Shown in pieces: positions 1-64,000 of a DNA stretch of 64,000 nucleotides; within the stretch, counting starts at the first letter, position 1, and every line of letters starts with the position of its first letter. The position numbers and the translations under genes are program-made. The DNA is taken from contig JAOAGR010000004.1 of the NCBI GenBank assembly GCA_026415655.1, positions 134,773-198,772 on the forward strand, given 5' to 3'. The notes beneath the pieces are model-generated. The model searched no databases, was not told the DNA's origin, and saw only the letters and a list, made by a program, of their open reading frames with translations. The stretch comes from Candidatus Dojkabacteria bacterium (lineage in GTDB: Bacteria; Patescibacteriota; Dojkabacteria; JAOAGR01).

Positions 1-22
1 TATTCCACATTCAAGCATTCCA

Positions 23-607
23 ATGAATGTTTCTAAACGAAATTTCCTATTTGAAAATTTAGTTAAATTCAAGCCTGAGTATCAATATAAAATAATTCTG
101 GAGCTCTCTGATCATAATCAGGTCAATGAGAATGATAAAATTAAAGAATTGAAGCTATTGCTAATTGAAAGATATTCAGAATTAGGCAGTAAAATAGAGA
201 TAAAAAACGTAAATAAAGAGGTTGTGACAGAAACAATTCAATGGTTAAAAGAATATCCAATCTCTCTAAAATCTTATAATGAAGCTATTCGTAAGCTTGA
301 GGCATCAGTTTTTGAACGAAACTTACTAGATGACTTAAGATTGTCATTTGAATCGTTATTGAAGAAAGTATTGAATAATGAGAAAACACTTGAAAATCAA
401 CAATCATATCTTGGAGACTACTTAAAACAAAAAGCAATTTCTCCAGAATTACGTAATTTGATCAACCTTTATAGAGATTATTTTACAAAGTACCAAAATA
501 ATTACGTTAAACACAACGATAAAGTAAATAAAAAAGAAATTGAATACATTTTTGAAGTTACGACATCTTTGATGAAGCTGATAATTCGTCTAGAAAACAC
601 AGATTAA
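23..607 (+). CDS. Hypothetical protein, 194 aa, directly upstream of the type I R-M operon
   Basis: Uninterrupted ORF with lysine/glutamate-rich composition typical of this genome. I recognise no motif. Its position makes it a candidate R-M/defence accessory gene. Confidence 0.5.
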   Translation: MNVSKRNFLFENLVKFKPEYQYKIILELSDHNQVNENDKIKELKLLLIERYSELGSKIEIKNVNKEVVTETIQWLKEYPISLKSYNEAIRKLEASVFERNLLDDLRLSFESLLKKVLNNEKTLENQQSYLGDYLKQKAISPELRNLINLYRDYFTKYQNNYVKHNDKVNKKEIEYIFEVTTSLMKLIIRLENTD

Positions 608-676
608 AGCCTGCTTCTTGAAGAATTTCGATTATTCCGATTCCAATGAGAAAATACTATAATTCTTCAGATTAAA

Positions 677-3600
677 ATGGCATTCAATGAAGATACAAGA
701 GTAAAGATCCCTGCGATCTTACATCTTACCCGTTTAGGTTATAAATATATTTCTTTAAAGAATGCTGTTTATGAGGAGAGTACGAATATTTTTACTGAAA
801 TATTCAAACAGAGTATTTCAAAAATAAACGATAGCATAGATGTCGCTGATATTGAGAAAGAGCTAGAAAACATTTCTCTTGATCTAGAAAACGAGGACTT
901 AGGTGAAGCCTTTTATAAAAGGCTAACCTCAAATAACGGAATTAGGTTAATTGATTTTAACGACTTTTCCAGAAATACCTTTAATGTATGCACAGAGCTA
1001 ACTTATAAAAATGGCGAGGATGAGTTCCGACCAGATATTACAATCCTGATTAATGGAATGCCTCTCGCTTTTATTGAGGTTAAGAAACCCAATAATCGTG
1101 ATGGTGTGCTTGCTGAAAGAAACAGGATTAATGTCAGATTCAAGAATGCAAAATTCCTTAAATTTATAAATATAACTCAACTTCTGATTTTTTCTAATAA
1201 TATGGAGTATGAAAATAACTCTGTAGAGCCAATACAGGGAGCTTTCTACTCGACTTCTTCATACACGAGTGCAAATTTTAATTATTTCCGCGAGGAAAAA
1301 CCAGGAGAATTACAGGAATTAACTGATTTAGAAGATGATGTTGAGAACTTTGTTCTTGCAGACAATAACCTGAACACAATTAAACATTCTCCCGAATTCA
1401 TTACTAATAAAAAAACAACCACGCCGACAAACAGAATTCTCAGTTCAATGCTGAGTATTAATAGGTTCGCTAAAATTTTGAAATACGGTATCGCGTACGT
1501 TAGAACCTCAATTGATAATCAGGTTGTTATTGAAAAACATATCATGAGATATCCTCAACTTTTTGCTACTGAAGCAATTGAGCAGAAACTCGAGGAAAAG
1601 GAGAATCACGGAATCATCTGGCACACGCAAGGAAGTGGTAAAACAGCATTAGCTTTTTATAATGTACATTATCTTACAGATTATTACCGCAAGAAAGGTA
1701 TTGTCCCAAGATTTTATTTTATCGTAGATAGAATTGATCTTTTAAATCAGGCGAAAAAAGAGTTCTCCAGCCGTGGGCTTACTGTTTATACTGTGAACTC
1801 TAAAGAAGAACTTTTAAAAGACTTTCAAATTGGCAAGGCTTTGAATAACTTATCAGGTAAAAGAGAAATAACGGTTGTAAATATCCAGAAGTTTAAAGAT
1901 GAAAGTCATTTATTAAGTGACAAGGACTACGATATTAATATTCAAAGAGTGTATTTCCTTGATGAAGTGCATCGTAGTTATGATCCTAAAGGAAGTTTCC
2001 TGGCAAATCTTTTTGCTTCAGACCGCAATGCTGTAATTATTGGGCTGACAGGAACACCACTTATTGGTGCTGATAAAAGCACAAGACAAATTTTCGGTAA
2101 CTATATCCATAAATATTATTACAATGCTTCAATTGCTGATGGATATACTTTACGTTTGATTCGTGAAGGGATTGAGACGAATTACAAGATGCAGCTTCAG
2201 GAGGCATTGAAAGAAGTTGAAATATTAAAAGGTTCTGTAGACAGAACATCAATATATTCTCATCCAAAGTTTGTAGAGCCAATGCTTGATTATATTGTAG
2301 ATGATTTTCTCAAAAGCCGAACGAGACTTGGTGATAACACGATCGGCGGTATGGTTGTATGCGATAGCTCAGAGCAGGCGGAAGCAATGTCACAACTTTT
2401 TGCGAAGAAATATTCAAAAAAACTTAATGCTTATTTTGAAGCAACCGGAAATTATGCATTAAATTCCGGGAACGAGGCTTTTATCTTTAATGATGGAAGT
2501 GAAGGTTTGAACGGAGCGTTGATTCTTCATGACTCCGGGACAAAAGACGATAGAAAACAGGCATCAGAAGATTTTAAAAACGGAAAGATTGATCTGCTTT
2601 TTGTTTACAATATGCTTCTGACAGGTTTCGACGCTAAAAGATTAAAGAAACTTTATATCGGACGTGTCATACGAGAACATAATCTACTCCAGACATTAAC
2701 AAGAGTTAATAGACCATACAAGAAGTTCAAATACGGTTATGTTGTAGATTTTGCTGATATTCGAAGTGAATTTGATAAGACAAATAAAGCGTATTTTGAT
2801 GAATTACAAAACGAGTTAGGTGAAGAATTTGATAAATACTCAGCACTATTCAAATCTCAAGAAGAAATTGAACAGGAAATAAAGGAAATTAAAGAGCAAC
2901 TATTCAAATATGATTTGAGTAATTCGGAAATTTTTTCTCAACAGATTTCTCAGATTGAAGATAGAAAGACAGTACTGGAAATTAAAAAAGCACTGGAGAA
3001 TGCAAGGAATTTATATAATTTAATCAGACTCCAAGGTGATTATGAACTTCTTGAGAAATTAGATTTCCGTAAGCTCTCCGAGCTTTTAAGTGAAACCGCA
3101 AGACATCTTGATCTATTGAACCTAAAAGAGGATCTGCAAAATAACGAAGAAAATAAGAATTTACTAAATGAGGCACTGGAAGATGTAATTTTTGCTTTTA
3201 GGAAGGTATCAGAAGAAGAGCTTGTTATCGCTGATGAATTAAAAGATATTTTGCGAAAGACAAGAGAAACTTTAAACCATAATATTGATAAAAAGGATCC
3301 TCAATTCGTAGCCTTATATGAAGAACTTAAAAGACTATTCAGTAAAAAGAATTTGGATGAGATCACTCAGGAAGAAATGAAAACAAATATTGTTTCTCTC
3401 CAAAAGATTTATCAAAGAATTCTGGATTTGAATCGTCAGAATAATTTATTGAAAGCAAAATATAACAATGACGAGAAGTATGTAAGAGTTCATAAGAGAA
3501 TTCTTGAAACAGGACGTCCGACTAGAAAAGAAATTGAGCTTTATGAGGCTCTAATGGGAGTAAAAGCACAGGCAGATGAAAAAGTCTTAATTAATCACAA

Positions 3601-3760
3601 TATCCTGAATAACGACGGATATTTTGAAAACCTTATGACTCAAACTGTTGTTAATACTTTTCAAGATGTAAATATTCCTCTGGATGCAGAATCTGCTATC
3701 TTTATCAACCAGTGTATCTCTAAAGAATATTTGAACGAATTTAAAGGAATCACGCAATGA
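677..3760 (+). CDS. hsdR: Type I restriction enzyme R subunit (HsdR)
   Basis: N-terminus MAFNEDTRVKIPAILHLTRLGYKYISL is typical of HsdR. Helicase motif I is GIIWHTQGSGKTALAF and motif II (DEAH-like) is VYFLDEVHRS. The protein is 1027 aa. Its stop overlaps the hsdM start (ATGA). Confidence 0.9.
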   Translation: MAFNEDTRVKIPAILHLTRLGYKYISLKNAVYEESTNIFTEIFKQSISKINDSIDVADIEKELENISLDLENEDLGEAFYKRLTSNNGIRLIDFNDFSRNTFNVCTELTYKNGEDEFRPDITILINGMPLAFIEVKKPNNRDGVLAERNRINVRFKNAKFLKFINITQLLIFSNNMEYENNSVEPIQGAFYSTSSYTSANFNYFREEKPGELQELTDLEDDVENFVLADNNLNTIKHSPEFITNKKTTTPTNRILSSMLSINRFAKILKYGIAYVRTSIDNQVVIEKHIMRYPQLFATEAIEQKLEEKENHGIIWHTQGSGKTALAFYNVHYLTDYYRKKGIVPRFYFIVDRIDLLNQAKKEFSSRGLTVYTVNSKEELLKDFQIGKALNNLSGKREITVVNIQKFKDESHLLSDKDYDINIQRVYFLDEVHRSYDPKGSFLANLFASDRNAVIIGLTGTPLIGADKSTRQIFGNYIHKYYYNASIADGYTLRLIREGIETNYKMQLQEALKEVEILKGSVDRTSIYSHPKFVEPMLDYIVDDFLKSRTRLGDNTIGGMVVCDSSEQAEAMSQLFAKKYSKKLNAYFEATGNYALNSGNEAFIFNDGSEGLNGALILHDSGTKDDRKQASEDFKNGKIDLLFVYNMLLTGFDAKRLKKLYIGRVIREHNLLQTLTRVNRPYKKFKYGYVVDFADIRSEFDKTNKAYFDELQNELGEEFDKYSALFKSQEEIEQEIKEIKEQLFKYDLSNSEIFSQQISQIEDRKTVLEIKKALENARNLYNLIRLQGDYELLEKLDFRKLSELLSETARHLDLLNLKEDLQNNEENKNLLNEALEDVIFAFRKVSEEELVIADELKDILRKTRETLNHNIDKKDPQFVALYEELKRLFSKKNLDEITQEEMKTNIVSLQKIYQRILDLNRQNNLLKAKYNNDEKYVRVHKRILETGRPTRKEIELYEALMGVKAQADEKVLINHNILNNDGYFENLMTQTVVNTFQDVNIPLDAESAIFINQCISKEYLNEFKGITQ

Positions 3761-5382
3761 CCACACAAGATTTTATAACTAAAACCAAAGATCTGATCGA
3801 TGACCTCAAAGGCGTATGTTCACGTTATGGTCTGGGAAATGACGGTAATGAATTCAAGATCATCACACAAGTCTTCCTGTACAAATTTATGAATGATAAA
3901 TTTGTATTTGAAACGAAAAAGATTGAACCAAAACTTGCTGAAGGGACAAGCTGGGAGGACGAGATTTCCAAACTTTCTGATTCTGATTATCAGATGCTTC
4001 TCCTCAAACTCAATCCCTCAAGTGCAAGACTGAAAAAAGAGCATTTTCTCTCTTATCTTCATAACAGACAGAATAGCGAGCAGTTTGGAAAGCTTTTTGA
4101 TGACACATTAAGAGACATCGCAATATTCAATAATCAGGTTTTTTCTGTAAAGACTGAATCCGGTACCAAGCTTACTCTTTTTGATGAACTTACAAATTAT
4201 ATTGCTGATACTTCCAAACGTGATGATTTTGCACGGGCAATTATCAATCAGCTTGTGAATTTCAGTTTTGAAAAAGTTTTTAATCAGAAATTTGATTTCT
4301 TTTCGACAATCTTTGAATACTTGATTAAAGACTATAACAAAGATGGTGGAGGCAAATATGCCGAGTATTACACTCCTCATGCAGTCGCCAAGATTATGTC
4401 GTCAATTCTTGTCGATAAGCCTGTTAGCAATGTTACTTGTTATGATCCATCAGCTGGATCAGGAACACTTCTTATGAACCTTGCTCATGCAATTGGTGAA
4501 GACAGATGTACGATTTATTCACAGGATATTTCTCAGAAATCATCCGGAATGCTTAGGTTGAATTTAATCTTGAATAATCTTGTTCATTCAATCCCAAATA
4601 TTATTCAGGGTGATACTTTACTTTTCCCTTATCATAGAGATGGAAATGGTTTAAAAAAGTTTGATTATATTGTCTCCAATCCTCCTTTTAAGCTGGATTT
4701 TAGTGATACTCGTGAAAGTCTTGATACAAAAGAAAACAGCGAAAGATTCTTTGCCGGAATTCCTACTGTTCCTCCAAAAGATAAGGATAAAATGCCGATT
4801 TACTTGCTTTTTATACAGCATATTATTTACTCTCTGTCTGAAGCTGGTAAAGCTGCAATAGTTGTTCCGACAGGTTTCTTAACAGCCAAAAATGGAATAG
4901 AAAAGAAAATTCGTTCTGAACTAATAGATAAAAAGATCTTGCGAGGAGTGATATCAATGCCAAGCAACATTTTTGCAACAACTGGAACTAATGTTTCTGT
5001 AATTTTCCTGGATAAGGAAATACAGTCGGATACGGTAATTTTAATGGATGCATCAAAGTTAGGAACAACAGTAAAAGAAGGTAAAAATCAGAAAACACTT
5101 CTTTCTTTTGAGGAGGAACAAAAGATTATTGATACATTTAATAAACATGAAGAGTTTGAAGATCTTTCTATTGTTGTGTCTTATGAGCAAGTGAAAGAAA
5201 AAGATTACAGCTTCAGTGCGGGGCAATATTTTGAAGTAAAACTTGAATATGTTGAGATAACGAAAGAGGAGTTTAAAAAGAAAATGGAGGATTATGAAAA
5301 TAATCTAAAACAATATTTTGATGAGTCAGAAAAGTTACAAAAGAAGATTTTAGAAAATTTTACAAGACTGGAGCATGAATAA
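3757..5382 (+). CDS. hsdM: Type I R-M N6-adenine DNA methyltransferase M subunit (HsdM)
   Basis: SAM-binding motif I is YDPSAGSGTLL and motif IV is VSNPPF. The 541-aa size fits HsdM. It overlaps hsdR and hsdS. Confidence 0.9.
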   Translation: MTTQDFITKTKDLIDDLKGVCSRYGLGNDGNEFKIITQVFLYKFMNDKFVFETKKIEPKLAEGTSWEDEISKLSDSDYQMLLLKLNPSSARLKKEHFLSYLHNRQNSEQFGKLFDDTLRDIAIFNNQVFSVKTESGTKLTLFDELTNYIADTSKRDDFARAIINQLVNFSFEKVFNQKFDFFSTIFEYLIKDYNKDGGGKYAEYYTPHAVAKIMSSILVDKPVSNVTCYDPSAGSGTLLMNLAHAIGEDRCTIYSQDISQKSSGMLRLNLILNNLVHSIPNIIQGDTLLFPYHRDGNGLKKFDYIVSNPPFKLDFSDTRESLDTKENSERFFAGIPTVPPKDKDKMPIYLLFIQHIIYSLSEAGKAAIVVPTGFLTAKNGIEKKIRSELIDKKILRGVISMPSNIFATTGTNVSVIFLDKEIQSDTVILMDASKLGTTVKEGKNQKTLLSFEEEQKIIDTFNKHEEFEDLSIVVSYEQVKEKDYSFSAGQYFEVKLEYVEITKEEFKKKMEDYENNLKQYFDESEKLQKKILENFTRLEHE

Positions 5383-6556
5383 ATTAGTGAAACTACAACT
5401 TGGAGAAGCAGTAACTTACTCTACAAAGAGAGTAGCTCTAAAGGATGTTCCTCTTCAAAACTATGTAACTACGGATAATCTTTTGCAGAATAAAGCAGGT
5501 GTTACTGAAGCTACTAATTTGCCACCAAATTCTAAAAATGTATCAAAATATGAAAATGGACATATACTTGTCTCAAATATAAGACCTTACCTGAAAAAAA
5601 TATGGTTCGCAAATAGGGAAGGTGGGTGTTCAGCAGATGTATTAAATCTTGAAGTTCGAGAAGGATTTGATCCTATGTTTGTATATTATTCAATATTTGG
5701 TGATGACTTCTTCGACCATATGATGAAGGGTGCGAAAGGATCAAAGATGCCCAGAGGAGATAAGCAGCAGATATTAACGTACCAAATACCCAATATCACA
5801 ATACAAGAACAGCAAACAATCGTCTCTGTTCTTTCTACCCTCGATGCTAAAATCGAACTCAATAACAAAATCGTTGCTGAATTAGAATCTCTGGCAAAAA
5901 CCATTTATGAATATTGGTTTATCCAGTTTGATTTCCCTGATGAAAATGGAAGACCTTATAAATCGAGTGGAGGGAAGATGGTTTGGAGCGAAGCTCTGAA
6001 AAAGGAAATACCAGAGGGATGGGAGGTAAAAAAGGTAGGGGATTTAGTGGATGTAAAAAGAGGTAAAAACATCACAAGAAAAACTGTTGTTGAAGGAGAT
6101 ATACCAGTTATTGCAGCAGGATTAGAGCCAAGTTGTTATCACAATGTTTCAAATACATCCTCACCTGTAATAACAGTTAGTGGATCTGGGGCAAATGCTG
6201 GATATATTCAGCTGCATTATAAAGAAATATGGGCGTCTGATTGTTCATATATTGATCAGACTATGTTTAGCCAAATTCACTTTATGTATTTGTTTTTAAG
6301 AAGTAAACAAAATGAAGTTTACGATATGCAGAAAGGTTCGGCACAACCTCATGTCTACCCGCAAGATATCATGGATATTAAGGTTCTGGTTGATAAAGAA
6401 TTAAAGATGATCTCTAGATTTGAGACACTTGTAGTATCGCTGTATAAACAAATTGGCAAAAGCAAAGTACAAAATCAAAAACTTATAGATCTTCGAGATT
6501 GGCTTTTACCGATGCTTATGAATGGGCAGGTGAGTATCAAAGATAAAATTAGTTAA
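5375..6556 (+). CDS. hsdS: Type I R-M specificity subunit (HsdS)
   Basis: Two target-recognition-domain halves are separated by a conserved central helix (LESLAKTIYEYWFIQFDFPDENG) and end in a conserved C-terminal helix (LIDLRDWLLPMLMNGQV). The protein is 393 aa. Confidence 0.85.
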   Translation: MNKLVKLQLGEAVTYSTKRVALKDVPLQNYVTTDNLLQNKAGVTEATNLPPNSKNVSKYENGHILVSNIRPYLKKIWFANREGGCSADVLNLEVREGFDPMFVYYSIFGDDFFDHMMKGAKGSKMPRGDKQQILTYQIPNITIQEQQTIVSVLSTLDAKIELNNKIVAELESLAKTIYEYWFIQFDFPDENGRPYKSSGGKMVWSEALKKEIPEGWEVKKVGDLVDVKRGKNITRKTVVEGDIPVIAAGLEPSCYHNVSNTSSPVITVSGSGANAGYIQLHYKEIWASDCSYIDQTMFSQIHFMYLFLRSKQNEVYDMQKGSAQPHVYPQDIMDIKVLVDKELKMISRFETLVVSLYKQIGKSKVQNQKLIDLRDWLLPMLMNGQVSIKDKIS

Positions 6557-6564
6557 GTAATAAA

Positions 6565-8370
6565 ATGTACCTCGCAGAATTAAAGCTATGGAATTTCAGA
6601 AAATATGGAGATAATAGCTTTGAACTGGAAAAACCACATTTGGTAGTGCCATTCAAAAAGGGATTAAATGTCCTAGTTGGCGAAAATGATTCCGGTAAGT
6701 CTGCAATTTTAGATGCAATTAAAATTGCCTTAAAAACACATGCTATAGAGTGGGTAAAAGTTGACGAAGAAGATTTTTATAATGAAAGCTCAAAACTACG
6801 TATAGAGTTGGTGTTTAAGGGATTAGAAGATGCAGAAGCAAAAAACTTTATTGAATGGCTTGGTTGGGAAGAGAATGAAACTAAAGAACAAGTTCCTATA
6901 TTAAAATTAATTTATCAGGTTGAGTACAAAAATAACCGGATTATTCCTACTGATATCTCAGCTGGTATGGATGATTTTGGCTCTCCTTTAAATGCGGAAG
7001 CCAAAGAATATTTAAAAATCACATATTTAAAAGCTTTAAGGGACGCAGATAATGAACTTATTGCAAAGAAAAACTCCAGGCTTTCTCAAATACTAAAGGG
7101 ACATCATCTATTTCAAGAGAAACTTCCGCATAATGTTCACAAGCTAACGAATAAGCTCAACGAGTTTAATGAAGAGGTTAAAAAATGGTTTGAAGATGAT
7201 AAAAAAGATAGTGGTAAATCAAAGTCAAATAAAGAAGAGATAAAAGATATTATTGATGAATTTATTGGTGCATTTATAGATCAAGAAAATAATAGCTCAA
7301 ATTTTACACTTTTTGAGCCAAACATTATTTCAATATTAGAAAAGATAACTTTAGGTTTATCAAATGTACGGAACCCTGGTTTGGGAACACTTAACAGGTT
7401 ATACATGGCGGCTGAGTTACTTCATCTAAAGCGGCGGGATTGGAATGGTGTAAAGTTATGTTTGATTGAGGAGTTAGAAGCCCATCTACATCCACAAGCT
7501 CAAATGAAAATTGTAGAAAAACTTCAAACTGAAGCTGAAAAAGCAAACTTACAAATCATACTAACAACTCATAGTCCGAATTTGGCATCAAAAGTAAAAA
7601 TTGAAAATCTTATTTTATGTAATAGTAATAGAGCATATTCACTTGATGTCGGAAATACGAGACTTGATAAAGATGATTATAAATACTTAAAACGCTTTCT
7701 GGATGTGACCAAGTCAAATTTATTCTTTGCGAAGGGGGTAATTATTGTTGAGGGGTGGTCAGAAGAGATCTTAATACCGGTTTTAGCAAAAAAAATAGGA
7801 TGTGATCTAACTCAAAACGAAGTCTCAATTGTAAATGTTGGTTCAACTGCTTACTTGCACTTCGCAAAAATATTTTTAAGAAAAGATTCAAGCGAAAAAT
7901 TAGATATTCCAGTTTCAATAATAACAGATCTTGATGTTCGACCTGATGAAACAGATGGTCAGTTTAATACCGAAGAAGAGCAAACAAAGGAATCAAGTAT
8001 TAAAGCAGATTTCAAAGACTTTAATGATTCAAATGTGAAGATATATATCGCAAAGCAGTGGACATTAGAGTGGTGTATTTTTAAATCAAGTTTGTCAGAT
8101 AAGTTCAAAGAGATTATTGCTAATGTTCACTCTGGTACTGAAGAATTCAAGAAAGATGAAAATGATAAGTTTTCATCTGAGTTCGAAACAAAATTAATTG
8201 ATAAGTTAAAAAAATCTAAGGGGAGTTCAGGTCTAGATAAGGTGAGATTAGCTACAGAATTAGCAGAATCTCTTGAATATATAGATATAACAATTGATGA
8301 AGGCGACGAGTATTTAGATTATTTAATTGAAGCTATAAAACACGCATGTAAAGACAATGGAAATAAGTGA
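6565..8370 (+). CDS. gajA: OLD-family ATP-dependent endonuclease (ABC-type ATPase plus C-terminal Toprim); GajA-like, class 2 OLD
   Basis: Walker A is VGENDSGKSAILDAI, Walker B/D-loop is LCLIEELEAHLHP, and the H-loop is TTHSP. Toprim motifs are IIVEGWSEEILIP (conserved Glu) and SIITDLDVRPDE (DxD). The start is 8 nt after the hsdS stop. The 3' end overlaps the downstream UvrD-like gene. Confidence 0.75.
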   Translation: MYLAELKLWNFRKYGDNSFELEKPHLVVPFKKGLNVLVGENDSGKSAILDAIKIALKTHAIEWVKVDEEDFYNESSKLRIELVFKGLEDAEAKNFIEWLGWEENETKEQVPILKLIYQVEYKNNRIIPTDISAGMDDFGSPLNAEAKEYLKITYLKALRDADNELIAKKNSRLSQILKGHHLFQEKLPHNVHKLTNKLNEFNEEVKKWFEDDKKDSGKSKSNKEEIKDIIDEFIGAFIDQENNSSNFTLFEPNIISILEKITLGLSNVRNPGLGTLNRLYMAAELLHLKRRDWNGVKLCLIEELEAHLHPQAQMKIVEKLQTEAEKANLQIILTTHSPNLASKVKIENLILCNSNRAYSLDVGNTRLDKDDYKYLKRFLDVTKSNLFFAKGVIIVEGWSEEILIPVLAKKIGCDLTQNEVSIVNVGSTAYLHFAKIFLRKDSSEKLDIPVSIITDLDVRPDETDGQFNTEEEQTKESSIKADFKDFNDSNVKIYIAKQWTLEWCIFKSSLSDKFKEIIANVHSGTEEFKKDENDKFSSEFETKLIDKLKKSKGSSGLDKVRLATELAESLEYIDITIDEGDEYLDYLIEAIKHACKDNGNK

Positions 8371-10480
8371 TGAACATCTAAAACGAGCTGAAGAATTGCT
8401 ACTCGGTGATAAGACTTTTGATGAAAAAGAAAGAATCCCTTTTATAAAGAATCTCACAACATTAGACTTACTGGCAGTCCCTGGGAGCGGAAAAACTACT
8501 GCATTACAAGCTAAATTATATTGCATTGCACAACAAATGCCCTTTGAAGATGGATCAGGAATATTGGTATTGTCTCATACGAATGCAGCAGTAGAAGAAA
8601 TCGAAAAGAATTTAAAAAGTATTTGCCCGCAACTTTTCACATATCCAAATTTTGTTGGAACAGTACAGAGTTTTGTAAATAAATTCCTTGCTAATCAGGC
8701 TTGTTATAGTTGTTTTGGGTCTTATATTAGAATAAATGATAACGATATTTACTACTCGCAGGTTAAAAAGTTTTATAACAAATTGGAATGGAAGAAGCCT
8801 AGTGATAAGGAAAATAAATTAAAAAATCTACTGTATGGTAAAGCAAATCATGGAAGAAGTGGGCTGACAACTGAGCAGAAAAACCAGAATACTATTGATT
8901 TTATTTACAATTTAAAATTTGATTTGTGTAGTCAAAAGATTCTATATGGATCAAAACTAACGACGCTTTACTCAGCTAGCGGAAAAGCTAGGGATAAATA
9001 TGATGAGTTGTTCACTTGGAAAAAAAGTCTTTTTGAGCAAGGTATATTATCTTTTTCGGATTCCTATTACCTTGCAAATTGGTATTTAGTAAACTATCCC
9101 AAAGTAATTGAGTATCTACAGAGTCGATTCACCTATATTTTTGTAGATGAAGCTCAAGATTTAGAAAAGTATCAACTTGATATAATTGATGAGATTTTTT
9201 ACAAAAACGGAAGAGCAATAATTCAAAGAGTTGGAGATATTAATCAAGCTATTTATAATTCCAGCAAAGCTGTAAAAACCCAGTGTGATTGGAAAACTCG
9301 AAATGAGTATTACTTGAAATGTTCACATCGGCTAACAAAAGAAATTGCAGATGTTGTTAATAATTTCACTTTAGACTGTCAACAAGATCAACTTGGAAAT
9401 CCTAAGTTTGAAGTCGATGGACTGAGAATATTGGAAAGCAATATTAAACCTCACTTGATACTATTTGATGATTCATCCAAATCACAGATACAAAATAAAT
9501 TTGATGACTTGATAAAGAGTTTTAAGTTAGAAAAGACAGTAGAGGGACAAAAGTACGGATTTCACATTATCGGATGGAATGGAAGTTGGAAAGAAGAGAA
9601 AAAAGATGAGAATAAGTTAAGGCTGGAAGATATATTCCCTAGCTATAAAAAAGATACAAAAAGCTCAAAGTCCCACTACAACACCTTAAGTGAGTACATT
9701 CAATATTTCAAAAAAGATGCAAAGACACTTGAAAATGCAAAAAATGCAGTTTTGGAATTATTACAACAAGTCTTGTATTTAGAAGGAAAGACAAATACAA
9801 GATCTATCAGAGGTGTAAAAAAAGAGATGAGATACACACAGGTTGAACTTTTGAAATTATTGAAGGAAGACGACGCTATATACGAAGATTTTAAACTAAA
9901 ACTTTACTCATGGTCGTTCTCCATGATGGTTAAGCAGGATTATGAAAAAGTATATCAGGAAATAAAAGCTTTTATTTTAGGTGAATTCAAAACCTGGTTC
10001 AGTTTACAAATTAACGATGAGACTAAATTGCTACTAGAAGATAACTTCAAGCCAGTATTGGTTACTCCATCTGAAGAAACTAAAAGAAAAGATAGGTTTT
10101 CTTTTGAAATAAATACAGTTCATTCCGTAAAAGGCAAGACTCACTGTGCGACAATGTATGTAGAGACGTCGTATCATAGTTACGAAACAGAAAAATTAAA
10201 ATCTCCAAATCCATTATATAAAGAAAAGCATAACTACATAGATCCTAAAGTCAAAAATATTACTAGGGCTATTGAAACGATTAAAATGATGTATGTAGGA
10301 TTTTCCCGACCAACTCACCTATTATGTTTTGCTGTATTAAAAGATAATGTTAAGAATGATCTTAAAAAATATCAAAACGCTGGATGGGAAATCGTAGATC
10401 TGACTGAAACCATATCACTGCAAAAATATCTAAAATTCGATATCCCGGAACCCTCGGAGGTTACACAAGGTACTGTATAA
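8357..10480 (+). CDS. gajB: UvrD/PcrA-like superfamily I helicase; GajB-like partner of the OLD nuclease
   Basis: Walker A is LLAVPGSGKTTAL, motif II is YIFVDEAQD, and a motif V/VI-like segment reads TVHSVKGKTHCATMYVE. It overlaps the 3' end of the OLD-family gene by 14 nt. Confidence 0.7.
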   Translation: MEISDEHLKRAEELLLGDKTFDEKERIPFIKNLTTLDLLAVPGSGKTTALQAKLYCIAQQMPFEDGSGILVLSHTNAAVEEIEKNLKSICPQLFTYPNFVGTVQSFVNKFLANQACYSCFGSYIRINDNDIYYSQVKKFYNKLEWKKPSDKENKLKNLLYGKANHGRSGLTTEQKNQNTIDFIYNLKFDLCSQKILYGSKLTTLYSASGKARDKYDELFTWKKSLFEQGILSFSDSYYLANWYLVNYPKVIEYLQSRFTYIFVDEAQDLEKYQLDIIDEIFYKNGRAIIQRVGDINQAIYNSSKAVKTQCDWKTRNEYYLKCSHRLTKEIADVVNNFTLDCQQDQLGNPKFEVDGLRILESNIKPHLILFDDSSKSQIQNKFDDLIKSFKLEKTVEGQKYGFHIIGWNGSWKEEKKDENKLRLEDIFPSYKKDTKSSKSHYNTLSEYIQYFKKDAKTLENAKNAVLELLQQVLYLEGKTNTRSIRGVKKEMRYTQVELLKLLKEDDAIYEDFKLKLYSWSFSMMVKQDYEKVYQEIKAFILGEFKTWFSLQINDETKLLLEDNFKPVLVTPSEETKRKDRFSFEINTVHSVKGKTHCATMYVETSYHSYETEKLKSPNPLYKEKHNYIDPKVKNITRAIETIKMMYVGFSRPTHLLCFAVLKDNVKNDLKKYQNAGWEIVDLTETISLQKYLKFDIPEPSEVTQGTV

Positions 10481-10709
10481 TCAGCGATAAACCCTCAAAA
10501 AATAGTTTACTCGGAAAGTTAGTGGCCCTCATAGTGTATGATTAGCCCATGCAATTCACAGAAAAAGAAATAGAGGAATTCAAACAAATTTATTTTGAAG
10601 AATATGGCACTACCATTACTACAATGGAGGCTATAGAAATGGCAACAAACTTAATCACTTTACTCAGAATCGTTTTAAAGATTGACGTTTAAAACGAGAA
10701 TAACTCAAA

Positions 10710-11351
10710 TTAAGCTAGGTTAATCAAAAATTCTTTAATTTGTGGGGTTATCGGCCATAAAACCTTACTCGAATAATCCAGATATTCATCTTCACTTAAC
10801 TCAGAAAGAGTTCTAGTTTCTCCTTCAGGAATAAAAAACCGGTCATAATAATAACCAAGTTTTGTAATTCTCAAACTGTCAGATGCAGTTCCCTTAACAA
10901 TTACTATGTCACTTGCAAAGCTCCCATCAGGTAGAGCAATACCAATACCATAAACCGAATTTACCCTTCTATCCTCCTTGATTTTCCTGAGAAGCAGCTC
11001 GCTTCGATAAATATCCTGCCCGTATTCTGTCTCTGCTGACTGATCACTTGTATCCACAGAATCATAAAGAAATTTAACATCCTCCCGTCCTGCAAATACC
11101 TCTTTTGTTTTCGTCCCCGGCCAATTATCAAGAGAGGGGATTTCTATGCCCCTATCAAGCGAAATAGAAATCATTTCGTATGCTCTGGCATACTCGACAG
11201 CTTTTTTGATGGAATCCTTCTCAAAATCTCCTGTATCCTCTTTTACATCAATATTTTTATCTTCAATATCAAGCAAAGTCACAAGTTCAAATTCTTTATT
11301 AAGTCCTAAATTAAACCACGCCTTTTTTAAAAGGTTTGAATTTTGATCCAT
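10710..11351 (-). CDS. Hypothetical protein, 213 aa
   Basis: Long ORF convergent with the Gabija-like pair. I recognise no motif. Confidence 0.45.
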   Translation of the reverse strand: MDQNSNLLKKAWFNLGLNKEFELVTLLDIEDKNIDVKEDTGDFEKDSIKKAVEYARAYEMISISLDRGIEIPSLDNWPGTKTKEVFAGREDVKFLYDSVDTSDQSAETEYGQDIYRSELLLRKIKEDRRVNSVYGIGIALPDGSFASDIVIVKGTASDSLRITKLGYYYDRFFIPEGETRTLSELSEDEYLDYSSKVLWPITPQIKEFLINLA

Positions 11352-11949
11352 TTGTTGTGGCGAGGAGTATTTTTTTCATAGTCAAAAATGTTCGTTTGAT
11401 AATAATTATGCATCCAATTTAGAGAGCCTATCATTTTCATTGTGGATTTTCACTCCTAAAAATTGATAATTTTCTCAAAATCCAAGAGATTGAATCCATG
11501 ATTAAGAATAATGGAAAGAAGATCACAGCAAAAAACACCCGAAACAGTTTATATCCTTATTCCCTCTATTATATCTGCCACTGTTTTTGTAATGACTCAT
11601 TCTGGAATAAGAATTGTAACTTCTAAAAATTGCTCTGGCTTTTCTGCTTGGTGATTTATATTTCATAATTCTATGCAGTAACAAAGTATACCTTATTTTC
11701 CGGAACAGAAACTACCGTAACATTATTCCACTTTAAATAGAATGAAAGTTTTGGAATACGGATAGTTTTATCTGGATGAGTCGAAAAAAATGTTCGAGCG
11801 GCGTACCCTGCTCTCCGCCAGAATAAAATCAGGTTAAATTTTTTAGTTCGGTTATAAAATTTGTATTTATTTATAGGTATTTTTGATAAACCGGTAAAGT
11901 TTTATTAACATATTTTTTAAAAATGCGTATATATTAAAATTGTTAGTAC

Positions 11950-12496
11950 TTATTTATCTTCTTTTTTTGTCATTGATATAGCCATTAATAAGATGTGTAC
12001 AGCATTATTAAAAGCATCTGTTACTCTACCTTCTTGACAAGTTAAACTTTGATGACGTCGTGCAATCGAACTTAGAGGATGGTACTTGCTGTCATTGGGG
12101 TCTATTCTAATTAGGCCTTCTTTTGTAGTAATTTCTATACATTTTTTTGGCCCGTGCTCGTGTATGCTATCTGCTATTGCTTTTATAAAGAGTGCAATTT
12201 CCTCAGGAGGTTGTGGCGGCGTAGATGGCTTTTGACCATCCAACACCATTTCACTTATAAGGTCGCTAACCTGATTAACCCCGACATTCCCAAATTTATT
12301 GTCAGAATTTAGATTACCTCCTCCATCGGAACTATTTCTATGATTTAAAAATTGTATAATTTGTTCTACAGTAGGATCATCTCTTACTACTATATTTCCC
12401 CAAAATTCGTCTAGATTATTCGCATTTAATATTTGTGCTATCTCGTGTTGTGTGAGAGGTTTTATGTGTTCGCTAAAAGGATTTTGCGCTTCGGTG
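11950..12496 (-). CDS. Hypothetical protein. The reading frame stays open about 250 nt upstream of the annotated ATG, so the start is uncertain
   Basis: My translation of the minus strand continues in frame from about 12496 to the stop at 11950 (...NLNSDNKFGNVGVNQVSDLISEMVLDGQK...). There is no canonical start near the upstream end, so this is either a non-canonical start or N-terminal decay. Confidence 0.35.
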
Positions 12497-12603
12497 GCTT
12501 ACATAATTTAATAAAACATCCCGATATACAAGTCATTATTTTAATTTATAACATTATATCATTTTTTGATAAACTCATCATTGATTACTAAAATAATTTT
12601 ATT

Positions 12604-13107
12604 ATGTACAAATTCGAAGATCTTCTAAAAATCGCCCACGATGCTGATGTAAACTTTAAACGTTGTGTGATTGTTGATGAAGGTGTGCTTGGGGTTTTGG
12701 GAGTAGTTGATAAGGTCAGCTCACTTGTAATACTAGCTGATGATTTCGAATACGAACGAATGATCTTGAAGCATCTTGATAATACTGATCCACATAGACA
12801 TTCTGTAGTATTTGATGAAAAAGTGTTTATTACTCATCGTTTTGTGTATTCCTTCTATTTGGTTGATTATTTTTTGAGTGTGAAAATTTTTGTTGGAGAA
12901 TATCCAATTTTGCCTCCATCTATTTTTGAGTTTTCACTCTTGTATACTCACGGCGAAGAAAAAGGAAGACAGTTCATTACTATATTGGATAATCACTTTT
13001 ATCGGATTAGAGAATATTTAGTCAACAAGACTAAAAAATTCCAGGAAATCAGAAGAGATTTGGAAGAAGAATTTAAAAGTAAATATGTCAAAAAGATTCA
13101 AACATGA
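12604..13107 (+). CDS. Hypothetical protein, 167 aa
   Basis: ORF only. No motif recognised. Confidence 0.4.
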   Translation: MYKFEDLLKIAHDADVNFKRCVIVDEGVLGVLGVVDKVSSLVILADDFEYERMILKHLDNTDPHRHSVVFDEKVFITHRFVYSFYLVDYFLSVKIFVGEYPILPPSIFEFSLLYTHGEEKGRQFITILDNHFYRIREYLVNKTKKFQEIRRDLEEEFKSKYVKKIQT

Positions 13108-13342
13108 ATTAGATTTTTTAGTAGAAAAAAATTTGTGAGACTTGTATTATATTTTTCTATGATCCGTACCACATAGCAGATGGGTGAAAAATTATAATAA
13201 TTAGTTTATGGTTTGTGATGTAAATATTGTTTTATTCAAAATAAAAAATCTAACAACCTTTACCAAATCCTGATAGACAGAAAACTAAAAGCAATATTGT
13301 TTATTTGGGTTTTATATTAGATTTTTGTATAATACTTAGCAT

Positions 13343-14271
13343 ATGGAACTAATAATGTGGATTATAATTTTTATCTTTTCCCTCGTTATACTCATAAAGG
13401 GAGCTGATTGGCTTATTAGTTCATCTGAAAAAATAGGTCTTGCTTTAGGATTAAGTCCATTTGTTGTTGGTATAATCATAGTAGGTGTTGGCACATCGCT
13501 TCCTGAACTTATCTCGTCTCTTTTTGGGGCGTTAAAAGGAGCTACTGATATTGTTAATTCGAATGCTGTAGGATCTAATATTACGAATATTTTATTAATA
13601 GTTGGTATTAGTTCACTTTTGGCAAGAAAATTAATTGTTACTAAAAATATTATAGATCTGGACTTGCCTATTTTGGTTTTATCTACGGTGATTTATTTAA
13701 TTGCCGCCTATGATAGAGTAATTACTGTTTTGGAGTCTATTATTTTAGTGTCTTCATTTATTGTTTATCTGTTTTATAGTATGCATGATAAACCATCGGG
13801 AGAAGAAGAAGTAAAAAAAGAAAAAATTAGTATAAAAACAATAGGGCTATTTGTTATTGGACTTGTCTTTTTACTTGTTGGAGCTAATTATGTTGTAGAT
13901 TCGGTTATAAATATATCCTCTATTATTAGAATACCCGTTGTATAATTTCTATCACAGCAATTGCGGTTGGTACTTCTCTACCTGAATTAGTCGTGTCGGC
14001 AAAGGCAGCAATTAGTAAAAAGTACGATTTAAGTATAGGTAATATTTTTGGATCTAACGCATTTAATGTATTAATGGTCGTTGGGATACCAGGTCTTTTG
14101 GGGAATATGAAAGTAGATGATGTGACATACAACATTGGGCTTTTGTATCTCATTATTAGTACATTTTTATTTTTAGTTTCTGGGATATCACGTACTATTC
14201 ATAAATGGGAAGGTATGATGTTTGTTATCATCTATATTCTATTTTTATTTAATCTTGTAAATATTACATAA
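13343..14271 (+). pseudogene. Ca2+/Na+ antiporter (CaCA/YrbG family) split by a frameshift near 13930-13945
   Basis: Both alpha-repeat signatures are present: GVGTSLPELISS in the 13343-13945 frame and AIAVGTSLPELVVS in the frame starting about 13930. The two halves are in different frames and overlap by about 15 nt. Confidence 0.6.
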
Positions 14272-14295
14272 ATCCGTTAGTCATAAAACAGATTT

Positions 14296-16800
14296 TTGTG
14301 GCATAATGTCCATATTATGAATTTGGGCATTCTGGCAGAATTTTTGATTGATAGAGGATATTTCTACGAGGTTGACCTGGATGATTTCGATGTTTTATCT
14401 GTTTTAATCCATGCATCCGAGCGTATAAATGATAGAAATTATGAAAAGTCTTTTTTGATATTGCCTAGCGAATACAAAAATCCGGAAGTATCTTTCGCGA
14501 TGTTAAAAGTGGGAGATCCTATCTCTGTATCTCGTCTTGAAACATTACTCAGAAATTTAAATTACCAAAAAGGTGTTATATTAGAAAATTATAAGGAATA
14601 TGCATTGCTCGGTAATATATTTGCTATATACGAACCGACTATAAATTGTCAGATAAAAATTATCTTAGATTTTGATTCTATTGAAAGAATTATTGTATCG
14701 AGCAAATCTGAAAATGTTGATGATGTTGGTGTAAATAATATTTTGTTAAGTAATATCAATCCGACTTCTACTGGATATTTATCGAGTATAGAAAAATTTT
14801 TGAAAAATGGAATATATGAAAAACCGATTATTTTGAATAGCACTTCACATAGATATTCTAAATTGCCTATATTTCAATCAAATCAAGTTCTTCTACAAAA
14901 ATATTTTGAAAATAAAAACAATTTTCGTTTGTTTTACTGTGGGGATCAAATTGAACTTTTGAAACTCAGATATGGGGATGTCTTAAATCAACTAAATATT
15001 AAAATCGAAAACCTGAAAAACGTAAATCCAAGTTTTGGATTTGAAATAAAGATCAAAGATCAGAATTATATTTTTTTGACTGATTATGAACTTTTTGACA
15101 GATTAAACCTCGCTAAATCTAGACCAACATCAAAATTCAGTAATTTTTTTGACACTCATGTTAACATCGGAGATTATGTAGTGCATGAATCTCATGGAAT
15201 CGGTATTTATCAAGGTATTGAGGAAAGAGAAGTTTTGAATCAAAAACACCAGTATGTTGTGATTAAGTATGCAAATGATGATGTTCTTTTGGTGCCTTTG
15301 AATCAATTATCAAAAATTACGAAATATATTACAACAGACGGTTATCTACCTAAATTGACAAGACTCGGTACTGCTGAGTGGGAGATTGTAAAAAGAAAAT
15401 TAAAGAAAAATCTTGAATTTGTGGCAAAAGAACTTTTGGAAATATATGCGAAGAAGAATTTTTCGAAAGGAATTTCCTTCAATCCTGATGATGAATTGAT
15501 GCATGAATTTGAAAAATCTGTGCCTTATGAACTGACGCTCGATCAGATCAAGGCTATTAGCGAGGTCAAAGCTAATATGGAATCTGAAAAGCCGATTGAT
15601 AGACTTTTGATAGGTGACGTGGGATTTGGTAAAACAGAGGTTGCATTACACGCTACTGTGAAAGCTGTTATTTCCTCAAAACAAGTAATAGTGATAGCCC
15701 CCACTACCCTTTTAGTTACTCAGTTATATAATGTTTTTTTTGAAAGATTAAATAAATTGGGTATTAGAGTAGCAAGAGTTTCTAGATTTGATGGTAACAA
15801 AAATAACAAAGAAAATATTAAGCTATTCAACGAGGGCAAGATAGATGTACTTATTGGCACTCATAAAATTTTATCGAGCAATATTGAAAGTGAAAACATT
15901 GGCTTGCTTATAATTGACGAAGAACAGAGATTTGGAGTGAGACAGAAAGAAAAAATTAGGAAGATACGAGTTAATATAGATGTTTTATCCATGACAGCAA
16001 CGCCTATACCGCGTACATTACACATGGCATTAACTGGCATAAAAGATATCAGCATTCTTGCTACACCACCAAAAAATCGTCTTCCTGTAAAAACTACAAT
16101 AATATTTTATGAAGAAATTATTGAAAAGATTCGATTTGAACTTGATAGAAATGGCCAAGTGATCATATTACATAATGAAATTGAGACTATAAATGCTTTC
16201 GCTAGTCCGATAATACAGGAGTTTGGTATTGATAATGTTTGTATAGCACATTCTAAGATTGATTCTAAAAAACTTGAAGATCTTATGCTGAATTTTCTTT
16301 GTGAAAAATACAAAATCTTAGTATCTACTACCATCATCGAAAATGGTTTGGATATACCAAATGCAAATACAATAATTATTAATAAAGCACATGAATTTGG
16401 TGTTGGACAACTTTATCAATTAAGAGGGAGAGTTGGAAGAAGAGACAGACAGGGCTATTGTTATCTGGTAGTGCCTAAAATAAAAGAATTTTTAGAATTG
16501 CATCCAAGTTTAAAAGAAGAAGATAAAAATTTGCTGAAAATATTATTGAAAAATCCTAATCAACAAACTCATATCACAAAAGAAGCTATAGAAAGAATAA
16601 AAGTAATTGTACAAAACCAGGAGTTAGGAGTCGGATTCAAAATTGCTTCGAGAGATCTTGAGATTCGTGGATCGGGAAATCTCTTGGGGGTGGAACAAAG
16701 TGGTTTTATAAATTCTGTTGGATATGAGATGTATATTCGCCTTATCGAACAAGAGATAGAAAAGATAAGACATTTAAATATTGTTTCTGAAGAGAATTAG
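14296..16800 (+). CDS. mfd: Transcription-repair coupling factor (Mfd), short form
   Basis: A CarD/TRCF RNA-polymerase-interacting domain is present (GDYVVHESHGIGIYQGI...YVVIKYANDDVLLVPLNQL). Helicase motif I is LIGDVGFGKTEVAL and motif II is LLIIDEEQRFGV. The Mfd/RecG-type TPIPRT motif reads SMTATPIPRTLHMAL. Confidence 0.85.
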   Translation: MWHNVHIMNLGILAEFLIDRGYFYEVDLDDFDVLSVLIHASERINDRNYEKSFLILPSEYKNPEVSFAMLKVGDPISVSRLETLLRNLNYQKGVILENYKEYALLGNIFAIYEPTINCQIKIILDFDSIERIIVSSKSENVDDVGVNNILLSNINPTSTGYLSSIEKFLKNGIYEKPIILNSTSHRYSKLPIFQSNQVLLQKYFENKNNFRLFYCGDQIELLKLRYGDVLNQLNIKIENLKNVNPSFGFEIKIKDQNYIFLTDYELFDRLNLAKSRPTSKFSNFFDTHVNIGDYVVHESHGIGIYQGIEEREVLNQKHQYVVIKYANDDVLLVPLNQLSKITKYITTDGYLPKLTRLGTAEWEIVKRKLKKNLEFVAKELLEIYAKKNFSKGISFNPDDELMHEFEKSVPYELTLDQIKAISEVKANMESEKPIDRLLIGDVGFGKTEVALHATVKAVISSKQVIVIAPTTLLVTQLYNVFFERLNKLGIRVARVSRFDGNKNNKENIKLFNEGKIDVLIGTHKILSSNIESENIGLLIIDEEQRFGVRQKEKIRKIRVNIDVLSMTATPIPRTLHMALTGIKDISILATPPKNRLPVKTTIIFYEEIIEKIRFELDRNGQVIILHNEIETINAFASPIIQEFGIDNVCIAHSKIDSKKLEDLMLNFLCEKYKILVSTTIIENGLDIPNANTIIINKAHEFGVGQLYQLRGRVGRRDRQGYCYLVVPKIKEFLELHPSLKEEDKNLLKILLKNPNQQTHITKEAIERIKVIVQNQELGVGFKIASRDLEIRGSGNLLGVEQSGFINSVGYEMYIRLIEQEIEKIRHLNIVSEEN

Positions 16801-16801
16801 A

Positions 16802-17965
16802 CTATATTCGCCAAACATAAATTTTTTGTATATTTTGTTCTTTTAGATATCTCTTAATGACTTCTATATTTTCGTCATTAATATAATAATATCTTTGTTG
16901 ATTTAGCATAAAAGAACTTTCATTTTCAGAGGTTATTTCTACTTTTAATCCTGGATTTTGAGAAATTATCTGTTTAATCTGATCATTTGTAAGTGCTTTT
17001 ATATCGTTATTTGGACCGAAACTGTACCCGTATTTTGGTAAACAAATAACTAACTTTTGTTTATTTTGTATCTGATTTGAAAAATAACCAGTTACAGATT
17101 TTATCCAAGAGATTGGTGAAAGTCCTTCTTTACCAACATATTTGTGATAGTCATAAAGCATGATACGTATTTCATCTACATAGGGTTCAATTGATTTGAT
17201 TTCTTGACTTTGTTTTGTTTCATTACAACATCCAATATTTTCTTTATCGGAGGATTTGGGTAGAAATACTATGCTAATTTTTTTATTTTTTTCTTTAAAT
17301 TTTATTGATAAATCCTTGATTAATTCTAAATATATATTCTTGTATTGTAGTGGTATAGATTCATAATCTAGATCTATTCCATCTGCATCTAGTTTTATTA
17401 CTTCATCTAATAGATTTTGATTATGTATTTTTATTAAATTTGGTGAGTTGGCAAATGTTGACCAGACATCCGGAGAAAATAATGTCGATGTAAGAAATAT
17501 TTCCTTTCCTGATTCTTTTAGTTTTTGTATTTGTTCTGTTGTGAGAGTAATGCGATTTGTTAAATTACCACTAGAATTTAAACTGAGATAAACAACACTT
17601 ACGGAGTTTAATTCTGTACTACTTAAAGCTTTTTGATAGGAGTTGTTAAAATCAAAAGATGGTATCCATCCCCCCATTTTCAGGTTGTATTCTTCGACTC
17701 TCGTTGGATATGCAGATATTATTGGCTCATTTGAGAAGTGTGGTGAAAATGTTGAAACTGATGTGGATGAATTTATAGATTGTTCACCATTTTCTTTATT
17801 CTCTGTTTTTATGGTTCTTTGAACATATTTGTTAGCATTTTTCTCATATAACTCCGGATTAATTGTTCTGATTATTGGATCGAAGAAGATAATGACTAAT
17901 ATTATCAAAAAGATGAAAGAATAATTAATTAACTCAGATTTCTTAAATCTTTTGAAAAATTTCAT
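16802..17965 (-). CDS. Membrane-anchored glycoside hydrolase family 18-like protein
   Basis: An N-terminal transmembrane helix is followed by a GH18 catalytic motif, DADGIDLDYE (DxxDxDxE). Confidence 0.55.
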   Translation of the reverse strand: MKFFKRFKKSELINYSFIFLIILVIIFFDPIIRTINPELYEKNANKYVQRTIKTENKENGEQSINSSTSVSTFSPHFSNEPIISAYPTRVEEYNLKMGGWIPSFDFNNSYQKALSSTELNSVSVVYLSLNSSGNLTNRITLTTEQIQKLKESGKEIFLTSTLFSPDVWSTFANSPNLIKIHNQNLLDEVIKLDADGIDLDYESIPLQYKNIYLELIKDLSIKFKEKNKKISIVFLPKSSDKENIGCCNETKQSQEIKSIEPYVDEIRIMLYDYHKYVGKEGLSPISWIKSVTGYFSNQIQNKQKLVICLPKYGYSFGPNNDIKALTNDQIKQIISQNPGLKVEITSENESSFMLNQQRYYYINDENIEVIKRYLKEQNIQKIYVWRI

Positions 17966-18217
17966 ATTTCCAGAAAGTTTAACAAATATTTGATTAAATG
18001 ATGAGCTAATATCTTTACCTTTAAAAATATAAAATCTTATGTTGGTTTAAATTCATATTTCTTTATTTGATGTGTTCATCGCTTCTATCAAATATCCAAT
18101 TTTTAGCATTGAGATAATATGTTTTTAAGAGTTCTGATTCCTTTTTTAATTCAATTACGATGGTTTTTTACTGAAGTATTAGTTCATTTTTGATTAAATC
18201 TGTAATAAATTTTATGA

Positions 18218-18991
18218 TTGATTATGTTTTGGATCGAATTATTTATTTTATTTTTTTTAGGATTAATATTTGGTAGTTTTCTAAATGTAATGGTTTATCG
18301 TATCCATAAAGATGAAGATTGGATATTTAGTCGAAGTAAATGTGTGCATTGTAATACTAAATTAGAACTTTTAGATTTAATTCCATTGTTTAGTTATATT
18401 TTTTTAAAGGGAAGATGTAGATATTGTAAAAAGAGTATTAGTATTTTTTATGTGTTTGGTGAATTAACGCTGGCTTTGCTATGGACTATGTTGCCATTAT
18501 TGGGTTATGGTTTGGATAATATCATTACATATATTTTGATGGCAATAATTTTTGCAAGTTTAGGGATATTTATGAGTGATTTTTCATATAGAGAGATACC
18601 GCTGATATTCTTGCTAATTCTTGGTTTATTCGGATTGATCTACAATATCATAGTAGGGCAATTTGATTTTTTGGGGATGCTTATTGGGTTAACATTTGTG
18701 AGTTTATTCTTTGGACTGCCTTTTCTTATTACTAAAGGTAGAGGAATGGGGCTGGGAGACCTTTTTTTGGGTTTTGTTTTGGTTATGACGTTGGGATTTT
18801 ATAAAACAATATTTACGATCACGATGGCGTATGTAGTTGCTGCTGCATTATATTTGACATTATTAGTTTTTCGAAAAATAGATAAAAAATATCAGATACC
18901 GATAGGATCTTTCATTATTTTTAGTTTTTTAATTGTTTTATTTTTTGGTAGTGTGATTATTGATTGGTACTATTCTCTAATATTTTATTGA
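18218..18991 (+). CDS. pilD: Type IV prepilin peptidase (A24 family, PilD/ComC-like)
   Basis: The N-terminus has the tetra-Cys zinc motif CVHCNTKLELLDLIPLFSYIFLKGRCRYCKK. The protein is polytopic, and the catalytic Asp lies in GMGLGDLFLG. Confidence 0.85.
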   Translation: MIMFWIELFILFFLGLIFGSFLNVMVYRIHKDEDWIFSRSKCVHCNTKLELLDLIPLFSYIFLKGRCRYCKKSISIFYVFGELTLALLWTMLPLLGYGLDNIITYILMAIIFASLGIFMSDFSYREIPLIFLLILGLFGLIYNIIVGQFDFLGMLIGLTFVSLFFGLPFLITKGRGMGLGDLFLGFVLVMTLGFYKTIFTITMAYVVAAALYLTLLVFRKIDKKYQIPIGSFIIFSFLIVLFFGSVIIDWYYSLIFY

Positions 18992-19016
18992 CTTACGCTA
19001 TATTTTACTTTAAAAT

Positions 19017-19439
19017 TTGTACAATAATATGAGTAAGTACTTAATAGTAGCATTTGTTATTTTAATAATCGGTTTTTCTTCATTTTTTGTGTATACTGCT
19101 GTTCGTGGAAAAAACAATAGTGAATCTCAAACTGGAAATGAAATATCTTTAGACACTTATCAAAAAGATGGAAAATTGTATGCTGATATAACCGCAACAG
19201 CTGCTGGTTTCAGTCCTAACAAATTGAATCTTAATAGTAATACAGAAATCATTTTAAGAGCCAAAAATATAAATAATTATTCATGTACAAGTGTAATTAG
19301 GATCGCTAAATTAAATATTTTGGAAAAGTTACCTTACAATGGCGAGAAAGAAATTGTTATACCACCTCAACCAGCAGGTACAAAATTGATAGCTACTTGT
19401 AGTTCAGGTGCAAATACAATTCAGATGAATTTTTATTGA
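19017..19439 (+). CDS. Small membrane-anchored hypothetical protein
   Basis: An N-terminal transmembrane helix is followed by a beta-rich extracytoplasmic domain with three Cys. Confidence 0.4.
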   Translation: MYNNMSKYLIVAFVILIIGFSSFFVYTAVRGKNNSESQTGNEISLDTYQKDGKLYADITATAAGFSPNKLNLNSNTEIILRAKNINNYSCTSVIRIAKLNILEKLPYNGEKEIVIPPQPAGTKLIATCSSGANTIQMNFY

Positions 19440-20275
19440 TTCTCTTTAAGTCTATTTAATATCTCAAATATTCTAAAATCAGTTGCTTTTACTCCATTTT
19501 TGAGCATCTTTATTTCACCTTCTGATGGTAAAAATGAAAAGTGCAGTTTTGATATAAGTTCTATCAACACTATTGGAATAGGGATTTTTATGATGAGCTT
19601 TTCTATCTCTGCTTTATCCATTAGTGCTTCAAGAGTGTAATCTACTTCTTCTGCAACTTCATAAGTTTCGTTATTAAAAATATCTTTTTCTATTATTGTT
19701 TGTATTATTTCTGTAAGTTTATCTATTTCTATTATATTAAATGTCGAATTTGTTTGTGGTATGGCTCTTATTTTCAAAATTTGTAATGACCTCAATATTT
19801 TTACAAAATCACAATTGTCTGCCCAAATAATTCCTGGTCTTAGAATAATAAAATCACATATTGAAGATCTGATAATTTTCTCAGCTTCAAATTTTGTTCG
19901 ATAATATTCGGTGATTGCTTTTTCTGTTGTGCCTAAAGCAGAGATATGTATTAATTTAATTTTGTATTTTTCACAAATTTGTACCACTTTGCGTACAAGA
20001 TTTACATGAGTATCATAAAAATAATTTCCCGACTTCTCTCGAATAATACCTATCGCGTTTATAACAATAGTACTATTTTGTAAAGCTTTTTCTAGTTGTT
20101 CTGAGTCTTGATAATTTATTTTTTTTATTTCATCTATTTCGTAGTCTATTTCTCGTTGCTTTCGGATTACTCCTCTTACTTTATAGCCTGTAGATTTAAG
20201 TTTTTTTGCCATATTACTACCAACAAAACCGTTAGCGCCTAATATTGTTATAATGTCATTTGATTTATCTATCAT
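19433..20275 (-). CDS. NAD(P)-dependent epimerase/dehydratase family (NmrA/SDR-like) protein
   Basis: Rossmann motif ITILGANGFVGSNMAKKL at the N-terminus. Confidence 0.65.
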   Translation of the reverse strand: MIDKSNDIITILGANGFVGSNMAKKLKSTGYKVRGVIRKQREIDYEIDEIKKINYQDSEQLEKALQNSTIVINAIGIIREKSGNYFYDTHVNLVRKVVQICEKYKIKLIHISALGTTEKAITEYYRTKFEAEKIIRSSICDFIILRPGIIWADNCDFVKILRSLQILKIRAIPQTNSTFNIIEIDKLTEIIQTIIEKDIFNNETYEVAEEVDYTLEALMDKAEIEKLIIKIPIPIVLIELISKLHFSFLPSEGEIKMLKNGVKATDFRIFEILNRLKENQ

Positions 20276-20302
20276 TTGATATATTATAACAAATGAAAAT
20301 AT

Positions 20303-21688
20303 ATGGAGCGTAAGTTGCGAGTTACTTTTATTTTAGTTATTTTGATAGCTTTTGTCTGTAGTGTGCTTTCACTCATGATTTTGAGACAAAGTCAAAGTGT
20401 CAATACAGTTGAAGATACGCTTGATATGTATTATCGAACCGAATCTTATTTGCAATATGTCGTAAATTATCAGATTTATGGTAATCAGATTTCTAACACC
20501 TTGAGAGATAAGCATAAAAGTCAATATTTTTTATCTTTGTTAAGATTGGGCTTAATACAAAATATAATTAATCAATTTGAGATAAGACAAATTCAAAGTT
20601 ATTTTTCGGCATATGAAAATGCCGATATTGATTATTGGCTAGATTTAATAGAGGCTACTAGAGTTAGACTAAGTCCATATCAGTTCAAAAATATAGAAGA
20701 TACACAAAAATATTTTTTTATCGCTAAGAGGCAACATATATTATCGATAGATGAGTTATTGGAATTTGTAAAATATTTTCAAAATACTCCTATTGCAAGT
20801 TATTTTGATTCTCTTATCAGATTGGCGGATGAGTACAATAATAGAAATTTTAGTGATGAAATTTTTGAACAGATTAAAAATTTAAGAATTCCAGAAGACT
20901 ATAAATTGTTAAATAACGAGATAAGAATAATGCAAGATAGTGTCGCCCAATTAAATAATCGCAACCTAACAGATGTATATATGCAAATATGGGCTTTATT
21001 TTTAAATCTTAATTATTGTTTTCTTTTAAATATTGAAGATATTGAAAATACTTTTGATCAGAGTTTTTTGAAGGATAATAATCAAAATGTTTTATGGTTT
21101 AAGGCCAGTTGTTATTATCAAAAACAAGATTATGATAAGGCGTTGGAGCTGCTTAGGAAATTGATTGATTTGGATCCTTTGCAAATAGAATATAGATATC
21201 TATATCTTGATATATTAAAGTTAATCAATGCTGATAGAGAAAATTTATTTAATGTAATAGATCAGATTTTTATGCTTAATCCTCAAGATTATGAGCTTTA
21301 TACAACAAAAATAAGTATTTTGATAAATGATAATATATATGAAGAGACAAAGAGCTATATACTCAAATTTTTAAAGAACAGTAAAATTTTGAATAAGACT
21401 AAAGAGATGGCTTTGCAAAGGATATTTTATATTGATTATGAAATAACTAGGTTTATGTGTCTTGAAAATCTGATTAAGACATATTTAGACGCCACGGAAA
21501 TCTTTTTGTGCGATTTAATGTCGGATAAAAAAAGCCGTTACAATGATGAAAAGTTAGATAGATTGTCATTGCTGATGGAACGTAAGTTATACTATTCAGA
21601 TATCGCACAGCAAACTGCCCGTGAAATTGGTAAAGAGTTTTTCATTACATATCTGAATGTTGTTCTAGAGAAATCACAAGAGATTTAA
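20303..21688 (+). CDS. Membrane-anchored TPR-like repeat protein
   Basis: An N-terminal transmembrane helix is followed by TPR-like helical repeats (QDYDKALELLRKLIDLDPLQIEYRYLYLDILKL). Confidence 0.4.
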   Translation: MERKLRVTFILVILIAFVCSVLSLMILRQSQSVNTVEDTLDMYYRTESYLQYVVNYQIYGNQISNTLRDKHKSQYFLSLLRLGLIQNIINQFEIRQIQSYFSAYENADIDYWLDLIEATRVRLSPYQFKNIEDTQKYFFIAKRQHILSIDELLEFVKYFQNTPIASYFDSLIRLADEYNNRNFSDEIFEQIKNLRIPEDYKLLNNEIRIMQDSVAQLNNRNLTDVYMQIWALFLNLNYCFLLNIEDIENTFDQSFLKDNNQNVLWFKASCYYQKQDYDKALELLRKLIDLDPLQIEYRYLYLDILKLINADRENLFNVIDQIFMLNPQDYELYTTKISILINDNIYEETKSYILKFLKNSKILNKTKEMALQRIFYIDYEITRFMCLENLIKTYLDATEIFLCDLMSDKKSRYNDEKLDRLSLLMERKLYYSDIAQQTAREIGKEFFITYLNVVLEKSQEI

Positions 21689-22301
21689 GTTCATCTAAAT
21701 CTTCTTTCCATTTGTTTTTAATAGGATCAAACCATTCAAGCCCACGAAATTGTAATTTATAAAAAGCTTTTTTGTTATGCACGCTTCCAAGGTAAATATA
21801 GTCAATCTCTGTTTTGTGGTATTCCTCTATACATTTTGTCATCATGTACATACCAAAACTAGTTTCCCAAAGTTCTTCAACATAAAAAGGATAAGCATAA
21901 TGTAATAATTTATCAGTTTTCAAACATATACAATAACCATGATTTTCATAATTTAATAATGTGTTAAATAGAAAATTTGTAGGATCTGTGAGTAACTGTT
22001 TGATGATATTGGTACTAAAAGATTCTTCTTTGTGTTTTATTGCATAAAAATCTCTAGCTATTTTGCCAATTTTCCAATCATAATTGTTTAATGGCAGGGA
22101 AATCTCTTCTATTTTGTTATTAAATTTTCGCAGAATTCTTCTATTTTCACTGGTTGGAGAATAATTTCTCAATCTAACGCGTAAACTGATTATTTTTGAT
22201 GCTATACATTTCTTGCGTGTAAGTACGTAACCATTATCATACAACTCATCAAGATCGTGATCTTTTATTTCTATATAACCAAATGATTTGTAGCTTGTCA
22301 T
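21645..22301 (-). CDS. Aminoacyl-tRNA-protein transferase (Ate/Bpt family, N-end rule)
   Basis: The C-terminal segment IDYIYLGSVHNKKAFYKLQFRGLEW matches the Bpt/ATE_C signature (YLYLGY...K..YK..FRPLE). Confidence 0.5.
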   Translation of the reverse strand: MTSYKSFGYIEIKDHDLDELYDNGYVLTRKKCIASKIISLRVRLRNYSPTSENRRILRKFNNKIEEISLPLNNYDWKIGKIARDFYAIKHKEESFSTNIIKQLLTDPTNFLFNTLLNYENHGYCICLKTDKLLHYAYPFYVEELWETSFGMYMMTKCIEEYHKTEIDYIYLGSVHNKKAFYKLQFRGLEWFDPIKNKWKEDLDELKSLVISLEQHSDM

Positions 22302-22425
22302 CGGATTATTTGGATTTTATCAGATTATAATAATTTGATTTATTGTTTCACTAATTTTATGCATTTGAATCTTTCCTATTTAACCAGATTAAATATAGAA
22401 ACAGATTATTGCGAGATTACTAAAG

Positions 22426-22453
22426 TGACCTATGGGTTAACCCATAGGTCACG
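22426..22453. repeat. Perfect 28-bp palindrome GTGACCTATGGGTTAACCCATAGGTCAC
   Basis: I checked the reverse complement directly and it is identical. The core is GGTTAACC. Confidence 0.9.
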
Positions 22454-22755
22454 AATCAATATATATTATTGTTTTATAATACAAAATTGAGATTAACGTA
22501 AATAATGTTATTGATGAATAATGAGCTACTGATAATTTGTAATTAATTGATTAATTCATCGGTAAAATATCTCGACGCTTTCTGTGTTGTGATGTAAAAA
22601 TCAATTTTTCATAAAAGATTATTGATAAACTACAAGACTTGGACAGTATGAATACTTATCTAAAAATATTTATATTTAACCACAGGATGTAGGTTTATTT
22701 AGAGGAATGTGTTAGAGTATATATTAAAGTGCGTATTAGAACTTGTATGATAGAT

Positions 22756-22779
22756 CTATGGGTTAACCCATGGGTCACA
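22756..22779. repeat. Second copy of the same palindrome family (ATCTATGGGTTAACCCATGGGTCAC, one arm mismatch)
   Basis: Direct sequence comparison with the 22426 copy. Confidence 0.85.
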
Positions 22780-22844
22780 TAATCATATTAGGAACTAATA
22801 AGTTAACATATTAGAAAATCATGAGGTAAAACTATTGGCAACCC

Positions 22845-22887
22845 ATATAGCAACCCACATAGCAACCCATAGGTTAACCTATGGGTC
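22845..22887. repeat. Three tandem roughly 12-bp iterons (CAACCCATATAG / CAACCCACATAG / CAACCCATAGG) running into the 20-bp perfect palindrome CCCATAGGTTAACCTATGGG
   Basis: Seen directly. The motif family matches the two upstream palindromes but with arm orientation swapped. It lies about 160 bp upstream of the PLD-SNF2 gene. Confidence 0.85.
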
Positions 22888-23047
22888 TTACTACTCTATA
22901 TATTTATCCTTTTATGATTTACATAATTCCCATTTTGTCTTTTTATAGTGTATTGATATATTTAAGTAGATGTGATTTTTAGCTATATAAGAAACTTATT
23001 TTTATTATAAATTTTATTGTAAAATTGAATATACCAAAATTTATTTT

Positions 23048-26000
23048 ATGGCTATACTTATCAATAAGGATGGAAAAGGTCTTGAGGAACGAATTAATGA
23101 ATTGATTTTACGGTCGGACGAGTTGAGATTTTTGGTTGGATTTTTTTATTTTTCTGGATTTCGAGAGATTTATGAAAGCATCAAGAAAAATTCACAATTA
23201 AGAGAAATAAAGGTACTTGTGGGATTAAATGTTGATGAATATAACAATGTATTAGTGGAATATGGTAAAGATTCTGAGACAATTGGCGATAACCTAAAAA
23301 GACGAGTTCAAAAGACAATTGGTCAGACCACCGAAGAAGTTATAACGGAACTTCTGAATAGCTATCGAAAGACATCTAGGCATGAGGATTGCGATACAAA
23401 AGAATTTTATGAAAGTGCGAAACTTTTTTTGGATCTGTTAAGACAATCAAAATTATTAATAAGAAAAACAAAAGAACCGAATCATTCGAAGTTATATTTG
23501 TTTCATCTAATAAATAATACTCCTCCAAATATTGCTATCTTGGGCAGTAGTAATCTGACTAAATCTGGACTCTCTGAAAATTCGGAATTGAATGTAGAAA
23601 TTAGAGATGATGATTATCTGGAAAAGTTAGTTGAGTATTTTGATGAACAATGGATAAATTCGATAGATCTAAATGGAGATGATACTAAACAGAGAATTAT
23701 TGATGTTATAGAGAATAACTCACCGATAAAATCTATTACTCCGTTTGAGGCTTATATTTATATTTTATACCTTTATTATAAAAACAACTTTGTGCATTCA
23801 GATAAAGATGATGAATTAAATAGTTTTTTAGAAAAGAAAGGATATAAACCATTCAAATTTCAATTAGATGCGGTCAATCAAGCTTGCCAGATATTGAATG
23901 AACATAATGGTGTCATATTGGCTGATGTTGTAGGTCTTGGTAAAAGTATAATTGCCTGTTTGATAGGTAAAAAAATAAAATTAAGGGGTATCGTCATAGC
24001 GCCGCCAGGACTCATCGGTGATATAGAGCTAAAAACATCAGGATGGGCAAAATATCTCAATGATTTTGAATTGTATGACTGGGAGATTTTTTCTGCTGGG
24101 AAGCTGGATCAAGCACTGGAGCGGGTCAAGAGTGAAAACTTTGACATAGTGGTGGTAGATGAAGCTCATCGGTTTAGAAATGAAAATACAGAAAGTTATA
24201 CTTATCTACAGTCTATTTGTAGAGGTAAAAAAGTTGTCTTACTCACTGCGACACCATTCAATAACAACCCGTCAGATGTTTTTTCTTATCTGAAGCTTTT
24301 TACCATACCTAAAAAGTCAACGTTGACCGCGAATGGAGATCTTGAGTCAGAATTTCGAGAGATGGAAGATAAGTATCAAAAATTTACGCGTATTTTGAAG
24401 GGTAAGGATAAAGATAAAGATAAAGATAAAGATAAATCGCTAGAAATTTATAAGAAATTATTTCAAGGGGAGAGATATATAGATAATGAAAAATTGAAAA
24501 ATGAATTAAAAAATATATCAATGCGTATAAAGGGAATAATTCAAAAGGTATTGATACGCAGAAATAGAATAGATCTAAAAAATAATCCCTATTATAAAGA
24601 TGAAATCAAGGAATTACCTGTTGTCCATTCACCAAGAGAATGTTTTTTTACTTTGAATAAGGAATTGGATGGTTTTTATGATGATGTACTAAAAGAATAC
24701 TTCGCGGAAGATGGAGTCTTTAAGGGAGCGGTATATAGACCTGATAGATATAAAAAAAAGTATCAGAGCCAAAAACTTATTGAAAATACGACCAACGATC
24801 CCGTATCAGAGATAGCACCTCAGTATAACCTCTATGACTTTATGCGTAGGTTACTTGTGAAAAGATTTGAAAGTTCACTTTTTGCGTTTTACAGAAGCTT
24901 AGAAAATTTTATTAATTTTTATCAAAAGTGTCTTGATTCTATCAACAAAACAAATAGATTTATCTATAACCGTAGCGTGATCGAAGACATTTTGAGAATG
25001 GATATAGATAGTATTGATGAGACTGAACTTAATGAGCGATTGACAAAGATATTGGAGGAAAATGGCGTAGATAAAGAGGACATATATCCCATTGAAAATA
25101 TGCAGGATAGCTTTATTGACGACATAACTAGTGATATTCGACTTTTGGTAGATGTCAAGGATCGACTGGATAAATTGGCAGTGATGGGGAATAATGATCC
25201 AAAAATTTTCGCCCTAAGAGAAAATCTTGATAAAATTTTGAAGCAAGGGGAAAAAGCAATCATCTTTACTGAGTTTGTGGATACTGTCAAATATCTTGCT
25301 GAGAACTTAAATGGTTATAGGATATTTGCAGTGACTGAGAAACCTACAAGACATATATATCAGCAGATCCTTGAGAATTTTGACGCATCGTATCCAAAAG
25401 ATAGGCAGATAAGTGATTTTGATATATTGATTGTTACGGATCGTTTTTCTGAGGGATACAATCTGAATCGTGCTAATCATGTGTTTAATTTTGACATTCC
25501 GTGGAATCCTGTACGTGTTATACAGAGGTTAGGTAGGATCAACCGTATCGGTACTACGCCATATAAAAATCTTTATATATATAATTTTTTTCCAACAACC
25601 AGAGGTGAAGAACAGATAAATCTAAGAAGAACAGCTGAAACGAAGATGTTTATGATACATCGGTGTTTAGTCGAAGATGCAAAGATCTTTTCGGAAGAAG
25701 AGGAACCTACGCCATCCGAGCTTTATAAGAGATTAAATCAAAACCCGGAGGAGTTGGGTGAAGAAGAGTCATTACTTACTAAAGTATCTAAAATCTTGAA
25801 TAGTCATAAAGATGTACAGAGAAAGGTCGAGGATCTACCGCGTTATATCAAGGTTGCTAAGAAATATACGGAAAATAATCTAGTACTAACTGTACAAAGG
25901 GCAAACGGTCTTTACTTTTTTATCAATAACAAAGAACATCCTGTCTCATTGGATGAGGTAATAAAATATATCGAATGTGATCCGGACGAACCTAGATACG

Positions 26001-26428
26001 AATTATCAAATGATTTTTGGACCAATTATCAAAACCTGAAAGACTCGTACCAGAAGTATGCGCATAATCGGTCAGATAAAAGGGATACTAGCACAAGGGG
26101 GGCATTGTCTGATAAAGAAAGAGCAATAAATGTACTCAGGGAGATAATTTCAAAAAACCCCAACTGGTTAGATGAAGATCTCCGAAATTTTCTGGAAAAT
26201 ATTTTGGAGGATCTGATAGAGTACTCGACACTACCCAAAAGGATTGTAAATAGGATCGCTTCTATTAAGCCAAGTAAATTAGCCCATGACAAAAATGCAA
26301 TGTTAAAGATTTTTGAAGAGATCCGTCGTTTTATCAGTCTGGATTATTTTGCGAATGTGATCGAAAGATCCAAACAGACAAAAAGTGAAATTATAATTTG
26401 TATAGAAAATCAGTACCATGGAGGATAA
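23048..26428 (+). CDS. Fusion protein: N-terminal PLD-family (HKD) nuclease domain plus SNF2-family helicase. It resembles DISARM DrmC and DrmD combined
   Basis: The HKD motif is HSKLYLFHLINNTPPNIAILGSSNLTKSG (HxK...GSxN). SNF2 motif I is ILADVVGLGKSIIA and motif II is VVVDEAHRFRN. The helicase C-terminal domain motif VI reads QRLGRINRIGT. The protein is 1126 aa. An in-frame (GATAAA)n microsatellite encodes KDKDKDKDKDK at 24404-24436. Confidence 0.8.
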   Translation: MAILINKDGKGLEERINELILRSDELRFLVGFFYFSGFREIYESIKKNSQLREIKVLVGLNVDEYNNVLVEYGKDSETIGDNLKRRVQKTIGQTTEEVITELLNSYRKTSRHEDCDTKEFYESAKLFLDLLRQSKLLIRKTKEPNHSKLYLFHLINNTPPNIAILGSSNLTKSGLSENSELNVEIRDDDYLEKLVEYFDEQWINSIDLNGDDTKQRIIDVIENNSPIKSITPFEAYIYILYLYYKNNFVHSDKDDELNSFLEKKGYKPFKFQLDAVNQACQILNEHNGVILADVVGLGKSIIACLIGKKIKLRGIVIAPPGLIGDIELKTSGWAKYLNDFELYDWEIFSAGKLDQALERVKSENFDIVVVDEAHRFRNENTESYTYLQSICRGKKVVLLTATPFNNNPSDVFSYLKLFTIPKKSTLTANGDLESEFREMEDKYQKFTRILKGKDKDKDKDKDKSLEIYKKLFQGERYIDNEKLKNELKNISMRIKGIIQKVLIRRNRIDLKNNPYYKDEIKELPVVHSPRECFFTLNKELDGFYDDVLKEYFAEDGVFKGAVYRPDRYKKKYQSQKLIENTTNDPVSEIAPQYNLYDFMRRLLVKRFESSLFAFYRSLENFINFYQKCLDSINKTNRFIYNRSVIEDILRMDIDSIDETELNERLTKILEENGVDKEDIYPIENMQDSFIDDITSDIRLLVDVKDRLDKLAVMGNNDPKIFALRENLDKILKQGEKAIIFTEFVDTVKYLAENLNGYRIFAVTEKPTRHIYQQILENFDASYPKDRQISDFDILIVTDRFSEGYNLNRANHVFNFDIPWNPVRVIQRLGRINRIGTTPYKNLYIYNFFPTTRGEEQINLRRTAETKMFMIHRCLVEDAKIFSEEEEPTPSELYKRLNQNPEELGEEESLLTKVSKILNSHKDVQRKVEDLPRYIKVAKKYTENNLVLTVQRANGLYFFINNKEHPVSLDEVIKYIECDPDEPRYELSNDFWTNYQNLKDSYQKYAHNRSDKRDTSTRGALSDKERAINVLREIISKNPNWLDEDLRNFLENILEDLIEYSTLPKRIVNRIASIKPSKLAHDKNAMLKIFEEIRRFISLDYFANVIERSKQTKSEIIICIENQYHGG

Positions 26429-27122
26429 AAACCAACAAATATTAGAAAATTTTATACATGCTAAGAGTTTTTATGATATTTCCAGGTCATTTATTGATTT
26501 TATTACTGGGAAGACTTCTAATTTTGTTGATTGTAAAAATGAAATAGAAGTATTTGGATATAAGGTCTATCAAATAGGATCAATAGAAGTGGGCAGAAAT
26601 GAGTATATACCGATATTTATTATTGAATTAAGAGAACTAAGCGAAAGAACATCAAGAAAACATCAGTTTGAATTGGGAAAAACAATATTGCGTGGAGAAT
26701 ACTTGTATATAGCTGGTATATTTATATTTTATGATAAAAACGGCAATAAAAGAATAAGTTATATAGAAAAGATATATAAAGATGGTAAGGAACTTTATAC
26801 AACATTTAAGAGATATACCTTCTTCATAAGTGAAAGCCAGACTAATAAAACCTTTCTAAGGCAATTTGCCAGTGGTGATTTTACTAAACAAAAAAGTATA
26901 AGGGAAATCTTTAGTGTAGAAAAAGTAACAAAACAATTTTATCAAGAGATTTCAAGCTGGTATTTTTGGGCACTGAGTCATGTGCGTTTTACAGATGATG
27001 CAGAGAATGAAAAAAATGGCCGCGAGATAGGGATCATTCGTTTTATAACTAGAATAATCTTTGTTTGGTTCATGCGTGAAAAAGGCCTTGTACCAAAGGA
27101 TTTATTTGATTTTAACAAGTAG
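26418..27122 (+). CDS. N-terminal segment of a PglX/DrmMI/MmeI-family adenine methyltransferase, ended by an in-frame TAG
   Basis: It ends in ...IIRFITRIIFVWFMREKGLVPKDLFDFNK*. The downstream ORF is in the same frame and continues the conserved N-terminal region (QNVLKTLDDNESTYYRAILQNLFFATLNTP). The start overlaps the stop of the PLD-SNF2 gene. Confidence 0.6.
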   Translation: MEDKNQQILENFIHAKSFYDISRSFIDFITGKTSNFVDCKNEIEVFGYKVYQIGSIEVGRNEYIPIFIIELRELSERTSRKHQFELGKTILRGEYLYIAGIFIFYDKNGNKRISYIEKIYKDGKELYTTFKRYTFFISESQTNKTFLRQFASGDFTKQKSIREIFSVEKVTKQFYQEISSWYFWALSHVRFTDDAENEKNGREIGIIRFITRIIFVWFMREKGLVPKDLFDFNK

Positions 27123-27140
27123 CAAAATGTATTAAAGACA

Positions 27141-30100
27141 TTGGACGACAATGAAAGTACTTATTATAGGGCTATTTTGCAAAATCTATTTTTTGCGACA
27201 CTAAATACACCTATATCTGAAAGAAAGTTTAGAAAAGAGGAAAGTTTTCATGGGGTAAACGAGCATTACATGAATCATACGTATTTTAGATTTCATGATT
27301 ATTTCAAAAATCCTGATGATATGTTGAACCTGTTTGGGAATATACCTTTTTTGAACGGTGGACTTTTTGAGTGCCTGGATAAAAGGGCAGATGATCCTGA
27401 TAATTACACAGGCAAAGAGATAAGAATAGATGGCTTTTCTGATGTCAAAAGTAAGCAGGTGACATTTCCTAATATTTTGTTCTTTTCTGATGAGGTGACG
27501 GTAGGTCTTGATGAGTTTTTTCCGGATTCGAAAGATAAAAAGAGATATAACGGTGTAAAAATACGAGGACTGATCAATATATTATCTTCATACAAATTTA
27601 CTATTGATGAGAATACTTTGAATGATGAAGAGGTGGCATTGGATCCTGAGCTTTTGGGAAATATCTTTGAGAACCTACTTGCGGCTTATAACCCTGAGAC
27701 TGCTGCAACAGCTCGCAAGGCTACAGGTAGTTATTATACGCCACGAGTTATTGTAGACTACATGGTTACAGAATCTCTGAAAGAATATCTTACCACGCAA
27801 TTTTCTCAACATTATGGGATAGATCAAATGGAAGATTTTAAAGAGAAATTAGAAACACTATTTTCAAGTGAGCATGAAGAAAATCCATTTGATGAGGGAA
27901 TAACCGATTTTTTAATACAAAAAATCAACAAGATAAAAATCATAGATCCTGCCGTGGGTTCCGGAGCTTTTCCGATGGGTATGTTGCACAAGCTGGTTTT
28001 TTTACTGAGTAAATTGGACCCCCATAATGAAAGATGGAAAAGAGAACAGATAGCAATAGTTGAGAAAATAACAGACCCTAAACTAAGACAGAAAATTATT
28101 CAAAAGATTGAGGAGAATTTTCAGCATAATGAACTCGACTATGGGCGAAAATTATATCTAATACAGAATTGCCTTTATGGCGTGGACATTCAGCCCATTG
28201 CTATTCAGATTGCTAAGCTGAGATTTTTTATTTCGTTACTGGTGGATGAAAAATCAAATAACAATAAAGATGAAAACTTTGGCATAGAACCCCTGCCAAA
28301 TCTGGAAACTAAATTGGTAGCGGCTAATACTTTGGTTGCATTACCACAGGAACCCTATCAATGTCTTAAAATGGACGAAATAATTCGTTTAGAAAAAGAT
28401 TTGTTTGAGGTGAGAAATAGTTATTTTACTGCTAATACTCAGAAAGAAAAAAGTAAAATCCAAAAAGAGGATAGAGAGATACGAAATAAATTGAAAAAAC
28501 TCATTGAGGACTATGTGAGCGATAACAAAAACGAATTAAATAAATTGCAAAATGAATTGGAGCAATTACCTGTAAGACTAGAATATGTAGAAGAACGTAC
28601 GCTATTGGAAACTAAAAAAGTCAAAAAAGATGTAAATGAGGAAAAAAGAAACGCACTGATGAATAAAATTAGGGATTTAGAAAACAAAATAAAGGCTGAT
28701 GAGATACTTTTGGAAAGATATAGAAAAGTTGCTGAATACAATATTTTTAATCCTCATATCTCGGAGGTTTGGTTTGATCCTGAGTGGATGTTTGGGGTTG
28801 AGGTAGGTGATGACAAGATTGTTAACAAAGATAAAGATGTATTTGCTTACCATATTACATGGTCAACACATAATAGTAGACGAAAAGAAGATTATGAGCC
28901 GTCAAATACCGAAGGTTATGCACCGGTTTTGTTAAGTTGTGAGGAAAGAAAATATGTTACTAAAATATTAGCCCAAAGAATAGTAAATAAACGATATCGA
29001 GTGCTAGCTCTAAATGTATTAGATGACCATGTACATTTGTTACTAGTTTGTGGGGAAAATGAAATTACAAAAATAGTTGGAGACTTGAAAGGATTTAGTT
29101 CGTATGCCATGTCTCATCTCAACGCAGACGAGGTGCAGAATAGAGAGATGAATTATGGGATCAAAATGACTCAAGGGTTAACTCTTAAGTCATTATCTAA
29201 ATCTGAACGAAAACAAGATTTCGTGACTCTGACTCGTGGGGTAACTTCAGAGTCAATACACGCAACTCCCAAGTCACTAAATGTAATTCCTGAGTCGATA
29301 TGTAATTCCAAATCTGGCGAGTATATTGGGACTGTGACTGAGGGGTTAACCTCAGAGTCAATACACGCGACTCCCAAGTCGCTAAATATAATTCCTGAGT
29401 CGATATGTAATTCCAAATCTGGCGAGTGTATTGGGACTGTGACTGAGGGGTTAACCCCTCAGTCAACAAGCCAATCTTCTCAGTCAACAAGCCAATCTCC
29501 TCAGTCAACAAGCCAATCTCCCCAGTCAACAAGCCAATCTCCTCAGTCAACAAACCAATCTCCTCAGTCAATAAACCAACCTCTCCAGTCAATAAACCAA
29601 TCTCCTTATTCAACAAACCAACCTTCTCAGTCATTAGATCCAACACCTCAGTCATCAGATCTGAATCCTCATTCTAATCGGATATCAATTAATCATTCAT
29701 TTGAAGCTGAAGATATGTACTGTTCAAGTATGCCAGCATACAATGATGGTACAATTTCCAAACTTTGGGCACGTAAATTTGGAAAGGCATTAATTCGTAG
29801 TGAGAAGCATATTGTCAATGCTATCGAATATATCCAAAACAATCATTTGAAGCATAATTTGCCTGAAGTTGATCCTGCGTTATATGAATATGCTCTTACT
29901 TCTTTTGATGATGCATTTAAGAATTTTGTTGTTTCGAAAGGATTTGATATTGTGATTGGAAATCCTCCGTATGTGCAATTACAAAAGGCTTATGACAGCA
30001 GAAATAAATATGCTGATCTCTACAAGAATCAAAATTTTGAAACTTTTGATAGAACCGGAGATTTGTATTGTTTGTTTTATGAAAAAGGAATCCAACTACT

Positions 30101-31142
30101 AAGACAATCAGGCCTCTTGTGTTATATCACTTCGAATAAATGGATGCGTGCAGGATATGGTGAAAAGTTAAGAAATTTCTTTACACAGTATAATCCAAGA
30201 ATTTTGATAGACCTGGGACCTAATGTTTTTGAAAATGCAACGGTTGATACAAATATTTTAATCATCCGAAAAGAACAAAACAAGAATGAGCTTAAAGCAG
30301 TAACAATTAGTGAATCAAAAAAAGATGGGATTGATTTTGCCGATATTTTACAAAAACAAGGCGTTACCGTAACTAAATTAAAACAAGATGCCTGGTTTAT
30401 AGGCAGTGATGCAGAACAAAGCCTGAAAGAAAAAATAGAACGCATCGGCAAACCACTAAAAGATTGGGATGTAAAAATTTATCGTGGAATATTAACTGGC
30501 TTAAACGAAGCCTTTATCATTGACAGTAAAAAGCGAGAAGAGATTCTTGCCAATTGTAGAGATGAAGATGAACGCCGACGCACCGAAGCTATCATAAAAC
30601 CAATTTTGCGTGGCAGGGACATCAAACGGTATTACTACGAGTGGGCGGGGCTGTGGGTGATAATTGCAAAATTTGGCTTCTACAAAGAAGCTCATTTATA
30701 CCCTGCTATAATCAATCATTTATCAAAATACGAGACTCAATTAAAACAAAGAGGGCAATGTCAATATACAAGACAAGGAGCAAAACTAAAAAATCCCGAC
30801 TTTCTCGGACAACATCATTGGCTTGAATTAGATAATAACCCACAAGATTCTTATTTAACTGAGTTTGAGAAGGAGAAGGTGGTGGGGCAAAGAATAACAC
30901 AAGAACCTACGTTTTGTTTAGTTGAACCAAATATCTTAATTCTTGATAGTATGGCATTTTTTACGGGTGAAAATTTAATGTATATTATGGCTATTCTTAA
31001 TTCAAAACTGATTTATAATTATGTAGAAATGATAGTTCATCAGTATGGTTATACAGGTTTTAGATTATCAAATCAGTATGTTGAAATGATGCCCCTTCCC
31101 CCCCATCACTCCATCCAATCAGTCCATAGTAAATCAGATTGA
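27141..31142 (+). CDS. Gamma-class N6-adenine DNA methyltransferase of the PglX/DrmMI/MmeI (Eco57I-like) family, carrying a roughly 570-aa in-frame insertion. The true C-terminus continues to 31305 after a C7 frameshift
   Basis: The NGGLFE motif is present. Motif X is ATGSYYTPRVIVDYMV and motif I is IIDPAVGSGAFPMGML, followed by YGVDIQPIAIQIAKLRF. About 670 aa later comes motif IV, FDIVIGNPPYVQ, then motifs V-VIII (DLYCLFYEKG...LLCYITSNKWM...FENATVDTNILIIRK). The family C-terminal tail IDELVYKLYELTDEEIRQVEERI is encoded at 31144-31305, in the +1 frame past a C7 run at 31098-31104. Confidence 0.8.
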   Translation: MDDNESTYYRAILQNLFFATLNTPISERKFRKEESFHGVNEHYMNHTYFRFHDYFKNPDDMLNLFGNIPFLNGGLFECLDKRADDPDNYTGKEIRIDGFSDVKSKQVTFPNILFFSDEVTVGLDEFFPDSKDKKRYNGVKIRGLINILSSYKFTIDENTLNDEEVALDPELLGNIFENLLAAYNPETAATARKATGSYYTPRVIVDYMVTESLKEYLTTQFSQHYGIDQMEDFKEKLETLFSSEHEENPFDEGITDFLIQKINKIKIIDPAVGSGAFPMGMLHKLVFLLSKLDPHNERWKREQIAIVEKITDPKLRQKIIQKIEENFQHNELDYGRKLYLIQNCLYGVDIQPIAIQIAKLRFFISLLVDEKSNNNKDENFGIEPLPNLETKLVAANTLVALPQEPYQCLKMDEIIRLEKDLFEVRNSYFTANTQKEKSKIQKEDREIRNKLKKLIEDYVSDNKNELNKLQNELEQLPVRLEYVEERTLLETKKVKKDVNEEKRNALMNKIRDLENKIKADEILLERYRKVAEYNIFNPHISEVWFDPEWMFGVEVGDDKIVNKDKDVFAYHITWSTHNSRRKEDYEPSNTEGYAPVLLSCEERKYVTKILAQRIVNKRYRVLALNVLDDHVHLLLVCGENEITKIVGDLKGFSSYAMSHLNADEVQNREMNYGIKMTQGLTLKSLSKSERKQDFVTLTRGVTSESIHATPKSLNVIPESICNSKSGEYIGTVTEGLTSESIHATPKSLNIIPESICNSKSGECIGTVTEGLTPQSTSQSSQSTSQSPQSTSQSPQSTSQSPQSTNQSPQSINQPLQSINQSPYSTNQPSQSLDPTPQSSDLNPHSNRISINHSFEAEDMYCSSMPAYNDGTISKLWARKFGKALIRSEKHIVNAIEYIQNNHLKHNLPEVDPALYEYALTSFDDAFKNFVVSKGFDIVIGNPPYVQLQKAYDSRNKYADLYKNQNFETFDRTGDLYCLFYEKGIQLLRQSGLLCYITSNKWMRAGYGEKLRNFFTQYNPRILIDLGPNVFENATVDTNILIIRKEQNKNELKAVTISESKKDGIDFADILQKQGVTVTKLKQDAWFIGSDAEQSLKEKIERIGKPLKDWDVKIYRGILTGLNEAFIIDSKKREEILANCRDEDERRRTEAIIKPILRGRDIKRYYYEWAGLWVIIAKFGFYKEAHLYPAIINHLSKYETQLKQRGQCQYTRQGAKLKNPDFLGQHHWLELDNNPQDSYLTEFEKEKVVGQRITQEPTFCLVEPNILILDSMAFFTGENLMYIMAILNSKLIYNYVEMIVHQYGYTGFRLSNQYVEMMPLPPHHSIQSVHSKSD
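29223..29438. repeat. Two tandem roughly 105/111-bp direct repeats inside the methyltransferase ORF, each starting with a GGGGTTAAC(C) palindromic element
   Basis: The unit encodes TLTRGVTSESIHATPKSLNVIPESICNSKSGEYIGTV twice. A perfect 24-bp palindrome GACTGAGGGGTTAACCCCTCAGTC sits at 29438-29461, and an imperfect copy is at 29169-29190. Confidence 0.85.
29460..29669. repeat. About 10 tandem 21-bp repeats (CAGTCAACAAGCCAATCTCCT and variants) encoding (P)QSTSQS heptads
   Basis: Seen directly. The repeat is in frame (21 nt = 7 codons) and produces long spurious ORFs on the opposite strand. Confidence 0.85.
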
Positions 31143-31386
31143 GCAATTAGTGGATAAAATCCTTGAAGCAAAACGTAGTGATAAAAACGCAGATACAAGT
31201 CATTGGGAGCATAAGATCGATGAATTGGTGTATAAGTTGTATGAATTAACAGATGAGGAAATAAGGCAGGTAGAGGAGAGAATAGACAAAAATAGAGTTA
31301 ATTAGGTATAAGCGGTTTTTATCTGTTAGACATTTATCGTAATATCAAGTTATAAATTTCTCAGGATTTGATGATTTTTATATTGG

Positions 31387-32835
31387 CTATGCTGCCCTTC
31401 TCATTGCTGCTTTTATACCTTTTCTCAGTTCATGATTATATTCTAGTCTCTGACAAGACAAGGTTATTTGGGATATTAGATGATCTATATCTGCATCTTT
31501 TATATTCTCTCCGTCTTTTATTTTCTTTAATATGTCGGGTGGTATATTTACGGTAACAAGTATCGGTACAGTACTTCCTCTAAGAGTACGTAAAAACTCT
31601 CTGTTTTCTAATAAAGTTCTTAATCTTGTTTTAGGTCTTGTTGTTTGGGTATTGGTTTCATCTTTTGAAACTTCAGAAAATATATTCCTTATAGAACTTC
31701 TGCGGTTTGGGTCCGTTTCTTGAGTATTATTATCTTTACTTTTTGATGAGATGTTACTAGCGGTTTGATTATCTTGATTTTTTAACGAAATGCTGTCAGC
31801 GGTCTGATTATCCTTAGTTTCTGATGAAACGTTATCAGCGGTTGTAACAGGACCGTTCGAATCAGAGATTTTATTATCTTTGCTTTCTGATGAACTTTTA
31901 CCTTTTTCTGTTTGAATAACAAAAAATTCAAACACTGCAAAAAGAGTGTGTGCTATATCTCGTATGTCTTCTTGATCAATTTCTATACTTCCATAATTGG
32001 GATTATCAACATTAGGCGCATCTAAAGTATTTTCTTGATCTTTAGGTGGCGTTTGATTGTTCTTTTCATCATATTTTGTTTTTATTTCAATTACAGTTAA
32101 TTTGACTTTGCTTTTTGCCATCAAATCAAATAGTCTTAATATATCTGAATCAATTCCTGCGGCTGATAGGATATTTTTTCGTATTTTTTTACTCAATTCT
32201 AAGATAAACTCTTTCGTTTCTTCATCTTTTGTGTCATAAGAAAAACCTATCAAGTCAGCTCTTGTGGTCAGAGCGGCTATTGCCCTATGTGTAGGTATTC
32301 CTGTATCTGTTTTTGCATTATCATTGTCATTTGGTACATGTGTAAATGGAAAATATAATCCTATTAATTGAATTAGTTCATCATATTGTTTTTGTATATC
32401 TGGATTTTCCAATTCTATTTTATTTACTTGTTGTCCTGTACCAATTTGTTCAAGGTGTTGCAGTATTTTGCGATAATTGGTAGATACACTTTTTATATAT
32501 TTCTTGACTTTTTCTTCTATACTGTGGTCAATCATCAGTGAAAGTTCATGTAACCAGATCGTTGTAGTTTCTGATTCTTCTTGTGCATCATTTGCTAATC
32601 CTGGTTCGGAATCGGGTCCTACTTGTCTTGATGGATCCTTTATTCTTGGGACCATCTCTGTAGTTGTATTGTAGATTTCGGCGGCTAGTTTTCGTAATCT
32701 ATCTAAAACTTTTTCTGATAATTTTGATTGTGTAGATCTAATATGTTCGATGAAATGGGGACAGGTTGAGAAATTTTTGTTTCCAACTTCATGATCTCCG
32801 TTTTGTATAAATTCGTGTTGTATAATACGTCCCAC
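31387..32835 (-). CDS. Hypothetical protein, 482 aa, with an internal low-complexity Ser/Asp/Asn/Thr/Lys-rich tract. It is convergent with the methyltransferase
   Basis: Long ORF in an AT-rich genome. The repeated SKDN(Q)TA(D/S)SIS-like segment is visible, and I recognise no catalytic motif. Confidence 0.5.
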   Translation of the reverse strand: MGRIIQHEFIQNGDHEVGNKNFSTCPHFIEHIRSTQSKLSEKVLDRLRKLAAEIYNTTTEMVPRIKDPSRQVGPDSEPGLANDAQEESETTTIWLHELSLMIDHSIEEKVKKYIKSVSTNYRKILQHLEQIGTGQQVNKIELENPDIQKQYDELIQLIGLYFPFTHVPNDNDNAKTDTGIPTHRAIAALTTRADLIGFSYDTKDEETKEFILELSKKIRKNILSAAGIDSDILRLFDLMAKSKVKLTVIEIKTKYDEKNNQTPPKDQENTLDAPNVDNPNYGSIEIDQEDIRDIAHTLFAVFEFFVIQTEKGKSSSESKDNKISDSNGPVTTADNVSSETKDNQTADSISLKNQDNQTASNISSKSKDNNTQETDPNRRSSIRNIFSEVSKDETNTQTTRPKTRLRTLLENREFLRTLRGSTVPILVTVNIPPDILKKIKDGENIKDADIDHLISQITLSCQRLEYNHELRKGIKAAMRRAA

Positions 32836-32981
32836 TAATGTGCCAAAATATAACGGCCATAACGCAAATGGATATTTTTCTCGTGAGGGAAATTCGGGAT
32901 TACCGGTATTATCAGGTGTTTTTGTGACTGATCAGCGAAAACTTACAGGATAAGGTTGCATAAAAAGTAAAACTGTCCTAT

Positions 32982-33055
32982 TGGCTGGATCGCCTGGATT
33001 CGAACCAGGAAAACCTCCTCCAAAGGGAGGCGTGATACCGTTTCACCACGATCCA
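32982..33055 (-). tRNA. tRNA-Gln (anticodon UUG)
   Basis: It folds into a cloverleaf with acceptor stem U1-A72 plus GGATCG/CGATCC and discriminator G73, both typical Gln identity elements. CCA is encoded. The anticodon loop is CUUUGGA and the T-arm is CCTGG-TTCGAAT-CCAGG. The 3' end faces the defence island. Confidence 0.8.
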
Positions 33056-33094
33056 TTGCAAAATGTATTATGTCATAAAATGGGGAAAATGTCA

Positions 33095-33928
33095 TTAGTT
33101 TTGTGGATTATATGCCTCACCTATTTCTTTTGATATTTTTCGTAACAATGAATATCTGTCAAATTCGATATGTTTTTTGTTTTTATCTATTCCCAAAGTG
33201 ACGAAAAACTCAAATTCTACTGTATCGAATTCGTTTTTTATTACAAAATTTGTGTAGCCAAGATTAAATAAATCATACATAATCAGCTTAAATGAACTAG
33301 GAGTAAATCTCCAACAATGTACATCAATATATTCACCCTCTTGGGCTTTTTTAAGATGATCTTTTAGTGTGTCAAATGTATGCAGGACTGCATCCGGTCC
33401 TGTACTATCCTCTGGAAACCAAGCAAGTTTTCCATTGCGTATAGAAGCATTAGACATGCTGGTGAAAACCATTCCAGGACTTGGTTTTGTGAGTCTGTGC
33501 ATATGTGCATCAATTATCGATCCTGTAGATGAGTATGGTGCAAAGTAGTCAAAACAATATCTCATATCCGGCACTGCTAACGATAAAACACCTTCGTCTT
33601 TTAATAATGCTTCGCATTGATTTAGGAAATGTATAAAGTCAGGTACGTGTTCTATGACGTGACTTGCTATAATTGCATCATATAATTTTGTTTTACCTAT
33701 TAGATCAGTATAATTTTCGCCGTTCCAGACATAATCTACTTCTTCTATGTTTTCTATTGGTACATTATGAGATTTGTATTTATTAATAAGCTCCTCTCTT
33801 GAAGCGTGGTCTAATATGTGTGCATTATAACCTTCCTTCTTCGGTACAATGGGGTTATAGCTTGGTCCTATTTCTAGTATTAATCCATTTTTATTAACAC
33901 TATATAAAATTTTTTCTTTTCTATGCAT
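33095..33928 (-). CDS. Class I SAM-dependent methyltransferase
   Basis: Motif DAIIASHVIEHVPD and a typical Methyltransf_11/23-like layout. Confidence 0.55.
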   Translation of the reverse strand: MHRKEKILYSVNKNGLILEIGPSYNPIVPKKEGYNAHILDHASREELINKYKSHNVPIENIEEVDYVWNGENYTDLIGKTKLYDAIIASHVIEHVPDFIHFLNQCEALLKDEGVLSLAVPDMRYCFDYFAPYSSTGSIIDAHMHRLTKPSPGMVFTSMSNASIRNGKLAWFPEDSTGPDAVLHTFDTLKDHLKKAQEGEYIDVHCWRFTPSSFKLIMYDLFNLGYTNFVIKNEFDTVEFEFFVTLGIDKNKKHIEFDRYSLLRKISKEIGEAYNPQN

Positions 33929-33979
33929 GCTGGAGTTATTCTAATATAATTCGAAATAAAAATAAAATTTATACTAATA

Positions 33980-35986
33980 GTGATAGACAATCATAAAATA
34001 AAGTTGATATTAAACACCTTTGGGTATGTAAATTCTGTGATACGAGAGCATGGAATAAGGTATGTGTTTTATAAGGCTTTTCGAAGGATAAAAAAGTATT
34101 TTGAATTGAGTAAAAATAGATATCAAAAAAAAATAGAAAGTATTAGATTAGATAAGCTCGTTTTTAGCATAGATCAGAGTAGTCACAAATTAGATAAAAG
34201 TTTTCTAAAAGACGTGTCAATTTTGATTATACTGGATATCAATGATCTTTCAGAGAACTTGCTAAAAGATATTGATGATCAGGTAAGAAAAATAATTGAT
34301 AAACACAAAATAGATATAAGATTAATTGTTCTTACTAAAGATGTATCTCGTGTAAATAAAACCATTTCAAGTCTGTTTATTTTTTCAGAAAAAAAGGAGA
34401 ATATAGATGTATTTGCCATTGTTAAAAAACTTTTACCGGATCTCAAAACCAATGTGTTTGTTAAATATCTGGATGTATTGAACAAAAATGATTTAGGGAG
34501 GGTTATAGATTCTATGAGATTCTTGCAACACATAGTTAAGAAACATAGATTTTTGTGTATAGATGATTTATCTCACAATATTGAACAAAATGATTATTCC
34601 GCTGAGGATGAGAGTTACTTTAATTCTTGGAGGATACTTTTTATAAAAAATAATCTATTAAATAGAATTTTTCTTTCTTCTAAGATGATATTGCCTAATC
34701 ATATTGTTAGACTGAATAAAAATAATCGTAATATCTTTTTCGATTTGGATTCACAGCCTAAAAATCCTATTCAGAATCAGAATACTAAAAATCAGGAATA
34801 TTATTACAAACTAGATACTACAGATCGTGATATTTCAAAATTTAGTGAGATGTTTTTGTTTTTTAATATTAATTCAAGCAATATTGTTATTCTTGATCAT
34901 AATTTATTGGGTGGGGGTTCGAGTTTTTTTATTGATGAATATATAAAGTCAAATATACAGAATTATAATTTTATTTTAATAAGATATGATTATCTAAAAC
35001 TTGGCAAGTATATCGTAGATCTTTTTCTAAGCGAAAAGAGAGAAAGTTTTATTTTTCATTCATTTGCTGATTTGATAGTATTCTTAAATCTTGTTAGTTT
35101 TGAAAAAATAGTCGTAAATTCGCTGGTAAGTTATCAAGATATTTTTTTGATTCTTGAATATATTAGAAATATAAAAAACTCTTGGAATGTCTACATAGAA
35201 TATATGGTTCATGATTATTTTTGCATTTGTCCTAGTTATCATTTGATAGACTGGCAAGTTAAGTATTGTGGTATACCTGAGGACTACAATATCTGTAATA
35301 GATGTATAAAAGACAATCATCTAGATTTTCAAATTTTTGGGTATAAACAATATAATGATATGAAATCATGGAGGAAACGTTGGGCTGAATTCTTGCAGAT
35401 TGTCGATGATATAGTATGTTTTTCCGATTCTTCAAAGGAAATCTTGTTGAAAGCTTATTCAGAATTGAAAAATATATTAGTTAAGCCACATAAACTTAAA
35501 TATCGTTATCCTGATATATATAATGAGCAAGATACATTAGCTCAAATAAAAGATGATAAAACAACCAGAATTGGTATTTTAGGTTCCATTAATGTACCAA
35601 AGGGAGCTTATATAATAAAAGAATTGTTAAAATACATCGAAGCACATAACTTGGATTTTGAAATTATTCTAATCGGTGAGATCAGCATTCCAATTTCTTC
35701 TAAGAAGTTTATAAAAACAGGTCGGTATAAGAGAGATGCAGTACCAGATATCATAAAAAAATACAAAATAAATTTTTTTCTATTGCCTTCGGTTTGTCCC
35801 GAAACCTACTCACTAGTCACAGATGAAATTATGCAATTAGGCTATCCGTTGGTTGTTTTTGATGTAGGTGCACCCCCTGAACGAGTACGCAAGTATAAGA
35901 GAGGACTAGTATTAAGAACTGAGGATTATCTAAATATACTTGATAGAGATTATATAGAGAAGATGCTATTCCAAAACGCTGTCTAA
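33980..35986 (+). CDS. Hypothetical protein with a C-terminal GT1/GT4-like glycosyltransferase domain
   Basis: C-terminal segment EIILIGE...YSLVTDEIMQLGYPLVVFDVGAPPERV, of the GT4 E-x7-E type. Confidence 0.45.
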   Translation: MIDNHKIKLILNTFGYVNSVIREHGIRYVFYKAFRRIKKYFELSKNRYQKKIESIRLDKLVFSIDQSSHKLDKSFLKDVSILIILDINDLSENLLKDIDDQVRKIIDKHKIDIRLIVLTKDVSRVNKTISSLFIFSEKKENIDVFAIVKKLLPDLKTNVFVKYLDVLNKNDLGRVIDSMRFLQHIVKKHRFLCIDDLSHNIEQNDYSAEDESYFNSWRILFIKNNLLNRIFLSSKMILPNHIVRLNKNNRNIFFDLDSQPKNPIQNQNTKNQEYYYKLDTTDRDISKFSEMFLFFNINSSNIVILDHNLLGGGSSFFIDEYIKSNIQNYNFILIRYDYLKLGKYIVDLFLSEKRESFIFHSFADLIVFLNLVSFEKIVVNSLVSYQDIFLILEYIRNIKNSWNVYIEYMVHDYFCICPSYHLIDWQVKYCGIPEDYNICNRCIKDNHLDFQIFGYKQYNDMKSWRKRWAEFLQIVDDIVCFSDSSKEILLKAYSELKNILVKPHKLKYRYPDIYNEQDTLAQIKDDKTTRIGILGSINVPKGAYIIKELLKYIEAHNLDFEIILIGEISIPISSKKFIKTGRYKRDAVPDIIKKYKINFFLLPSVCPETYSLVTDEIMQLGYPLVVFDVGAPPERVRKYKRGLVLRTEDYLNILDRDYIEKMLFQNAV

Positions 35987-37237
35987 CACAATTTTTAACT
36001 GTGAATAGATATTTTTATCATAATATGTGTTGATAGCATCTTCGCGAGCTTGATTAGATATACGGCTATATGCCTCTTCGTTGTCTAATAATAACTTAAT
36101 ATTTTGGTACCAATCTGTTTTCGAATGTGACAACAAAATATTATTAGGATTTCTTTCCTTTATTTTTCTAAAAGGATATCTAGGGGAAGCTATAGAGGGT
36201 TTTTTAAGAATAGCACTTTCAAAATATTTTAGCTCGGATTTGCAGTCATTAAATTCATTATCTTCTAGTGGTATTAAGTTGATATAACACTGATTGATAT
36301 ATTCCAGTTGTGATACAAAATTGGTAAAAGGCAATCTTATGATTCTGTCTGAAAATTCGTTGAAAGATTCATCCAATTCTAAAAAACCTCCGATTAAAAG
36401 ATGCACATTGGCTCTTTCTTTGAGAATCCGTAATAAAACTTGTTTGATCGACGCAAAATCTGCATTGTGACTGCTACTACCACTAAAATAAGCAAGATAC
36501 TTTGTTTTAGAACTTTTTTTCTCTTCTTGTTTAAGAATATAATCAGAATATTCAACTTGAGTACTATTTAATGAGTTATAGATGAGATATGTGGGCTTTT
36601 GATAAGAACTTTGTATCTTGGACGATAAATATTCGTTAGGAGAAATAAAATAGTCCGCCAAACGCATCAACCATATTTTTCTCATCGCAACGCCAAATAG
36701 TATAGAGATATGATTATTATCTTTCGCTTGATAGTCATTTTTAACGATATTGCGTATATGCTCTTCGGATATAATTAGATCGTCTATATCATAGATTATT
36801 TTCTTTCCTAGTTTTTTGAATTCGAATATTAGACTTTCAAGGTCTACTGTCCAAGAAGTACGTACCAGAATGATTAAGTCAATTTTTCTAATGTAATTAT
36901 ACAGTTCTGAAATTTCATTAAGAAAAAAAACATGGGGAGTAATGTTTGTAAAATACTTTTGATAAATTTCTAATAAATTTAATGCTCTATACCTAAATGT
37001 AGAAAAGTCTAGTTGGTCGTATATGTACACGATGTTTCTTTTCTTTGACTCATCAAGTTTTTTTATTCTTTCCTTTGTAGATGACTTTGGATATTGCATA
37101 AAACTATCAAATTTAGCCTCCGCTAATTCCATATTTTGGCCGATAGTATGGGTTGGATTGCCCTTTGTCTTGATACCCGCTATGGATAGGAATCTGTGTT
37201 TAATGTGTTTTAACCGTCTTTTGAGTGTATTATACAT
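35966..37237 (-). CDS. Glycosyltransferase-like protein (GT1/GT4-related)
   Basis: The C-terminal half has a GT-B-like pattern (HLLIGGFLE...FESAILKKPSIASP). Confidence 0.4.
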   Translation of the reverse strand: MYNTLKRRLKHIKHRFLSIAGIKTKGNPTHTIGQNMELAEAKFDSFMQYPKSSTKERIKKLDESKKRNIVYIYDQLDFSTFRYRALNLLEIYQKYFTNITPHVFFLNEISELYNYIRKIDLIILVRTSWTVDLESLIFEFKKLGKKIIYDIDDLIISEEHIRNIVKNDYQAKDNNHISILFGVAMRKIWLMRLADYFISPNEYLSSKIQSSYQKPTYLIYNSLNSTQVEYSDYILKQEEKKSSKTKYLAYFSGSSSHNADFASIKQVLLRILKERANVHLLIGGFLELDESFNEFSDRIIRLPFTNFVSQLEYINQCYINLIPLEDNEFNDCKSELKYFESAILKKPSIASPRYPFRKIKERNPNNILLSHSKTDWYQNIKLLLDNEEAYSRISNQAREDAINTYYDKNIYSQLKIVLDSVLE

Positions 37238-37272
37238 AATTTATCCCAATACTATTATGCATTTTACATTAT

Positions 37273-39522
37273 TTGATCTATAATTGCAGAGACAATATGA
37301 TAAAGAAAGTAAGTATTATCATACCAATATATAACGCATTAAATGAATTGAGAGAATGTGTTGATTCCATCTTGAAAAGTAACATCTCAGTTGATTACGA
37401 AATCATTCTGATTGACGATTGTAGTCCTGATCACAATGTAAAAAAATACTTGGAAGGTATAAACAATCCTAAAATAAAGGTTTTTTATAATGAAAAAAAT
37501 CTCGGATTTGTAAAAACGGTAAATAAAGGTATGAAACTAGCAGAGTCTAATGATGTTTTGTTATTAAATAGCGATACAGTAGTTACTCAAAAATTTTTAG
37601 ATAAAATAGTTAAGGTTGCTTATTCGTCACCATCCATTGGTACTGTTACTCCTCTTTCTAATGCGGCTTCTATAATGTCTATCATTGAGTTTTGTAAGGA
37701 GGTACCATTACCCGAGGGGTTGGATCCAGAGACAGCTAATAAAATAGTTGAGTTGATATATGCTGGTGAAATAATTTCGGCTCCTACTGCAAATGGATAT
37801 TGTATGTATATCAAACGTGAATTACTAGATTTGATAGGATATTTTGATGAAGAAAATTTTGGCAAAGGTTATGGTGAGGAGAATGATTTTAGCATCAGAG
37901 CTATGCTAAATGGATATACAAATGTATGTGATAATTCTACTTTTATATATCATAAGGGACATTCTAGTTTTAATACGCACGAGGCGCTAAATAAAAAAAT
38001 TGATTCTGTGAAGGCTAAACATTCATCAATATTGCACTCTAGATATCCTTTTTGGCAACAGCTGATTGTCGATTTTATTGCCCATTCATTAATGAAAAAT
38101 AAGGTAAAGCTTTTTAATATTGTCTATAAATTGATCAGTTCTAATAAACCAACGATATTAATCTTAAAACATCCAGAACAGGTAAAAGGAGGTATTTATT
38201 TACATACGGAGAACCTAATAAAAAATCTAGGAGATAAATATAATTTTGTAGTTTTATATCCTATTAATCAAGATAATTTTAAGTTACATTTTTATATTAA
38301 TGGAAAAAGATTTGCTGATGAAGGAATAGATCTTTTTAATATTCATAGATATGAAGAAAAGTTATGGGGTAATTATTTGATAAAAGATTTAAATTCTTTA
38401 TTTAATTTTGTACATATTCATATACAGCATTGGTTGTATTTTGATATTGGGATATTAAATTTGTCAAGAATGGTAGATGTACCAGTATCTATGACCTTGC
38501 ATGACTTGTCTTTATTATTTTCAGGTCTTGATTATATCGTTAATCCAACTGCACATGAAGATCGTGAGATTGATACTGAATCAGTGCGTATTAGAAGATT
38601 GAATTTGTTATTAAAAAACGTAGATTGTCTCATAGCACCGAGCAATTATGTAAAAAATAAGTTTACGTCTGTATTTGAGGATATAAACATAAAAGTAATA
38701 GAAAACGGCGTCAAAAAACCTAAAAAGAAAGATCTAAAATCTCTTTCGAGCCTGGATGTTCATGAATATTCAAATATAAATATTTGTTATTTGGGGGCTG
38801 TTGGCAGACATAAGGGTATTGAAGATTACTTTAAGCTAATGAAATATTTTAATCAATCCAAAAAGGAGATGCTAAATTTCTATGTCATTGGTAATGATGA
38901 TCATCGTCTATTAGACGAATTAGATAAAAAGTACAAACTCAAGAAAAATGTTGATTATGTCCATGATGTATATACAAAAGGATATCCATATGATCTGCTA
39001 TTAAAGTATAAAATTAATGTTGTAATCGTACCCTCAATCGTACCTGAGTCATTTTGTATGACGATTTCGGAAGCTTTGGCGCTAGGCATACCTGTTATTA
39101 CTAGTGATCTAGGAGCGCAAGGAGATAGGATAAGGAAACTAAATGCTGGTTGGGTTTATAGTGATCTTGAACAGTTAATAAATACTGTTGTAACGATGAT
39201 CGAGAACCCAGATCAGATACGACAGAAACGAAAGTTTAATATAGATAATGTTAAGGTTAATTTCGTAGAGGACATGGTAAAGAAATATGATGGTATTTTT
39301 TCACAATCTTTAAATAGAGAGGAGAGTACTGTTGTGGGGTTAGATAACATCAAAATTTCAGATGAACTAAAGTTAGAATTTATATACGATGATAATAGAA
39401 CAGGTGTTGTAGGAGTTACACCGGTACTTGGTACCTATTATCTTAAGTTTGTCAATCTAATAAAAAGAAATAATTTGCTGTACCGTATTGCACGAAAATT
39501 TGCTAAATTTGTATTAAAATAA
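37273..39522 (+). CDS. Bifunctional glycosyltransferase: N-terminal GT2 domain plus C-terminal GT4 domain
   Basis: GT2 signature VSIIIPIYNA...ILIDDCSPD...LLLNSDTVV, and GT4 signature ESFCMTISEALALGIPVITSDLGAQGDRI. Confidence 0.75.
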   Translation: MIYNCRDNMIKKVSIIIPIYNALNELRECVDSILKSNISVDYEIILIDDCSPDHNVKKYLEGINNPKIKVFYNEKNLGFVKTVNKGMKLAESNDVLLLNSDTVVTQKFLDKIVKVAYSSPSIGTVTPLSNAASIMSIIEFCKEVPLPEGLDPETANKIVELIYAGEIISAPTANGYCMYIKRELLDLIGYFDEENFGKGYGEENDFSIRAMLNGYTNVCDNSTFIYHKGHSSFNTHEALNKKIDSVKAKHSSILHSRYPFWQQLIVDFIAHSLMKNKVKLFNIVYKLISSNKPTILILKHPEQVKGGIYLHTENLIKNLGDKYNFVVLYPINQDNFKLHFYINGKRFADEGIDLFNIHRYEEKLWGNYLIKDLNSLFNFVHIHIQHWLYFDIGILNLSRMVDVPVSMTLHDLSLLFSGLDYIVNPTAHEDREIDTESVRIRRLNLLLKNVDCLIAPSNYVKNKFTSVFEDINIKVIENGVKKPKKKDLKSLSSLDVHEYSNINICYLGAVGRHKGIEDYFKLMKYFNQSKKEMLNFYVIGNDDHRLLDELDKKYKLKKNVDYVHDVYTKGYPYDLLLKYKINVVIVPSIVPESFCMTISEALALGIPVITSDLGAQGDRIRKLNAGWVYSDLEQLINTVVTMIENPDQIRQKRKFNIDNVKVNFVEDMVKKYDGIFSQSLNREESTVVGLDNIKISDELKLEFIYDDNRTGVVGVTPVLGTYYLKFVNLIKRNNLLYRIARKFAKFVLK

Positions 39523-39547
39523 ACTATTTATGTTATAATTCATAGCC

Positions 39548-39799
39548 ATGCTAAAGATAAGACTAAAACAACAGGGAAGAAAAAATGCAAAAATGTATAG
39601 AGTTGTAGTTGCAGAGTCAACTAGTAGGCGGGATGGAAAAACCGTTGATCAGATAGGTATTTATAATCCTATACCCAATCCTTCTGTTATTGAATTAGAT
39701 ATGAATAAATTTGAATATTGGTTGAATAACGGTGCTCAGATGACCGATAGAGTACGCAAACTATACGAAATTGTAAAATCAGGAAACTTGAAAAAATAA
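39548..39799 (+). CDS. rpsP: 30S ribosomal protein S16
   Basis: MLKIRLKQQGRKNAKMYRVVVAESTSRRDGKTVDQIGIYNP is a classic bS16 sequence. Confidence 0.9.
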   Translation: MLKIRLKQQGRKNAKMYRVVVAESTSRRDGKTVDQIGIYNPIPNPSVIELDMNKFEYWLNNGAQMTDRVRKLYEIVKSGNLKK

Positions 39800-39804
39800 C
39801 TATC

Positions 39805-40068
39805 ATGGAAGAAAATAGAAAACCCCGGCCGACCATTTCCCAAGAAAAACTAGATGAATTTGTGCGTTATGTGATATCTAATTTGGTTGTTAATAAAGAC
39901 AAAGTAGAAGTTGTAGTGATGGAAGATGTACCTGGTACATACACTGTACACATACGAGTTGATGCGTCCGATAGAGGGCGTGTCATAGGTAGAAATGGTA
40001 AAACTATTAATGCATTACGAACTATTTTGAGGATTTTTGGGAGAATTGTTGTGATTTTGGAAGAATAA
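39805..40068 (+). CDS. KH-domain RNA-binding protein (YlqC/UPF0109 family)
   Basis: VHIRVDASDRGRVIGRNGKTINALRTIL contains the GxxG KH motif. The gene follows rpsP, which is the conserved arrangement. Confidence 0.75.
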   Translation: MEENRKPRPTISQEKLDEFVRYVISNLVVNKDKVEVVVMEDVPGTYTVHIRVDASDRGRVIGRNGKTINALRTILRIFGRIVVILEE

Positions 40069-40407
40069 AACATAAGTTATCGAATTTTGTAAATTTCTAT
40101 CAATCATAAATTATTAGTTAAGTTATTTTGACTTTATATATTTCTGATTTTATATAGTAAATTTTAGATGACTTACTTAGGATAGTCGAAAACTCGCTAA
40201 TGTAAAAGATTGTTAATGTATCTGAAAATCTAGATCTTGATTGCCATCTTTTTTACTGATGTTGTTACCATTAATTTTTTATTTTGTTGATAATTAGAAT
40301 AAGGATATATGTACAAGTAGAACAATAAAAATAATTCTTTATGAACGTCTATATAAGTATATATAAAATGTATAATTATATATTTTGTATTTGAAAAACT
40401 AAAATTT

Positions 40408-43257
40408 TTATTTATTTACTCTAATTAATATAGATTGACATGAACTATTACAGTACTCCTGTTTTTTCCCTAAGCTTAACAATAAATTTATTTTATTCTC
40501 ATCAATACCATACGTCTCTTTTTCCAAAGTACCAATGTATATGTATTTAACATTATATTTTTTCAGTATTGATTTAATTTCTTCTATATCATCAGATTTA
40601 TAAACTTTCTCAACATCCTTTTGATATTCTGATATCACTGACATTCCACCATCAATATGCTGATCTCTGATTTCGTACCAAGATTTTTTACCATCTGGAT
40701 ATTTGAATCTCCAAGTTAGTTGGTGAGTTGGCCAATTTAGTATATTTATATTTCCTGTAAATGCCGATATGCGACCATGATATGTATATGCTCCACCAGA
40801 AGACTCAACTATTACTACACGTTCTTTCTCATTTTCATTTAGCCATTTAATTACTTCATAATCATCTTTGTGTTTGCCACCTTCGTGGGTGAGGATAAAT
40901 CTAGCTCCATCAAGAGTGTGATCAATAGGATAAATAAATATTTGATTATCACCGTATTTTGATGTTCGTTCTATGGATATTTTGACTGAGTTATTTTCTA
41001 TTTTTGATACAGGAAACACAGGATTATATGCTTGTATCGTCGCTATAAAGAAATAGCTTAAATGTATAAAGAAAAATATAGATGCTACTATCGATAGACT
41101 AAGATCAGAAAAGATAAAAGTAGTTATTCGTACTTTTTTATCATCATACAAATTTACTTTTCCTTTTGTTGATAACACGACTATTGAAAAAAACGTTATT
41201 ATAATGAGAATGAATATGAAATATATTGAATCAAATATGTAGATATTTTTGTTAAATACCTCGTTCTTATTAAATCCTAAAATATTTAAGAAAAAGTCTT
41301 TGGCAAAGAATAAATAAAGACACAAAATAATAACTTGTATAAAAACAAAGTGTGTTAGATATTTTATTTTAGGTAATATTTCGAAAATTATGCCAAAAAA
41401 TGCCGGTAAAACTATACTCATTATCATCCAAGCATGATACCAGAGTTTAAATACCGTATTTGCCCGAAAATATGGTGGATTTAGCGCATGAAAAAGATCA
41501 CGGAAAAAGAAATATTCACAAAATAGAAGTAATACAATTATGGTAACGAAAGAAAAAATGATAAAAAGTATCTTCTGATTCCATATTCGATAAATTATAA
41601 ATAATAAGATGCTAACTATTATCAATATAACAAAAAGTAGAATAGGCATTCCCCAATAAGAGTAAAAAAATGGAGTTGGATGTTGTAAATCAGGATATTT
41701 GGAAGCAAAAAATTCTGTAAATTCAGGTATGAATCCGATACCTTTTACAGGACTTGTAAAATGAATGAAAAATGGAAAATATAAGATAAATGGTGATACT
41801 AAAGCAGCAATGGATAATAGAAAATACCTAACAAATTCATTGGATTTTATGTTTGCACTAATTAACTTCGATAAGTTTTGTCTGGATCTAAATATACTTG
41901 ATAGATTATTATTTCTTGATATTTCCAAAATTATAGTTTTACATCTGTTGAAAATTTTTACAGATAATTCTCTGATTGATCTTAAATTTTTGTATAAAAA
42001 CAAAATTGCATAAAAGAATCCGAGTGTTATAAAGTCCCAAAAGTTAACAAGGGCAGCAGTAGCAAGAATTATTATAAAAAGAATATGTAATTTAATAGAC
42101 AATTTTTTGGAAATAAATATTAGATATAAAAGCCAGAAAGCGGTCACAAAGAAGACAATAGACATAAAGTGTGGATGCAGATCACCAAGGATAAAACTAT
42201 AGGCAGGCATCTCATTGATGGTATAAGAATCTTCAAATATTCTAGTCGCCTTGGGATAAAAACATCCGCTGTTTACGGTGTTCTTAACATTCTCTACCAA
42301 TTGACCATTAGAGAACGGGAGTAAATCCCAGAGTAAAGACCAGAGAGATGAGTTATTCTCGACTAATGATTTATTTATGTTTTCACTGACACATTGATAA
42401 TATGTGAAATTCCCAGAAAGAAGAAACATCAGCATTGCAAATATACCACTAATAAAATTTTTAGAAATTTTTTGTGCTATCAAAAAAGCACCCACTCCAG
42501 CAAAGGCAAATATGTAGCCTAAAATCAGATTGTAGCCAATTTCATAAGGTATATTAAATATTTTGATAGGTACAGAAAATAAAATGTAGCCATAATAATA
42601 GTAATTTACTTTCTGAATTGACCACCATCCATCAGTTGGTGGAAAATAATCGGTCTTCCCGGCTTGGGAAAGCATTAATATATCCATAAATTTTTCCGTA
42701 CCAAAAAGAATTGGATGGAAACCTCTAATATATAGATAAATGTAATACAATAATAAAAATAAGAAATATAAACCGAATATCTTAGCAAAAAGTTTGACTT
42801 TGTTGTCCTCTTTAAATTCAATATTTATTAATTTAAAACTAGTTCTTCTCGTTATTGTTTTTTCAAAGTTAGATTTATTTTCTCTGTTAAATAAAATTAG
42901 TATCTGATTAAATAAAATCTTAATTCTAGCCAATATGGTTTTTATATTTAAAATATATAATAGAGAAATAATAGTTGTGATTATAAATAATGCTTTAATA
43001 ATAAAATTGTCATTCCAGTTTAGTATCTTAAAAGAAGATAAAATAAATAATGGATAAGTAAATATAACAAGACCAATAATTTGAGAAAAAAATATATGTC
43101 CTAAATCAAACTTCGTTTTGATAAATAATTTTAGAAATGCAAATCCAATAATATTAAATCCGAAAATTACAAGCATCAATTGAAGAGAAAATATGATTTC
43201 AGTTAGCGTATCCGTCATTTTTACGATTCTACTTTGATTTCTGTTATCATACAACAT
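40408..43257 (-). CDS. Large polytopic membrane protein with a DUF2298 / 'chlor_Arch_YYY' motif, putative GT-C-type glycosyltransferase
   Basis: 949 aa with many transmembrane helices. The motif reads GFHPILFGTEKFMDILMLSQAGKTDYFPPTDGWWSIQKVNYYYYGY. There is a soluble C-terminal domain. Confidence 0.5.
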   Translation of the reverse strand: MLYDNRNQSRIVKMTDTLTEIIFSLQLMLVIFGFNIIGFAFLKLFIKTKFDLGHIFFSQIIGLVIFTYPLFILSSFKILNWNDNFIIKALFIITTIISLLYILNIKTILARIKILFNQILILFNRENKSNFEKTITRRTSFKLINIEFKEDNKVKLFAKIFGLYFLFLLLYYIYLYIRGFHPILFGTEKFMDILMLSQAGKTDYFPPTDGWWSIQKVNYYYYGYILFSVPIKIFNIPYEIGYNLILGYIFAFAGVGAFLIAQKISKNFISGIFAMLMFLLSGNFTYYQCVSENINKSLVENNSSLWSLLWDLLPFSNGQLVENVKNTVNSGCFYPKATRIFEDSYTINEMPAYSFILGDLHPHFMSIVFFVTAFWLLYLIFISKKLSIKLHILFIIILATAALVNFWDFITLGFFYAILFLYKNLRSIRELSVKIFNRCKTIILEISRNNNLSSIFRSRQNLSKLISANIKSNEFVRYFLLSIAALVSPFILYFPFFIHFTSPVKGIGFIPEFTEFFASKYPDLQHPTPFFYSYWGMPILLFVILIIVSILLFIIYRIWNQKILFIIFSFVTIIVLLLFCEYFFFRDLFHALNPPYFRANTVFKLWYHAWMIMSIVLPAFFGIIFEILPKIKYLTHFVFIQVIILCLYLFFAKDFFLNILGFNKNEVFNKNIYIFDSIYFIFILIIITFFSIVVLSTKGKVNLYDDKKVRITTFIFSDLSLSIVASIFFFIHLSYFFIATIQAYNPVFPVSKIENNSVKISIERTSKYGDNQIFIYPIDHTLDGARFILTHEGGKHKDDYEVIKWLNENEKERVVIVESSGGAYTYHGRISAFTGNINILNWPTHQLTWRFKYPDGKKSWYEIRDQHIDGGMSVISEYQKDVEKVYKSDDIEEIKSILKKYNVKYIYIGTLEKETYGIDENKINLLLSLGKKQEYCNSSCQSILIRVNK

Positions 43258-44358
43258 ATGTATAGAAAATTGAAAGTAGCTATAGTTGGTACGGCAGGAA
43301 TACCAGCACGTTATGGAGGATTTGAAACTTTAGCCCAAAATTTGGTTGATTATTTATCTGATCGTTTTGATTGGTATGTGTATTGTAGCTCAAGTTTTTA
43401 TAACGATAAAAAATTAGAAATATATAAGAATGCAAAATTGAAATATATAAATTTAAAACCTAACGGATGGCAAAGTATATTGTATGATATATTAAGCATA
43501 TTTGATAGCGTGACATACGCAGATGTTGTCATACTCATGGGTGTATCTGGAGCTTTGGTCTTGCCTTTTGTTAGATTATTTTCAAATATAAAAATAGTAA
43601 CTCATTTAGATGGTTTAGAATGGAAGAGAGGAAAATGGAATGTTTTTATAAAATTATTACTTAAGTTTTTTGAATTCGTTGCTGTAAAATTTTCTCATAA
43701 ACTTATTGCTGATAATATTGCTATTCGTGATTATATAGAAGATGCTTACAAATTATCAGACAATGTTGTTTTGATTGAGTACGGGGGTAATCAATCAAAA
43801 AAAATTAAATTTACACAAGAAATTTTAGAAAAATATCCGTTTTTGAAAAATAAATATGCTTTTTCTGTATGTAGAATTGAGCCAGAAAACAATGTTGAGA
43901 TGGTTTTAGACGCATTTGCGACTTGTAGTCACTTGAATATTGTATTTGTAGGTAATTGGGATGGAAATAAATATGCCCAAAAAATATTTGCTAAGTATTC
44001 AAAATACAAAAACGTTTATCTTGTTGGACCTATTTATGATTTGGACGAGCTTAATACGATAAGATCAAATGCTTACGTTTACATTCACGGTCATAGTGTT
44101 GGTGGAACAAATCCATCATTGGTTGAAGCTATGTTTGTGGGTTTACCTGTTATATGTTACAACTCGATATTTAATGTAAATACAACAGAAAATAAGGCTT
44201 TGTATTTTAGTTCAGCAAAAGAATTGTATGAGATTATTTCTAGTATACAGAGTTATGACTTGAATGAAATAGGAAATCAACTGTATGAATTAGCTAACAT
44301 AAAATATGATTGGGACCACATTACAGATAAATATCGGCAATTAATAAATAGACAATAG
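43234..44358 (+). CDS. GT4-family glycosyltransferase with an N-terminal DUF1972-like domain
   Basis: N-terminal segment KVAIVGTAGIPARYGGFETLAQNL, and later HGHSVGGTNPSLVEAMFVGLPVICYN. Confidence 0.65.
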   Translation: MISVIIQHMYRKLKVAIVGTAGIPARYGGFETLAQNLVDYLSDRFDWYVYCSSSFYNDKKLEIYKNAKLKYINLKPNGWQSILYDILSIFDSVTYADVVILMGVSGALVLPFVRLFSNIKIVTHLDGLEWKRGKWNVFIKLLLKFFEFVAVKFSHKLIADNIAIRDYIEDAYKLSDNVVLIEYGGNQSKKIKFTQEILEKYPFLKNKYAFSVCRIEPENNVEMVLDAFATCSHLNIVFVGNWDGNKYAQKIFAKYSKYKNVYLVGPIYDLDELNTIRSNAYVYIHGHSVGGTNPSLVEAMFVGLPVICYNSIFNVNTTENKALYFSSAKELYEIISSIQSYDLNEIGNQLYELANIKYDWDHITDKYRQLINRQ

Positions 44359-44475
44359 ATATTTGCAAACCAAAAAAAATGTGCTAAATAATATCTGTAG
44401 TCCAAGATTCAATCGGGGATAAAATTTTGTGACTGCCCTTTAAATAAACTAAAAGTTTATTTAACACAAAACTCT

Positions 44476-45615
44476 ATGAGACAAACAACACAAAAAATCA
44501 AAAGAGTATTAGCTAGTATAACAGCGCTCTCTGTAGTAGCGACTGGAGTACTAGTTTTTGCACCGTCAGCATTTGCTGGCCCAGTAACTAATGTCTCAGT
44601 GTCTGGTACTGGTATTACAGCTAACTCAGCTGCGACTAATACTTCTGTCACTCCGACTTTTTCATTTCAAACATCAAACAATTTGACGGTGGATGGACAG
44701 TTTATTCAGGTTACAATGAATGGTTTTGTTGTAGAAACCGGTCAAACACTAGATGCTTCTGATTTGACTCTTACAGGTTGTTCTACGAACTCGCTTGAAG
44801 GCACTCCTGGTACTGCTTCCAATGGTGTTCATGAGGTGCAGGTAACAAATGGTAACTCAGGAAACTCTAATCCTGTAGTTCTGATTACTTTAGATGCTAA
44901 CGGTTCTACGCAACCAACTTGTAATGCAGGTACATTGACATTGGCAGTTGCCTCTGGACAGTTAAGGACTTCTAATACCGCAGATAATTATGCAATGGGT
45001 ATACTAACATCCGTAGATGCTGGGGCTGGACTTTTCTATGTCGGTGACGAAAATGATGTTTTTGTCACGGGTAGTGTAGAAGCCACGCTTTCCTTCGTAA
45101 TCAGAAACTCTGCAGATACTGCCGACCAAGCAAATGTAAATGGTGGTACCGTGGGACCTAATCTATGTCAGCTATCACCAAATCCTATGACGACTACCAA
45201 TTTGAGTACCTGTGCATATAGGTTAAAGGTGGCAACAAACGCAGATTCGGGATACACTGTTAACTATCAAGCCAGTGGGGGGTTTACAAATGGTAATCAT
45301 GTGATGAATAACGCTTCTACTTCTGGAGAGAATGTAACTGCTGGTACTGAAGATTATGGAGTTGTTCTTACGCAAGGATCTGCTACGGGTGGTACAGTAA
45401 CAAGAGGTACGAATTTCACAGGTACTGCTACTGATACGTTCTACTTTGCTGCAACGACGGCGACGGCAGTATATTCATCTAATGGTCCAAATGCACCTGC
45501 GGCTACGGATACAACAAATACCGCACTGATCACTCATGAGGCGGCTATACAAGCTGATACACCAGCAGGTGTATATACACAAACAGTAACATATACTGTT
45601 GCTCCACAGTTCTAA
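44476..45615 (+). CDS. Secreted Thr/Gly/Asn/Ala-rich surface protein (S-layer/adhesin/pilin-like candidate)
   Basis: Signal peptide with an AFA|G cleavage site. The local GC content and codon usage are clearly higher than in neighbouring genes. A strong terminator follows. Confidence 0.6.
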   Translation: MRQTTQKIKRVLASITALSVVATGVLVFAPSAFAGPVTNVSVSGTGITANSAATNTSVTPTFSFQTSNNLTVDGQFIQVTMNGFVVETGQTLDASDLTLTGCSTNSLEGTPGTASNGVHEVQVTNGNSGNSNPVVLITLDANGSTQPTCNAGTLTLAVASGQLRTSNTADNYAMGILTSVDAGAGLFYVGDENDVFVTGSVEATLSFVIRNSADTADQANVNGGTVGPNLCQLSPNPMTTTNLSTCAYRLKVATNADSGYTVNYQASGGFTNGNHVMNNASTSGENVTAGTEDYGVVLTQGSATGGTVTRGTNFTGTATDTFYFAATTATAVYSSNGPNAPAATDTTNTALITHEAAIQADTPAGVYTQTVTYTVAPQF

Positions 45616-45637
45616 GTCACACTTAGAATTGTGCGAA

Positions 45638-45668
45638 TGGGGAGGTTTATACCTCCCTATTTTTTATT
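45638..45668 (+). terminator. Rho-independent terminator
   Basis: Hairpin GGGAGGTttataCCTCCC followed by a T run (TATTTTTTATTT). Confidence 0.7.
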
Positions 45669-45708
45669 TATATTGCATTGCGTTTTTTATATTTTTTAAA
45701 TACATTAT

Positions 45709-46869
45709 ATGTATATGAAAATAAAATTTAACTCGAAAAAGATCCTCAACATAATAGTTTTTGTATTGATGTTGTTGTTCTTATTCGGTCACGTCATATC
45801 AGATCGGCCTGGCTCTCTGGGATCAAGACAAACGGCACCATGGTTAACTATAGGGTCGGGGAAAGTATTGGCCCAGTCAGAGTTTGTTGGCTCCAAGCGT
45901 GGTCTGATAATGAGTCCGATAGTTATTTATCTGAATGGTGAAAGGGGAACAACATTGAAAAATGAACACACCTATTACAAGCTCACTAATGACTATGAAA
46001 CAAAGGCAAGTGTAGTGGTGTATCCTAGTGTTGTGAATATAATTAGAGATGAAGAGGGAAATGTAAAAATCGATGAGACAGAAAAAGATCGTAAAAGTGA
46101 TGTCGCTTCTTGGGTTGTTTTAGAGAGTACACAACATGAGATCAAACATGGTGAAACTATAAGGTCTGAATTTAGCATAAACATTCCCGATGATGCTGAT
46201 CCCGGTTCTCATTTATTTGCTATCTTATTTGCTAGATCACCGGCAGATACAAATACTAATAGTCCAGCTGTAGGAATAAATGACAAAATTTTATTGCCTG
46301 TGATTCTTACCATTGATGGTGATATCAATTTTGAATCTGATATTGACTCATTTTTCGTCTCTGATTTATTGTTAAAAGAACAATCGTTCTTTTGGGGTGG
46401 CACTGCTGTTGTAAATGTAAAAATAAAAAATAATAGTAACATCTATGTTAGACCTCTGGGTAATATATTTATACATCAAGGTGATAAAACAAAACCAGTA
46501 GAGACATTGGCCTTTAATGAAAATGGGTTAATTATATCAAGTAATAATTCGAGAAATTATCGCCACAGCTTTAGTACAAATAATTTTATTAAAGATAAAA
46601 TTGTTGATGGAAAGATAGTGTGGGAATTTGATTGGAGTAGGTTTTTTGATTTTAAGTTCGGAAAGTATTACGTTACTTATCAGAGTCGTATAAAACCAGC
46701 TCCAGAAGCGGGGTTACCAAATGATAAAGTGATCATCATCGAGCGCACAACAGAAATCTTTGTTTTTCCAATACAAATACTCATTTTAATCATTGTTATC
46801 GTCTTATTGATTGTCGCATTAGTCGCTTGGAATTATTTTAAGAAATCAAAAAAAAGGGAAAACAAGTAA
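45709..46869 (+). CDS. Cell-surface protein with a signal peptide and a C-terminal transmembrane anchor plus basic tail
   Basis: N-terminal hydrophobic signal. The C-terminus is IQILILIIVIVLLIVALVAWNYFKKSKKRENK. Confidence 0.5.
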   Translation: MYMKIKFNSKKILNIIVFVLMLLFLFGHVISDRPGSLGSRQTAPWLTIGSGKVLAQSEFVGSKRGLIMSPIVIYLNGERGTTLKNEHTYYKLTNDYETKASVVVYPSVVNIIRDEEGNVKIDETEKDRKSDVASWVVLESTQHEIKHGETIRSEFSINIPDDADPGSHLFAILFARSPADTNTNSPAVGINDKILLPVILTIDGDINFESDIDSFFVSDLLLKEQSFFWGGTAVVNVKIKNNSNIYVRPLGNIFIHQGDKTKPVETLAFNENGLIISSNNSRNYRHSFSTNNFIKDKIVDGKIVWEFDWSRFFDFKFGKYYVTYQSRIKPAPEAGLPNDKVIIIERTTEIFVFPIQILILIIVIVLLIVALVAWNYFKKSKKRENK

Positions 46870-47018
46870 GAGTAAATAGAAACCTTTTGTGTGGTATTGT
46901 TAGTGATGGGATGGGTCAGGGTAAAATTAAATTCGCCATTTTCCTTAGTTATTGTTGAGCAGCAAAACTGTAAATTAAAAATACATAATAATTAAGTTCT
47001 GTTTGATATAATGATTTT

Positions 47019-47732
47019 ATGTTTCAACAAATTTTGACAACAAACAGTCTGATTTATACGGGTTCTGGCAGTGTCGAGTCGAGCCTTCTTTATGTACTTT
47101 TTGTGTGGATTGGAATATTTTTTTCTATTGTTTTACATGAATTTGCTCATGCTTATACAGCGGTTAGACTTGGTGACCTGACACCCAAATACGAGGATAG
47201 ACTTACCATTAATCCATTCAAACATTTTGATCTAATAGGCTTTTTGTTAATTTTTTTTGCAGGATTTGGTTATGGAAAGCCTGTTATGATAAATCCGAAT
47301 AATCTATCAAACCCCAAACGCGATATGATGATTATTGCTATCGCTGGTCCTTTGGTAAACATATTTATATCATTGGCAGTAATTTTTATTTATGCATTTT
47401 TGAGTATATTTTTTCAGAATAGTAATAGTATTGTGTATTTCATGTTTTATACATTTGTTGCGTCCTTACCGGCTATTGGTGTGATAAATCTATTTTTGGC
47501 CATATTTAATATGTTGCCAATTCCACCTTTGGATGGTAGCAAAGTATTTAGATATATTAGTTATCGTATAGCTGATTTTATCGACAATTATATTGAACCG
47601 TATGCTCTTTGGATATTAATAATACTTATCCTGCCTATATGGGGAGATTCTTCGATCCTGCGATTAATTGCCATGCCGTTTTTAACTATATATCTATTTG
47701 TGTTTGAACAAGTTGTTGGTATTTTGAGGTGA
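47019..47732 (+). CDS. Site-2 protease family (peptidase M50) membrane metalloprotease
   Basis: The HExxH motif lies within a transmembrane helix (VLHEFAHAYTAV). The protein is polytopic. Confidence 0.7.
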   Translation: MFQQILTTNSLIYTGSGSVESSLLYVLFVWIGIFFSIVLHEFAHAYTAVRLGDLTPKYEDRLTINPFKHFDLIGFLLIFFAGFGYGKPVMINPNNLSNPKRDMMIIAIAGPLVNIFISLAVIFIYAFLSIFFQNSNSIVYFMFYTFVASLPAIGVINLFLAIFNMLPIPPLDGSKVFRYISYRIADFIDNYIEPYALWILIILILPIWGDSSILRLIAMPFLTIYLFVFEQVVGILR

Positions 47733-47939
47733 ATTTATTAGTGGGATTTTTCTTTTATTTTGTGAGTACTTTTAATTTTTGATAATATTTAAGTATAAAA
47801 AAATAGGTTTTGATTATTCACGGAGAAGAGTTTGTATTACCTAAAAGTCTTAATGTTTTATTCTAATATATTGTTTAATTCATTGAAAAAAGTATTCGAG
47901 ATTTTACTCTTCTAAAATTGTTGTTCTGATTGGTTATCA

Positions 47940-49337
47940 TTGTTATTATTTTTGATAATAATTCATGATATATTTGAATATACATTAATGAACTTTGTAA
48001 AGAATCAAAATCAGCCTATTAGTGTTGTGTATATTGATAAAAAAAGAAAGAATAGTTCTGTATTAAAGTATCTCTTTCTAATATTCACAATAGGTGTTTT
48101 AGTATCCAGCGTTTTGATTTTTATTTTCTTTATTTTTAATGATAAAAATTTTGATTTTGATGCTAAAGTTTTAACTAAAAATTTCAATTTATTTGGTGAA
48201 CAAAAAGAGGAAAACACCCCAAACAATAATGTACAGGATCGAAAGTATAATGAATATACTCTTAGTAGATTTAGTAATGAGGAGATAGATAGATTGGGTA
48301 TTTTAGATATACCAATAGGTTTCTCTGTACAATATGAATATAAAGGTATAAAATTTGTCAGAACACCAAGAAAATCCTTCACTTATCAGCAAATTGGGCT
48401 TTTGAAGTATTTCATAGACATGACACCAGCAAAATTATTAAATCCGGGACCGGCAGCTATCATTACTTTTGATAAGGGAGAAATTAGTCCTAGACATAAT
48501 TTGTCTCAAGATACTATTGCTTTTGCTAGTGGTATGTATATGTTTTTTAATGATATCTCATTCAATTCCATTAAAAATGATCATTTTGTGGATAATGCTT
48601 TTGCAACTTTTGTTCATGAACTTATGCATATTTCTCAATTTAACTACGTTTTTGATGAGTTCGGTTATGAGGATGCATTGAAATTAGTTGAAAAAAAAGG
48701 TTATTCTTGGGTTGATTTAGTTTCTGAGTCTGCTTTGACAAGAAGTTTTGCTGAATCTACAGAGTGGGAGTATGATCCACAAAGGGGGTATTTTCTTAAT
48801 TCTAAGGAAAATGTTTTGACCACAGACTATGGAAAAACCTCAATTTATGAAGACATCGCTGATACAGTGGCGGCTGTAGTTACAACTCGTTTTGATCTGA
48901 TCTCAGAAAATCGAATTATTTGGACGCTCAATTATTTGCAAGAAAATTCAGACAGTATAAAAATGAAAAAGTTACCAGTATTTCCAAATTCAAAATTAGT
49001 AAATCTGGAGGGGGCAAATTTTATTGATACTATTAAACAAGAATACAATAGCAAATATGATTATGTTAGTGTGTCAACTTTTTATTATGATAAAGAGAAA
49101 TCAATAAATGATGTTGTGAGTTTTTTTGAAAACGAATTTAATGATAGATACTGGACAGTAATCAAGCCACTTTATAAAACTAATACAAACAGTGTAATAA
49201 CATATGAGGGTGAATTTAGTACTGGAGTAAGAAATTCATATATCAGAATTTATACTTATGATTATGTGGGAACAGGGTATAATATTAGTTTGAAGGGTAC
49301 TGTTGTTGTATTTATTTGCGGTTTTAAGTTTAACTAA
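47940..49337 (+). CDS. Membrane-anchored hypothetical protein with an HExxH motif (putative Zn metallopeptidase)
   Basis: An N-terminal transmembrane helix and the motif FVHELMHISQF. Confidence 0.4.
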   Translation: MLLFLIIIHDIFEYTLMNFVKNQNQPISVVYIDKKRKNSSVLKYLFLIFTIGVLVSSVLIFIFFIFNDKNFDFDAKVLTKNFNLFGEQKEENTPNNNVQDRKYNEYTLSRFSNEEIDRLGILDIPIGFSVQYEYKGIKFVRTPRKSFTYQQIGLLKYFIDMTPAKLLNPGPAAIITFDKGEISPRHNLSQDTIAFASGMYMFFNDISFNSIKNDHFVDNAFATFVHELMHISQFNYVFDEFGYEDALKLVEKKGYSWVDLVSESALTRSFAESTEWEYDPQRGYFLNSKENVLTTDYGKTSIYEDIADTVAAVVTTRFDLISENRIIWTLNYLQENSDSIKMKKLPVFPNSKLVNLEGANFIDTIKQEYNSKYDYVSVSTFYYDKEKSINDVVSFFENEFNDRYWTVIKPLYKTNTNSVITYEGEFSTGVRNSYIRIYTYDYVGTGYNISLKGTVVVFICGFKFN

Positions 49338-49514
49338 ATGTTAGAAATGTATATTTGACAAATTTCACATCTAGTGATAATATTTGACACTTGAATCACA
49401 CGATTCAAGCTCTTGACAATTTAATAGTGGTAGGAAGTCAATTCCTTTAAACTAATTTAAATTATAATTCCACACATCAAATACTAAATTGATGTGTTGA
49501 GCTATATCAAGTTT

Positions 49515-51031
<1,517 letters not shown>

Positions 51032-51457
51032 CTAGGGAGTTAATCATTTTGCTTGCTTCGTCAAGGCAAGCAGACTCATAAGTCTTTGCTGTATGCAAAG
51101 TCGAGTCAAAAAGGGGAATGCTCTTTTTTCTAAGGATTGACTTTCCTGCCACTATTAAGTTGTTAAGAACAATTATATTGTTTCTGTTCGCACTAATTTA
51201 TTGTTAATAAGTTTAGTTTCCTATTGTGTTTTTTTACTGATAAAAACTATTTGTTTGGATTATAAAAGAATATTCGAATTTTAAATTTCAAAGTATTTTC
51301 AATAATTTTACTTTAAATATTGGTTTTATTTTGCTTTTGACCAGAAAGTAGTCGTTGGTTCTCGTTATAATAAATGTGGTATTGATGTCTATAAATTTAT
51401 TTTAAGGTTCTTATTGTTTACATTTGTGTGATTAGAATATATAATTTTCCTTACTTA

Positions 51458-51534
51458 GGGCGTATAGCTCAGCTGGTTAGAGCGCAGTCCTGATAAGACT
51501 GAGGTCCCTTGTTCGAGTCAAGGTACGCCCACCA
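51458..51534 (+). tRNA. tRNA-Ile (anticodon GAU)
   Basis: GGGCGTATAGCTCAGCTGGTTAGAGCGCAGTCCTGATAAGACTGAGGTCCCTTGTTCGAGTCAAGGTACGCCCACCA. CCA is encoded. It lies in the 16S spacer. Confidence 0.9.
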
Positions 51535-51556
51535 TAAATTTGATTTATATCAAAAC

Positions 51557-51632
51557 GGGCCTTTAGCTTAGTTGGTAGAGCGCGTCGTTTGCAACGACGA
51601 GGTCAGGGGTTCGAATCCCCTAGGGTCCACCA
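51557..51632 (+). tRNA. tRNA-Ala (anticodon UGC)
   Basis: GGGCCTTTAGCTTAG...CGTTTGCAACG...GGTTCGAATCCCC...CCA. The G3:U70 Ala identity pair is present. Confidence 0.9.
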
Positions 51633-52123
51633 GATATATTTACATTCATGATTTTATTTCCTTTGAAAAGTTTTTATTCGTTGATAGAACATTTTAATTA
51701 CATAAATCTTTTATATATTTAAAATTTTTCAGAATTAATAGTCTATTCAAATTAATAGATGTGTTGAAGATTTATATTAATAGTTTATTTGTGCTGTTCT
51801 TAAATAAGTACTAAATGGTTAACTTTAATGTATAGAATCCTTATTGTAACTGAAAAATAAGTTTATTGCCTAAACTTATTTTAATTATTATATTATAATA
51901 GAAATGAAAATTAAAACAAATAGAAAATAATATTTTATTTAAGTCACTCAAAGATTGTAAGTTTCTAATTGTTGATTCAAGATAATTTTTTGAAAATGAT
52001 TATGAAGTATTAAAATATTTTATATAATTAATTAAGGTGATAAAATTAGTAATATACTATAATAAGAAATTGGTAAGTTATTAAATCAATAATAATATCA
52101 ATGGTAATTTACAATCTTTTGAT

Positions 52124-52630
52124 TTAACTTTTTTGATGTCGTAATACTGCATATTGATTAAAACCGAATTGGAATTTTTTATACTTTTCTACATAAAATC
52201 CTGTAGATTTTGCGAGTTCATATATTTCTTCTTTAGTCCAGTAATGCTTATGTTCTTCCAAATTAGATTTGTCTAATAAATTTAAACTGGCTAAAAACAT
52301 TAGAACTGGATGAGCCTTGGGAGTTGGTGTTGTTAAGAATATGACTCCATTTTCATTCAAAATTTTTTTGAATTTTTTGAAAATATTATATACTTCATCT
52401 ACTTCTATGTGCTCAATAACAGCGAGAGCCACTATAGTATCAAAAGTTTTGTTTTCCATCGGTGAATGATCATAATTTACTAAAGTATAAGTGCTTTCTT
52501 TAGGGATAAATTGCTTTAATTCTCCTTCATTTCCTCCAAAATCTAGAATATCACCATGTAGAATTTTTTTTACTTTATTAAATCTGTATTTTTGAAGAAA
52601 TCTTTCTAAGAAAATTTTTGTATCTATCAT
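52124..52630 (-). CDS. Class I SAM-dependent methyltransferase, 168 aa
   Basis: FDTIVALAVIEHIEVDE and a Methyltransf_11-like layout. Confidence 0.5.
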   Translation of the reverse strand: MIDTKIFLERFLQKYRFNKVKKILHGDILDFGGNEGELKQFIPKESTYTLVNYDHSPMENKTFDTIVALAVIEHIEVDEVYNIFKKFKKILNENGVIFLTTPTPKAHPVLMFLASLNLLDKSNLEEHKHYWTKEEIYELAKSTGFYVEKYKKFQFGFNQYAVLRHQKS

Positions 52631-52714
52631 AGAATAATATAATACATTAAATAGAAATTTAATTCAAGAATGGTTTTTATATAACTAAAATATTATATTT
52701 GGTTCTGATGTTAA

Positions 52715-54970
52715 TCAATTGAAGATTTTTTTAACCCGATAACTTTTCATCATAAGTGTATTAGTTATCACACTAAATGACGAAAAAGACATTGCTATCG
52801 CGGCAAAATAAGGATTAAGTAAAATGCCAAAATTTGGGTAGAGTATACCAGCGGCTATGGGTATCAATATTATGTTATACGCAAATGCCCAAAACAGGTT
52901 TTGTTTGATTTTGTTAAATATCCAATTACTTATCAGCAAAGTTTTTATCACAGTTTTAAGATCGTTTTTTAGTATTATTATTTCTCCTGCATCTACAGCA
53001 ATATCTGTACCTGAAGAAAAAGCAATCCCCACATCTGCTTGTACTAGAGCTGGCGCGTCATTTGTACCATCACCGATCATCAAAACTTTGTGTCCCTCTT
53101 TTTGTAGTTTTTTTACTATATTTATTTTATCTATTGGTGAGACATCCGATATTACATTTTGAATGCCAAGTTGTTGGCCTACATTCTTTCCTACAAATTC
53201 GTTATCACCAGTCAGCATTATGATATTTTTCTTCATTTCTTGGATTATTTTTATGCATTCTTTTGCGTCAGGTTTGATAGTATCAGCAACAGTGATAAGA
53301 CCAATTATTTTCTTTTCTCTATCAGAATATGCTAATACAACAGTTTTTCCATTTTCTTCATGGTGTTTTATTATATTTTGGATCTGTTCGTCTGTGACCT
53401 GGCCGATAAATTCTTCAATCATCCTTTTAGATCCTATGATAAAACGATTGTTTTGTATGGTACCTTCTACACCCAGTCCAGTATGTTGGATAAAGTTTTC
53501 AACTTCTAAAATTTTTTCTTCCTTTTCTCTCGAATATTCATAAATTGCTTTGGCAATAGGATGTGTCGAGAATTTTTCAATGGAACCAGCAATTTTGATT
53601 AGTTCTTTTATTGGGTATTTTTCTTCTAAACTAATGAATTCAACAACTTTTGGTGTGCCTATAGTTAGAGTACCTGTTTTGTCAAAAATTATGGTATCTA
53701 TATCTTTTATGTTTTCTATTGCTAAAGTATTTTTAATAAGAATACCATTGGTAGCAGCAATAGAATTTCCCATCATAATAGCCATTGGGGTAGCTAGACC
53801 TAGAGCACAAGGACAAGCAATAATGAGTACAGAGACAAATATCATTAAAGCAAAATCAAAACTTTGTCCCAAAACCAACCATATTATTAGTAAAATTATT
53901 GCTATCGCTAGCACGATAAATGTAAAATAATACGATATTTGATCTACAAATTTCTGAATTTTTGGCTTTGAATTCATTGAATTTTGGACAATATTTGCTA
54001 TCTGTGATAGTACAGTGTCATTACCGACATTTGTGGCTTTTACTAAAATTTTTGATGATAAATTGATAGTTCCGCCAATAACGGTATCACCTTCTTTCTT
54101 ATCAACGGGAATACTTTCACCAGATAAAAACTTTTCATCAATAGAAGTTTTTCCTTCTACAATAATCCCATCTGTGGGGATTTTTTCTCCTGGCTTGACT
54201 AAAAATATATCACCAAGTTTAAGTTCTTTTGTTGATATATCATATTCATGATTATCTCTGATCACATGAGCAATATTTGGTTGAAGATCTAATAGTTTTT
54301 TTAAAGTATTGATGGTGTATTTCTTCATTCTTTCTTCTAGATATTTACCTATTGCAACAAGTGTTAGGATAATGGCTGTACTTTCAAAATAATAATGAGC
54401 CTCTTTTGTTTCATTATGGTATATATTCAACAAAAATAAAATGATACTATACAAATAAGCGGCAAGTGTTCCTAAAAAAATAAGAGAATTCATGTTTGGA
54501 TGAAGTCTTAAGAAGTTTTGGATTCCAGAAATCCAGATGTTGAAATTTAAAAGAATTATAATTGTCGACAATGCTAATTGGACAAGATTATTGTATTTCT
54601 CAAGAAAGTAGGGAATGCGTATACCAATCATAGGTCCCATGGCCAGATATAGTATTGGTATGATCATCAATACAGATAGAATTATCTTTATTATTTGAAT
54701 ATCAATTTTTTTGTCTTTTTGATTCGTTGTCTCATTTTCTAAGATTTTGTATCCAAGATCTTCAACATTCTTCTTAACTGTGCCAATGATTAGTTTAATA
54801 TTTTCAGTGTCTGAATTCTCAAATTCTAAAATTAGTGTTTCTTCGGCGAAATTAACTTGAGCTTGTTTAAGGCCTTGAACATTTTTTAGAGCAAATTCGA
54901 TATTTGCGGCACAAGATGCACAATGCATCCCTTGTATTTTGTATTTTTTTATAGCTATTTTTTCTTCCAT
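52715..54970 (-). CDS. copA: Copper-translocating P1B-type ATPase
   Basis: The N-terminal HMA domain has GMHCASCAANIE. The CPC motif is IIACPCALGLATP, the phosphorylation site is DKTGTLT, and the hinge is GDGTNDAPAL. Confidence 0.9.
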   Translation of the reverse strand: MEEKIAIKKYKIQGMHCASCAANIEFALKNVQGLKQAQVNFAEETLILEFENSDTENIKLIIGTVKKNVEDLGYKILENETTNQKDKKIDIQIIKIILSVLMIIPILYLAMGPMIGIRIPYFLEKYNNLVQLALSTIIILLNFNIWISGIQNFLRLHPNMNSLIFLGTLAAYLYSIILFLLNIYHNETKEAHYYFESTAIILTLVAIGKYLEERMKKYTINTLKKLLDLQPNIAHVIRDNHEYDISTKELKLGDIFLVKPGEKIPTDGIIVEGKTSIDEKFLSGESIPVDKKEGDTVIGGTINLSSKILVKATNVGNDTVLSQIANIVQNSMNSKPKIQKFVDQISYYFTFIVLAIAIILLIIWLVLGQSFDFALMIFVSVLIIACPCALGLATPMAIMMGNSIAATNGILIKNTLAIENIKDIDTIIFDKTGTLTIGTPKVVEFISLEEKYPIKELIKIAGSIEKFSTHPIAKAIYEYSREKEEKILEVENFIQHTGLGVEGTIQNNRFIIGSKRMIEEFIGQVTDEQIQNIIKHHEENGKTVVLAYSDREKKIIGLITVADTIKPDAKECIKIIQEMKKNIIMLTGDNEFVGKNVGQQLGIQNVISDVSPIDKINIVKKLQKEGHKVLMIGDGTNDAPALVQADVGIAFSSGTDIAVDAGEIIILKNDLKTVIKTLLISNWIFNKIKQNLFWAFAYNIILIPIAAGILYPNFGILLNPYFAAIAMSFSSFSVITNTLMMKSYRVKKIFN

Positions 54971-54979
54971 TTGTTGTTT

Positions 54980-55129
54980 TTATCGAGTATCTACATATAC
55001 ACTATTATTATCAGATGAAACATCTACAAACTTGATATTAGGTATTTCTAACAACTTTCTTTCTATCAGTATTTCGCATGAAGCAAAATGTATATTTTTA
55101 ACAAAATATATGTGATTATGTGTTTTCAT
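54980..55129 (-). CDS. Unannotated 49-aa ORF: a degenerate HMA/CopZ-like copper chaperone remnant
   Basis: Translation: MKTHNHIYFVKNIHFASCEILIERKLLEIPNIKFVDVSSDNNSVYVDTR. It sits between csoR and copA. Its start overlaps the csoR stop (ATGA). It has a ferredoxin-like pattern but a single Cys where MxCxxC would normally be. Confidence 0.35.
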   Translation of the reverse strand: MKTHNHIYFVKNIHFASCEILIERKLLEIPNIKFVDVSSDNNSVYVDTR

Positions 55130-55383
55130 GATTGCTTATTATAAAGACTTGTTACATTGATAATTTCTTGGATCATTTGATTGATTTTTTCTGTGTCATG
55201 GTGAGTTAGTGCTTCTTTGAAATAATGATCTATGTGGTGTTCCATCAGGTACCTATGTGCTGATTTGATAAGCTCTATTACTGCTAGATTTTGTTGCATG
55301 ATATCTATGCAATATTTATCATTCTCCACCATCCGCATTATGGTTTCTATCAATGATTTTGCTTTTTTAAGATTTAGTAGCAT
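55126..55383 (-). CDS. csoR: CsoR/RcnR-family metal-sensing transcriptional repressor
   Basis: KYCIDIMQQNLAVIELIKSAHRYLMEHHIDHY matches the Cys/His metal-ligand pattern of the DUF156 family. It is adjacent to copA. Confidence 0.6.
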   Translation of the reverse strand: MLLNLKKAKSLIETIMRMVENDKYCIDIMQQNLAVIELIKSAHRYLMEHHIDHYFKEALTHHDTEKINQMIQEIINVTSLYNKQS

Positions 55384-55531
55384 TTTTTGTTTATTTCTTT
55401 TTATACCTTACCTGTAGGTAGGGTATATTTTTTAGTTCATTTTGTCAATAAAAACGTTTATTTCTTTTAATATTAATTAATTTTCATACTGTTTTTGCAG
55501 ATATGTAATTTTTAAGTTATGATTCAAATTA

Positions 55532-58360
55532 ATGCAAAAAGTGTTTATTGATCAAATCAAGAATCTAGTACCTGATCTTAAATTAATCACGCATGACGCA
55601 AATTATGGGTGTTTAGGGGATCAAATAACTTACTCTAATTTTGGTGATGATATTGTTCTCGATGAAGAGGATTATTCTGGTTTTATCCATGACGCAATAC
55701 AATATGCAAGTCATCTAGGTGTTGAGCGGATAGTTGTTATTGGGATTTTTACACAGGACATTCATCAACAACTAGAAAAGGTAAGAGACAGATTTAATGT
55801 TGTAAAGGTGGATATATCTAGTTGTAAAATAGATTATACAGATCGAGATAACATTAAATTTTCTCGTTCAAGACTTAGTTATTTCCCTGAGTGTGAACTT
55901 TTGTACGAGTTGGTAGAATCTGAAGTCTCTACACTCTTTGTCGTCTTTGAGTCAATAGAAAATTTTTATTATCCTGGTCCATTTGTCAAATTATTAAGAA
56001 AACTCGTAAGCCAAAATAGTGCAAACCGCATACTTTTGTCTACAAATCTACGTGGTCAAGATTATAAAGATAAGTATAAATTTGATTATAGAGTCAGAGA
56101 GTGGAGAGAGTTAGAAATTGCTCATTATATGATTTCTATGGGTTTTACTATTGAAGATTTATTTATTGCCCAGAAAAATAATCAAAGAAGTATAGTTTGT
56201 CTAATACTACATGCACTGGATTATCAAGGTTTTCTAGAAAAATATTTTCTTGTTTCTGATACAGATTCTGTTTTAGTGACATCGTTCTTTGATGGAATTG
56301 ATGATGTAAATAAACAGGATATTTATTTTAGGCATATATCGGTTTCACTGAGAAATATTTATTCACTTTTTGATAAAAAACCAATAGTCGTCTATTTTCC
56401 CCGTTTGATAGAAATCAGTGAACAAAAGAAAGATTTGGAAAATAACTTTATAACACCTTGGAAATTTTATGATGATAAGCATATTGAAAATTTTCTAAAC
56501 TATGATCAAAGATCCGGTAGATTTTTGATATATCATTTGTTTTATCAGATATATCTATTTTTTGATATCAAATTTATTCATACTCATGATTATGATGGAA
56601 TGATATATCGTATTCAGGATGCAATAAACTCTCATATATTTCCGAAAGATATAAAAACTGTTATTTATACTTTTGCTATTAGAATACGCAAATCGCATTA
56701 TAATGAAACTATTTTGTCATATGAAGAAATATTTGATTTGGATTATGAAAAAGAAGTGTTAGAAAGGTCTGATTTAATTGTCGTGGAAAATAAAAGAATC
56801 ATTGATCTTTATAATGAGATTTTGGGAATAAAGTTTTCTGATCAGAAAATTGTTATCCGGCAATTTCCAATCCGTTGCCTCGAAAATTCTTCCTGCAAAC
56901 TAGAAAATGTCGTATATCATACAACACACAAATGTGATTTGCTTTTCATCGGTCAACCGGATCTGTATCATGGATTTGATAGATTTATCAACATTTTGGA
57001 GTATATTGCTAGTTCGGATGATGATAAGAATTTAGATCGTCTGAGTCATCGAATCAAGATTTATTTGATCAAACCATGTACAGATATGCCACAATATTAT
57101 CGTTCTAAATTAGATGATTTGTCTAATAAACTCGATATTCGAATATTTGAAATTTTCCCAGAAGAAATAGAAAAAATAATATCAGAAAATTCTTTTCAAA
57201 ACATAGCTGTTTTACCTTATTTAGATAATTTTTATATCTCAGGTTTAATCTCTGACATGGTCAAGCATGGATTGGCGTTTGTAACACACAAAGATCTTTT
57301 ACCGCATGACCTATATGAGAGATTAAAAAATTATTTATTTCTGTCCAAAGACAATGATTTAAGTGAATATATCGAATCCCTAAAAGAGCTGTTAGATGGT
57401 TATGATAAAATCTATGCTTATTTTGATCAATTAAATCAGACAATTCCTGATTATTCAAAGGAAATAGATGACTTATTTCTGAATTCCGTATTTAGCGCAT
57501 TGTCGAATGAATTTGAGGATAAACAAATAGTCTTAGACGAAGTTTTTCATCAGAAAGTCTCAGTAGTTATCTCAGTCTACAAAATAGAATTTAAATACAT
57601 AGAGGAGTTATGTCAAAGTATAAATTATCAATCGGTAAGGCCTTTTGAAGTAATTTTTGTTGATGATGGATCAGGTGAGGATTATCACGAAGAGCTAATT
57701 CAAATTGTTAGTAAATCGTTAAAATTACCATATAAAATTGTATATCAAGAAAATAAAGGACAAGCTGCAGCGGTAAATCACGGTATAAGGTTATCAAATG
57801 GTGATTTTGTACTTTGTGTGGATGCAGATGATGTACTGATCTATAATATATTGGAGAGATATTTGACTTTTTTGTTGAGCAATTCGGAATATCAAATAGT
57901 ACTTGGTTATCCAAGACATTTTGATGAATCAGAAAAATCTTATATATACGCCTCATATGCATATCCTCACTACTCTTTTTCTCATAGGGTTAGGCCGCTC
58001 TTGTTTATGTCTAATTCACTGGGAGGGTTTTATTTTATGTTTGATAAGAGAGCTCTTCGTGATTATTGTTTTTTAGATGAAACAGATAATTATAAATGGG
58101 CGGATTATGCTTTTCTTATCAAATTGACTTTGTTGGGTTTTAGGAGGGGCCTACTTAATGAACCTGTTTTAGGGTATCGTCAAAGGAAAAGTAGTCGAAG
58201 TAGGACAGTATCTTCATATACAGGTCAACTGCGTATAATCAGAAATTATTTTATTTTTTCTAGATTTGAATCTTATGCACTGATGTCTATGTTACTATAT
58301 TCCCAGAACGCAAAGTATACATTGCCTGAGTTGGGTAAAAAAATTACCGAATTAACTTAA
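55532..58360 (+). CDS. Large multidomain protein with a C-terminal GT2 glycosyltransferase domain
   Basis: VSVVISVYKIE...VIFVDDGSGEDY...GQAAAVNHGIRLSNGDFVLCVDADD is a GT2 signature with its DxD motif. Confidence 0.55.
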   Translation: MQKVFIDQIKNLVPDLKLITHDANYGCLGDQITYSNFGDDIVLDEEDYSGFIHDAIQYASHLGVERIVVIGIFTQDIHQQLEKVRDRFNVVKVDISSCKIDYTDRDNIKFSRSRLSYFPECELLYELVESEVSTLFVVFESIENFYYPGPFVKLLRKLVSQNSANRILLSTNLRGQDYKDKYKFDYRVREWRELEIAHYMISMGFTIEDLFIAQKNNQRSIVCLILHALDYQGFLEKYFLVSDTDSVLVTSFFDGIDDVNKQDIYFRHISVSLRNIYSLFDKKPIVVYFPRLIEISEQKKDLENNFITPWKFYDDKHIENFLNYDQRSGRFLIYHLFYQIYLFFDIKFIHTHDYDGMIYRIQDAINSHIFPKDIKTVIYTFAIRIRKSHYNETILSYEEIFDLDYEKEVLERSDLIVVENKRIIDLYNEILGIKFSDQKIVIRQFPIRCLENSSCKLENVVYHTTHKCDLLFIGQPDLYHGFDRFINILEYIASSDDDKNLDRLSHRIKIYLIKPCTDMPQYYRSKLDDLSNKLDIRIFEIFPEEIEKIISENSFQNIAVLPYLDNFYISGLISDMVKHGLAFVTHKDLLPHDLYERLKNYLFLSKDNDLSEYIESLKELLDGYDKIYAYFDQLNQTIPDYSKEIDDLFLNSVFSALSNEFEDKQIVLDEVFHQKVSVVISVYKIEFKYIEELCQSINYQSVRPFEVIFVDDGSGEDYHEELIQIVSKSLKLPYKIVYQENKGQAAAVNHGIRLSNGDFVLCVDADDVLIYNILERYLTFLLSNSEYQIVLGYPRHFDESEKSYIYASYAYPHYSFSHRVRPLLFMSNSLGGFYFMFDKRALRDYCFLDETDNYKWADYAFLIKLTLLGFRRGLLNEPVLGYRQRKSSRSRTVSSYTGQLRIIRNYFIFSRFESYALMSMLLYSQNAKYTLPELGKKITELT

Positions 58361-58414
58361 TCCTTAGAACTACAATTTAGGGAAAAACAAATATTATCTG
58401 ATCAAATAGAACAA

Positions 58415-58696
58415 TTGAAAGAAGATTTAAAGACTAAAGAACAAGAAGAATTAGATTTATTAAATCAAATACAGTTATTCAGAGATCGATCAGAACTACT
58501 AGAAAGAGATTTGGAATGTAAGAAGAAGGAAAATCTGGGCCTATTAAATCAAGTAGATAAACTAAATGAGCAAATAGAAAGTTTACAAGATGAACTTAGT
58601 GTCTTTAGTCAGAAATTGGAAATTGAGAAGTCCATCGTGTCCAGTTTGCAGGTACAGTTATCTGAAATAAGAAATAGGTATGTAATATCATTTTAA
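58415..58696 (+). CDS. Small coiled-coil protein
   Basis: Heptad-rich sequence with Leu/Glu/Lys/Gln. No other motif. Confidence 0.3.
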   Translation: MKEDLKTKEQEELDLLNQIQLFRDRSELLERDLECKKKENLGLLNQVDKLNEQIESLQDELSVFSQKLEIEKSIVSSLQVQLSEIRNRYVISF

Positions 58697-58748
58697 AAAA
58701 TCTGTATAAGATCTTAAAAAATATATCGAGTAGAAATAATTAACCATA

Positions 58749-58824
58749 TGGTGGACCTTAGGGGATTCGAACCCCTGACCTCATCGATGCGAATGATGCG
58801 CTCTACCAACTGAGCTAAAGGCCC
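58749..58824 (-). tRNA. tRNA-Ala (anticodon CGC)
   Basis: The reverse complement reads GGGCCTTTAGCTCAGTTGGTAGAGCGCATCATTCGCATCGATGAGGTCAGGGGTTCGAATCCCCTAAGGTCCACCA. G3:U70 is present and the anticodon loop is TTCGCAT. Confidence 0.8.
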
Positions 58825-58884
58825 ATAAGCAAAATATTTTAGCATACATTTAATTACAAAATGATTCTTGTATAATATCTAAAT

Positions 58885-59928
58885 ATGAATTTAGAAAAAG
58901 TGTTTGCTTCGATACTGTTTATAGGTTTAGTATTTTTATTGATACCTATCGTTTTTTATATTTCTCATAGGTTTTTTAGATCAAATATACAGATTCCTCA
59001 TCCAGAAGAGGCTAAAAAACATTTTAGAGGTGTCTTTTTACGTGTTTTGTTTTTAGTTTTGACATTACTAACGTATTTTTTTGTCAAGTATATAAATATA
59101 TTACCTGATTATTCGTTTTATGTTGATGCCTTTACTTTCATAGTGTCTGCGTTTTTGATAACTAATTTGATTGTTTATATTATTAAACTTTTTATACATT
59201 ACAATACTGCATTACAGGGAAATCCAAATAAGTATCCAGAACTACTTTTTAAGTTTATAGAAGTTGCGGGTTTGGTAATATTTTTGTTATTCGTACTTTG
59301 GTACTTTAGGATAGATCTAACACCATTTTTGGCAACAATTGGTGTTGGTGGTTTGATAGCAGGTTTTGCTTTACAACCAACACTTGTCAATTTTTTCGCC
59401 GGGTTTAATCTTCTTTCTGATAAGCCTATACAGATAGGTGATTTTGTAGAGTTACCTGATATAAATCTAATGGGAATAATCGAAGATATAGGATGGAGAT
59501 CTACTAGGATTCGTACTTTGCCAAACCAGATAATCGTTATTCCTAACTCTAAATTAATTGATTCCATAATTGTTAATGACTCTAAACCTGATCCCGAAGT
59601 TGCTGTGTTAGTTCAAATGGGTGTAGCGTACAATGCTGACTTGTATTATGTGGAAAAAGTAGTTTTAGAAGTTGCGTCGCAAGTGATGAAATCAATACCT
59701 GAGGGAGTTGATACCTTCGAACCTTTGGTAAGATTTCACACATTTGGAGAATCAAATATAAATTTTACTGTAGTTTTACGTGCTAGACAGTATACAGATA
59801 GGTTCGTTTTAATGCACGAATTTATAAAGGCAATTAAAAAAAGATTTGATGAGGAAGGAATAGAGATTTCAATACCAGCTCGTAAGTTATATATAGCTGA
59901 AAATCAGCATTTGAGTATTAAAAAATAA
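58885..59928 (+). CDS. mscS: Small-conductance mechanosensitive channel (MscS family)
   Basis: An N-terminal transmembrane region and the MscS signature GGLIAGFALQPTLVNFFAGFNLLSDKPIQIGDFVEL. Confidence 0.8.
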   Translation: MNLEKVFASILFIGLVFLLIPIVFYISHRFFRSNIQIPHPEEAKKHFRGVFLRVLFLVLTLLTYFFVKYINILPDYSFYVDAFTFIVSAFLITNLIVYIIKLFIHYNTALQGNPNKYPELLFKFIEVAGLVIFLLFVLWYFRIDLTPFLATIGVGGLIAGFALQPTLVNFFAGFNLLSDKPIQIGDFVELPDINLMGIIEDIGWRSTRIRTLPNQIIVIPNSKLIDSIIVNDSKPDPEVAVLVQMGVAYNADLYYVEKVVLEVASQVMKSIPEGVDTFEPLVRFHTFGESNINFTVVLRARQYTDRFVLMHEFIKAIKKRFDEEGIEISIPARKLYIAENQHLSIKK

Positions 59929-59940
59929 TGTTTTTGTACC

Positions 59941-60915
59941 ATGAAAAACTTGCTTATTATTGATACTTTTGGTCTTATTTTCAGAGCTTATTATGCATTG
60001 CCGCATCTTACATCCAGTGATGGTACGCCTACGGGTGCCGTTTATGGATTTCTACAAATGCTTTTAAGTGTTATACAAAAACATGATCCAGAATATATTG
60101 TTTGTAGTTTGGAATCGACAACACCTACCTTTAGACATGAACTGAATATTGATTACAAAGCCAATCGTAAGGAAACAGAGCCTGAATTGAAAATTCAAAT
60201 TGAAATTATCATTGATATTATAAATCAATTGAATATAAAAACTCTACAAAAAGATGGATTTGAGGCGGATGATGTTATAGGCACTTTTGCAAATAAAAAT
60301 CAGGATATTTTTGATCGTATTGATATATTGACTGGGGATAGAGATCTTCTACAGCTAGTAAATCAAAAAATCGTTGTAATGATGCCCGGTAGACCATTTA
60401 ATAACATCACTATATTTGATGAAAAAGTTTTTGAAGAAAAATTTGGTTTCTCCGTTGATAGATATGTTCTTTATAAAGCATTGGTTGGTGATAGTTCGGA
60501 TAATATCAAAGGTATTCCTGGTATAGGGTCAAAAACAGCTACGGAAATAGTAAAAAAATTTGAAGATATCAACTCTTTACTTGCAAATCTTGATGAACTA
60601 CCAATACGAATAGCACTCTCAATACAAGAAAATCAATCTACTTTAAGGCAATCTTTTGAACTTGCAAAGATCAGATTTGATGTTGATTTAGATTTGGATA
60701 TTGAATTTTGCAAATTATCTACCATGCGTGTCCATAAGTTGCGTGATTTTATAACGAAATTTGAGTTTAGATCTCTTGCTAATAAAATTAATAAATTTGT
60801 TGATTGGTTTGAGGCAAAATATTCATCCATTCTGTGGGAAGAAAGTACAGAAAAGTATAATCTTTTTTATAACATAACTTCGGATGTAGAATATGAAAAT
60901 TTAAATAATGTTTAA
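59941..60915 (+). CDS. 5'-3' exonuclease (FEN/Pol I N-terminal domain) as a stand-alone gene
   Basis: LLIIDTFGLIFRAYYAL...GDRDLLQL...HhH motif GIPGIGSKTATEIV. Confidence 0.8.
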   Translation: MKNLLIIDTFGLIFRAYYALPHLTSSDGTPTGAVYGFLQMLLSVIQKHDPEYIVCSLESTTPTFRHELNIDYKANRKETEPELKIQIEIIIDIINQLNIKTLQKDGFEADDVIGTFANKNQDIFDRIDILTGDRDLLQLVNQKIVVMMPGRPFNNITIFDEKVFEEKFGFSVDRYVLYKALVGDSSDNIKGIPGIGSKTATEIVKKFEDINSLLANLDELPIRIALSIQENQSTLRQSFELAKIRFDVDLDLDIEFCKLSTMRVHKLRDFITKFEFRSLANKINKFVDWFEAKYSSILWEESTEKYNLFYNITSDVEYENLNNV

Positions 60916-60996
60916 AAGGTTTGGGTCAAATTTTCCGTTTTGTTTGATTTTTTGTTCAATCAATAATTTAGATATAATTGAGTAAATATTTATCAA

Positions 60997-62529
60997 ATGT
61001 ATAAAAAAGCATATTATATAAAGACTAAAAAACATCTCTTAGGCAATGGTATTGATTTTGTTGAAGTAGATGACTTGTATAGATATGTAATTTTGAAGAA
61101 CATTCGTCAGATCATAGGCTTTGATCTAAAAGGATTGATTAAAGAATTAATTAGCTCTGGTATTGAGCGTATAGAAAATTTTGATTTTGTAGATTTAAAA
61201 TTGGCTTGGTATTTGATAGATTCATCACGCAAATTTAGTTCTATTAATGAACTTTGTGACTTTTTGAAAACTAGCCATTATTCAGAGTTGTTATCTAAAA
61301 CGCTTGATATCATCAAAAAAGAAGGATTAGAAAATTTATTTGATCTCGAGAAAAAAATTCAAAAGATTTTGGCTTTTATGGAATTAGAAGGAATATCTGT
61401 TGATTTTGAGTATCTATCCAGCATAGAAAAGAAGCTGAAAGATGAGATTGATTTGTTGAAAAAAGAAATGTTTGGTGTTATTGGTTTTGAGTTTAATCCT
61501 GCTTCTACCAAAGATTTACGTCACGTACTGTTTGATGTATTAAGATTAACACCGATAAAGAAACGAAAAACAGGTTATTCGACAGATGATGAGACTCTAA
61601 ATTTTTTGGAAAACCAATCTGATTTCGTAAAGTTATTGAAAAAATTCAGGAACTTGTCAAAATTACTTTCGACATATATCTTAGGACTAAAAGAATGGAT
61701 AGCAGATGATGGAAAAATTCATACGACATTCAGACAAGATGTCGTAGCTACTGGTAGGCTTTCTTCAATAAATCCAAATTTGCAGAATTTGCCATCTGAT
61801 GAGGAAAATGGTACAATGATTCGCAGGATTTTTGTAGCTGGGGAGGGGAGGTGTTTTGTTAGTTTTGATTATTCGCAGATAGATCTTAGAGTTTTAGCCC
61901 ACGAGTGTGAAGATCCCGAGATGATAAGATTCTTTGTAGAGGATCGAGATATTCATGAATCTACTGCTAGGTTGATTTTTGGTACCGATCAAATTACAAA
62001 TGAACAAAGAAAATTCGCTAAGGCTATTAATTTTGGCATAGTTTATGGAATGGAAGCTTATGGACTGTCTAAAACATTGGGAATTAGTGTAGAAGAAGCT
62101 TCTGAATTTATAAACTTATATTTCAAAAAATTTGCAAAAGTAAAGGATTATTTTGCTCGTATTGAAAATGAATTAGATAACTTTGGTTATGTTAAAACTT
62201 TTATGGGACGTAGGAGATATTTTAAGTCTTGGAAAACAGCATCCAAGTATGAGAAGAAAGCTCTTTTTCGCGAGGCTATAAATATGCCGATCCAAGGGGG
62301 ATCAGCAGATGTGATAAAAATGGCGATGGTAAAAGTATATGAGTATATAAAATCAAATAAACTTGATATAAAACTAGTTTTACAGATACACGATGAACTG
62401 GTCTTTATATTTCCAGAGAATTATGATGAGAAAATATTGAAAGATGTTAGTAATATAATGGAATCTTGTGTAAAGTTGAAAGTACCATTGAAGGTGAATT
62501 ATAAATCAGGTATATCGTTTAAGATTTGA
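60997..62529 (+). CDS. polA: DNA polymerase I polymerase domain (Klenow-like, with a vestigial 3'-5' exonuclease region)
   Basis: Motif A is FVSFDYSQIDLRVLAHE, motif B is RKFAKAINFGIVYGM, and motif C is LQIHDELVF. It has the same strand and frame as the upstream 5'-3' exonuclease gene, but two stop codons lie in the 81-nt gap. Confidence 0.85.
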   Translation: MYKKAYYIKTKKHLLGNGIDFVEVDDLYRYVILKNIRQIIGFDLKGLIKELISSGIERIENFDFVDLKLAWYLIDSSRKFSSINELCDFLKTSHYSELLSKTLDIIKKEGLENLFDLEKKIQKILAFMELEGISVDFEYLSSIEKKLKDEIDLLKKEMFGVIGFEFNPASTKDLRHVLFDVLRLTPIKKRKTGYSTDDETLNFLENQSDFVKLLKKFRNLSKLLSTYILGLKEWIADDGKIHTTFRQDVVATGRLSSINPNLQNLPSDEENGTMIRRIFVAGEGRCFVSFDYSQIDLRVLAHECEDPEMIRFFVEDRDIHESTARLIFGTDQITNEQRKFAKAINFGIVYGMEAYGLSKTLGISVEEASEFINLYFKKFAKVKDYFARIENELDNFGYVKTFMGRRRYFKSWKTASKYEKKALFREAINMPIQGGSADVIKMAMVKVYEYIKSNKLDIKLVLQIHDELVFIFPENYDEKILKDVSNIMESCVKLKVPLKVNYKSGISFKI

Positions 62530-62548
62530 TAAATAAATTTAAATAACT

Positions 62549-63130
62549 TTATTCTGATAACACACCTTCACAATCTATCTTTTTTTGTTCCACCCTAAAT
62601 TCAATTTTTTTCTTAGTCTTCTCAAACTTCACACCAGCCCATGGATAAGTGATCATCTGAATAGACATACAGTTTTTACCAGGACTATTTTCTACAATTT
62701 CTATTACTAATTTGTTCTCATACTCTTTTACATCAGTTATACTTAGCGAATATCCTCCTGATGGTTTGGGACCGGGAAAATAAAAAAACGCAGTTTGTTT
62801 TTCAAAATCTATAAAGGCACTACAATCAGGTAATTCCTTATCAAAGCATATTTTTTCATTCATCTCTTCCTGTGAATTAATAACAAATGATGTTAGAGAT
62901 TCGTATTGCCTCACATTGTAGATCTTATCATGCAGAGAAGTGTATGTGATCCTATTAAAAGGGCCACTTTCATTATTTATGAGTGTAGTTTTCTCTATGT
63001 TGGTTGTGGGAATGCGAGTAGCGGGTGTAAATGTATTTAGTACGGCTATCAATGTAAAGAAAATGAATATTGCAATTATTAGAGAATATAAATTTCTTTT
63101 TTCATTCAGAAAATTATAAAATCTGTCCAT
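62549..63130 (-). CDS. PrcB_C-domain lipoprotein-like protein
   Basis: An N-terminal transmembrane/signal segment and FPGPKPSGGYSLSITDV, which resembles the PrcB C-terminal domain signature. Confidence 0.4.
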   Translation of the reverse strand: MDRFYNFLNEKRNLYSLIIAIFIFFTLIAVLNTFTPATRIPTTNIEKTTLINNESGPFNRITYTSLHDKIYNVRQYESLTSFVINSQEEMNEKICFDKELPDCSAFIDFEKQTAFFYFPGPKPSGGYSLSITDVKEYENKLVIEIVENSPGKNCMSIQMITYPWAGVKFEKTKKKIEFRVEQKKIDCEGVLSE

Positions 63131-64000
63131 TTTTGTTTATTTAATCTCTTTTGATTCAAAAATGCAAATATTTCATCGTAATTATCAATATTTTCTAAAA
63201 TAACATCAGACACACCTAGATTACTAGTACTTATATATATCGTACCAGTTTTAAATATCCTGTCAAATACACTCTGATTAATATTGACATAAGTTATATT
63301 TTTATATGGAAGTATTGTCGTACGTTTTATAATAATTCCATGTTTTATTATTAAGTAGTTATCTGTGAAAATATATTTAGTGAACAATGCGAATATCAAA
63401 TTGTACAAATAAAGAGGCAAAATTATGATTTCGAATATTCTAAATGTTGAGAACGATAACAGATTAGGTGATGCGTCATATAGTGGGGGTTCATCTGCTC
63501 TGACAAGTAGTAGTTGTTCTATTATTTGATTAATATTTGCGGGAAATGGTATTGAAGTAGATTTTTGTATGATTGTTCTTTGCTCTTTTCCTTCGGAATC
63601 TTTTGTAATAGCAATATCCGCGCCAAAGTAATTGACATTAGCATTTACATAACCAAGTATAGGGTATTTGATAAATTCTATAGATTTTATAAAAACTCTT
63701 TTTGAATAAACTATATTAGAAATTAATTTTGTATCTAATAAATTTATTAAGAAATCTGGTGAGTAGAATACTTTCATGAAAGTAGAATATATGGCAGTGT
63801 TAGTGAAGACAATTATTGTTGAAATTATTGTACCGATACCGAAAAGTGATAGTGCAACAATACGATAAGGTTCACCTATAAATGCCAATATTTGTTTGTC
63901 AAAATTAAAAAATACAATTATTTGCCAGATACCAAAAATAACTACAACAGCAATCAGTAGCCTTGATAGATTAAGTATGTAGATTATGAATGTTTTTATT
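63106..64000 (-). CDS. Membrane protein with bPH_2 (YdbS/YdbT-like) domains. It is partial and continues beyond the window end
   Basis: bPH_2-like segment LPYKNITYVNINQSVFDRIFKTGTIYIST. The frame stays open upstream of the listed TTG start, through to position 64000. Confidence 0.55.
   Translation of the reverse strand, partial: IKTFIIYILNLSRLLIAVVVIFGIWQIIVFFNFDKQILAFIGEPYRIVALSLFGIGTIISTIIVFTNTAIYSTFMKVFYSPDFLINLLDTKLISNIVYSKRVFIKSIEFIKYPILGYVNANVNYFGADIAITKDSEGKEQRTIIQKSTSIPFPANINQIIEQLLLVRADEPPLYDASPNLLSFSTFRIFEIIILPLYLYNLIFALFTKYIFTDNYLIIKHGIIIKRTTILPYKNITYVNINQSVFDRIFKTGTIYISTSNLGVSDVILENIDNYDEIFAFLNQKRLNKQKWTDFIIF

Follow-up and report, generated by a model that had tools for sequence, protein, structure and literature searches.

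A type I restriction–modification gene cluster followed by a divergent Gabija pair: a probable composite anti-phage operon

Introduction

When the genes of a second anti-phage system begin 8 nt after the last gene of a type I restriction–modification (R-M) system, are these two neighbouring but independent defences, or are they carried and expressed as one unit? Type I R-M operons are known to harbour embedded defence genes, among them PrrC in EcoprrI and DarTG2 in EPEC, and such cases have been considered under the term 'guilt-by-embedding' (Payne et al. 2024). The Gabija system of E. coli is described as co-localising with tmn and not with type I R-M. The locus analysed here lies at the beginning of a stretch of 64,000 nt of contig JAOAGR010000004.1, referred to below as the window. 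A sequence-only reading of this DNA had described hsdR, hsdM, hsdS and a pair of genes for a class 2 OLD nuclease and a UvrD-type helicase as one contiguous operon, and had considered such a fusion of Gabija and type I R-M to be notable. Here we evaluate this description and ask how the arrangement can be explained.

Results

The genes hsdR, hsdM, hsdS, gajA and gajB follow each other on the plus strand over positions 677–10480, with open reading frame coordinates exactly as the sequence-only reading gave them (Table 1). Its claim of a contiguous arrangement with gaps or overlaps of no more than 14 nt holds, the successive junctions read from the sequence being −4 (the ATGA overlap of hsdR and hsdM), −8, +8 and −14 nt. 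Since the spacing is tight and co-directional and each of the five genes has a strong family match, a chance pattern of open reading frames is ruled out. The frames are full length, and those that could be scored evolve under strong purifying selection, the dN/dS values against relatives being 0.02–0.14 for hsdR, hsdM, the 3' half of hsdS and gajA (0.02–0.03 for hsdR and 0.06–0.07 for hsdM); gajB carries no such score, its synonymous sites being saturated.

Table 1. Features of the R-M–Gabija locus and its flanks (positions in the window).
Feature	Position	Strand	Basis or remark
PDC-S32 candidate phage-defence gene, 3' part	23..607	+	PADLOC PDC-S32 E=3.6e-55, profile 47-233 of 237
R-M cassette leader, putative operon promoter region	631..676	+	conserved; -10-like TATAAT at 658-663
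hsdR, type I restriction subunit, 1027 aa	677..3760	+	Pfam HSDR_N, SWI2_SNF2, ResIII, T1R_D3-like; PADLOC REase_I 1e-41
hsdM, N6-adenine methyltransferase subunit, 541 aa	3757..5382	+	Pfam N6_Mtase 6.5e-67; PADLOC MTase_I PDLC03033 9e-265, full length
hsdS, specificity subunit, 393 aa	5375..6556	+	Pfam Methylase_S in two stretches; PADLOC Specificity_I 1.6e-100
hsdS-gajA spacer, cargo junction	6557..6564	+	8-nt gap TAAGTAATAAAATG, read from sequence
gajA, ABC-ATPase/TOPRIM nuclease of the OLD family (class 2), 601 aa	6565..8370	+	PADLOC GajA; Pfam AAA_15 + OLD-like_TOPRIM
gajB, UvrD/PcrA-like SF1 helicase, 707 aa	8357..10480	+	PADLOC GajB 1.8e-207 and 1.3e-180; Pfam UvrD-helicase 2.3e-27
right boundary spacer, 229 nt	10481..10709	.	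separates gajB from convergent Ham1/RdgB
Ham1/RdgB gene	10710-11351	minus	Pfam + NCBIfam

To judge from their Pfam, PADLOC and NCBIfam matches, the first three genes make up a predicted complete type I R-M system. The motifs of HsdR are intact (the nuclease D...EVK at 115–136, GSGKT at 319 and DESH at 408), and HsdM carries NPPF at 308. The NCBIfam scores of hsdR (255 against a curated cut-off of 285) and hsdM (174 against 243) fall under the thresholds, which indicates divergence of this R-M family from the TIGR seeds. The gene hsdS is variable up to about position 5879, target-recognition domain 1 (TRD1) included: in blastn comparison with locus L111, the R-M cassette of which is 90% identical to that of the window, there is no homology over 5329–5879 and 92% identity over the conserved part, 5879–6548.

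The pair gajA–gajB is a divergent but genuine Gabija pair according to PADLOC, Pfam and the fold search. The translated reading frames matched the type I R-M, GajA and GajB models in PADLOC, and the class 2 OLD plus UvrD arrangement that the sequence-only reading took as the hallmark of Gabija is borne out by both PADLOC and Pfam. GajA is covered by the PADLOC model PDLC00080 over residues 1–597 (E=6e-219) and unites an N-terminal AAA_15 domain (3.5e-31) and a C-terminal OLD-like_TOPRIM domain (7.6e-18) in one protein. All the motifs named earlier were found in their places: in GajA the Walker A GENDSGKS (39–46), EELEAHLH (302–309), the TOPRIM glutamate in VEG (E396) and DLD (455–457), and in GajB PGSGKTT (42–48, with GSGKT at 43–47) and DEAQD (264–268), to which GDINQAIY (293–300), VHSVKG (588–593) and GFSR (648–651) may be added. 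In two alignments of 26 and 36 sequences, K45, H307, E396, E400, D455, D457 and K559 of GajA are invariant in both, while H309 is invariant in one of them and almost so in the other. The catalytic and regulatory residues of B. cereus GajA are the Walker A K35, the H-loop H320, the TOPRIM E379, D511 of the DxD and the C-terminal K541 (Cheng 2021), and the window protein probably has one-to-one equivalents of D511 and K541. The AlphaFold model of GajA (pLDDT 81.5, pTM 0.71) had a solved Gabija GajA, 8u7i_A, as its top Foldseek match (E=7e-21, TM 0.61); 8sm3_A and 8x5i were also among the matches, and the class 1 OLD protein 6p74 ranked second. Helicase motifs I, II, III, V and VI of GajB are invariant in 22 sequences, and its family profile matches UvrD1, PcrA and Rep in the PDB.

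The alternative identities that the sequence-only reading had left room for, an AriA-like ATPase and a helicase of another family, were tested as well. The PARIS AriA model covers the ATPase half of GajA only (residues 1–340, E=6e-34 versus 6e-219 for GajA), and this assignment was rejected; the AriA/AriB architecture is also different from what is found here, where the TOPRIM domain is fused within the 601-aa protein and the partner is a UvrD-type helicase. For that partner, the GajB models (2e-207 and 1e-180) and the Pfam UvrD-helicase domain agree.

The DNA directly 3' of hsdS is, as the comparison of loci shows, an exchangeable cargo slot in the R-M family of the window. L111 bears different genes after hsdS, coding for a 389-aa protein and a PIN_3 protein, and its homology with the window cassette ends at 6548, 8 nt before the hsdS stop. 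The 92% identity up to this point indicates that the 3' half of hsdS is native and did not arrive together with gajA. A co-directional open reading frame starting −40 to +80 nt from the hsdS stop is present in 21 of 53 loci of this R-M-S family, the cargo including GmrSD, PDC-S18, PDC-S11, KwaA and WYL proteins. Within the family gajAB is a rare cargo: none of 81 fetched loci (L031–L111) has it, and it was found in the window and L113 only. L113 has the order R-M-S-gajA-gajB with the same +8 gap, a GajA 72% identical to ours and DNA homology that is continuous across the hsdS–gajA junction.

The arrangement is nevertheless not peculiar to one genome and recurs across a GajA clade. The window GajA falls in one clade, and in 8 of the 9 loci sampled from it gajA directly follows a restriction gene, whereas an hsd gene was present within 10 kb in 0 of 29 sister-clade loci (Fisher p = 3e-6 to 2e-7, kinship ignored; the nine contexts are phylogenetically non-independent). 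The restriction systems concerned are of type I, from two unrelated families, and in one case of type III. In L115, L118/L119 and L121 the order is M-S-gajA-gajB-(x)-R, in L117 M-S-gajA-gajB reaches the contig end, and in L116 S-gajA-gajB is followed by an hsdR-like frame; the R-M genes of L115–L119 and L121 are from another type I family (HsdM identity 23%). In L114 gajAB overlaps a type III res gene, and in L120 the pair is intact though its R-M genes have decayed. The hsdS–gajA-type junctions of seven relatives range from −20 to +10 nt. Comparison of R-M-linked with unlinked GajA revealed no extra domain, two clade-specific residues and a 2-aa indel only, so that there is no obvious R-M interface on the protein.

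From the spacing, the promoter and terminator scan, the conserved leader and the comparative loci we strongly infer that hsdR to gajB are co-transcribed as one unit, as the sequence-only reading had suggested; the genes are probably also translationally coupled. DNA homology with L111, the flanks of which are different, starts at 631, and the leader TATAAT with the bases around it is shared without change by the window, L112 and L111. This element was not called by the sigma-70 consensus scan, a good −35 box being absent, and the promoter rules of the host lineage may differ. The same scan, based on a sigma-70 consensus that may not be that of the host lineage, found no plus-strand site over 4827–6874, and the only terminator-like feature of the plus strand within the operon was a weak 5-bp stem in hsdM. 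With only 8 nt between hsdS and gajA, there is no room for a separate promoter there. In the relatives where gajAB is embedded, hsdR comes after the pair, at gaps of 1–47 nt or with an overlap, which means that transcription must pass through gajAB.

At the left side the PDC-S32 gene, its N-terminus cut off by the window start, ends 69 nt upstream of hsdR; in L112 a 260-aa PDC-S32 protein, 97% identical, is likewise encoded directly upstream of hsdR. At the right side no terminator-like site was detected in 10481–10709 (folding z-score −0.02). A 47-aa reading frame at 10549–10692 within this spacer has a homolog in none of the fetched loci and lacks a Pfam or PADLOC match.

Discussion

The explanation that we consider quite probable is a composite, layered anti-phage operon in which a type I R-M system carries a promoter-less, divergent Gabija as cargo. 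The genes hsdR-hsdM-hsdS would be the carrier and gajAB, placed in the slot immediately after hsdS, would be expressed through read-through from the hsd promoter. As the first line, the R-M complex would methylate the self DNA and cut unmethylated incoming DNA, as established for type I systems; as the second line, GajAB may act when the infection proceeds despite restriction, on the model of the B. cereus system. In the simplest reading the two systems would be co-regulated and co-inherited as complementary defences, and a physical link between them need not be assumed.

Two objections concern the unity of the locus itself. If gajAB had its own promoter inside the hsdS coding sequence, the cluster would consist of two abutting, independent transcription units. 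The A/T-rich region upstream of gajA and a promoter consensus of the host lineage that may differ from sigma-70 speak for this, but the scan found no sigma-70-like site in that region, any promoter in the 3' half of hsdS would be fortuitous since a cassette without gajAB has this half conserved as well, and in the embedded relatives hsdR is located closely downstream of the pair; we therefore find two separate units very unlikely. An artefact of assembly or binning, with the island being foreign to a Dojkabacteria genome or the five genes mis-joined, is still harder to accept, and we give it hardly any probability. It is true that for GajA, HsdM and the other defence genes of the window the nearest relatives mostly come from Bacteroidota or metagenome contigs, and that the host label of this MAG is taken from the NCBI name (Candidatus Dojkabacteria bacterium) of the identical GajA MCX8035060.1 on a 202,918-bp contig, a name that fits the remark of the sequence-only reading about a reduced genome. 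The junctions, however, are reproduced in independent assemblies (PDC-S32-hsdR-hsdM in L112, hsdR through gajB in L113), the GC content is even (0.32–0.34 in the island versus 0.27–0.36 in the flanks), and on the same contig there are a 16S rRNA gene and housekeeping genes.

Other readings accept the operon and differ from ours in what ties Gabija to restriction. The pair could be one passenger of many at a recombination hotspot, with shared mobility as its only tie to R-M. The diversity of cargo in the slot, the replacement of gajAB by other genes in the 90%-identical cassette of L111, the literature view of the hsdS–hsdR site as a potential recombination hotspot and the lack of clade-specific adaptations in GajA all fit such hitch-hiking. 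It leaves unexplained, however, both the contrast between 8/9 R-M-bound loci in the clade and 0/29 in its sister clade and the −20 to +10 nt junctions, which leave no promoter space and force co-expression, and we consider it rather unlikely as the whole explanation. Alternatively, Gabija may guard restriction in the manner of PrrC, staying silent while R-M is intact and responding to anti-restriction proteins (DNA mimics of the Ocr type) or other disabling of R-M by DNA nicking and abortive infection. Linkage across two type I families and a type III system suggests selection for adjacency to R-M and not one inherited accident, the place of gajAB between hsdS and hsdR in the relatives is also that of PrrC in EcoprrI and of DarTG2 in EPEC, Ocr activates Gabija according to two papers that cite this secondarily, and the triggering of embedded Gabija by Ocr is an explicit speculation of Payne et al. 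2024. Against this, the R-M-linked GajA has no obvious R-M interface, the use of the same slot by many unrelated cargos means that position alone does not imply wiring, and L120 retains an intact gajAB after the decay of its R-M genes; such a wired guardian thus appears unlikely to us.

A bolder generalisation, to which we would attach only a small probability, is that this Gabija lineage is an obligate promoter-less passenger of restriction systems, situated after hsdS or a type III res gene, and a guardian that detects the failure or inhibition of restriction and answers by DNA nicking. The triggers may be, for example, DNA-mimic anti-restriction proteins, or DNA ends or nucleotide changes after failed restriction. 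If this were true, the hsdS-proximal slot would be a site of general exchange, at which guardians pass between restriction operons, the candidates being Gabija, GmrSD, PDC-S11/S18, KwaA, the 389-aa and PIN pair of L111 and a 707-aa protein of L110.

The composite operon that we favour can be compared with several known systems. With the R-M-S type I systems of the PADLOC MTase_I PDLC03033 family it shares the three subunits, their order and the 4- and 8-nt overlaps, which are kept in 80 metagenome loci and in L111–L113, as well as TRD swapping in HsdS; most members of this family stop at hsdS or bear other cargo, whereas the window bears gajAB.

The Gabija of B. cereus VD045 has the same two-gene architecture, with gajB abutting or overlapping gajA, SF1 helicase motifs in GajB and a GajA that is likewise an ABC-ATPase with TOPRIM. 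Nicking by B. cereus GajA requires the TOPRIM Glu, the DxD and a C-terminal Lys (Cheng 2021), and equivalents of these residues are present in our protein. The B. cereus proteins form an anti-phage 4:4 GajAB complex in which TOPRIM nicking is held off by cellular NTP/dNTP. The two GajA proteins are about 15% identical, the family profile of ours reaching BcGajA at E ~4e-8, and BcGajB was not reached from the window GajB family by sequence or profile search; the window Gabija subtype is thus distant from the B. cereus system, and the mechanistic details of the latter may not transfer. The window pair also differs in being bound to an R-M operon without space for its own promoter. PARIS, which the literature calls an 'RM guardian' with anti-restriction proteins as its trigger, and the single-gene class 1 OLD nucleases share with GajA an ABC-ATPase of AAA_15/21 type and TOPRIM chemistry; the fusion of TOPRIM to the ATPase and the adjacent UvrD-type helicase place our pair in class 2 (Gabija), not in class 1 or class 4.

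The closest parallel in organisation is offered by PrrC and DarTG2. Here as well an accessory, ABC-ATPase-based defence module follows hsdS directly, is co-oriented with the hsd genes and has operon-like spacing. The position of PrrC and DarTG2 between hsdS and hsdR is matched by gajAB in L115, L118/L119 and L121; in the window the order R-M-S-gajA-gajB is followed by the convergent Ham1 gene, the pair thus being appended at the 3' side and not embedded between R-M genes. The effector here is a predicted DNA nickase with a helicase, theirs an anticodon nuclease or a DNA ADP-ribosyltransferase. The fusion that the sequence-only reading found notable is therefore real as an arrangement, but it is neither unique to this genome nor new in principle: Gabija attached to an R-M operon is akin to the embedding already known for other defence genes.

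Results

Gene Content and Layout of the Operon

In the sequence-only reading, positions 677–10480 had been described as five contiguous genes spaced or overlapped by at most 14 nt. The ORF coordinates proved exact, and the junctions, read directly from the sequence, consist of an ATGA overlap between hsdR and hsdM, an 8-nt overlap between hsdM and hsdS, an 8-nt gap (TAAGTAATAAAATG) between hsdS and gajA and a 14-nt overlap, the maximum in the array, between gajA and gajB. The proposed type I R-M system also held, all three subunits being identified by Pfam, PADLOC and NCBIfam. The 1027-aa HsdR is concordantly assigned HSDR_N, SWI2_SNF2, ResIII and T1R_D3-like domains, the 541-aa HsdM (N6_Mtase) is matched end to end by PADLOC MTase_I PDLC03033 (E = 9e-265), and the 393-aa HsdS matches Methylase_S in two stretches. 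The D...EVK, GSGKT and DESH motifs are present in HsdR and the NPPF motif in HsdM.

Features of the window and their coordinates
Feature	Position	Strand	Basis or remark
PDC-S32 defence-candidate gene	23–607	+	PADLOC E = 3.6e-55; N-terminus cut by the window start
hsdR	677–3760	+	six-frame ORF listing
hsdM	3757–5382	+	six-frame ORF listing
hsdS	5375–6556	+	six-frame ORF listing
gajA	6565–8370	+	six-frame ORF listing
gajB	8357–10480	+	six-frame ORF listing
47-aa ORF, MQFTEKEIEEFKQIYFEEYGTTITTMEAIEMATNLITLLRIVLKIDV	10549–10692	+	within the 229-nt spacer from gajB to the convergent Ham1 gene
Second defence locus	23048–31142	+	1126-aa helicase, 234-aa protein, 1333-aa type IIG enzyme
16S rRNA gene, then tRNA-Ile(GAT), tRNA-Ala(TGC)	49515–51632	+	

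The 601-aa protein is a GajA, as had been supposed: it carries AAA_15 and OLD-like_TOPRIM domains and is matched over its full length by the PADLOC GajA model (residues 1–597, 6e-219). A PARIS AriA identity was rejected, the AriA model reaching the ATPase half alone (6e-34), and AbiEii was ruled out by domain coverage and scores in Pfam and PADLOC. The downstream 707-aa protein, thought to be a UvrD-family helicase, is GajB according to the Pfam UvrD-helicase and PADLOC GajB matches (2e-207 and 1e-180). The motifs reported as intact are present in the window and conserved across 22–36 family members; in alignments of up to 36 members the GajA residues K45, H307, E396, E400, D455, D457 and K559 are invariant and H309 is nearly so, and PGSGKTT, DEAQD, GDINQAIY, VHSVKG and GFSR are conserved across the GajB family alignment. 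Look-ups by exact sequence gave no match for the window GajA or HsdM. The window GajA is identical to NCBI MCX8035060.1, "MAG: AAA family ATPase [Candidatus Dojkabacteria bacterium]", which is encoded on a contig of 202,918 bp.

The best PDB match of the GajA AlphaFold model (pLDDT 81.5) is the solved Gabija GajA 8u7i_A (E = 7e-21, TM 0.61), yet the identity to this best fold match is only about 15%. B. cereus GajA is reached by the GajA family profile at about 4e-8; for GajB, sequence and profile comparisons with the PDB led to UvrD, PcrA and Rep and not to the B. cereus GajB. Judged by these comparisons, the pair is therefore a divergent Gabija subtype and no close copy of the characterised B. 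cereus system.

Purifying selection acts on hsdR (dN/dS 0.02–0.03 versus relatives), hsdM (0.06–0.07), the 3′ half of hsdS (0.14) and gajA (0.08–0.09, with synonymous sites near saturation); in gajB the synonymous sites are saturated versus relatives and yield no dN/dS score.

We infer with good support that gajAB is co-transcribed from the hsd leader, because the 8 nt leave no space for a promoter between hsdS and gajA, the 3′ half of hsdS is native hsdS and was not imported together with gajA, and embedded relatives have hsdR behind gajAB. The scans are in keeping with this: no sigma-70-like site was found on the + strand in 4827–6874 by consensus (under sigma-70 rules that may not be those of the host), and no convincing + strand terminator was found inside the operon. 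The overlaps suggest translational coupling of the operon genes. Terminator scanning and folding revealed neither an intrinsic terminator nor significant RNA structure 3′ of gajB.

Genomic Contexts of the GajA Clade

Thirty GajA relatives from species-representative genomes, mostly of Flavobacterium and other Bacteroidota, are 47–60% identical to the window protein, and their gajA and gajB always abut. In a first tblastn screen with the window Hsd proteins no hsd gene was found within 10 kb of these 30 loci, which made the operon look like a one-off juxtaposition. This view was overturned by closer relatives drawn from a large protein collection; the first screen had been misleading because the species-representative set held only relatives of at most 60% identity, outside the R-M-linked clade. 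Since distant HsdM is detectable at E of about 1e-20, the negative result for the sister clades stands.

Gene order around the closer GajA relatives
Locus	GajA identity to window	Arrangement	Remark
L113	72%	hsdR-hsdM-hsdS-[+8]-gajA-gajB	DNA about 70–78% identical, unbroken across the junction
L114	75%	type III res gene overlapped by gajA	
L115	63%	hsdM-hsdS-gajA-gajB-(AlbA2/HTH gene)-hsdR	
L116	62%	hsdS-gajA-gajB (split), then hsdR-like ORF	
L117	62%	hsdM-hsdS-gajA-gajB, then contig end	
L118/L119	64%	hsdM-KilA_N-hsdS-gajA-gajB-hsdR	
L120 (Tenuifilum thalassicum)	63%	gajAB adjoins KilA-N gene and hsdM remnant	decayed R-M locus
L121	63%	hsdM-hsdS-gajA-gajB-(175-aa gene)-hsdR	

The type I systems of L115–L121 belong to a different family (HsdM 23% and HsdR about 26% identical to those of the window), and the hsdS-to-gajA distance lies between −20 and +10 nt in all hsdS-linked loci. 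Neighbour-joining analysis of 36 GajA proteins places every R-M-linked one in a single clade and the 29 unlinked ones outside it. An hsdS gene stands directly 5′ of gajA in 7/9 clade loci versus 0/29 sister loci (Fisher p = 3e-6, phylogeny ignored), and any restriction gene does so in 8/9 versus 0/29 (p = 2e-7, likewise ignoring phylogeny). As background, an hsdM-like gene occurs within 10 kb of 3 of about 34 distant OLD/GajA loci of viral contigs. The GajA relatives on viral contigs are at most 41% identical, none of them inside the R-M-linked clade, and the best one on plasmids (49%) also lies outside it. The R-M-linked proteins have no extra domain compared with their unlinked relatives, and their clade-specific features amount to just 2 residues and a 2-aa indel.

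Signs of decay were seen in L116, where gajB is split into ORFs of 262 and 438 aa (11769–13879), and in L120, where an hsdM remnant and a KilA-N gene (8371–10000) are all that remains beside intact gajAB. The KilA-N-domain protein between hsdM and hsdS in L118/L119 (L118 2455–3294) matches the PADLOC candidate PDC-S22 (1.6e-126); its persistence in the decayed L120 (8763–9599) indicates that this gene travels with the R-M–Gabija module. Proteins identical to those of L121 and L120 are recorded under the cultured Bacteroidota Zhouia amylolytica and Tenuifilum thalassicum.

The Type I R-M Cassette and the Cargo After hsdS

HsdM relatives of about 74% identity are spread over several phyla, and the gene order R-M-S is kept in 80 metagenome loci. 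In the close relative L112, whose contig ends within hsdS, PDC-S32, hsdR and hsdM are 97%, 98% and 90% identical to the window proteins. Another relative, L111, has different flanks, and its DNA homology to the window covers 631–5329 (89.5%) and 5879–6548 (92.4%). The cassette thus begins 46 nt 5′ of hsdR, and its leader carries a TATAAT at 658–663 that is identical in all three loci. Between the homologous stretches, the TRD1-containing part of hsdS has been swapped. The homology ends 8 nt short of the hsdS stop codon, and where the window has gajAB, L111 has a 389-aa protein without known family and a PIN_3 protein, a pair that begins 4 nt past hsdS. gajAB lacks flanking direct or inverted repeats and so bears no trace of insertion by a transposon or an integron-type element.

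Among the 53 loci of this R-M-S family with complete hsdS, 21 have a co-directional ORF starting −40 to +80 nt from the hsdS stop, and in 14 of the 21 it is at least 150 aa long. They include a GmrSD-type enzyme, PDC-S18, PDC-S11, KwaA, WYL regulators, a DpnII/MboI-like nuclease and several family-less proteins; gajAB itself was found in 0/81 of the fetched loci L031–L111. The proteins right after hsdS in L111 (12835–14440, 389-aa and PIN_3), L110 (6285–8408, 707-aa) and L031 (8987–9754, 255-aa) have no PADLOC match, and Pfam likewise gave no match for the 389-, 707- and 255-aa ones; their position makes all of them candidates for new defence genes.

An OLD/AriA-like ABC-ATPase of about 650–700 aa is found directly 5′ of hsdR in L111 (4750–6840) and of the type III res gene in L114 (382–2343), and the 5′ side of these cassettes may also collect ATPase-type defence genes. 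Inserts of 0.9–2.3 kb between hsdM and hsdS (L043, L045, L062, L070, L071, L087, L091, L109) mark a second embedding site in the R-M-S family. HsdM is expected to be the better conserved subunit, whereas the window cassette shows the reverse when compared with L111 and L112 (HsdR 97–98% versus HsdM 89–90% aa identity; dS 0.46 versus 0.77–1.03), a possible sign that recombination has made the cassette a mosaic.

Surroundings of the Operon

In L112, as in the window, the PDC-S32 gene stands directly 5′ of hsdR, there encoding the full-length protein of 260 aa, and the island of defence genes may continue to the left of the window start. The 47-aa ORF after gajB is probably spurious, with no homologs in the fetched loci and no Pfam or PADLOC matches. 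To the right, ordinary genes follow, among them the convergent Ham1/RdgB gene and those for a Na/Ca exchanger and an Mfd-like helicase. In the second defence locus, which has operon-like gene spacing, the 1126-aa ORF was rejected as a housekeeping gene on account of its defence-type HKD(PLD) and Snf2 helicase domains (PADLOC C3a139 2.4e-40, DrmD-like), the 234-aa protein gave no matches and the 1333-aa protein is a type IIG restriction-methyltransferase (5.5e-136). The locus possibly encodes a DISARM-like system or a type IIG system assisted by the helicase. The 16S rRNA gene itself spans 49515–51031. No 23S rRNA match was found in the remaining 12 kb of the window after the 16S and tRNA genes, so the rRNA operon appears unlinked. 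The reduced genome that had been assumed fits the CPR/Patescibacteria lineage to which the NCBI name, Candidatus Dojkabacteria, would assign the contig.

Discussion

We consider it probable that hsdRMS-gajAB is a composite, co-transcribed unit of layered defence, a reading built on the gene content, the intact active sites, the exact cargo boundary, the recurring junction and the R-M-bound habit of the GajA clade, all directly observed. The division of labour would be that known from both families: the type I enzyme would mark self DNA by methylation and cut DNA that lacks the mark, and Gabija would fire, as has been proposed for it, when infection alters nucleotide pools or yields DNA ends. 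In the characterised B. cereus system GajA and GajB assemble into a 4:4 complex, and NTP and dNTP at physiological levels inhibit its TOPRIM nickase. These mechanistic details may differ in the window subtype because of its distance from the B. cereus system.

A closer functional coupling, in which Gabija would be triggered when its host restriction enzyme fails or is inhibited, as PrrC is for EcoprrI, is suggested by the equivalent hsdS–hsdR slot that PrrC and DarTG2 occupy, by the activation of Gabija by the anti-restriction protein Ocr (according to secondary sources on the original study, Stokar-Avihail 2023) and by the maintenance of the restriction association of the GajA clade across three restriction families. 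We nevertheless regard it as unlikely, since the R-M-linked GajA proteins bear no protein-level interface signature and L120 retains gajAB without a working R-M system. Pure hitch-hiking at a recombination hotspot, in which co-expression and co-transfer would be the only ties between the two systems, is also rather unlikely.

Gabija ranks among the commonest anti-phage systems, and its in vivo trigger is still debated. The arrangement, in a clade almost constantly co-operonic with R-M genes and including cultured Bacteroidota, offers a natural and concrete case in which to test whether Gabija serves restriction as a backup or as a monitor. In the R-M-S type I family, the short stretch just 3′ of hsdS is a cargo slot whose occupants include known defence genes as well as several that are uncharacterised, and surveying the slot extends "guilt-by-embedding" to 3′-appended genes, which embedding screens would miss. 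Two or three defence loci fall within 31 kb of what is putatively a CPR genome, in agreement with a published survey in which CPR genomes have few defence systems at a high defence density.

Defence islands and defence genes within type I R-M operons are already established, and the present finding would in principle not surprise a specialist. PrrC in EcoprrI is the classic defence gene embedded in a type I R-M operon, DarTG2 sits between hsdS and hsdR at a site named as a potential recombination hotspot, and Payne et al., who described thousands of genes lying inside BREX, DISARM and type I R-M systems, raised Ocr as a speculative trigger of an embedded Gabija. For Gabija in E. coli, non-random co-localisation has been reported with tmn and not with type I R-M. 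Within the literature covered by our search, which was incomplete and is thus weak evidence, neither a Gabija clade systematically bound to hsdS nor the appended R-M-S-gajAB form is described; an embedding screen would miss the latter because no R-M gene follows gajAB. In contrast to PrrC and DarTG2, which lie between hsdS and hsdR, gajAB of the window is appended after hsdS with no R-M gene 3′ of it. What appears to be new here, as far as the sequences tell, is a type I R-M operon that carries Gabija as promoter-less cargo, the Gabija pair belonging to a clade with a conserved restriction-gene association.

Follow-up and report, generated by a model that had tools for sequence, protein, structure and literature searches.

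A gene pair of an HKD-Swi2/Snf2 protein and an Eco57I/MmeI-family methyltransferase as a probable ATP-dependent restriction-modification-like operon, with a Y1/HUH domain nested in the methyltransferase gene

Introduction

A locus of a Candidatus Dojkabacteria bacterium brings together a PLD-family nuclease, an SNF2-type helicase and an N6-adenine methyltransferase, and it raises the question of what kind of system these genes form and whether such a system has been described before. The initial annotation, made from the letters of a 64,000-nt stretch of one contig (the window), read the locus as a DISARM-like island of the PglX/DrmMI family at the 3' end of a tRNA-Gln gene that could be placed in no described family. 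Precedents exist, however: nuclease-less MmeI homologues beside helicases were proposed as Type I-like systems in 2009 (Morgan, PMC2731913), the pairing was noted in 2023, with a PLD+SNF coding sequence beside such a methyltransferase (PMC9881135), and the HKD-Swi2/Snf2 fusion has been treated as a restriction effector (Rakesh & Krishnan 2026, PMC12839542). Here we examine the two genes, the lesions and the insertion that one of them carries, and the neighborhoods of their homologues, and weigh the known systems to which the locus might belong.

Results

Locus layout and the PLD-SNF2 protein

The locus opens with a leader of 746 bp (22302..23047) that separates the PLD-SNF2 gene from a divergently oriented gene of 218 aa and answers well to the initial description of an AT-rich stretch of ~750 bp with palindromes and iterons: its GC content is 25.6% vs 31.5% for the window, and it holds three REP-like palindrome copies of 26-28 nt each together with three 12-bp iterons. 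Copy 1 (22425..22452, GTGACCTATGGGTTAACCCATAGGTCAC) is a 28-nt perfect palindrome for which covariation within the hairpin family gives further evidence, copy 2 (GATCTATGGGTTAACCCATGGGTCAC) lies at 22753..22778, and at 22838..22889 the three 12-bp iterons, derived from the hairpin arm (GCAACCCATATA), run into copy 3 (GCAACCCATAGGTTAACCTATGGGTC). The hairpin core motif has four matches in the window vs 0.19 expected, and a count of four was reached by 0 of 100 shuffles. Scans for promoters and terminators gave no more matches than shuffled sequence, in the leader as in the 3' region, and were uninformative. The window also contains, close to the locus, genes of Type I R-M and of OLD/UvrD (Gabija-like) type.

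Gene 1 (23048..26428, + strand) encodes a putative R-like subunit of 1126 aa, composed of an HKD (PLD-family) nuclease, a Swi2/Snf2 ATPase and a conserved C-terminal region. The PLD and SNF2 functions are fused as first reported, with PLDc_2 (aa 63-202), SNF2-rel_dom and Helicase_C following one another in a single ORF. The nuclease displays a single, N-terminal HKD motif consisting of H146, K148 and GSSN at 166-169, that is, the HxK and downstream GSxN of a PLD/HKD nuclease without an obvious Asp, and the motor carries the Walker A residue K299, a DEAH box at 371-374 and motif VI (Q826-R833); H146, K148, G166-S167-S168-N169, K299, DEAH and motif VI are all invariant among 18 aligned homologues. 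Since there is one PLDc_2 domain only, the protein would be expected to act as a PLD dimer. A PADLOC model named 'HKD+Snf2' matches aa 11-882 at 2.4e-40, and the family counts more than 5600 homologues, one cluster member of which (P0001) is 100% identical to the protein in the window. Sequence searches of the PDB returned no solved close relative of this protein or of the methyltransferase. The helicase family is also found on plasmids, among them one of Allomeiothermus on which the methyltransferase context differs, and a phage collection yielded a single helicase match, which was partial.

The methyltransferase gene and its lesions

The ATG of the methyltransferase lies at 26418, 11 nt inside the PLD-SNF2 gene, and this 11-nt overlap is the overlapping stop and start on which translational coupling had been proposed. 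Gene 2 (26418..31305, + strand) is disrupted in the window; once repaired it encodes a putative M/S subunit of 1628 aa, an Eco57I/MmeI-family gamma-class N6-adenine methyltransferase with Pfam matches to Eco57I (1.7e-35), N6_Mtase (1.1e-11) and TaqI_C (3.6e-9). All the motifs first listed were located, namely NGGLFE (27354), YYTP (27732), DPAVGSGAFP (27945) and GFDIVIGNPPY (29940), and the protein combines motif I (DPxxGSG) and motif IV (NPPY) of the gamma class with a C-terminal target-recognition domain (TRD) of the TaqI_C type. Its N-terminal domain has a REase-like fold without conserved catalytic residues: the predicted structure resembles DrdV and BpuSI, Pfam gave no nuclease match in this domain, and no invariant acidic or Lys residue and no D...(D/E)xK was found in aa 1-140 across 25-60 homologues. 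The domain could be active through unconventional residues.

The "giant" methyltransferase of ~1600 aa described at the outset is not one ORF. Two ORFs in the same frame (26418..27122, 234 aa, and 27141..31142, 1333 aa) make up most of it, and the family HMM aligns in three collinear pieces (26406-27119, 27123-31139 and 31090-31302), the third in another frame. The break between the first two pieces is an in-frame TAG at codon 235 (27120..27122, + strand). A sibling contig (L004), 99.75% identical over 16.2 kb, has a T at 27121 and reads TTG (Leu), and the matching codon of the syntenic relative L005 is likewise Leu; the population is polymorphic for the nonsense codon. Read-through and an alternative genetic code were both rejected on account of the TTG in the sibling contig. 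The second lesion is a +1 frameshift in a C7 homopolymer (31098..31104, + strand), through which the C-terminal tail is lost; with one C removed, the conserved tail (...IVNQIEQLVDKIL...LVYKLYELTDEEI...) is read again as far as the stop codon at 31303-31305. Both lesions could be assembly errors of the metagenome-assembled genome (MAG). In L005 the broken partner is the helicase gene, and the system in the window is probably off or decaying. Disrupted as it is, the window's copy says nothing about activity in this genome. Of the repaired 1628 aa, 380 belong to an in-frame transposase-like domain with its own hairpin and tandem repeats, and insert-free homologues measure 1150-1250 aa; the giant size is owed to this insertion.

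A Y1/HUH domain nested in the methyltransferase

The inserted RAYT-like Y1/HUH domain, which we call family A, spans 380 codons at 28800..29939 (+ strand), shortly before methyltransferase motif IV (NPPY). Alignment with L005 identifies the empty site, WFDPEWMFGV|KNE|FDIVIGNPPY, in which the insert stands in place of 'KNE'. The HUH motif lies at 29028-29036 and the catalytic Tyr at 29829-29831, and across 33 sequences there is no variation at H77 and H79 of the HUH motif, at Y344 or at N348, and hardly any at D76. The Pfam model Y1_Tnp matches at 27 bits vs a cut-off of 23, while the NCBIfam models stay below theirs (REP_Tyr_transpos, 48.8 vs 80; transpos_IS200, 33.8 vs 55), and the AlphaFold model retrieves the TnpA proteins of ISDra2, IS608 and IS200 in Foldseek with probability 1.00, which points to a Y1 fold. 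An IS-type insertion with non-coding ends was ruled out, there being only ~10-25 residues between the Y1 fold and host motifs and no target-site duplication.

Within the Y1 domain lies a low-complexity loop (29121..29745, + strand; 41.6% GC), predicted to be disordered (pLDDT <50 for insert residues 126-317), that consists of hairpin copies and tandem repeats: a 105-bp unit present 2.2 times (29225-29456), a 21-bp unit present 8.4 times (29457-29633) and, at 29440-29465, the perfect palindrome TGACTGAGGGGTTAACCCCTCAGTCA. The length of every repeat unit is divisible by 3. The hairpin family is common to the leader and the insert, the palindromes and iterons of the leader being the same hairpins as those in the Y1 domain, and these hairpins are good candidates, by sequence, for cognate palindromic repeats of the REP or LE/RE kind. 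The motif of leader copy 3 is also the hairpin found within family-A Y1 inserts of unrelated methyltransferases, and five of six metagenome matches of the hairpin fall in the loop of such inserts. Many Eco57I-type methyltransferases contain a member of this Y1 subfamily at the same position.

The insert resembles RAYT and the TnpA of IS200/IS605 in its HUH motif, catalytic Tyr and Y1 fold, and its short palindromic hairpin repeats accompany it as REPs accompany RAYT. It differs from RAYT and TnpA in that it is not free-standing but sits in frame within the catalytic domain of a methyltransferase, and in that the disordered loop with its cognate hairpin is part of the insert's own coding sequence. 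Its score is also under the NCBIfam cut-off for RAYT. A search for literature on RAYT/Y1 domains nested in methyltransferases found nothing specific, and the closest analogy is the in-frame ShiLan homing insertion in a phage methylase (PMC11855218).

Conservation of the gene pair

The initial annotation had proposed a survey of homologous neighborhoods and had named two findings that would count against its reading, the regular presence of DrmA/DrmB and a lack of conservation of the pairing elsewhere. Neither was found, because the pairing is strongly conserved and occurs without DrmA/DrmB. Of 82 homologous loci spread over many phyla, 69 carry the two genes on the same strand, the methyltransferase lying within at most 3 genes of the helicase, and the 13 unpaired loci are on truncated contigs, none with at least 3.5 kb on both sides. 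The methyltransferase is directly downstream in 32 of the 82 loci and separated by one gene in 19, and Fervidobacterium and a Bacteroidia MAG show the same overlap or adjacency. There is no recurrent third gene, the largest neighbor cluster being present at 6 of 82 loci, and none of DrmA/DrmB, DUF499, DUF3780 and PglZ recurs at the 82 loci or among their 42 intervening genes. The intervening genes (Schlafen-AlbA, DUF1016/YhcG, DUF559, Fic, RhuM, DarT/Macro and AbiEii) are guest cassettes typical of R-M operons. An MmeI-like methyltransferase lacking a nuclease motif and flanked by a helicase gene is therefore what the 69 paired loci present.

Comparison with described systems and alternative readings

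With class 1 DISARM the locus shares an SNF2 helicase, a PLD nuclease and an N6-adenine methyltransferase, whose domains are distantly homologous to those of that system, and one could suppose a class 1 system that has lost DrmA and DrmB and retains DrmD, fused to DrmC, plus DrmMI. DrmD models do match the helicase C-lobe (PADLOC 1.2e-28; NCBIfam 1e-36) and DrmMI matches partial stretches of the methyltransferase at 1.1e-23. However, PLD and SNF2 are fused here, and the combination of DrmA (a YprA-family helicase) with DrmB (DUF1998) that marks class 1 DISARM is missing: as the initial annotation had seen, no DUF1998 or DrmA-like gene lies near the locus, on a Pfam scan of the flanking ORFs and the other window ORFs of at least 450 aa (except a 465-aa ORF at 47940..49337), and none was found among the recurring and internal genes of the 82 loci. 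The DrmD match covers aa 592-936 only, and in the equivalog tests NF038317 scores 126.7 bits vs a cut-off of 610 and NF038318 72.5 vs 950. For the methyltransferase the best PADLOC model is REase_MTase_IIG (5.5e-136), ~110 orders of magnitude better than DrmMI, to whose type the protein does not belong; PglX reaches 1e-19, the PglX equivalog NF033452 gives 72.1 bits vs a cut-off of 500, and the PglX structure 8C45 in the PDB matches at E 1.9e-4 only. The label DISARM-like of the PglX/DrmMI family is not supported by these scores. Since the pair is conserved, its two-gene state being the rule across phyla and not a local loss, and since none of DrmA/DrmB, DUF499, DUF3780 and PglZ recurs, an eroded DISARM is extremely unlikely. 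ARMADA II, which requires a YprA-DUF1998 protein, was ruled out. There is also a likeness to the BREX-related (BR) type-2 or Hma-like systems, whose helicases have exactly an N-terminal HKD endoDNase and a Swi2/Snf2 domain (PMC12839542), here likewise an effector paired with an N6-methyltransferase; HmaA matches at 3.7e-22 and BrxHI/BrxHII at 1.1e-27, and the locus might be a minimal relative from which the DUF499 ATPase and DUF3780 were lost or in which they were never present. BR systems, however, are defined by DUF499, and 98% of type-2 loci contain DUF3780 (PMC12839542), whereas both the DUF499 AAA+ ATPase and DUF3780 are absent from the scanned window ORFs and from the genes inside homologous loci, where no large neighbor family recurs; PglZ and BrxC were not found in the scanned window ORFs, and the HmaA match is confined to the helicase C-lobe. 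We regard this relationship as unlikely.

The top score of REase_MTase_IIG and the DrdV- and BpuSI-like fold predicted for the N-terminal domain would suit an MmeI/DrdV-type enzyme (Type IIG/IIL) that needs no partner and cleaves DNA through an N-terminal nuclease of its own, with the PLD-SNF2 gene as an independent or accessory defense gene. The methyltransferase and TRD are indeed of the family of MmeI, DrdV, BpuSI, Eco57I and Cj0031, but the sequence of the N-terminal domain reveals no catalytic PD-ExK, its homologues conserve no residues of the D...(D/E)xK type in aa 1-140, and nuclease-less MmeI homologues had no endonuclease activity in vitro (PMC2731913). The partner HKD-SNF2 gene, moreover, is always present, its adjacency being near-universal, same-strand and often overlapping, and we consider this reading very unlikely. 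The pair might instead be a non-defensive epigenetic module in which the methyltransferase writes regulatory m6A, while the helicase-nuclease either lacks activity or serves some other function. Such a role was proposed for Bacillus subtilis DnmA, which with YeeB and YeeC methylates GACGAG: transforming plasmid DNA was not restricted, and m6A affected promoter activity (Nye 2020, PMC7261158). One or other partner is also broken in the two syntenic genomes. Against this stand the invariance of the HKD and ATPase catalytic residues across distant phyla, the attraction of guest defense and toxin cassettes to these loci, the Type I R-M and OLD/UvrD genes nearby and the enrichment of Eco57I-type genes for specificity-switching inversions (PMC9881135), which make a purely epigenetic role improbable. 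As to its origin, the module adjoins the 3' side of tRNA-Gln(ttg) (32982..33055, - strand), its GC is slightly above that of the flanks (0.33-0.38 vs 0.26-0.30) and helicases of this family are known on plasmids too, as would suit a recently integrated island targeted to the 3' end of the tRNA gene. The tRNA-Gln and, next to it, the 482-aa protein without a family (31387..32835, - strand) are both present as claimed; the latter contains a 39-bp tandem repeat, has no match in Pfam, PADLOC, NCBIfam or PHROG, and has a sole relative among the 82 loci, the syntenic 484-aa gene of L005 at 49% identity, so that it appears to be a lineage-specific neighbor outside the conserved module. The island itself finds no such backing: integrase is absent, the tRNA 3' end is not repeated over 12 nt or more in 19001-24000, and the last 30 nt of the tRNA have no repeat of at least 13 nt anywhere in the window. 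In L005, at a protein identity of ~71%, the flanking genes, the 484-aa gene and tRNA-Gln recur in unchanged order, and the locus must therefore be older than the split between the two lineages. We treat the tRNA as a boundary marker only and judge recent integration highly doubtful.

Discussion

Taken together, the core of the locus is likely a two-gene, translationally coupled, ATP-dependent R-M-like operon of the Type I/Type ISP kind. The sequences show the domain content, the conserved pairing, the lesions, the insert and the hairpins; from them we infer complex formation, translocation, collision-dependent cleavage and a role in defense. The gene 2 protein would comprise a dead REase-like fold, a helical spacer, a gamma-class N6-adenine methyltransferase and a TaqI_C-type TRD; it would recognize an asymmetric site, methylation of which would mark self. 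The gene 1 protein, in which a single-HKD nuclease is fused to a Swi2/Snf2 motor, would be the restriction subunit and a translocase on dsDNA, and would dock on the methyltransferase, probably via the dead REase-like domain. At an unmethylated site the motor would translocate DNA at the expense of ATP, and because one HKD is half a PLD active site, two motor subunits should be needed for cutting, which would occur when they meet, as in the collision-dependent cleavage of Type ISP and Type III enzymes. Restriction would depend on the M/S subunit, and loss of the methyltransferase would for this reason not be lethal.

Type ISP enzymes such as LlaGI and LlaBIII are single polypeptides with an Mrr/PD-(D/E)xK nuclease. 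A nuclease, an SF2 translocase, a gamma-class N6A methyltransferase and a TRD are common to them and to the present pair, and by analogy the logic of translocation from an asymmetric site with cleavage on collision is likely shared, although here the functions are divided between two polypeptides and the nuclease is of the HKD type. The nearest studied analogue is the DnmA-YeeB-YeeC system of B. subtilis. Systems of this DnmA/YeeA-YeeB-YeeC kind likewise have an MmeI/Eco57I-family methyltransferase-TRD polypeptide with a non-catalytic N-terminal domain, draw motor and nuclease from neighboring genes and are predicted to restrict in a methyltransferase-dependent manner. In B. subtilis, however, the YeeB helicase and the YeeC (GIY-YIG) nuclease are separate proteins, giving three genes, whereas the HKD/PLD nuclease and the Swi2/Snf2 motor are fused here, giving two.

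For the nested domain we offer a tentative joint reading, which we hold to be possible rather than probable: a RAYT-like Y1/HUH lineage may live as in-frame, site-specific 'homing' insertions at a single site shortly upstream of motif IV (NPPY) in Eco57I/MmeI-family methyltransferases of many architectures, keeping its cognate hairpin in its own coding loop, where repeats are always multiples of three, and shedding copies nearby, here into the operon leader. An R-M methyltransferase would be a safe harbor for such an insert because disruptive deletion would be counter-selected. Alternatively, the Y1 domain may have been exapted as a module of methyltransferases that nicks ssDNA or binds hairpins.

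The pair of HKD-SNF2 protein and Eco57I-type methyltransferase is very common, with thousands of homologues in many bacterial phyla and also on plasmids, and yet it is unnamed, and current defense finders score it through generic or distant models only. A clean definition, as two genes without DrmAB or DUF499, with a dead REase-like, putative docking domain and a single-HKD motor, makes it a candidate minimal ATP-dependent R-M system to reconstitute. The nested Y1 domain and its intragenic hairpin suggest a lifestyle of HUH transposases not described before; if confirmed, it would parallel, at the level of DNA and within methyltransferase genes, inteins and homing endonucleases, and would account for odd annotations of 'giant' methyltransferases and for their low-complexity repeats.

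A conserved HKD-SNF2/methyltransferase gene pair

The upstream gene of the pair is a single 1126-aa ORF (23048..26428, plus strand in the ORF listing), in which a Pfam scan identifies one PLD/HKD domain (PLDc_2, aa 63-202, RE_NgoFVII-like) and, C-terminal to it, SNF2-related and then Helicase_C domains, bearing out the PLD-SNF2 fusion read from the sequence by the initial annotation. A single HKD motif is present per PLD-SNF2 protein. More than 5600 homologues were found, with full-length relatives at ~42% identity spread over many phyla, and the best PADLOC model for the helicase is 'HKD+Snf2' (2.4e-40), a model that originated in a survey of type III CRISPR accessory genes. The PHROG family phrog_26785 (unknown function) matches the protein over almost its full length (2.4e-111), and the INPHARED phage collection returned only one partial helicase match. 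A 6-bp repeat (TAAAGA, 5.7 copies, 24403-24436) encodes KDKDKDKDKDK in the SNF2 N-lobe insertion.

The methyltransferase frame begins at ATG 26418, 11 nt within the PLD-SNF2 gene, in agreement with the overlapping stop/start noted earlier. All of the methyltransferase motifs initially listed were recovered in this second frame (NGGLFE, YYTP, DPAVGSGAFP and the NPPY of GFDIVIGNPPY), together with Eco57I, N6_Mtase and TaqI_C domains in Pfam. A PDB sequence search returned no close relative of solved structure for either protein.

We surveyed 82 loci, comprising 80 from one-genome-per-species contigs, a Bacteroidia MAG and Fervidobacterium. A same-family methyltransferase lies on the same strand and at most three genes from the PLD-SNF2 gene at 69 of these, immediately downstream in 32, downstream with one gene between in 19, and upstream in some; none of the 13 loci lacking a methyltransferase has flanks of at least 3.5 kb in both directions. 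A recurrent third gene is absent: the most frequent neighbour cluster occurs at 6 of the 82 loci. Genes between the core pair are guest cassettes of the sort known in Type I operons, among them Schlafen-AlbA/HATPase_c_4, DUF1016/YhcG, DUF559, Fic, RhuM, DarT/Macro and AbiEii, and include no DUF1998, DrmA-like, DUF499, DUF3780 or PglZ gene. The same gene types are absent from the window's other scanned ORFs of at least 450 aa (all but 47940..49337, 465 aa), so the initial failure to see DUF1998 or DrmA-like genes holds in the window as it does between the core genes elsewhere. The module could have been an eroded canonical DISARM, in which case DrmA/DrmB would be regular neighbours of its homologues, or a pairing peculiar to this genome. 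Because the pairing is conserved and no DrmA/DrmB gene was found among the intervening genes, we regard the two genes as a conserved unit rather than the remnant of a DISARM system.

Curated models place the module elsewhere than the DISARM-like, PglX/DrmMI-family assignment first proposed: the NCBIfam models for DrmD and PglX give 126.7 and 72 bits, where their cut-offs are 610 and 500, and in PADLOC the DrmMI and PglX models fit the methyltransferase much less well than those for Type IIG (5.5e-136). By membership the module is neither DISARM nor BREX. Nor is it without a described counterpart, as had been thought, since Type I-like systems have been proposed (Morgan et al. 2009, PMC2731913) for MmeI homologues without the PD-ExK motif that are flanked by a helicase and have no endonuclease activity of their own, and the present module shares with these an MmeI-type methyltransferase beside a helicase gene. 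The B. subtilis DnmA-YeeB-YeeC system methylates GACGAG, and transformation assays showed no restriction (PMC7261158); among the listed neighbours of such methyltransferases is a 'CDS with phospholipase D and SNF domains' (PMC9881135). BREX-related type-2 systems are defined by an HKD-Swi2/Snf2 effector, an architecture common to both, but also need DUF499 and DUF3780 (PMC12839542), which were not found between the core genes of the surveyed loci or in the scanned window ORFs. The module is a real, conserved two-gene restriction-modification-like unit of a kind foreseen and earlier noted, and so far without a name.

A predicted Y1/HUH domain nested in the methyltransferase

Methyltransferase homologues are typically 1150-1250 aa long, and the apparent size of the window protein is explained by comparison with L005, a syntenic MAG contig with the same flanking genes and a helicase of ~71% protein identity. 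Alignment with the L005 methyltransferase reveals an empty site (WFDPEWMFGV/KNE/FDIVIGNPPY) at which the window carries 380 extra codons in frame (28800-29939), with no target duplication in this alignment. Of the 'giant' methyltransferase of ~1600 aa initially described, the motifs stand; the frame is not one intact ORF, being interrupted by a TAG codon and a C7 frameshift, and its excess size is the 380-codon insert.

The insert scores 27 bits with Pfam Y1_Tnp (cut-off 23). Among NCBIfam models that of the REP-associated tyrosine transposase fits it best, under cut-off, and the residues invariant in the family, among them the catalytic Tyr and the HUH histidines, are all kept. The confident parts of its AlphaFold model match ISDra2, IS608 and IS200 TnpA with probability 1.00, and from sequence and model together we assign it as a predicted Y1/HUH transposase-like domain. 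The ~200-residue stretch between its HUH strand and Tyr helix is predicted to be disordered and is built of 105-bp and 21-bp tandem repeats.

The AT-rich leader upstream of the PLD-SNF2 gene (22302..23047) had been described as full of palindromes and iterons, and three hairpin copies were found there: GTGACCTATGGGTTAACCCATAGGTCAC, a palindrome at 22425-22452, another at 22753-22778, and GCAACCCATAGGTTAACCTATGGGTC, which with three preceding 12-bp iterons from its left arm spans 22838-22889. All three belong to a single hairpin family, whose only member outside the leader in the 64-kb window is TGACTGAGGGGTTAACCCCTCAGTCA (29440-29465), located inside the disordered loop of the insert and preceded by degenerate copies; its right arm is the source of the 21-bp repeats of the insert. 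The L005 leader carries at least four more copies with compensatory stem changes. Across 12 copies, both sides have changed at 6 of 12 stem pairs, and covariation amounts to 24 cells against 7.5 in shuffles, a value reached by none of 500 shuffles; the copies were chosen as palindromes, so that the percentage paired is by construction. A nested Y1-plus-hairpin element accounts for both the 'giant' size of the methyltransferase and the palindrome-rich leader.

Nested elements in other methyltransferases

Among the best 120 methyltransferase matches, 11 contain a Y1 domain and one a DUF559 nuclease. The Y1 inserts split into two families, of which family A comprises the window insert and those of cluster representatives P0132, P0181, P0188 and P0191. 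Family A inserts occupy a constant site, before GFDIVIGNPPY, and carry a variable low-complexity loop always at one same point. Their hosts are polyphyletic, each having insert-free relatives that are closer to it (window-L005, 72%; P0132-P0173, 85%; P0181-P0126, 85%), and all three family A host contigs fetched (L085, L086 and L087) carry the HKD-SNF2 gene.

The loop DNA of two of these three contigs (L085 and L086) contains a perfect palindrome, GCAACCCACGGGTTAACCCGTGGGTTGC, of the same motif as the window leader copy, and the L086 loop also has arm-derived iterons of 12, 15 or 21 bp; no palindrome was detected in the L087 loop, only degenerate matching arms. The palindrome GCAACCCAYRGGTTAACCYRTGGGTTGC lies within the coding loop of family A inserts in unrelated hosts (L085 6765-6794, L086 3242-3281, L088, L089 and L093), accompanied by arm-derived iterons of 12, 15 or 21 bp whose number varies between close relatives (L085 versus L088), and the window leader has the same motif at 22838-22889. 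A metagenome scan for the loop hairpin located it in six places, five within family A loops. The sixth (L090, 1153-1177) lies in frame in an unrelated secreted protein, where it is read as ATHGLTRG, which suggests from sequence that the hairpin may be able to move on its own. The L090 copy directly precedes what appears, judged from sequence, to be a C-terminal sorting domain.

Free-standing family A relatives of 140-230 aa, annotated as transposase or RayT, occur in other genomes, including those of CPR bacteria. An exhaustive profile search for Y1-A recovered 186 cluster representatives (E <= 1e-30), and among the best 150 of these 61 are at least 350 aa long. All ten long representatives scanned proved to be methyltransferases of the Eco57I/MmeI type, differing in architecture, in which the Y1 domain is nested after the segment with motif I and before the one with NPPY, and NPPY follows HUH by 109-249 residues in 36 of the 46 representatives with a recognisable HUH. 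We found no description of this nested arrangement in the searchable literature. The nested Y1 could be a selfish in-frame homing element or a domain exapted by its host, and mobility is favoured by the polyphyly of the hosts, by catalytic residues that have been kept, by the cognate hairpins and by the minority distribution of the domain.

Family B consists of typical RAYTs inserted at two other methyltransferase sites (P0152, P0172, P0194, P0215 and P0240), with direct peptide repeats on both sides. At one family B site a DUF559/Vsr-like nuclease is nested instead (P0234; L095 5881-9984), flanked by a ~29-aa repeat; in L095 a Y1 gene lies 3' of the methyltransferase, with no HKD-SNF2 gene adjacent. 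L085 also encodes a free-standing 198-aa RAYT (10135-10731) two genes downstream of the methyltransferase. Within this RAYT ORF the HUH motif is directly followed by a 32-bp palindrome of different sequence, TAGAGGCACGTTGCAACGTGCCTCTA, and a second copy of this palindrome is located upstream of the HKD-SNF2 gene (172-211).

Genomic setting and state of the locus

The tRNA-Gln gene was found next to the module as annotated; the proposal of an island at this gene fared less well. We found no integrase at the locus, no repeat of the tRNA-Gln 3' end of at least 12 nt in 19001-24000, and none of at least 13 nt of its last 30 nt anywhere in the window. L005 keeps the same order of flanking genes, a 484-aa gene (49% identical to the window's 482-aa gene) and tRNA-Gln. 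The module is somewhat GC-richer than its flanks, by itself weak evidence, and is not demonstrably an island. The 482-aa protein gave no family match in Pfam, PADLOC, NCBIfam or PHROG, and was not found at other homologous loci except in L005. Its gene contains a 39-bp tandem repeat (2.9 copies, 73% matches, 31729-31843) encoding a serine- and aspartate-rich low-complexity stretch.

A second defence cluster occupies 677-10480, with Type I hsdR (677-3760), hsdM (3757-5382), a 393-aa ORF occupying the hsdS position (5375-6556), an OLD-family ATPase-TOPRIM gene (6565-8370) and an overlapping UvrD-like helicase gene (8357-10480). The OLD-family and UvrD-like genes look like a Gabija-like pair. A 16S rRNA gene followed by tRNA-Ile and tRNA-Ala lies at 49515-51632; no 23S rRNA gene was found in the remaining 12 kb of the window, GC falls to 0.26-0.29, and the rRNA genes appear unlinked.

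The family HMM aligns to the window methyltransferase in three collinear pieces (26406-27119, 27123-31139 and 31090-31302). The first break is a TAG at 27120-27122, and the conserved C-terminal tail is out of frame 3' of a C7 run (31098-31104). L004, a Logan contig 99.75% identical over 16.2 kb, has TTG (Leu) at the TAG position, and we therefore reject recoding and regard the TAG either as an error or as a point mutation of recent origin. The C7 homopolymer, within a gene of 33% GC, causes the frameshift that removes the tail, and could be a phase-variation tract, of which the poly-G of C. jejuni Cj0031 is an example, or an assembly error. The 1333-aa ORF belongs to a protein cluster that NCBI annotates as coming from a Candidatus Dojkabacteria MAG. 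L005 presents the reverse state, in which the methyltransferase is whole (1234 aa, without the insert) and an in-frame stop together with a frameshift breaks the HKD-SNF2 gene (10001-13353) into three ORFs (323, 584 and 161 aa). Decay of the locus seems to be under way in both lineages unless these lesions are assembly errors. The module is probably inactive in this genome.

Proposed mechanism

In the mechanism that we propose, the methyltransferase-TRD (M/S) subunit would read and methylate an asymmetric site, the HKD-SNF2 subunit would dock on the methyltransferase, plausibly at its dead REase-like domain, and the HKD-SNF2 motor would translocate DNA from unmethylated sites. PLD-family active sites are formed by two HKD motifs together, as in Nuc and BfiI, and because each protein has one such motif, cleavage should need the meeting of two motors. 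An intact nuclease-motor gene could be tolerated beside a broken methyltransferase gene, since restriction would depend on the M/S subunit. The main interest of the locus lies in a minimal HKD-SNF2/methyltransferase system worth reconstituting and in the nested Y1-plus-hairpin element.

What the first reader, a model, noticed from the sequence alone, without database searches (positions are those of the whole stretch)
22426..22887. Family of GGTTAACC-core palindromes and iterons upstream of the defence operon and again inside the methyltransferase gene; possible REP-like hairpins matched to the embedded RAYT-like domain
Three copies of a long palindrome lie in the 750-bp leader. They are a 28-bp perfect copy (GTGACCTATGGGTTAACCCATAGGTCAC), a 24-bp imperfect copy, and a 20-bp perfect copy with swapped arms, the last preceded by three tandem CAACCCATA iterons. 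Inside the methyltransferase ORF the same GGGTTAACCC core recurs as a 24-bp perfect palindrome (GACTGAGGGGTTAACCCCTCAGTC, 29438-29461) and as two imperfect copies (29169-29190 and 29337-29361). RAYT/IS200 transposases bind exactly this kind of DNA hairpin. The co-occurrence with a RAYT-like domain suggests a cognate protein-hairpin pair used for regulation or targeting. Alternative readings are operator sites for an unidentified regulator, or relics of a REP/MITE-type element.
Basis: seen in the sequence. Interest (0 to 1): 0.7.

Follow-up and report, generated by a model that had tools for sequence, protein, structure and literature searches.

The report
Hairpin repeats matched to embedded transposase
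A family of DNA hairpin-forming palindromes sits in front of and inside a bacterial defence operon. It belongs with a transposase-like (HUH/Y1) domain built into the operon's methyltransferase, a hairpin-plus-enzyme pairing that recurs in related genes elsewhere and that my limited literature search did not find described.

Summary
Seven copies of GAC-N4-GGGTTAACCC-N4-GTC lie in two places only: three in the 746-bp leader (22425-22886) and four inside the methyltransferase ORF (29168-29465). Chance predicts 0.03 copies in 64 kb.

The ORF copies sit in a loop of a RAYT-like Y1/HUH domain with intact HUH and Tyr motifs. That domain is embedded just before the NPPY motif of a type IIG-like methyltransferase.

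This architecture is recurrent: about 45 of the 150 best relatives share it. Hairpins travel with the domain.
- Standalone relatives are flanked by REP-like hairpins. One family (ACCGTAGGGT-AA-ACCCTACGGT) has the same plan as the window's.
- Another Y1-methyltransferase has its own hairpin family in its leader and trailer.
- Five other loci share with the window a hairpin in the same loop, frame and codon register, kept by compensatory changes.
- Two homologous operons without the Y1 domain have short leaders and no such hairpin family.

The "iterons" are reiterated hairpin arms.

Best reading: locus-restricted REP-like hairpins cognate to the embedded Y1 domain. Binding or cleavage, genome-wide dispersal and any regulatory role are untested. 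The methyltransferase carries a stop codon and a frameshift in this strain.

The parts
22425..22452 (+). P1: 28-bp perfect palindrome GTGACCTATGGGTTAACCCATAGGTCAC in the leader
   Evidence: As ssDNA it folds at -12.9 kcal/mol, z = -6.8.
22753..22778 (+). P2: imperfect copy GATCTATGGGTTAACCCATGGGTCAC; its two mismatches are T.G wobbles on the + strand only
   Evidence: As RNA the + strand folds at -15.2 kcal/mol (z -3.7); the - strand folds at -6.5 (z 0.0).
22838..22873 (+).
   Evidence: The same GCAACC 5' foot occurs in the hairpins of locus L031.
22865..22886 (+). P3: 22-bp perfect palindrome ACCCATAGGTTAACCTATGGGT; it differs from P1 by two compensated base pairs
29168..29191 (+). ORFa: imperfect in-frame copy GACTCAAGGGTTAACTCTTAAGTC
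   Evidence: As ssDNA it folds with z = -5.0.
29231..29254 (+). ORFb: degenerate in-frame copy
   Evidence: 3 mismatches to the family pattern.
29336..29359 (+). ORFc: imperfect in-frame copy GACTGAGGGGTTAACCTCAGAGTC
29440..29465 (+). ORFd: 26-bp perfect palindrome TGACTGAGGGGTTAACCCCTCAGTCA. It is the window's equivalent of the conserved intragenic hairpin 'H1' of this Y1 clade, in the same loop, frame and codon register.
   Evidence: As ssDNA it folds at -12.1 kcal/mol, z = -4.5.
29225..29456 (+). 105-nt (35-codon) coding tandem repeat, 2.2 copies, that multiplies the hairpin
29457..29633 (+). 21-nt coding tandem repeat, 8.4 copies; each unit begins with the right arm of ORFd (CCTCAGTCAAC), so it is a reiterated right arm
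28824..29939 (+). Y1/HUH (RAYT-like) domain embedded in the methyltransferase. HUH motif (DDHVHLLL) is at 29022-29045 and the Tyr motif (NAIEYIQNN) at 29817-29843. The domain is split by about 180 aa of repeats (29160-29696).
   Evidence: Pfam Y1_Tnp 27 bits against a cut-off of 23. NCBIfam REP_Tyr_transpos 52.6 bits. PDB profile hits to ISDra2, IS608 and TnpAREP. Motif positions.
26418..31306 (+). Type IIG-like (Eco57I/MmeI-type) N6-adenine methyltransferase gene. It has an in-frame TAG at 27120-27122 and a frameshift at the C5 run near 31100; its C-terminal tail is in the +1 frame up to 31306.
23048..26428 (+). HKD(PLD)-SNF2 helicase-nuclease, first gene of the operon
22302..23047 (.). 746-bp AT-rich leader between divergent genes, with no ORF longer than 51 aa. 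Homologous operons without the Y1 domain have leaders of about 100-126 bp.

Best explanation
The palindromes are one locus-restricted family of REP-like hairpin elements. They belong with the RAYT-like Y1 (HUH) domain embedded in the operon's methyltransferase.

The ORF copies are an amplified version of a hairpin ('H1') that this Y1 clade carries inside its own coding sequence. H1 lies in the loop between the HUH and Tyr motifs. The leader copies are extragenic siblings, like the hairpins that flank standalone relatives and at least one other Y1-methyltransferase gene.

Proposed mechanism:
- The + strand is probably exposed on the lagging-strand template or during transcription. There each copy folds into a 10-14-bp stem with a TTAA loop.
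- The Y1 domain recognises the stem-loop and its 5' foot (GTGAC/GCAAC), as solved Y1 transposases do.
- Nicking and rejoining at the foot seeded copies locally.
- The same activity, or hairpin-promoted slippage, produced the arm reiterations: a 12-nt left arm x3 in the leader and a 21-nt right arm x8 in the ORF.

Shown: existence, non-randomness, foldability, compensatory variation, intact catalytic motifs, and the comparative association between hairpins and the Y1 domain.

Inferred: ssDNA folding in vivo, binding and cleavage by the domain, the way the copies spread, and any effect on operon expression.
For: 1. Seven copies against 0.03 expected, all in this operon.
2. Differences between copies are compensated. 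Across the window copies plus relatives' hairpins, 90.8% of cells are paired and 7 of 10 pairs change on both sides. There are 23 compensated cells against 9.0 +/- 2.1 in shuffles.
3. The Y1 domain is real. It matches Pfam Y1_Tnp, scores higher on RAYT than on IS200, and matches PDB entries 2xm3, 2a6m and 4er8. HUH and Tyr motifs are kept in 44 of 45 embedded relatives.
4. The closest standalone relatives are flanked by hairpins. L031 has four copies of ACCGTAGGGT-AA/TT-ACCCTACGGT on both sides of the gene, with the same ACC-N3-GGGT...ACCC-N3-GGT plan and GCAACC foot as the window. L021 has CAGTGGGTCAAGACCCACTG and related hairpins.
5. Y1-methyltransferase L024 has one hairpin family in its leader, in its ORF and in its trailer.
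6. H1 lies in the same loop, frame and codon register in L022, L023, L032, L027, L029 and the window. It is 100% paired and 6 of 9 pairs are compensatory. Examples are R..S changing to P..G, and the first base of a K/E/Q codon covarying with the third base of a Leu codon.
7. GC-rich palindromes are about 7 times denser within 600 nt of Y1-coding DNA than in the remaining 125 kb of the nine loci tested (eight relatives' loci plus the window) (Poisson P = 7e-9).
8. Homologous operons without Y1 (L002, L004) have short leaders and no such hairpin family.
Against: - No copy lies outside the operon in 64 kb, so the classical REP hallmark (many dispersed extragenic copies) is not seen. The rest of the genome could not be scanned.
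- The leader copies lie about 6 kb from the Y1 domain, not next to it.
- No copy lies downstream of the methyltransferase.
- Two Y1 loci (L024, L026) lack H1, and L026 has no hairpins at all.
- Hairpins in other loci were found by a palindrome search, so the pairing statistics are partly built in.
- The methyltransferase carries a TAG and a frameshift in this strain. The Y1 domain may therefore not be made here, and the copies could be relics.
- No binding or cleavage data exist.
Confidence: 0.6

Rival explanations
1. Duplex-DNA operator sites. A dimeric or oligomeric transcription factor encoded elsewhere binds the three leader palindromes and the direct repeats to control the defence operon and/or the divergent gene.
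For: - Three palindromes and adjacent direct repeats lie in a long leader between divergent genes.
- Promoter-like hexamers lie downstream of P3 at 22935-22962, and on the minus strand at 22351-22324.
Against: - No DNA-binding regulator is encoded in or beside the operon. The neighbours are an ATE_C/GNAT-like protein and a 482-aa unknown protein, and the leader has no ORF longer than 51 aa.
- The same design recurs four times inside a coding region.
- The middle 3-4 stem positions differ between copies but stay complementary. This is what a hairpin needs, not what a sequence-specific operator needs.
- P2's mismatches are wobble pairs on one strand only.
- Hairpin families track the Y1 domain across unrelated loci, while Y1-less homologous operons have none.
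Confidence: 0.1
2. RNA-level stem-loops. The hairpins act in the sense transcript as a 5'-UTR or intragenic structure that controls mRNA stability, translation rate or autoregulation. DNA cleavage by the Y1 domain would play no part.
For: - All copies fold strongly as RNA: P1 at -22.3 and ORFd at -21.8 kcal/mol.
- P2 folds only in the sense orientation, at -15.2 against -6.5 kcal/mol.
- H1 is conserved in frame within the mRNA of six genes.
Against: - P1 lies about 600 nt upstream of the start codon, and about 500 nt upstream of the best promoter-like site for the operon. It would need an unusually long 5' UTR.
- In L031 the hairpins occur in both orientations (AA and TT loops) on both sides of the gene.
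- In L021 and L024 they lie upstream and downstream of the gene. That is the classical REP/RAYT layout, not that of an mRNA element.
- G.T wobbles are also tolerated in DNA hairpins.
Confidence: 0.15
3. Inert relics. A non-autonomous IS200/IS605-type element (PATE/MITE-like, bounded by P1 and P2 or P3) inserted into the leader, and the ORF copies arose by unrelated slippage. The present Y1 domain would have no functional link to them.
For: - The leader is about 620-650 bp longer than in homologous operons.
- P1 and P2 are 92% identical and 326 nt apart.
- The methyltransferase is disrupted in this strain.
Against: - The segments between the palindromes occur nowhere else in the window or in the collections searched.
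- The ORF and leader copies share both the outer GTGAC...GTCA and the inner GGGTTAACCC.
- ORFd is positionally homologous to H1 of other Y1 domains, which ties the family to the domain.
Confidence: 0.1

Closest known systems
REP / REPIN elements and their RAYT (REP-associated tyrosine transposase), e.g. E. coli TnpAREP (PDB 4er8)
   Same: - Short GC-rich palindromes form stem-loops and vary by compensatory changes.
- They are associated with a single-copy Y1/HUH protein that scores best on the RAYT model.
- Standalone relatives (L031, L021) are flanked by hairpins in both orientations. This is the RAYT hallmark described in PMC5581495.
   Different: - Here the Y1 protein is a domain inside a restriction-modification methyltransferase.
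- Hairpins also lie in frame inside the coding sequence.
- Copies are confined to the locus (7 in one operon, none in the other ~55 kb), not dispersed.
- The domain scores below the RAYT trusted cut-off (52.6 against 80 bits).
- The foot is GTGAC/GCAAC, not GTAG.
IS200/IS605-family TnpA with subterminal imperfect palindromes (IS608, ISDra2; PDB 2a6m, 2vjv, 2xm3)
   Same: - Same HUH/Y1 fold by profile (E = 3e-11 to 2e-5).
- These enzymes recognise ssDNA hairpins and cut beside them. This is established from those structures and is my own background knowledge.
   Different: - No element ends, no second copy, and no tnpB.
- The domain is not an independent gene.
- The hairpin lies between the HUH and Tyr coding segments, not at element termini.
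- The IS200 model scores lower than the RAYT model (37.9 against 52.6 bits).
Rickettsia palindromic elements (RPEs) inserted in frame in protein-coding genes (own knowledge; cited in PMC1779305)
   Same: Palindromic repeats that are translated as part of a host protein and are tolerated in surface loops.
   Different: RPEs are 100-150 bp, dispersed through many unrelated genes, and have no known cognate enzyme. Here the repeats are about 24-28 bp, confined to the gene that encodes a hairpin-binding type of enzyme, and positionally conserved across distant relatives.
Origins of HUH Rep proteins (rolling-circle plasmids, circoviruses, geminiviruses): stem-loop plus adjacent iterons (own knowledge)
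   Same: A hairpin immediately preceded by short direct repeats, next to an HUH enzyme gene.
   Different: - The direct repeats here are copies of the hairpin's own arm.
- The enzyme is of the Y1 transposase type, not the Rep type.
- No replicon is involved; the window is chromosomal and carries a 16S rRNA gene.

Membership tests
REP (repetitive extragenic palindromes) | Short (20-40 nt) palindrome able to form a stable stem-loop | tested here: met
   P1 folds at -12.9 and ORFd at -12.1 kcal/mol as ssDNA, z -6.8 and -4.5. 90.8% of cells are paired across copies.
REP (repetitive extragenic palindromes) | Many copies dispersed through extragenic space of the genome | tested here: not met
   In the 64 kb available, all 7 copies lie in one operon and 4 of them are intragenic. 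The rest of the source genome could not be scanned. The genome-collection scan did not recover the source species.
REP (repetitive extragenic palindromes) | Conserved 5' tetranucleotide (GTAG / GT[AG]G) at the foot of the stem | tested here: inconclusive
   GTGAC precedes P1, ORFc and ORFd. GCAAC precedes P3 and two L031 hairpins. ATGAC precedes ORFa and L031_u1. The foot is similar to GTAG but not identical.
REP (repetitive extragenic palindromes) | Occurrence as inverted doublets (REPIN/BIME) | tested here: inconclusive
   P2 and P3 start 111 nt apart and are 83% complementary. Because each is itself a palindrome, orientation cannot be assigned. L031 shows alternating AA/TT loops.
RAYT (REP-associated tyrosine transposase) | Y1/HUH fold with an HUH motif and a catalytic Tyr in a Y-x3-N helix | tested here: met
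   DDHVHLLL and NAIEYIQNNHLKH are present. Pfam Y1_Tnp scores above its cut-off. The PDB profile matches 2xm3, 2a6m and 4er8.
RAYT (REP-associated tyrosine transposase) | Score above the curated RAYT model cut-off | tested here: not met
   NCBIfam NF047646 scores 52.6 bits against a cut-off of 80. This is still higher than the IS200 model, at 37.9 against 55.
RAYT (REP-associated tyrosine transposase) | Standalone single-copy gene flanked by its REPs | tested here: not met
   The domain is single-copy in the window but is embedded in a methyltransferase ORF. Standalone relatives L031 and L021 do meet this feature.
IS200/IS605 insertion sequence | Discrete element with left-end and right-end subterminal hairpins bracketing tnpA, in several copies | tested here: not met
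   There is one Y1 copy in 64 kb and no element boundaries. The same insertion point in front of GFDxVIGNPPY is shared by about 45 diverged methyltransferases.
Type IIG/IIL-like restriction-modification methyltransferase (Eco57I/MmeI type) | Gamma-class N6-adenine methyltransferase motifs (motif I, NPPY) plus a TaqI_C-type specificity domain | tested here: met
   Pfam Eco57I E = 1.7e-35, N6_Mtase, TaqI_C and MmeI_Mtase. PADLOC REase_MTase_IIG E = 5.5e-136. The gene is disrupted by a TAG and a frameshift in this strain.
Transcription-factor operator | A cognate DNA-binding regulator encoded in the locus, with site sequence (not pairing) conserved | tested here: not met
   No HTH/RHH-type gene is found. 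Stem positions covary instead of being conserved.

The most novel reading that the evidence does not exclude
A class of restriction-modification/defence methyltransferases, which I did not find described, carries a catalytically intact Y1-HUH domain inserted immediately before the NPPY motif. These genes also carry a self-encoded, structure-conserved DNA hairpin inside the domain's own coding sequence.

The domain and hairpin would form a functional cis pair. Two forms are possible. It could be an in-frame, DNA-level mobile cassette that parasitises methyltransferase genes; the Y1 and methyltransferase-core distances are uncorrelated (Mantel r = 0.04). Or it could be a ssDNA-hairpin sensing or processing module that the defence system uses, with the leader copies tying operon control to it.
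Probability: 0.3. Interest if true: 0.85.

Novelty: new variant of a known kind. Interest (0 to 1): 0.66.

Why it matters
What RAYTs do for their hosts is an open question (PMC5581495). Here a RAYT-like domain sits in a defined functional context: a restriction-modification/defence methyltransferase found in dozens of diverged lineages.

It comes with a small set of candidate substrates next to and inside its own gene. That makes the enzyme-hairpin relationship directly testable with a handful of oligonucleotides.

The in-frame hairpin is maintained by compensatory changes that alter the protein sequence. This is a clear case of selection on nucleic-acid structure overriding selection on the protein.

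If the domain acts on these hairpins, it could reveal one of two things: a new way in which defence genes are regulated or rearranged, or a new kind of in-frame selfish cassette.

Tried and rejected
- **Genome-wide dispersal.** One scan of 185,579 species genomes with CCYATRGGTTAACCYATRGG gave 10 single-site loci in unrelated taxa. By my own calculation about 9 are expected by chance. None came from a relative of the window.
- **Metagenome scan.** The 22-nt version gave 6 unrelated loci, one of them a satellite-like tandem array.
- **Viral scans.** They gave 0 and 5 single chance-level hits. The idea that the hairpin is a phage target therefore has no support.
- **Integration site.** I looked for direct repeats linking the leader to the tRNA-Gln at 32982-33055 and found none. 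No integrase is present.
- **Hidden regulator or RNA gene in the leader.** There is no ORF longer than 51 aa, no Rfam family and no terminator.
- **Decayed standalone Y1 gene in the leader.** tblastn gave only insignificant 6-20-aa matches, with best E about 0.06 in an 851-nt database. These arise because P1 translates to VTYGLTHRSR, which resembles the ITWVTHNSR motif. I rejected them as not significant.
- **Recent IS-like insertion of the Y1 domain.** Rejected. The same junction (FGV.VG...YHITW ... GFDIVIGNPPY) is shared with P0127 and P0184, and the insertion point is shared by about 45 methyltransferases.
- **More annotated examples.** tblastn of the Y1 domain against plasmids and phages, and the search for related loci in viral contigs, found nothing.
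- **Literature.** Searches for Y1_Tnp, IS200 or RAYT together with methyltransferase, Eco57I or restriction-modification found no description of this fusion.
Full report
**Observation**

The 746-bp leader (22302-23047) lies between a divergent ATE_C/GNAT-like gene and the first gene of the operon. It holds three palindromes with a GGTTAACC core:
- P1, a 28-bp perfect palindrome at 22425-22452.
- P2, imperfect, at 22753-22778.
- P3, a 22-bp perfect palindrome at 22865-22886.

P3 is preceded by 12-nt units GCAACCCATATA, 2.8 copies (TRF 22838-22871). The third unit is P3's own left arm.

Inside the methyltransferase ORF there are four further copies:
- A 26-bp perfect palindrome at 29440-29465.
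- Imperfect copies at 29168-29191 and 29336-29359.
- A degenerate copy at 29231-29254.

All seven fit GAC-N4-GGGTTAACCC-N4-GTC with at most 3 mismatches, against 0.03 expected by chance. GGTTAACC occurs five times against 0.37 expected, always here. P1, P3 and ORFd are the only GC-rich perfect palindromes with arms of 11 nt or more in 64 kb.

P3 is 22 bp, not 20, and one ORF copy was missed. Otherwise the description stands. The four ORF copies are not independent, because they lie in a 105-nt coding tandem repeat.

**Context**

The operon encodes two proteins:
- An HKD(PLD)-SNF2 helicase-nuclease at 23048-26428. It matches Pfam PLDc_2, SNF2-rel_dom and Helicase_C, and the PADLOC 'HKD+Snf2' candidate.
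- A type IIG-like Eco57I/MmeI-type N6-adenine methyltransferase, from 26418 onward.

The helicase family is very large, and the nearest relatives are 57% and 54% identical. In those two loci (L002, L004):
- the leaders are only about 100-126 bp long;
- the methyltransferases have no Y1 domain;
- the 46.6 kb examined contains no GGTTAACC and no hairpin family.

A nearly identical strain (Logan contig L001) has the same leader. It shows two differences, both outside the hairpins.

**The embedded domain**

Between FDPEWMFGVEVG and GFDIVIGNPPY the methyltransferase contains a Y1_Tnp domain. Pfam scores it at 27 bits against a cut-off of 23. The HUH motif (DDHVHLLL) and the Tyr motif (NAIEYIQNNHLKH) are both intact.

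Further support for the assignment:
- The domain scores higher on the NCBIfam RAYT model (52.6 bits) than on the IS200 model (37.9 bits), though below both cut-offs.
- A profile of the clade matches solved Y1 transposases: ISDra2 TnpA at E = 3e-11, IS608 TnpA, and E. coli TnpAREP at E = 3e-4.

A full HMMER search found 303 relatives. About 45 of the best 150 are methyltransferases with the HUH motif 110-180 aa before NPPY. Precomputed Pfam strings read MmeI_Mtase/Eco57I/Y1_Tnp/Eco57I/TaqI_C. Of these embedded copies, 44 of 45 keep both catalytic motifs.

The architecture is therefore recurrent, not a recent accident. It occurs both in MmeI-like single-chain enzymes and in the helicase-partnered type found in the window (P0127, P0184).

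The loop between the HUH and Tyr motifs is length-variable, at 58-166 aa in relatives. In the window it is about 267 aa, because it holds the 105-nt and 21-nt repeats with the palindromes.

**Hairpins travel with this Y1 clade**

I obtained DNA for nine independent relatives' loci.

Standalone genes:
- L031 (P0126, 45% identical) is flanked by four hairpins, ACCGTAGGGT-AA/TT-ACCCTACGGT, two on each side in alternating orientation. They align without gaps to the window's copies and share the ACC-N3-GGGT...ACCC-N3-GGT plan and the GCAACC/ATGACC foot.
- L021 (P0121) has CAGTGGGTCAAGACCCACTG and three related hairpins around the gene.
- L029 (P0125) has ACATGGGGCTTAAGCCCCATGT inside the ORF.

Embedded genes:
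- L024 (P0141) has CAAGGGGCTGTAGCCCCTTG in its leader, near its 3' end, and twice in its trailer. This is the closest analogue of the window's leader copies.
- L022, L023, L027 and L032 have two to six hairpins inside the ORF.
- Only L026, whose methyltransferase motif is degenerate, has none.

By a uniform definition, GC-rich palindromes are about 7 times denser within 600 nt of Y1-coding DNA than in the remaining 125 kb of nine loci (eight of the relatives' loci plus the window) (15 against 2.1 expected, Poisson P = 7e-9). Several of the 'outside' ones are same-family copies flanking the same gene.

**A conserved intragenic hairpin (H1)**

In L022, L023, L032, L027, the standalone L029 and the window (ORFd), a 9-bp stem lies in the same loop of the domain, in the same reading frame and in the same codon register. 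The encoded peptides are SRKLKLSV, CRELKLSV, ARQLKLSV, HPKLKLGV, HMGLKPHV and TEGLTPQS.

Pairing is 100%. Six of nine pairs change on both sides, with 12 compensated cells against 3.0 +/- 1.5 in shuffles. Some compensations change the protein (R..S to P..G). Others link the first base of a K/E/Q codon to the synonymous third base of a Leu codon. That pattern has no protein-level rationale.

The window's own seven copies, taken with L031 and L029, give 90.8% pairing, and 7 of 10 pairs are compensatory.

Caveat: most hairpins outside the window were found by a palindrome search, which inflates the pairing figures. The shared position, frame and register do not depend on that search.

**The 'iterons'**

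The 12-nt leader units repeat the left arm of P3. The 21-nt ORF units, 8.4 copies at 29457-29633, each begin with the right arm of ORFd (CCTCAGTCAAC).

Both hairpins are thus bordered by reiterations of one of their own arms. This points to slippage or repeated strand transfer at the hairpin, not to a separate class of binding site.

**Strand**

P2's two mismatches are T.G wobbles on the + strand. As RNA the + strand folds at -15.2 kcal/mol (z -3.7), and the - strand at -6.5 (z 0.0).

GC skew is positive throughout the window. The + strand is therefore probably the lagging-strand template, where Y1 enzymes are known to act. That last point is my own background knowledge, and the whole argument is suggestive only.

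**Dispersal**

No copy lies elsewhere in the window. Scans gave the following:
- Species-representative genomes: 10 loci, against about 9 expected by my own calculation.
- Metagenomes: 6 loci.
- Viral contigs: 0 and 5 loci.

None of these scans found relatives or clusters. The source genome itself could not be scanned.

**Interpretation**

The best-supported reading is that these are REP-like hairpins cognate to the embedded RAYT-like domain:
- ORFd and its tandem copies are an amplified H1.
- P1-P3 are extragenic siblings, like those that flank standalone relatives and L024.

Binding and cleavage by the domain, folding in vivo and the route of spread are inferred from what solved Y1 enzymes do.

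The rivals are weaker, for the reasons given under each:
- a duplex operator for an unknown regulator;
- a purely RNA-level structure;
- inert relics of a MITE-like insertion.

The family fails the REP criterion of dispersal and the RAYT criterion of a standalone gene. I therefore file it as working like REP/RAYT, not as a member.

One caution concerns activity in this strain. The methyltransferase has an in-frame TAG at 27120, where L001 has TTG, and a frameshift at a C5 run near 31100. These are either real inactivation or assembly errors.

**Novelty**

Literature searches found no description of a Y1 domain inside restriction-modification methyltransferases, nor of its conserved coding hairpin. 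RAYT biology is as summarised in PMC5581495.

Distances between Y1 domains and between the adjacent methyltransferase cores are uncorrelated across 39 fusion proteins (Mantel r = 0.04, P = 0.22). This is compatible with cassette-like exchange, but also with saturation of the distances.

I rate this a new variant of a known kind, and of real interest because it is directly testable.

Noticed in passing
window 27120-27122: In-frame TAG splits the methyltransferase into 234-aa and 1333-aa ORFs. The near-identical Logan contig L001 has TTG (Leu) at this codon, so this strain's gene is either inactivated or mis-assembled.
   Followed up: partly
window 31098-31306: Frameshift at a C5 run. The conserved C-terminal tail of the methyltransferase (…IDELVYKLYELTDEEIRQVEE…) continues in the +1 frame beyond the apparent stop at 31142, up to 31306.
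   Followed up: partly
window 49515-51632: A 16S rRNA gene is followed by tRNA-Ile and tRNA-Ala, but no 23S rRNA is detected at the Rfam gathering threshold in the remaining 12 kb. The rRNA operon appears split.
   Followed up: no
window 31387-32835 (-) and 32982-33055 (-): A 482-aa ORF of unknown function with 39-nt tandem repeats (31729-31843) lies between the defence operon and a tRNA-Gln. GC content of 24-32 kb (0.33-0.36) is above that of the flanks (0.27-0.29), which is island-like, but no integrase or att repeat was found.
   Followed up: partly
L022 4985-5008 and 5141-5164; L023 5372-5391 and 5475-5498; L032 3779-3857: A second conserved in-frame hairpin position ('H2') lies just after the Tyr motif (NRQLQLSA / NRRLQPSA / QQRASALC). 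It is in inverted orientation relative to H1 and again differs between loci by compensated pairs. In L022, H1 and H2 are 156 nt (52 codons) apart and bracket the segment that encodes the catalytic Tyr.
   Followed up: partly
L027 11736-12401: Immediately downstream of the Y1-methyltransferase P0139 is a second gene, 221 aa with a faint Y1_Tnp hit. It has its own in-ORF palindromes at 12090-12111 and 12129-12156.
   Followed up: no
L024 541-560 and L032 1853-1874: Nearly the same hairpin (CAAGGGGCT-NN-AGCCCCTTG) occurs at Y1-methyltransferase loci from two different samples. Hairpin types may therefore be shared between lineages.
   Followed up: no
L007 3448, L011 1316 (same Ignavibacteriaceae genome), L006 1211, L019 1341: An intergenic 34-bp palindrome family, TTCCTAACCCATRGGTTAACCYATGGGTTAGGAA, with the same 20-bp core as the window's motif and compensated variants. 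It lies in short intergenic gaps. Any relation to a Y1 gene was not examined.
   Followed up: partly
L015 1-440: A metagenome contig carries long tandem arrays of the 11-12-nt unit AACCCATGGGTT, together with other simple repeats. It looks like a eukaryotic satellite and is unrelated to the window.
   Followed up: no
L032 4176-5420: The helicase-partnered Y1-methyltransferase P0127 is interrupted by a Transposase_mut (IS256-like) gene. Its TaqI_C part continues as a separate ORF at 5404-6471.
   Followed up: no
window 24403-24436: A hexanucleotide repeat (TAAAGA x5.7) encodes (KD)n inside the helicase gene. It is in frame and could vary in length.
   Followed up: no
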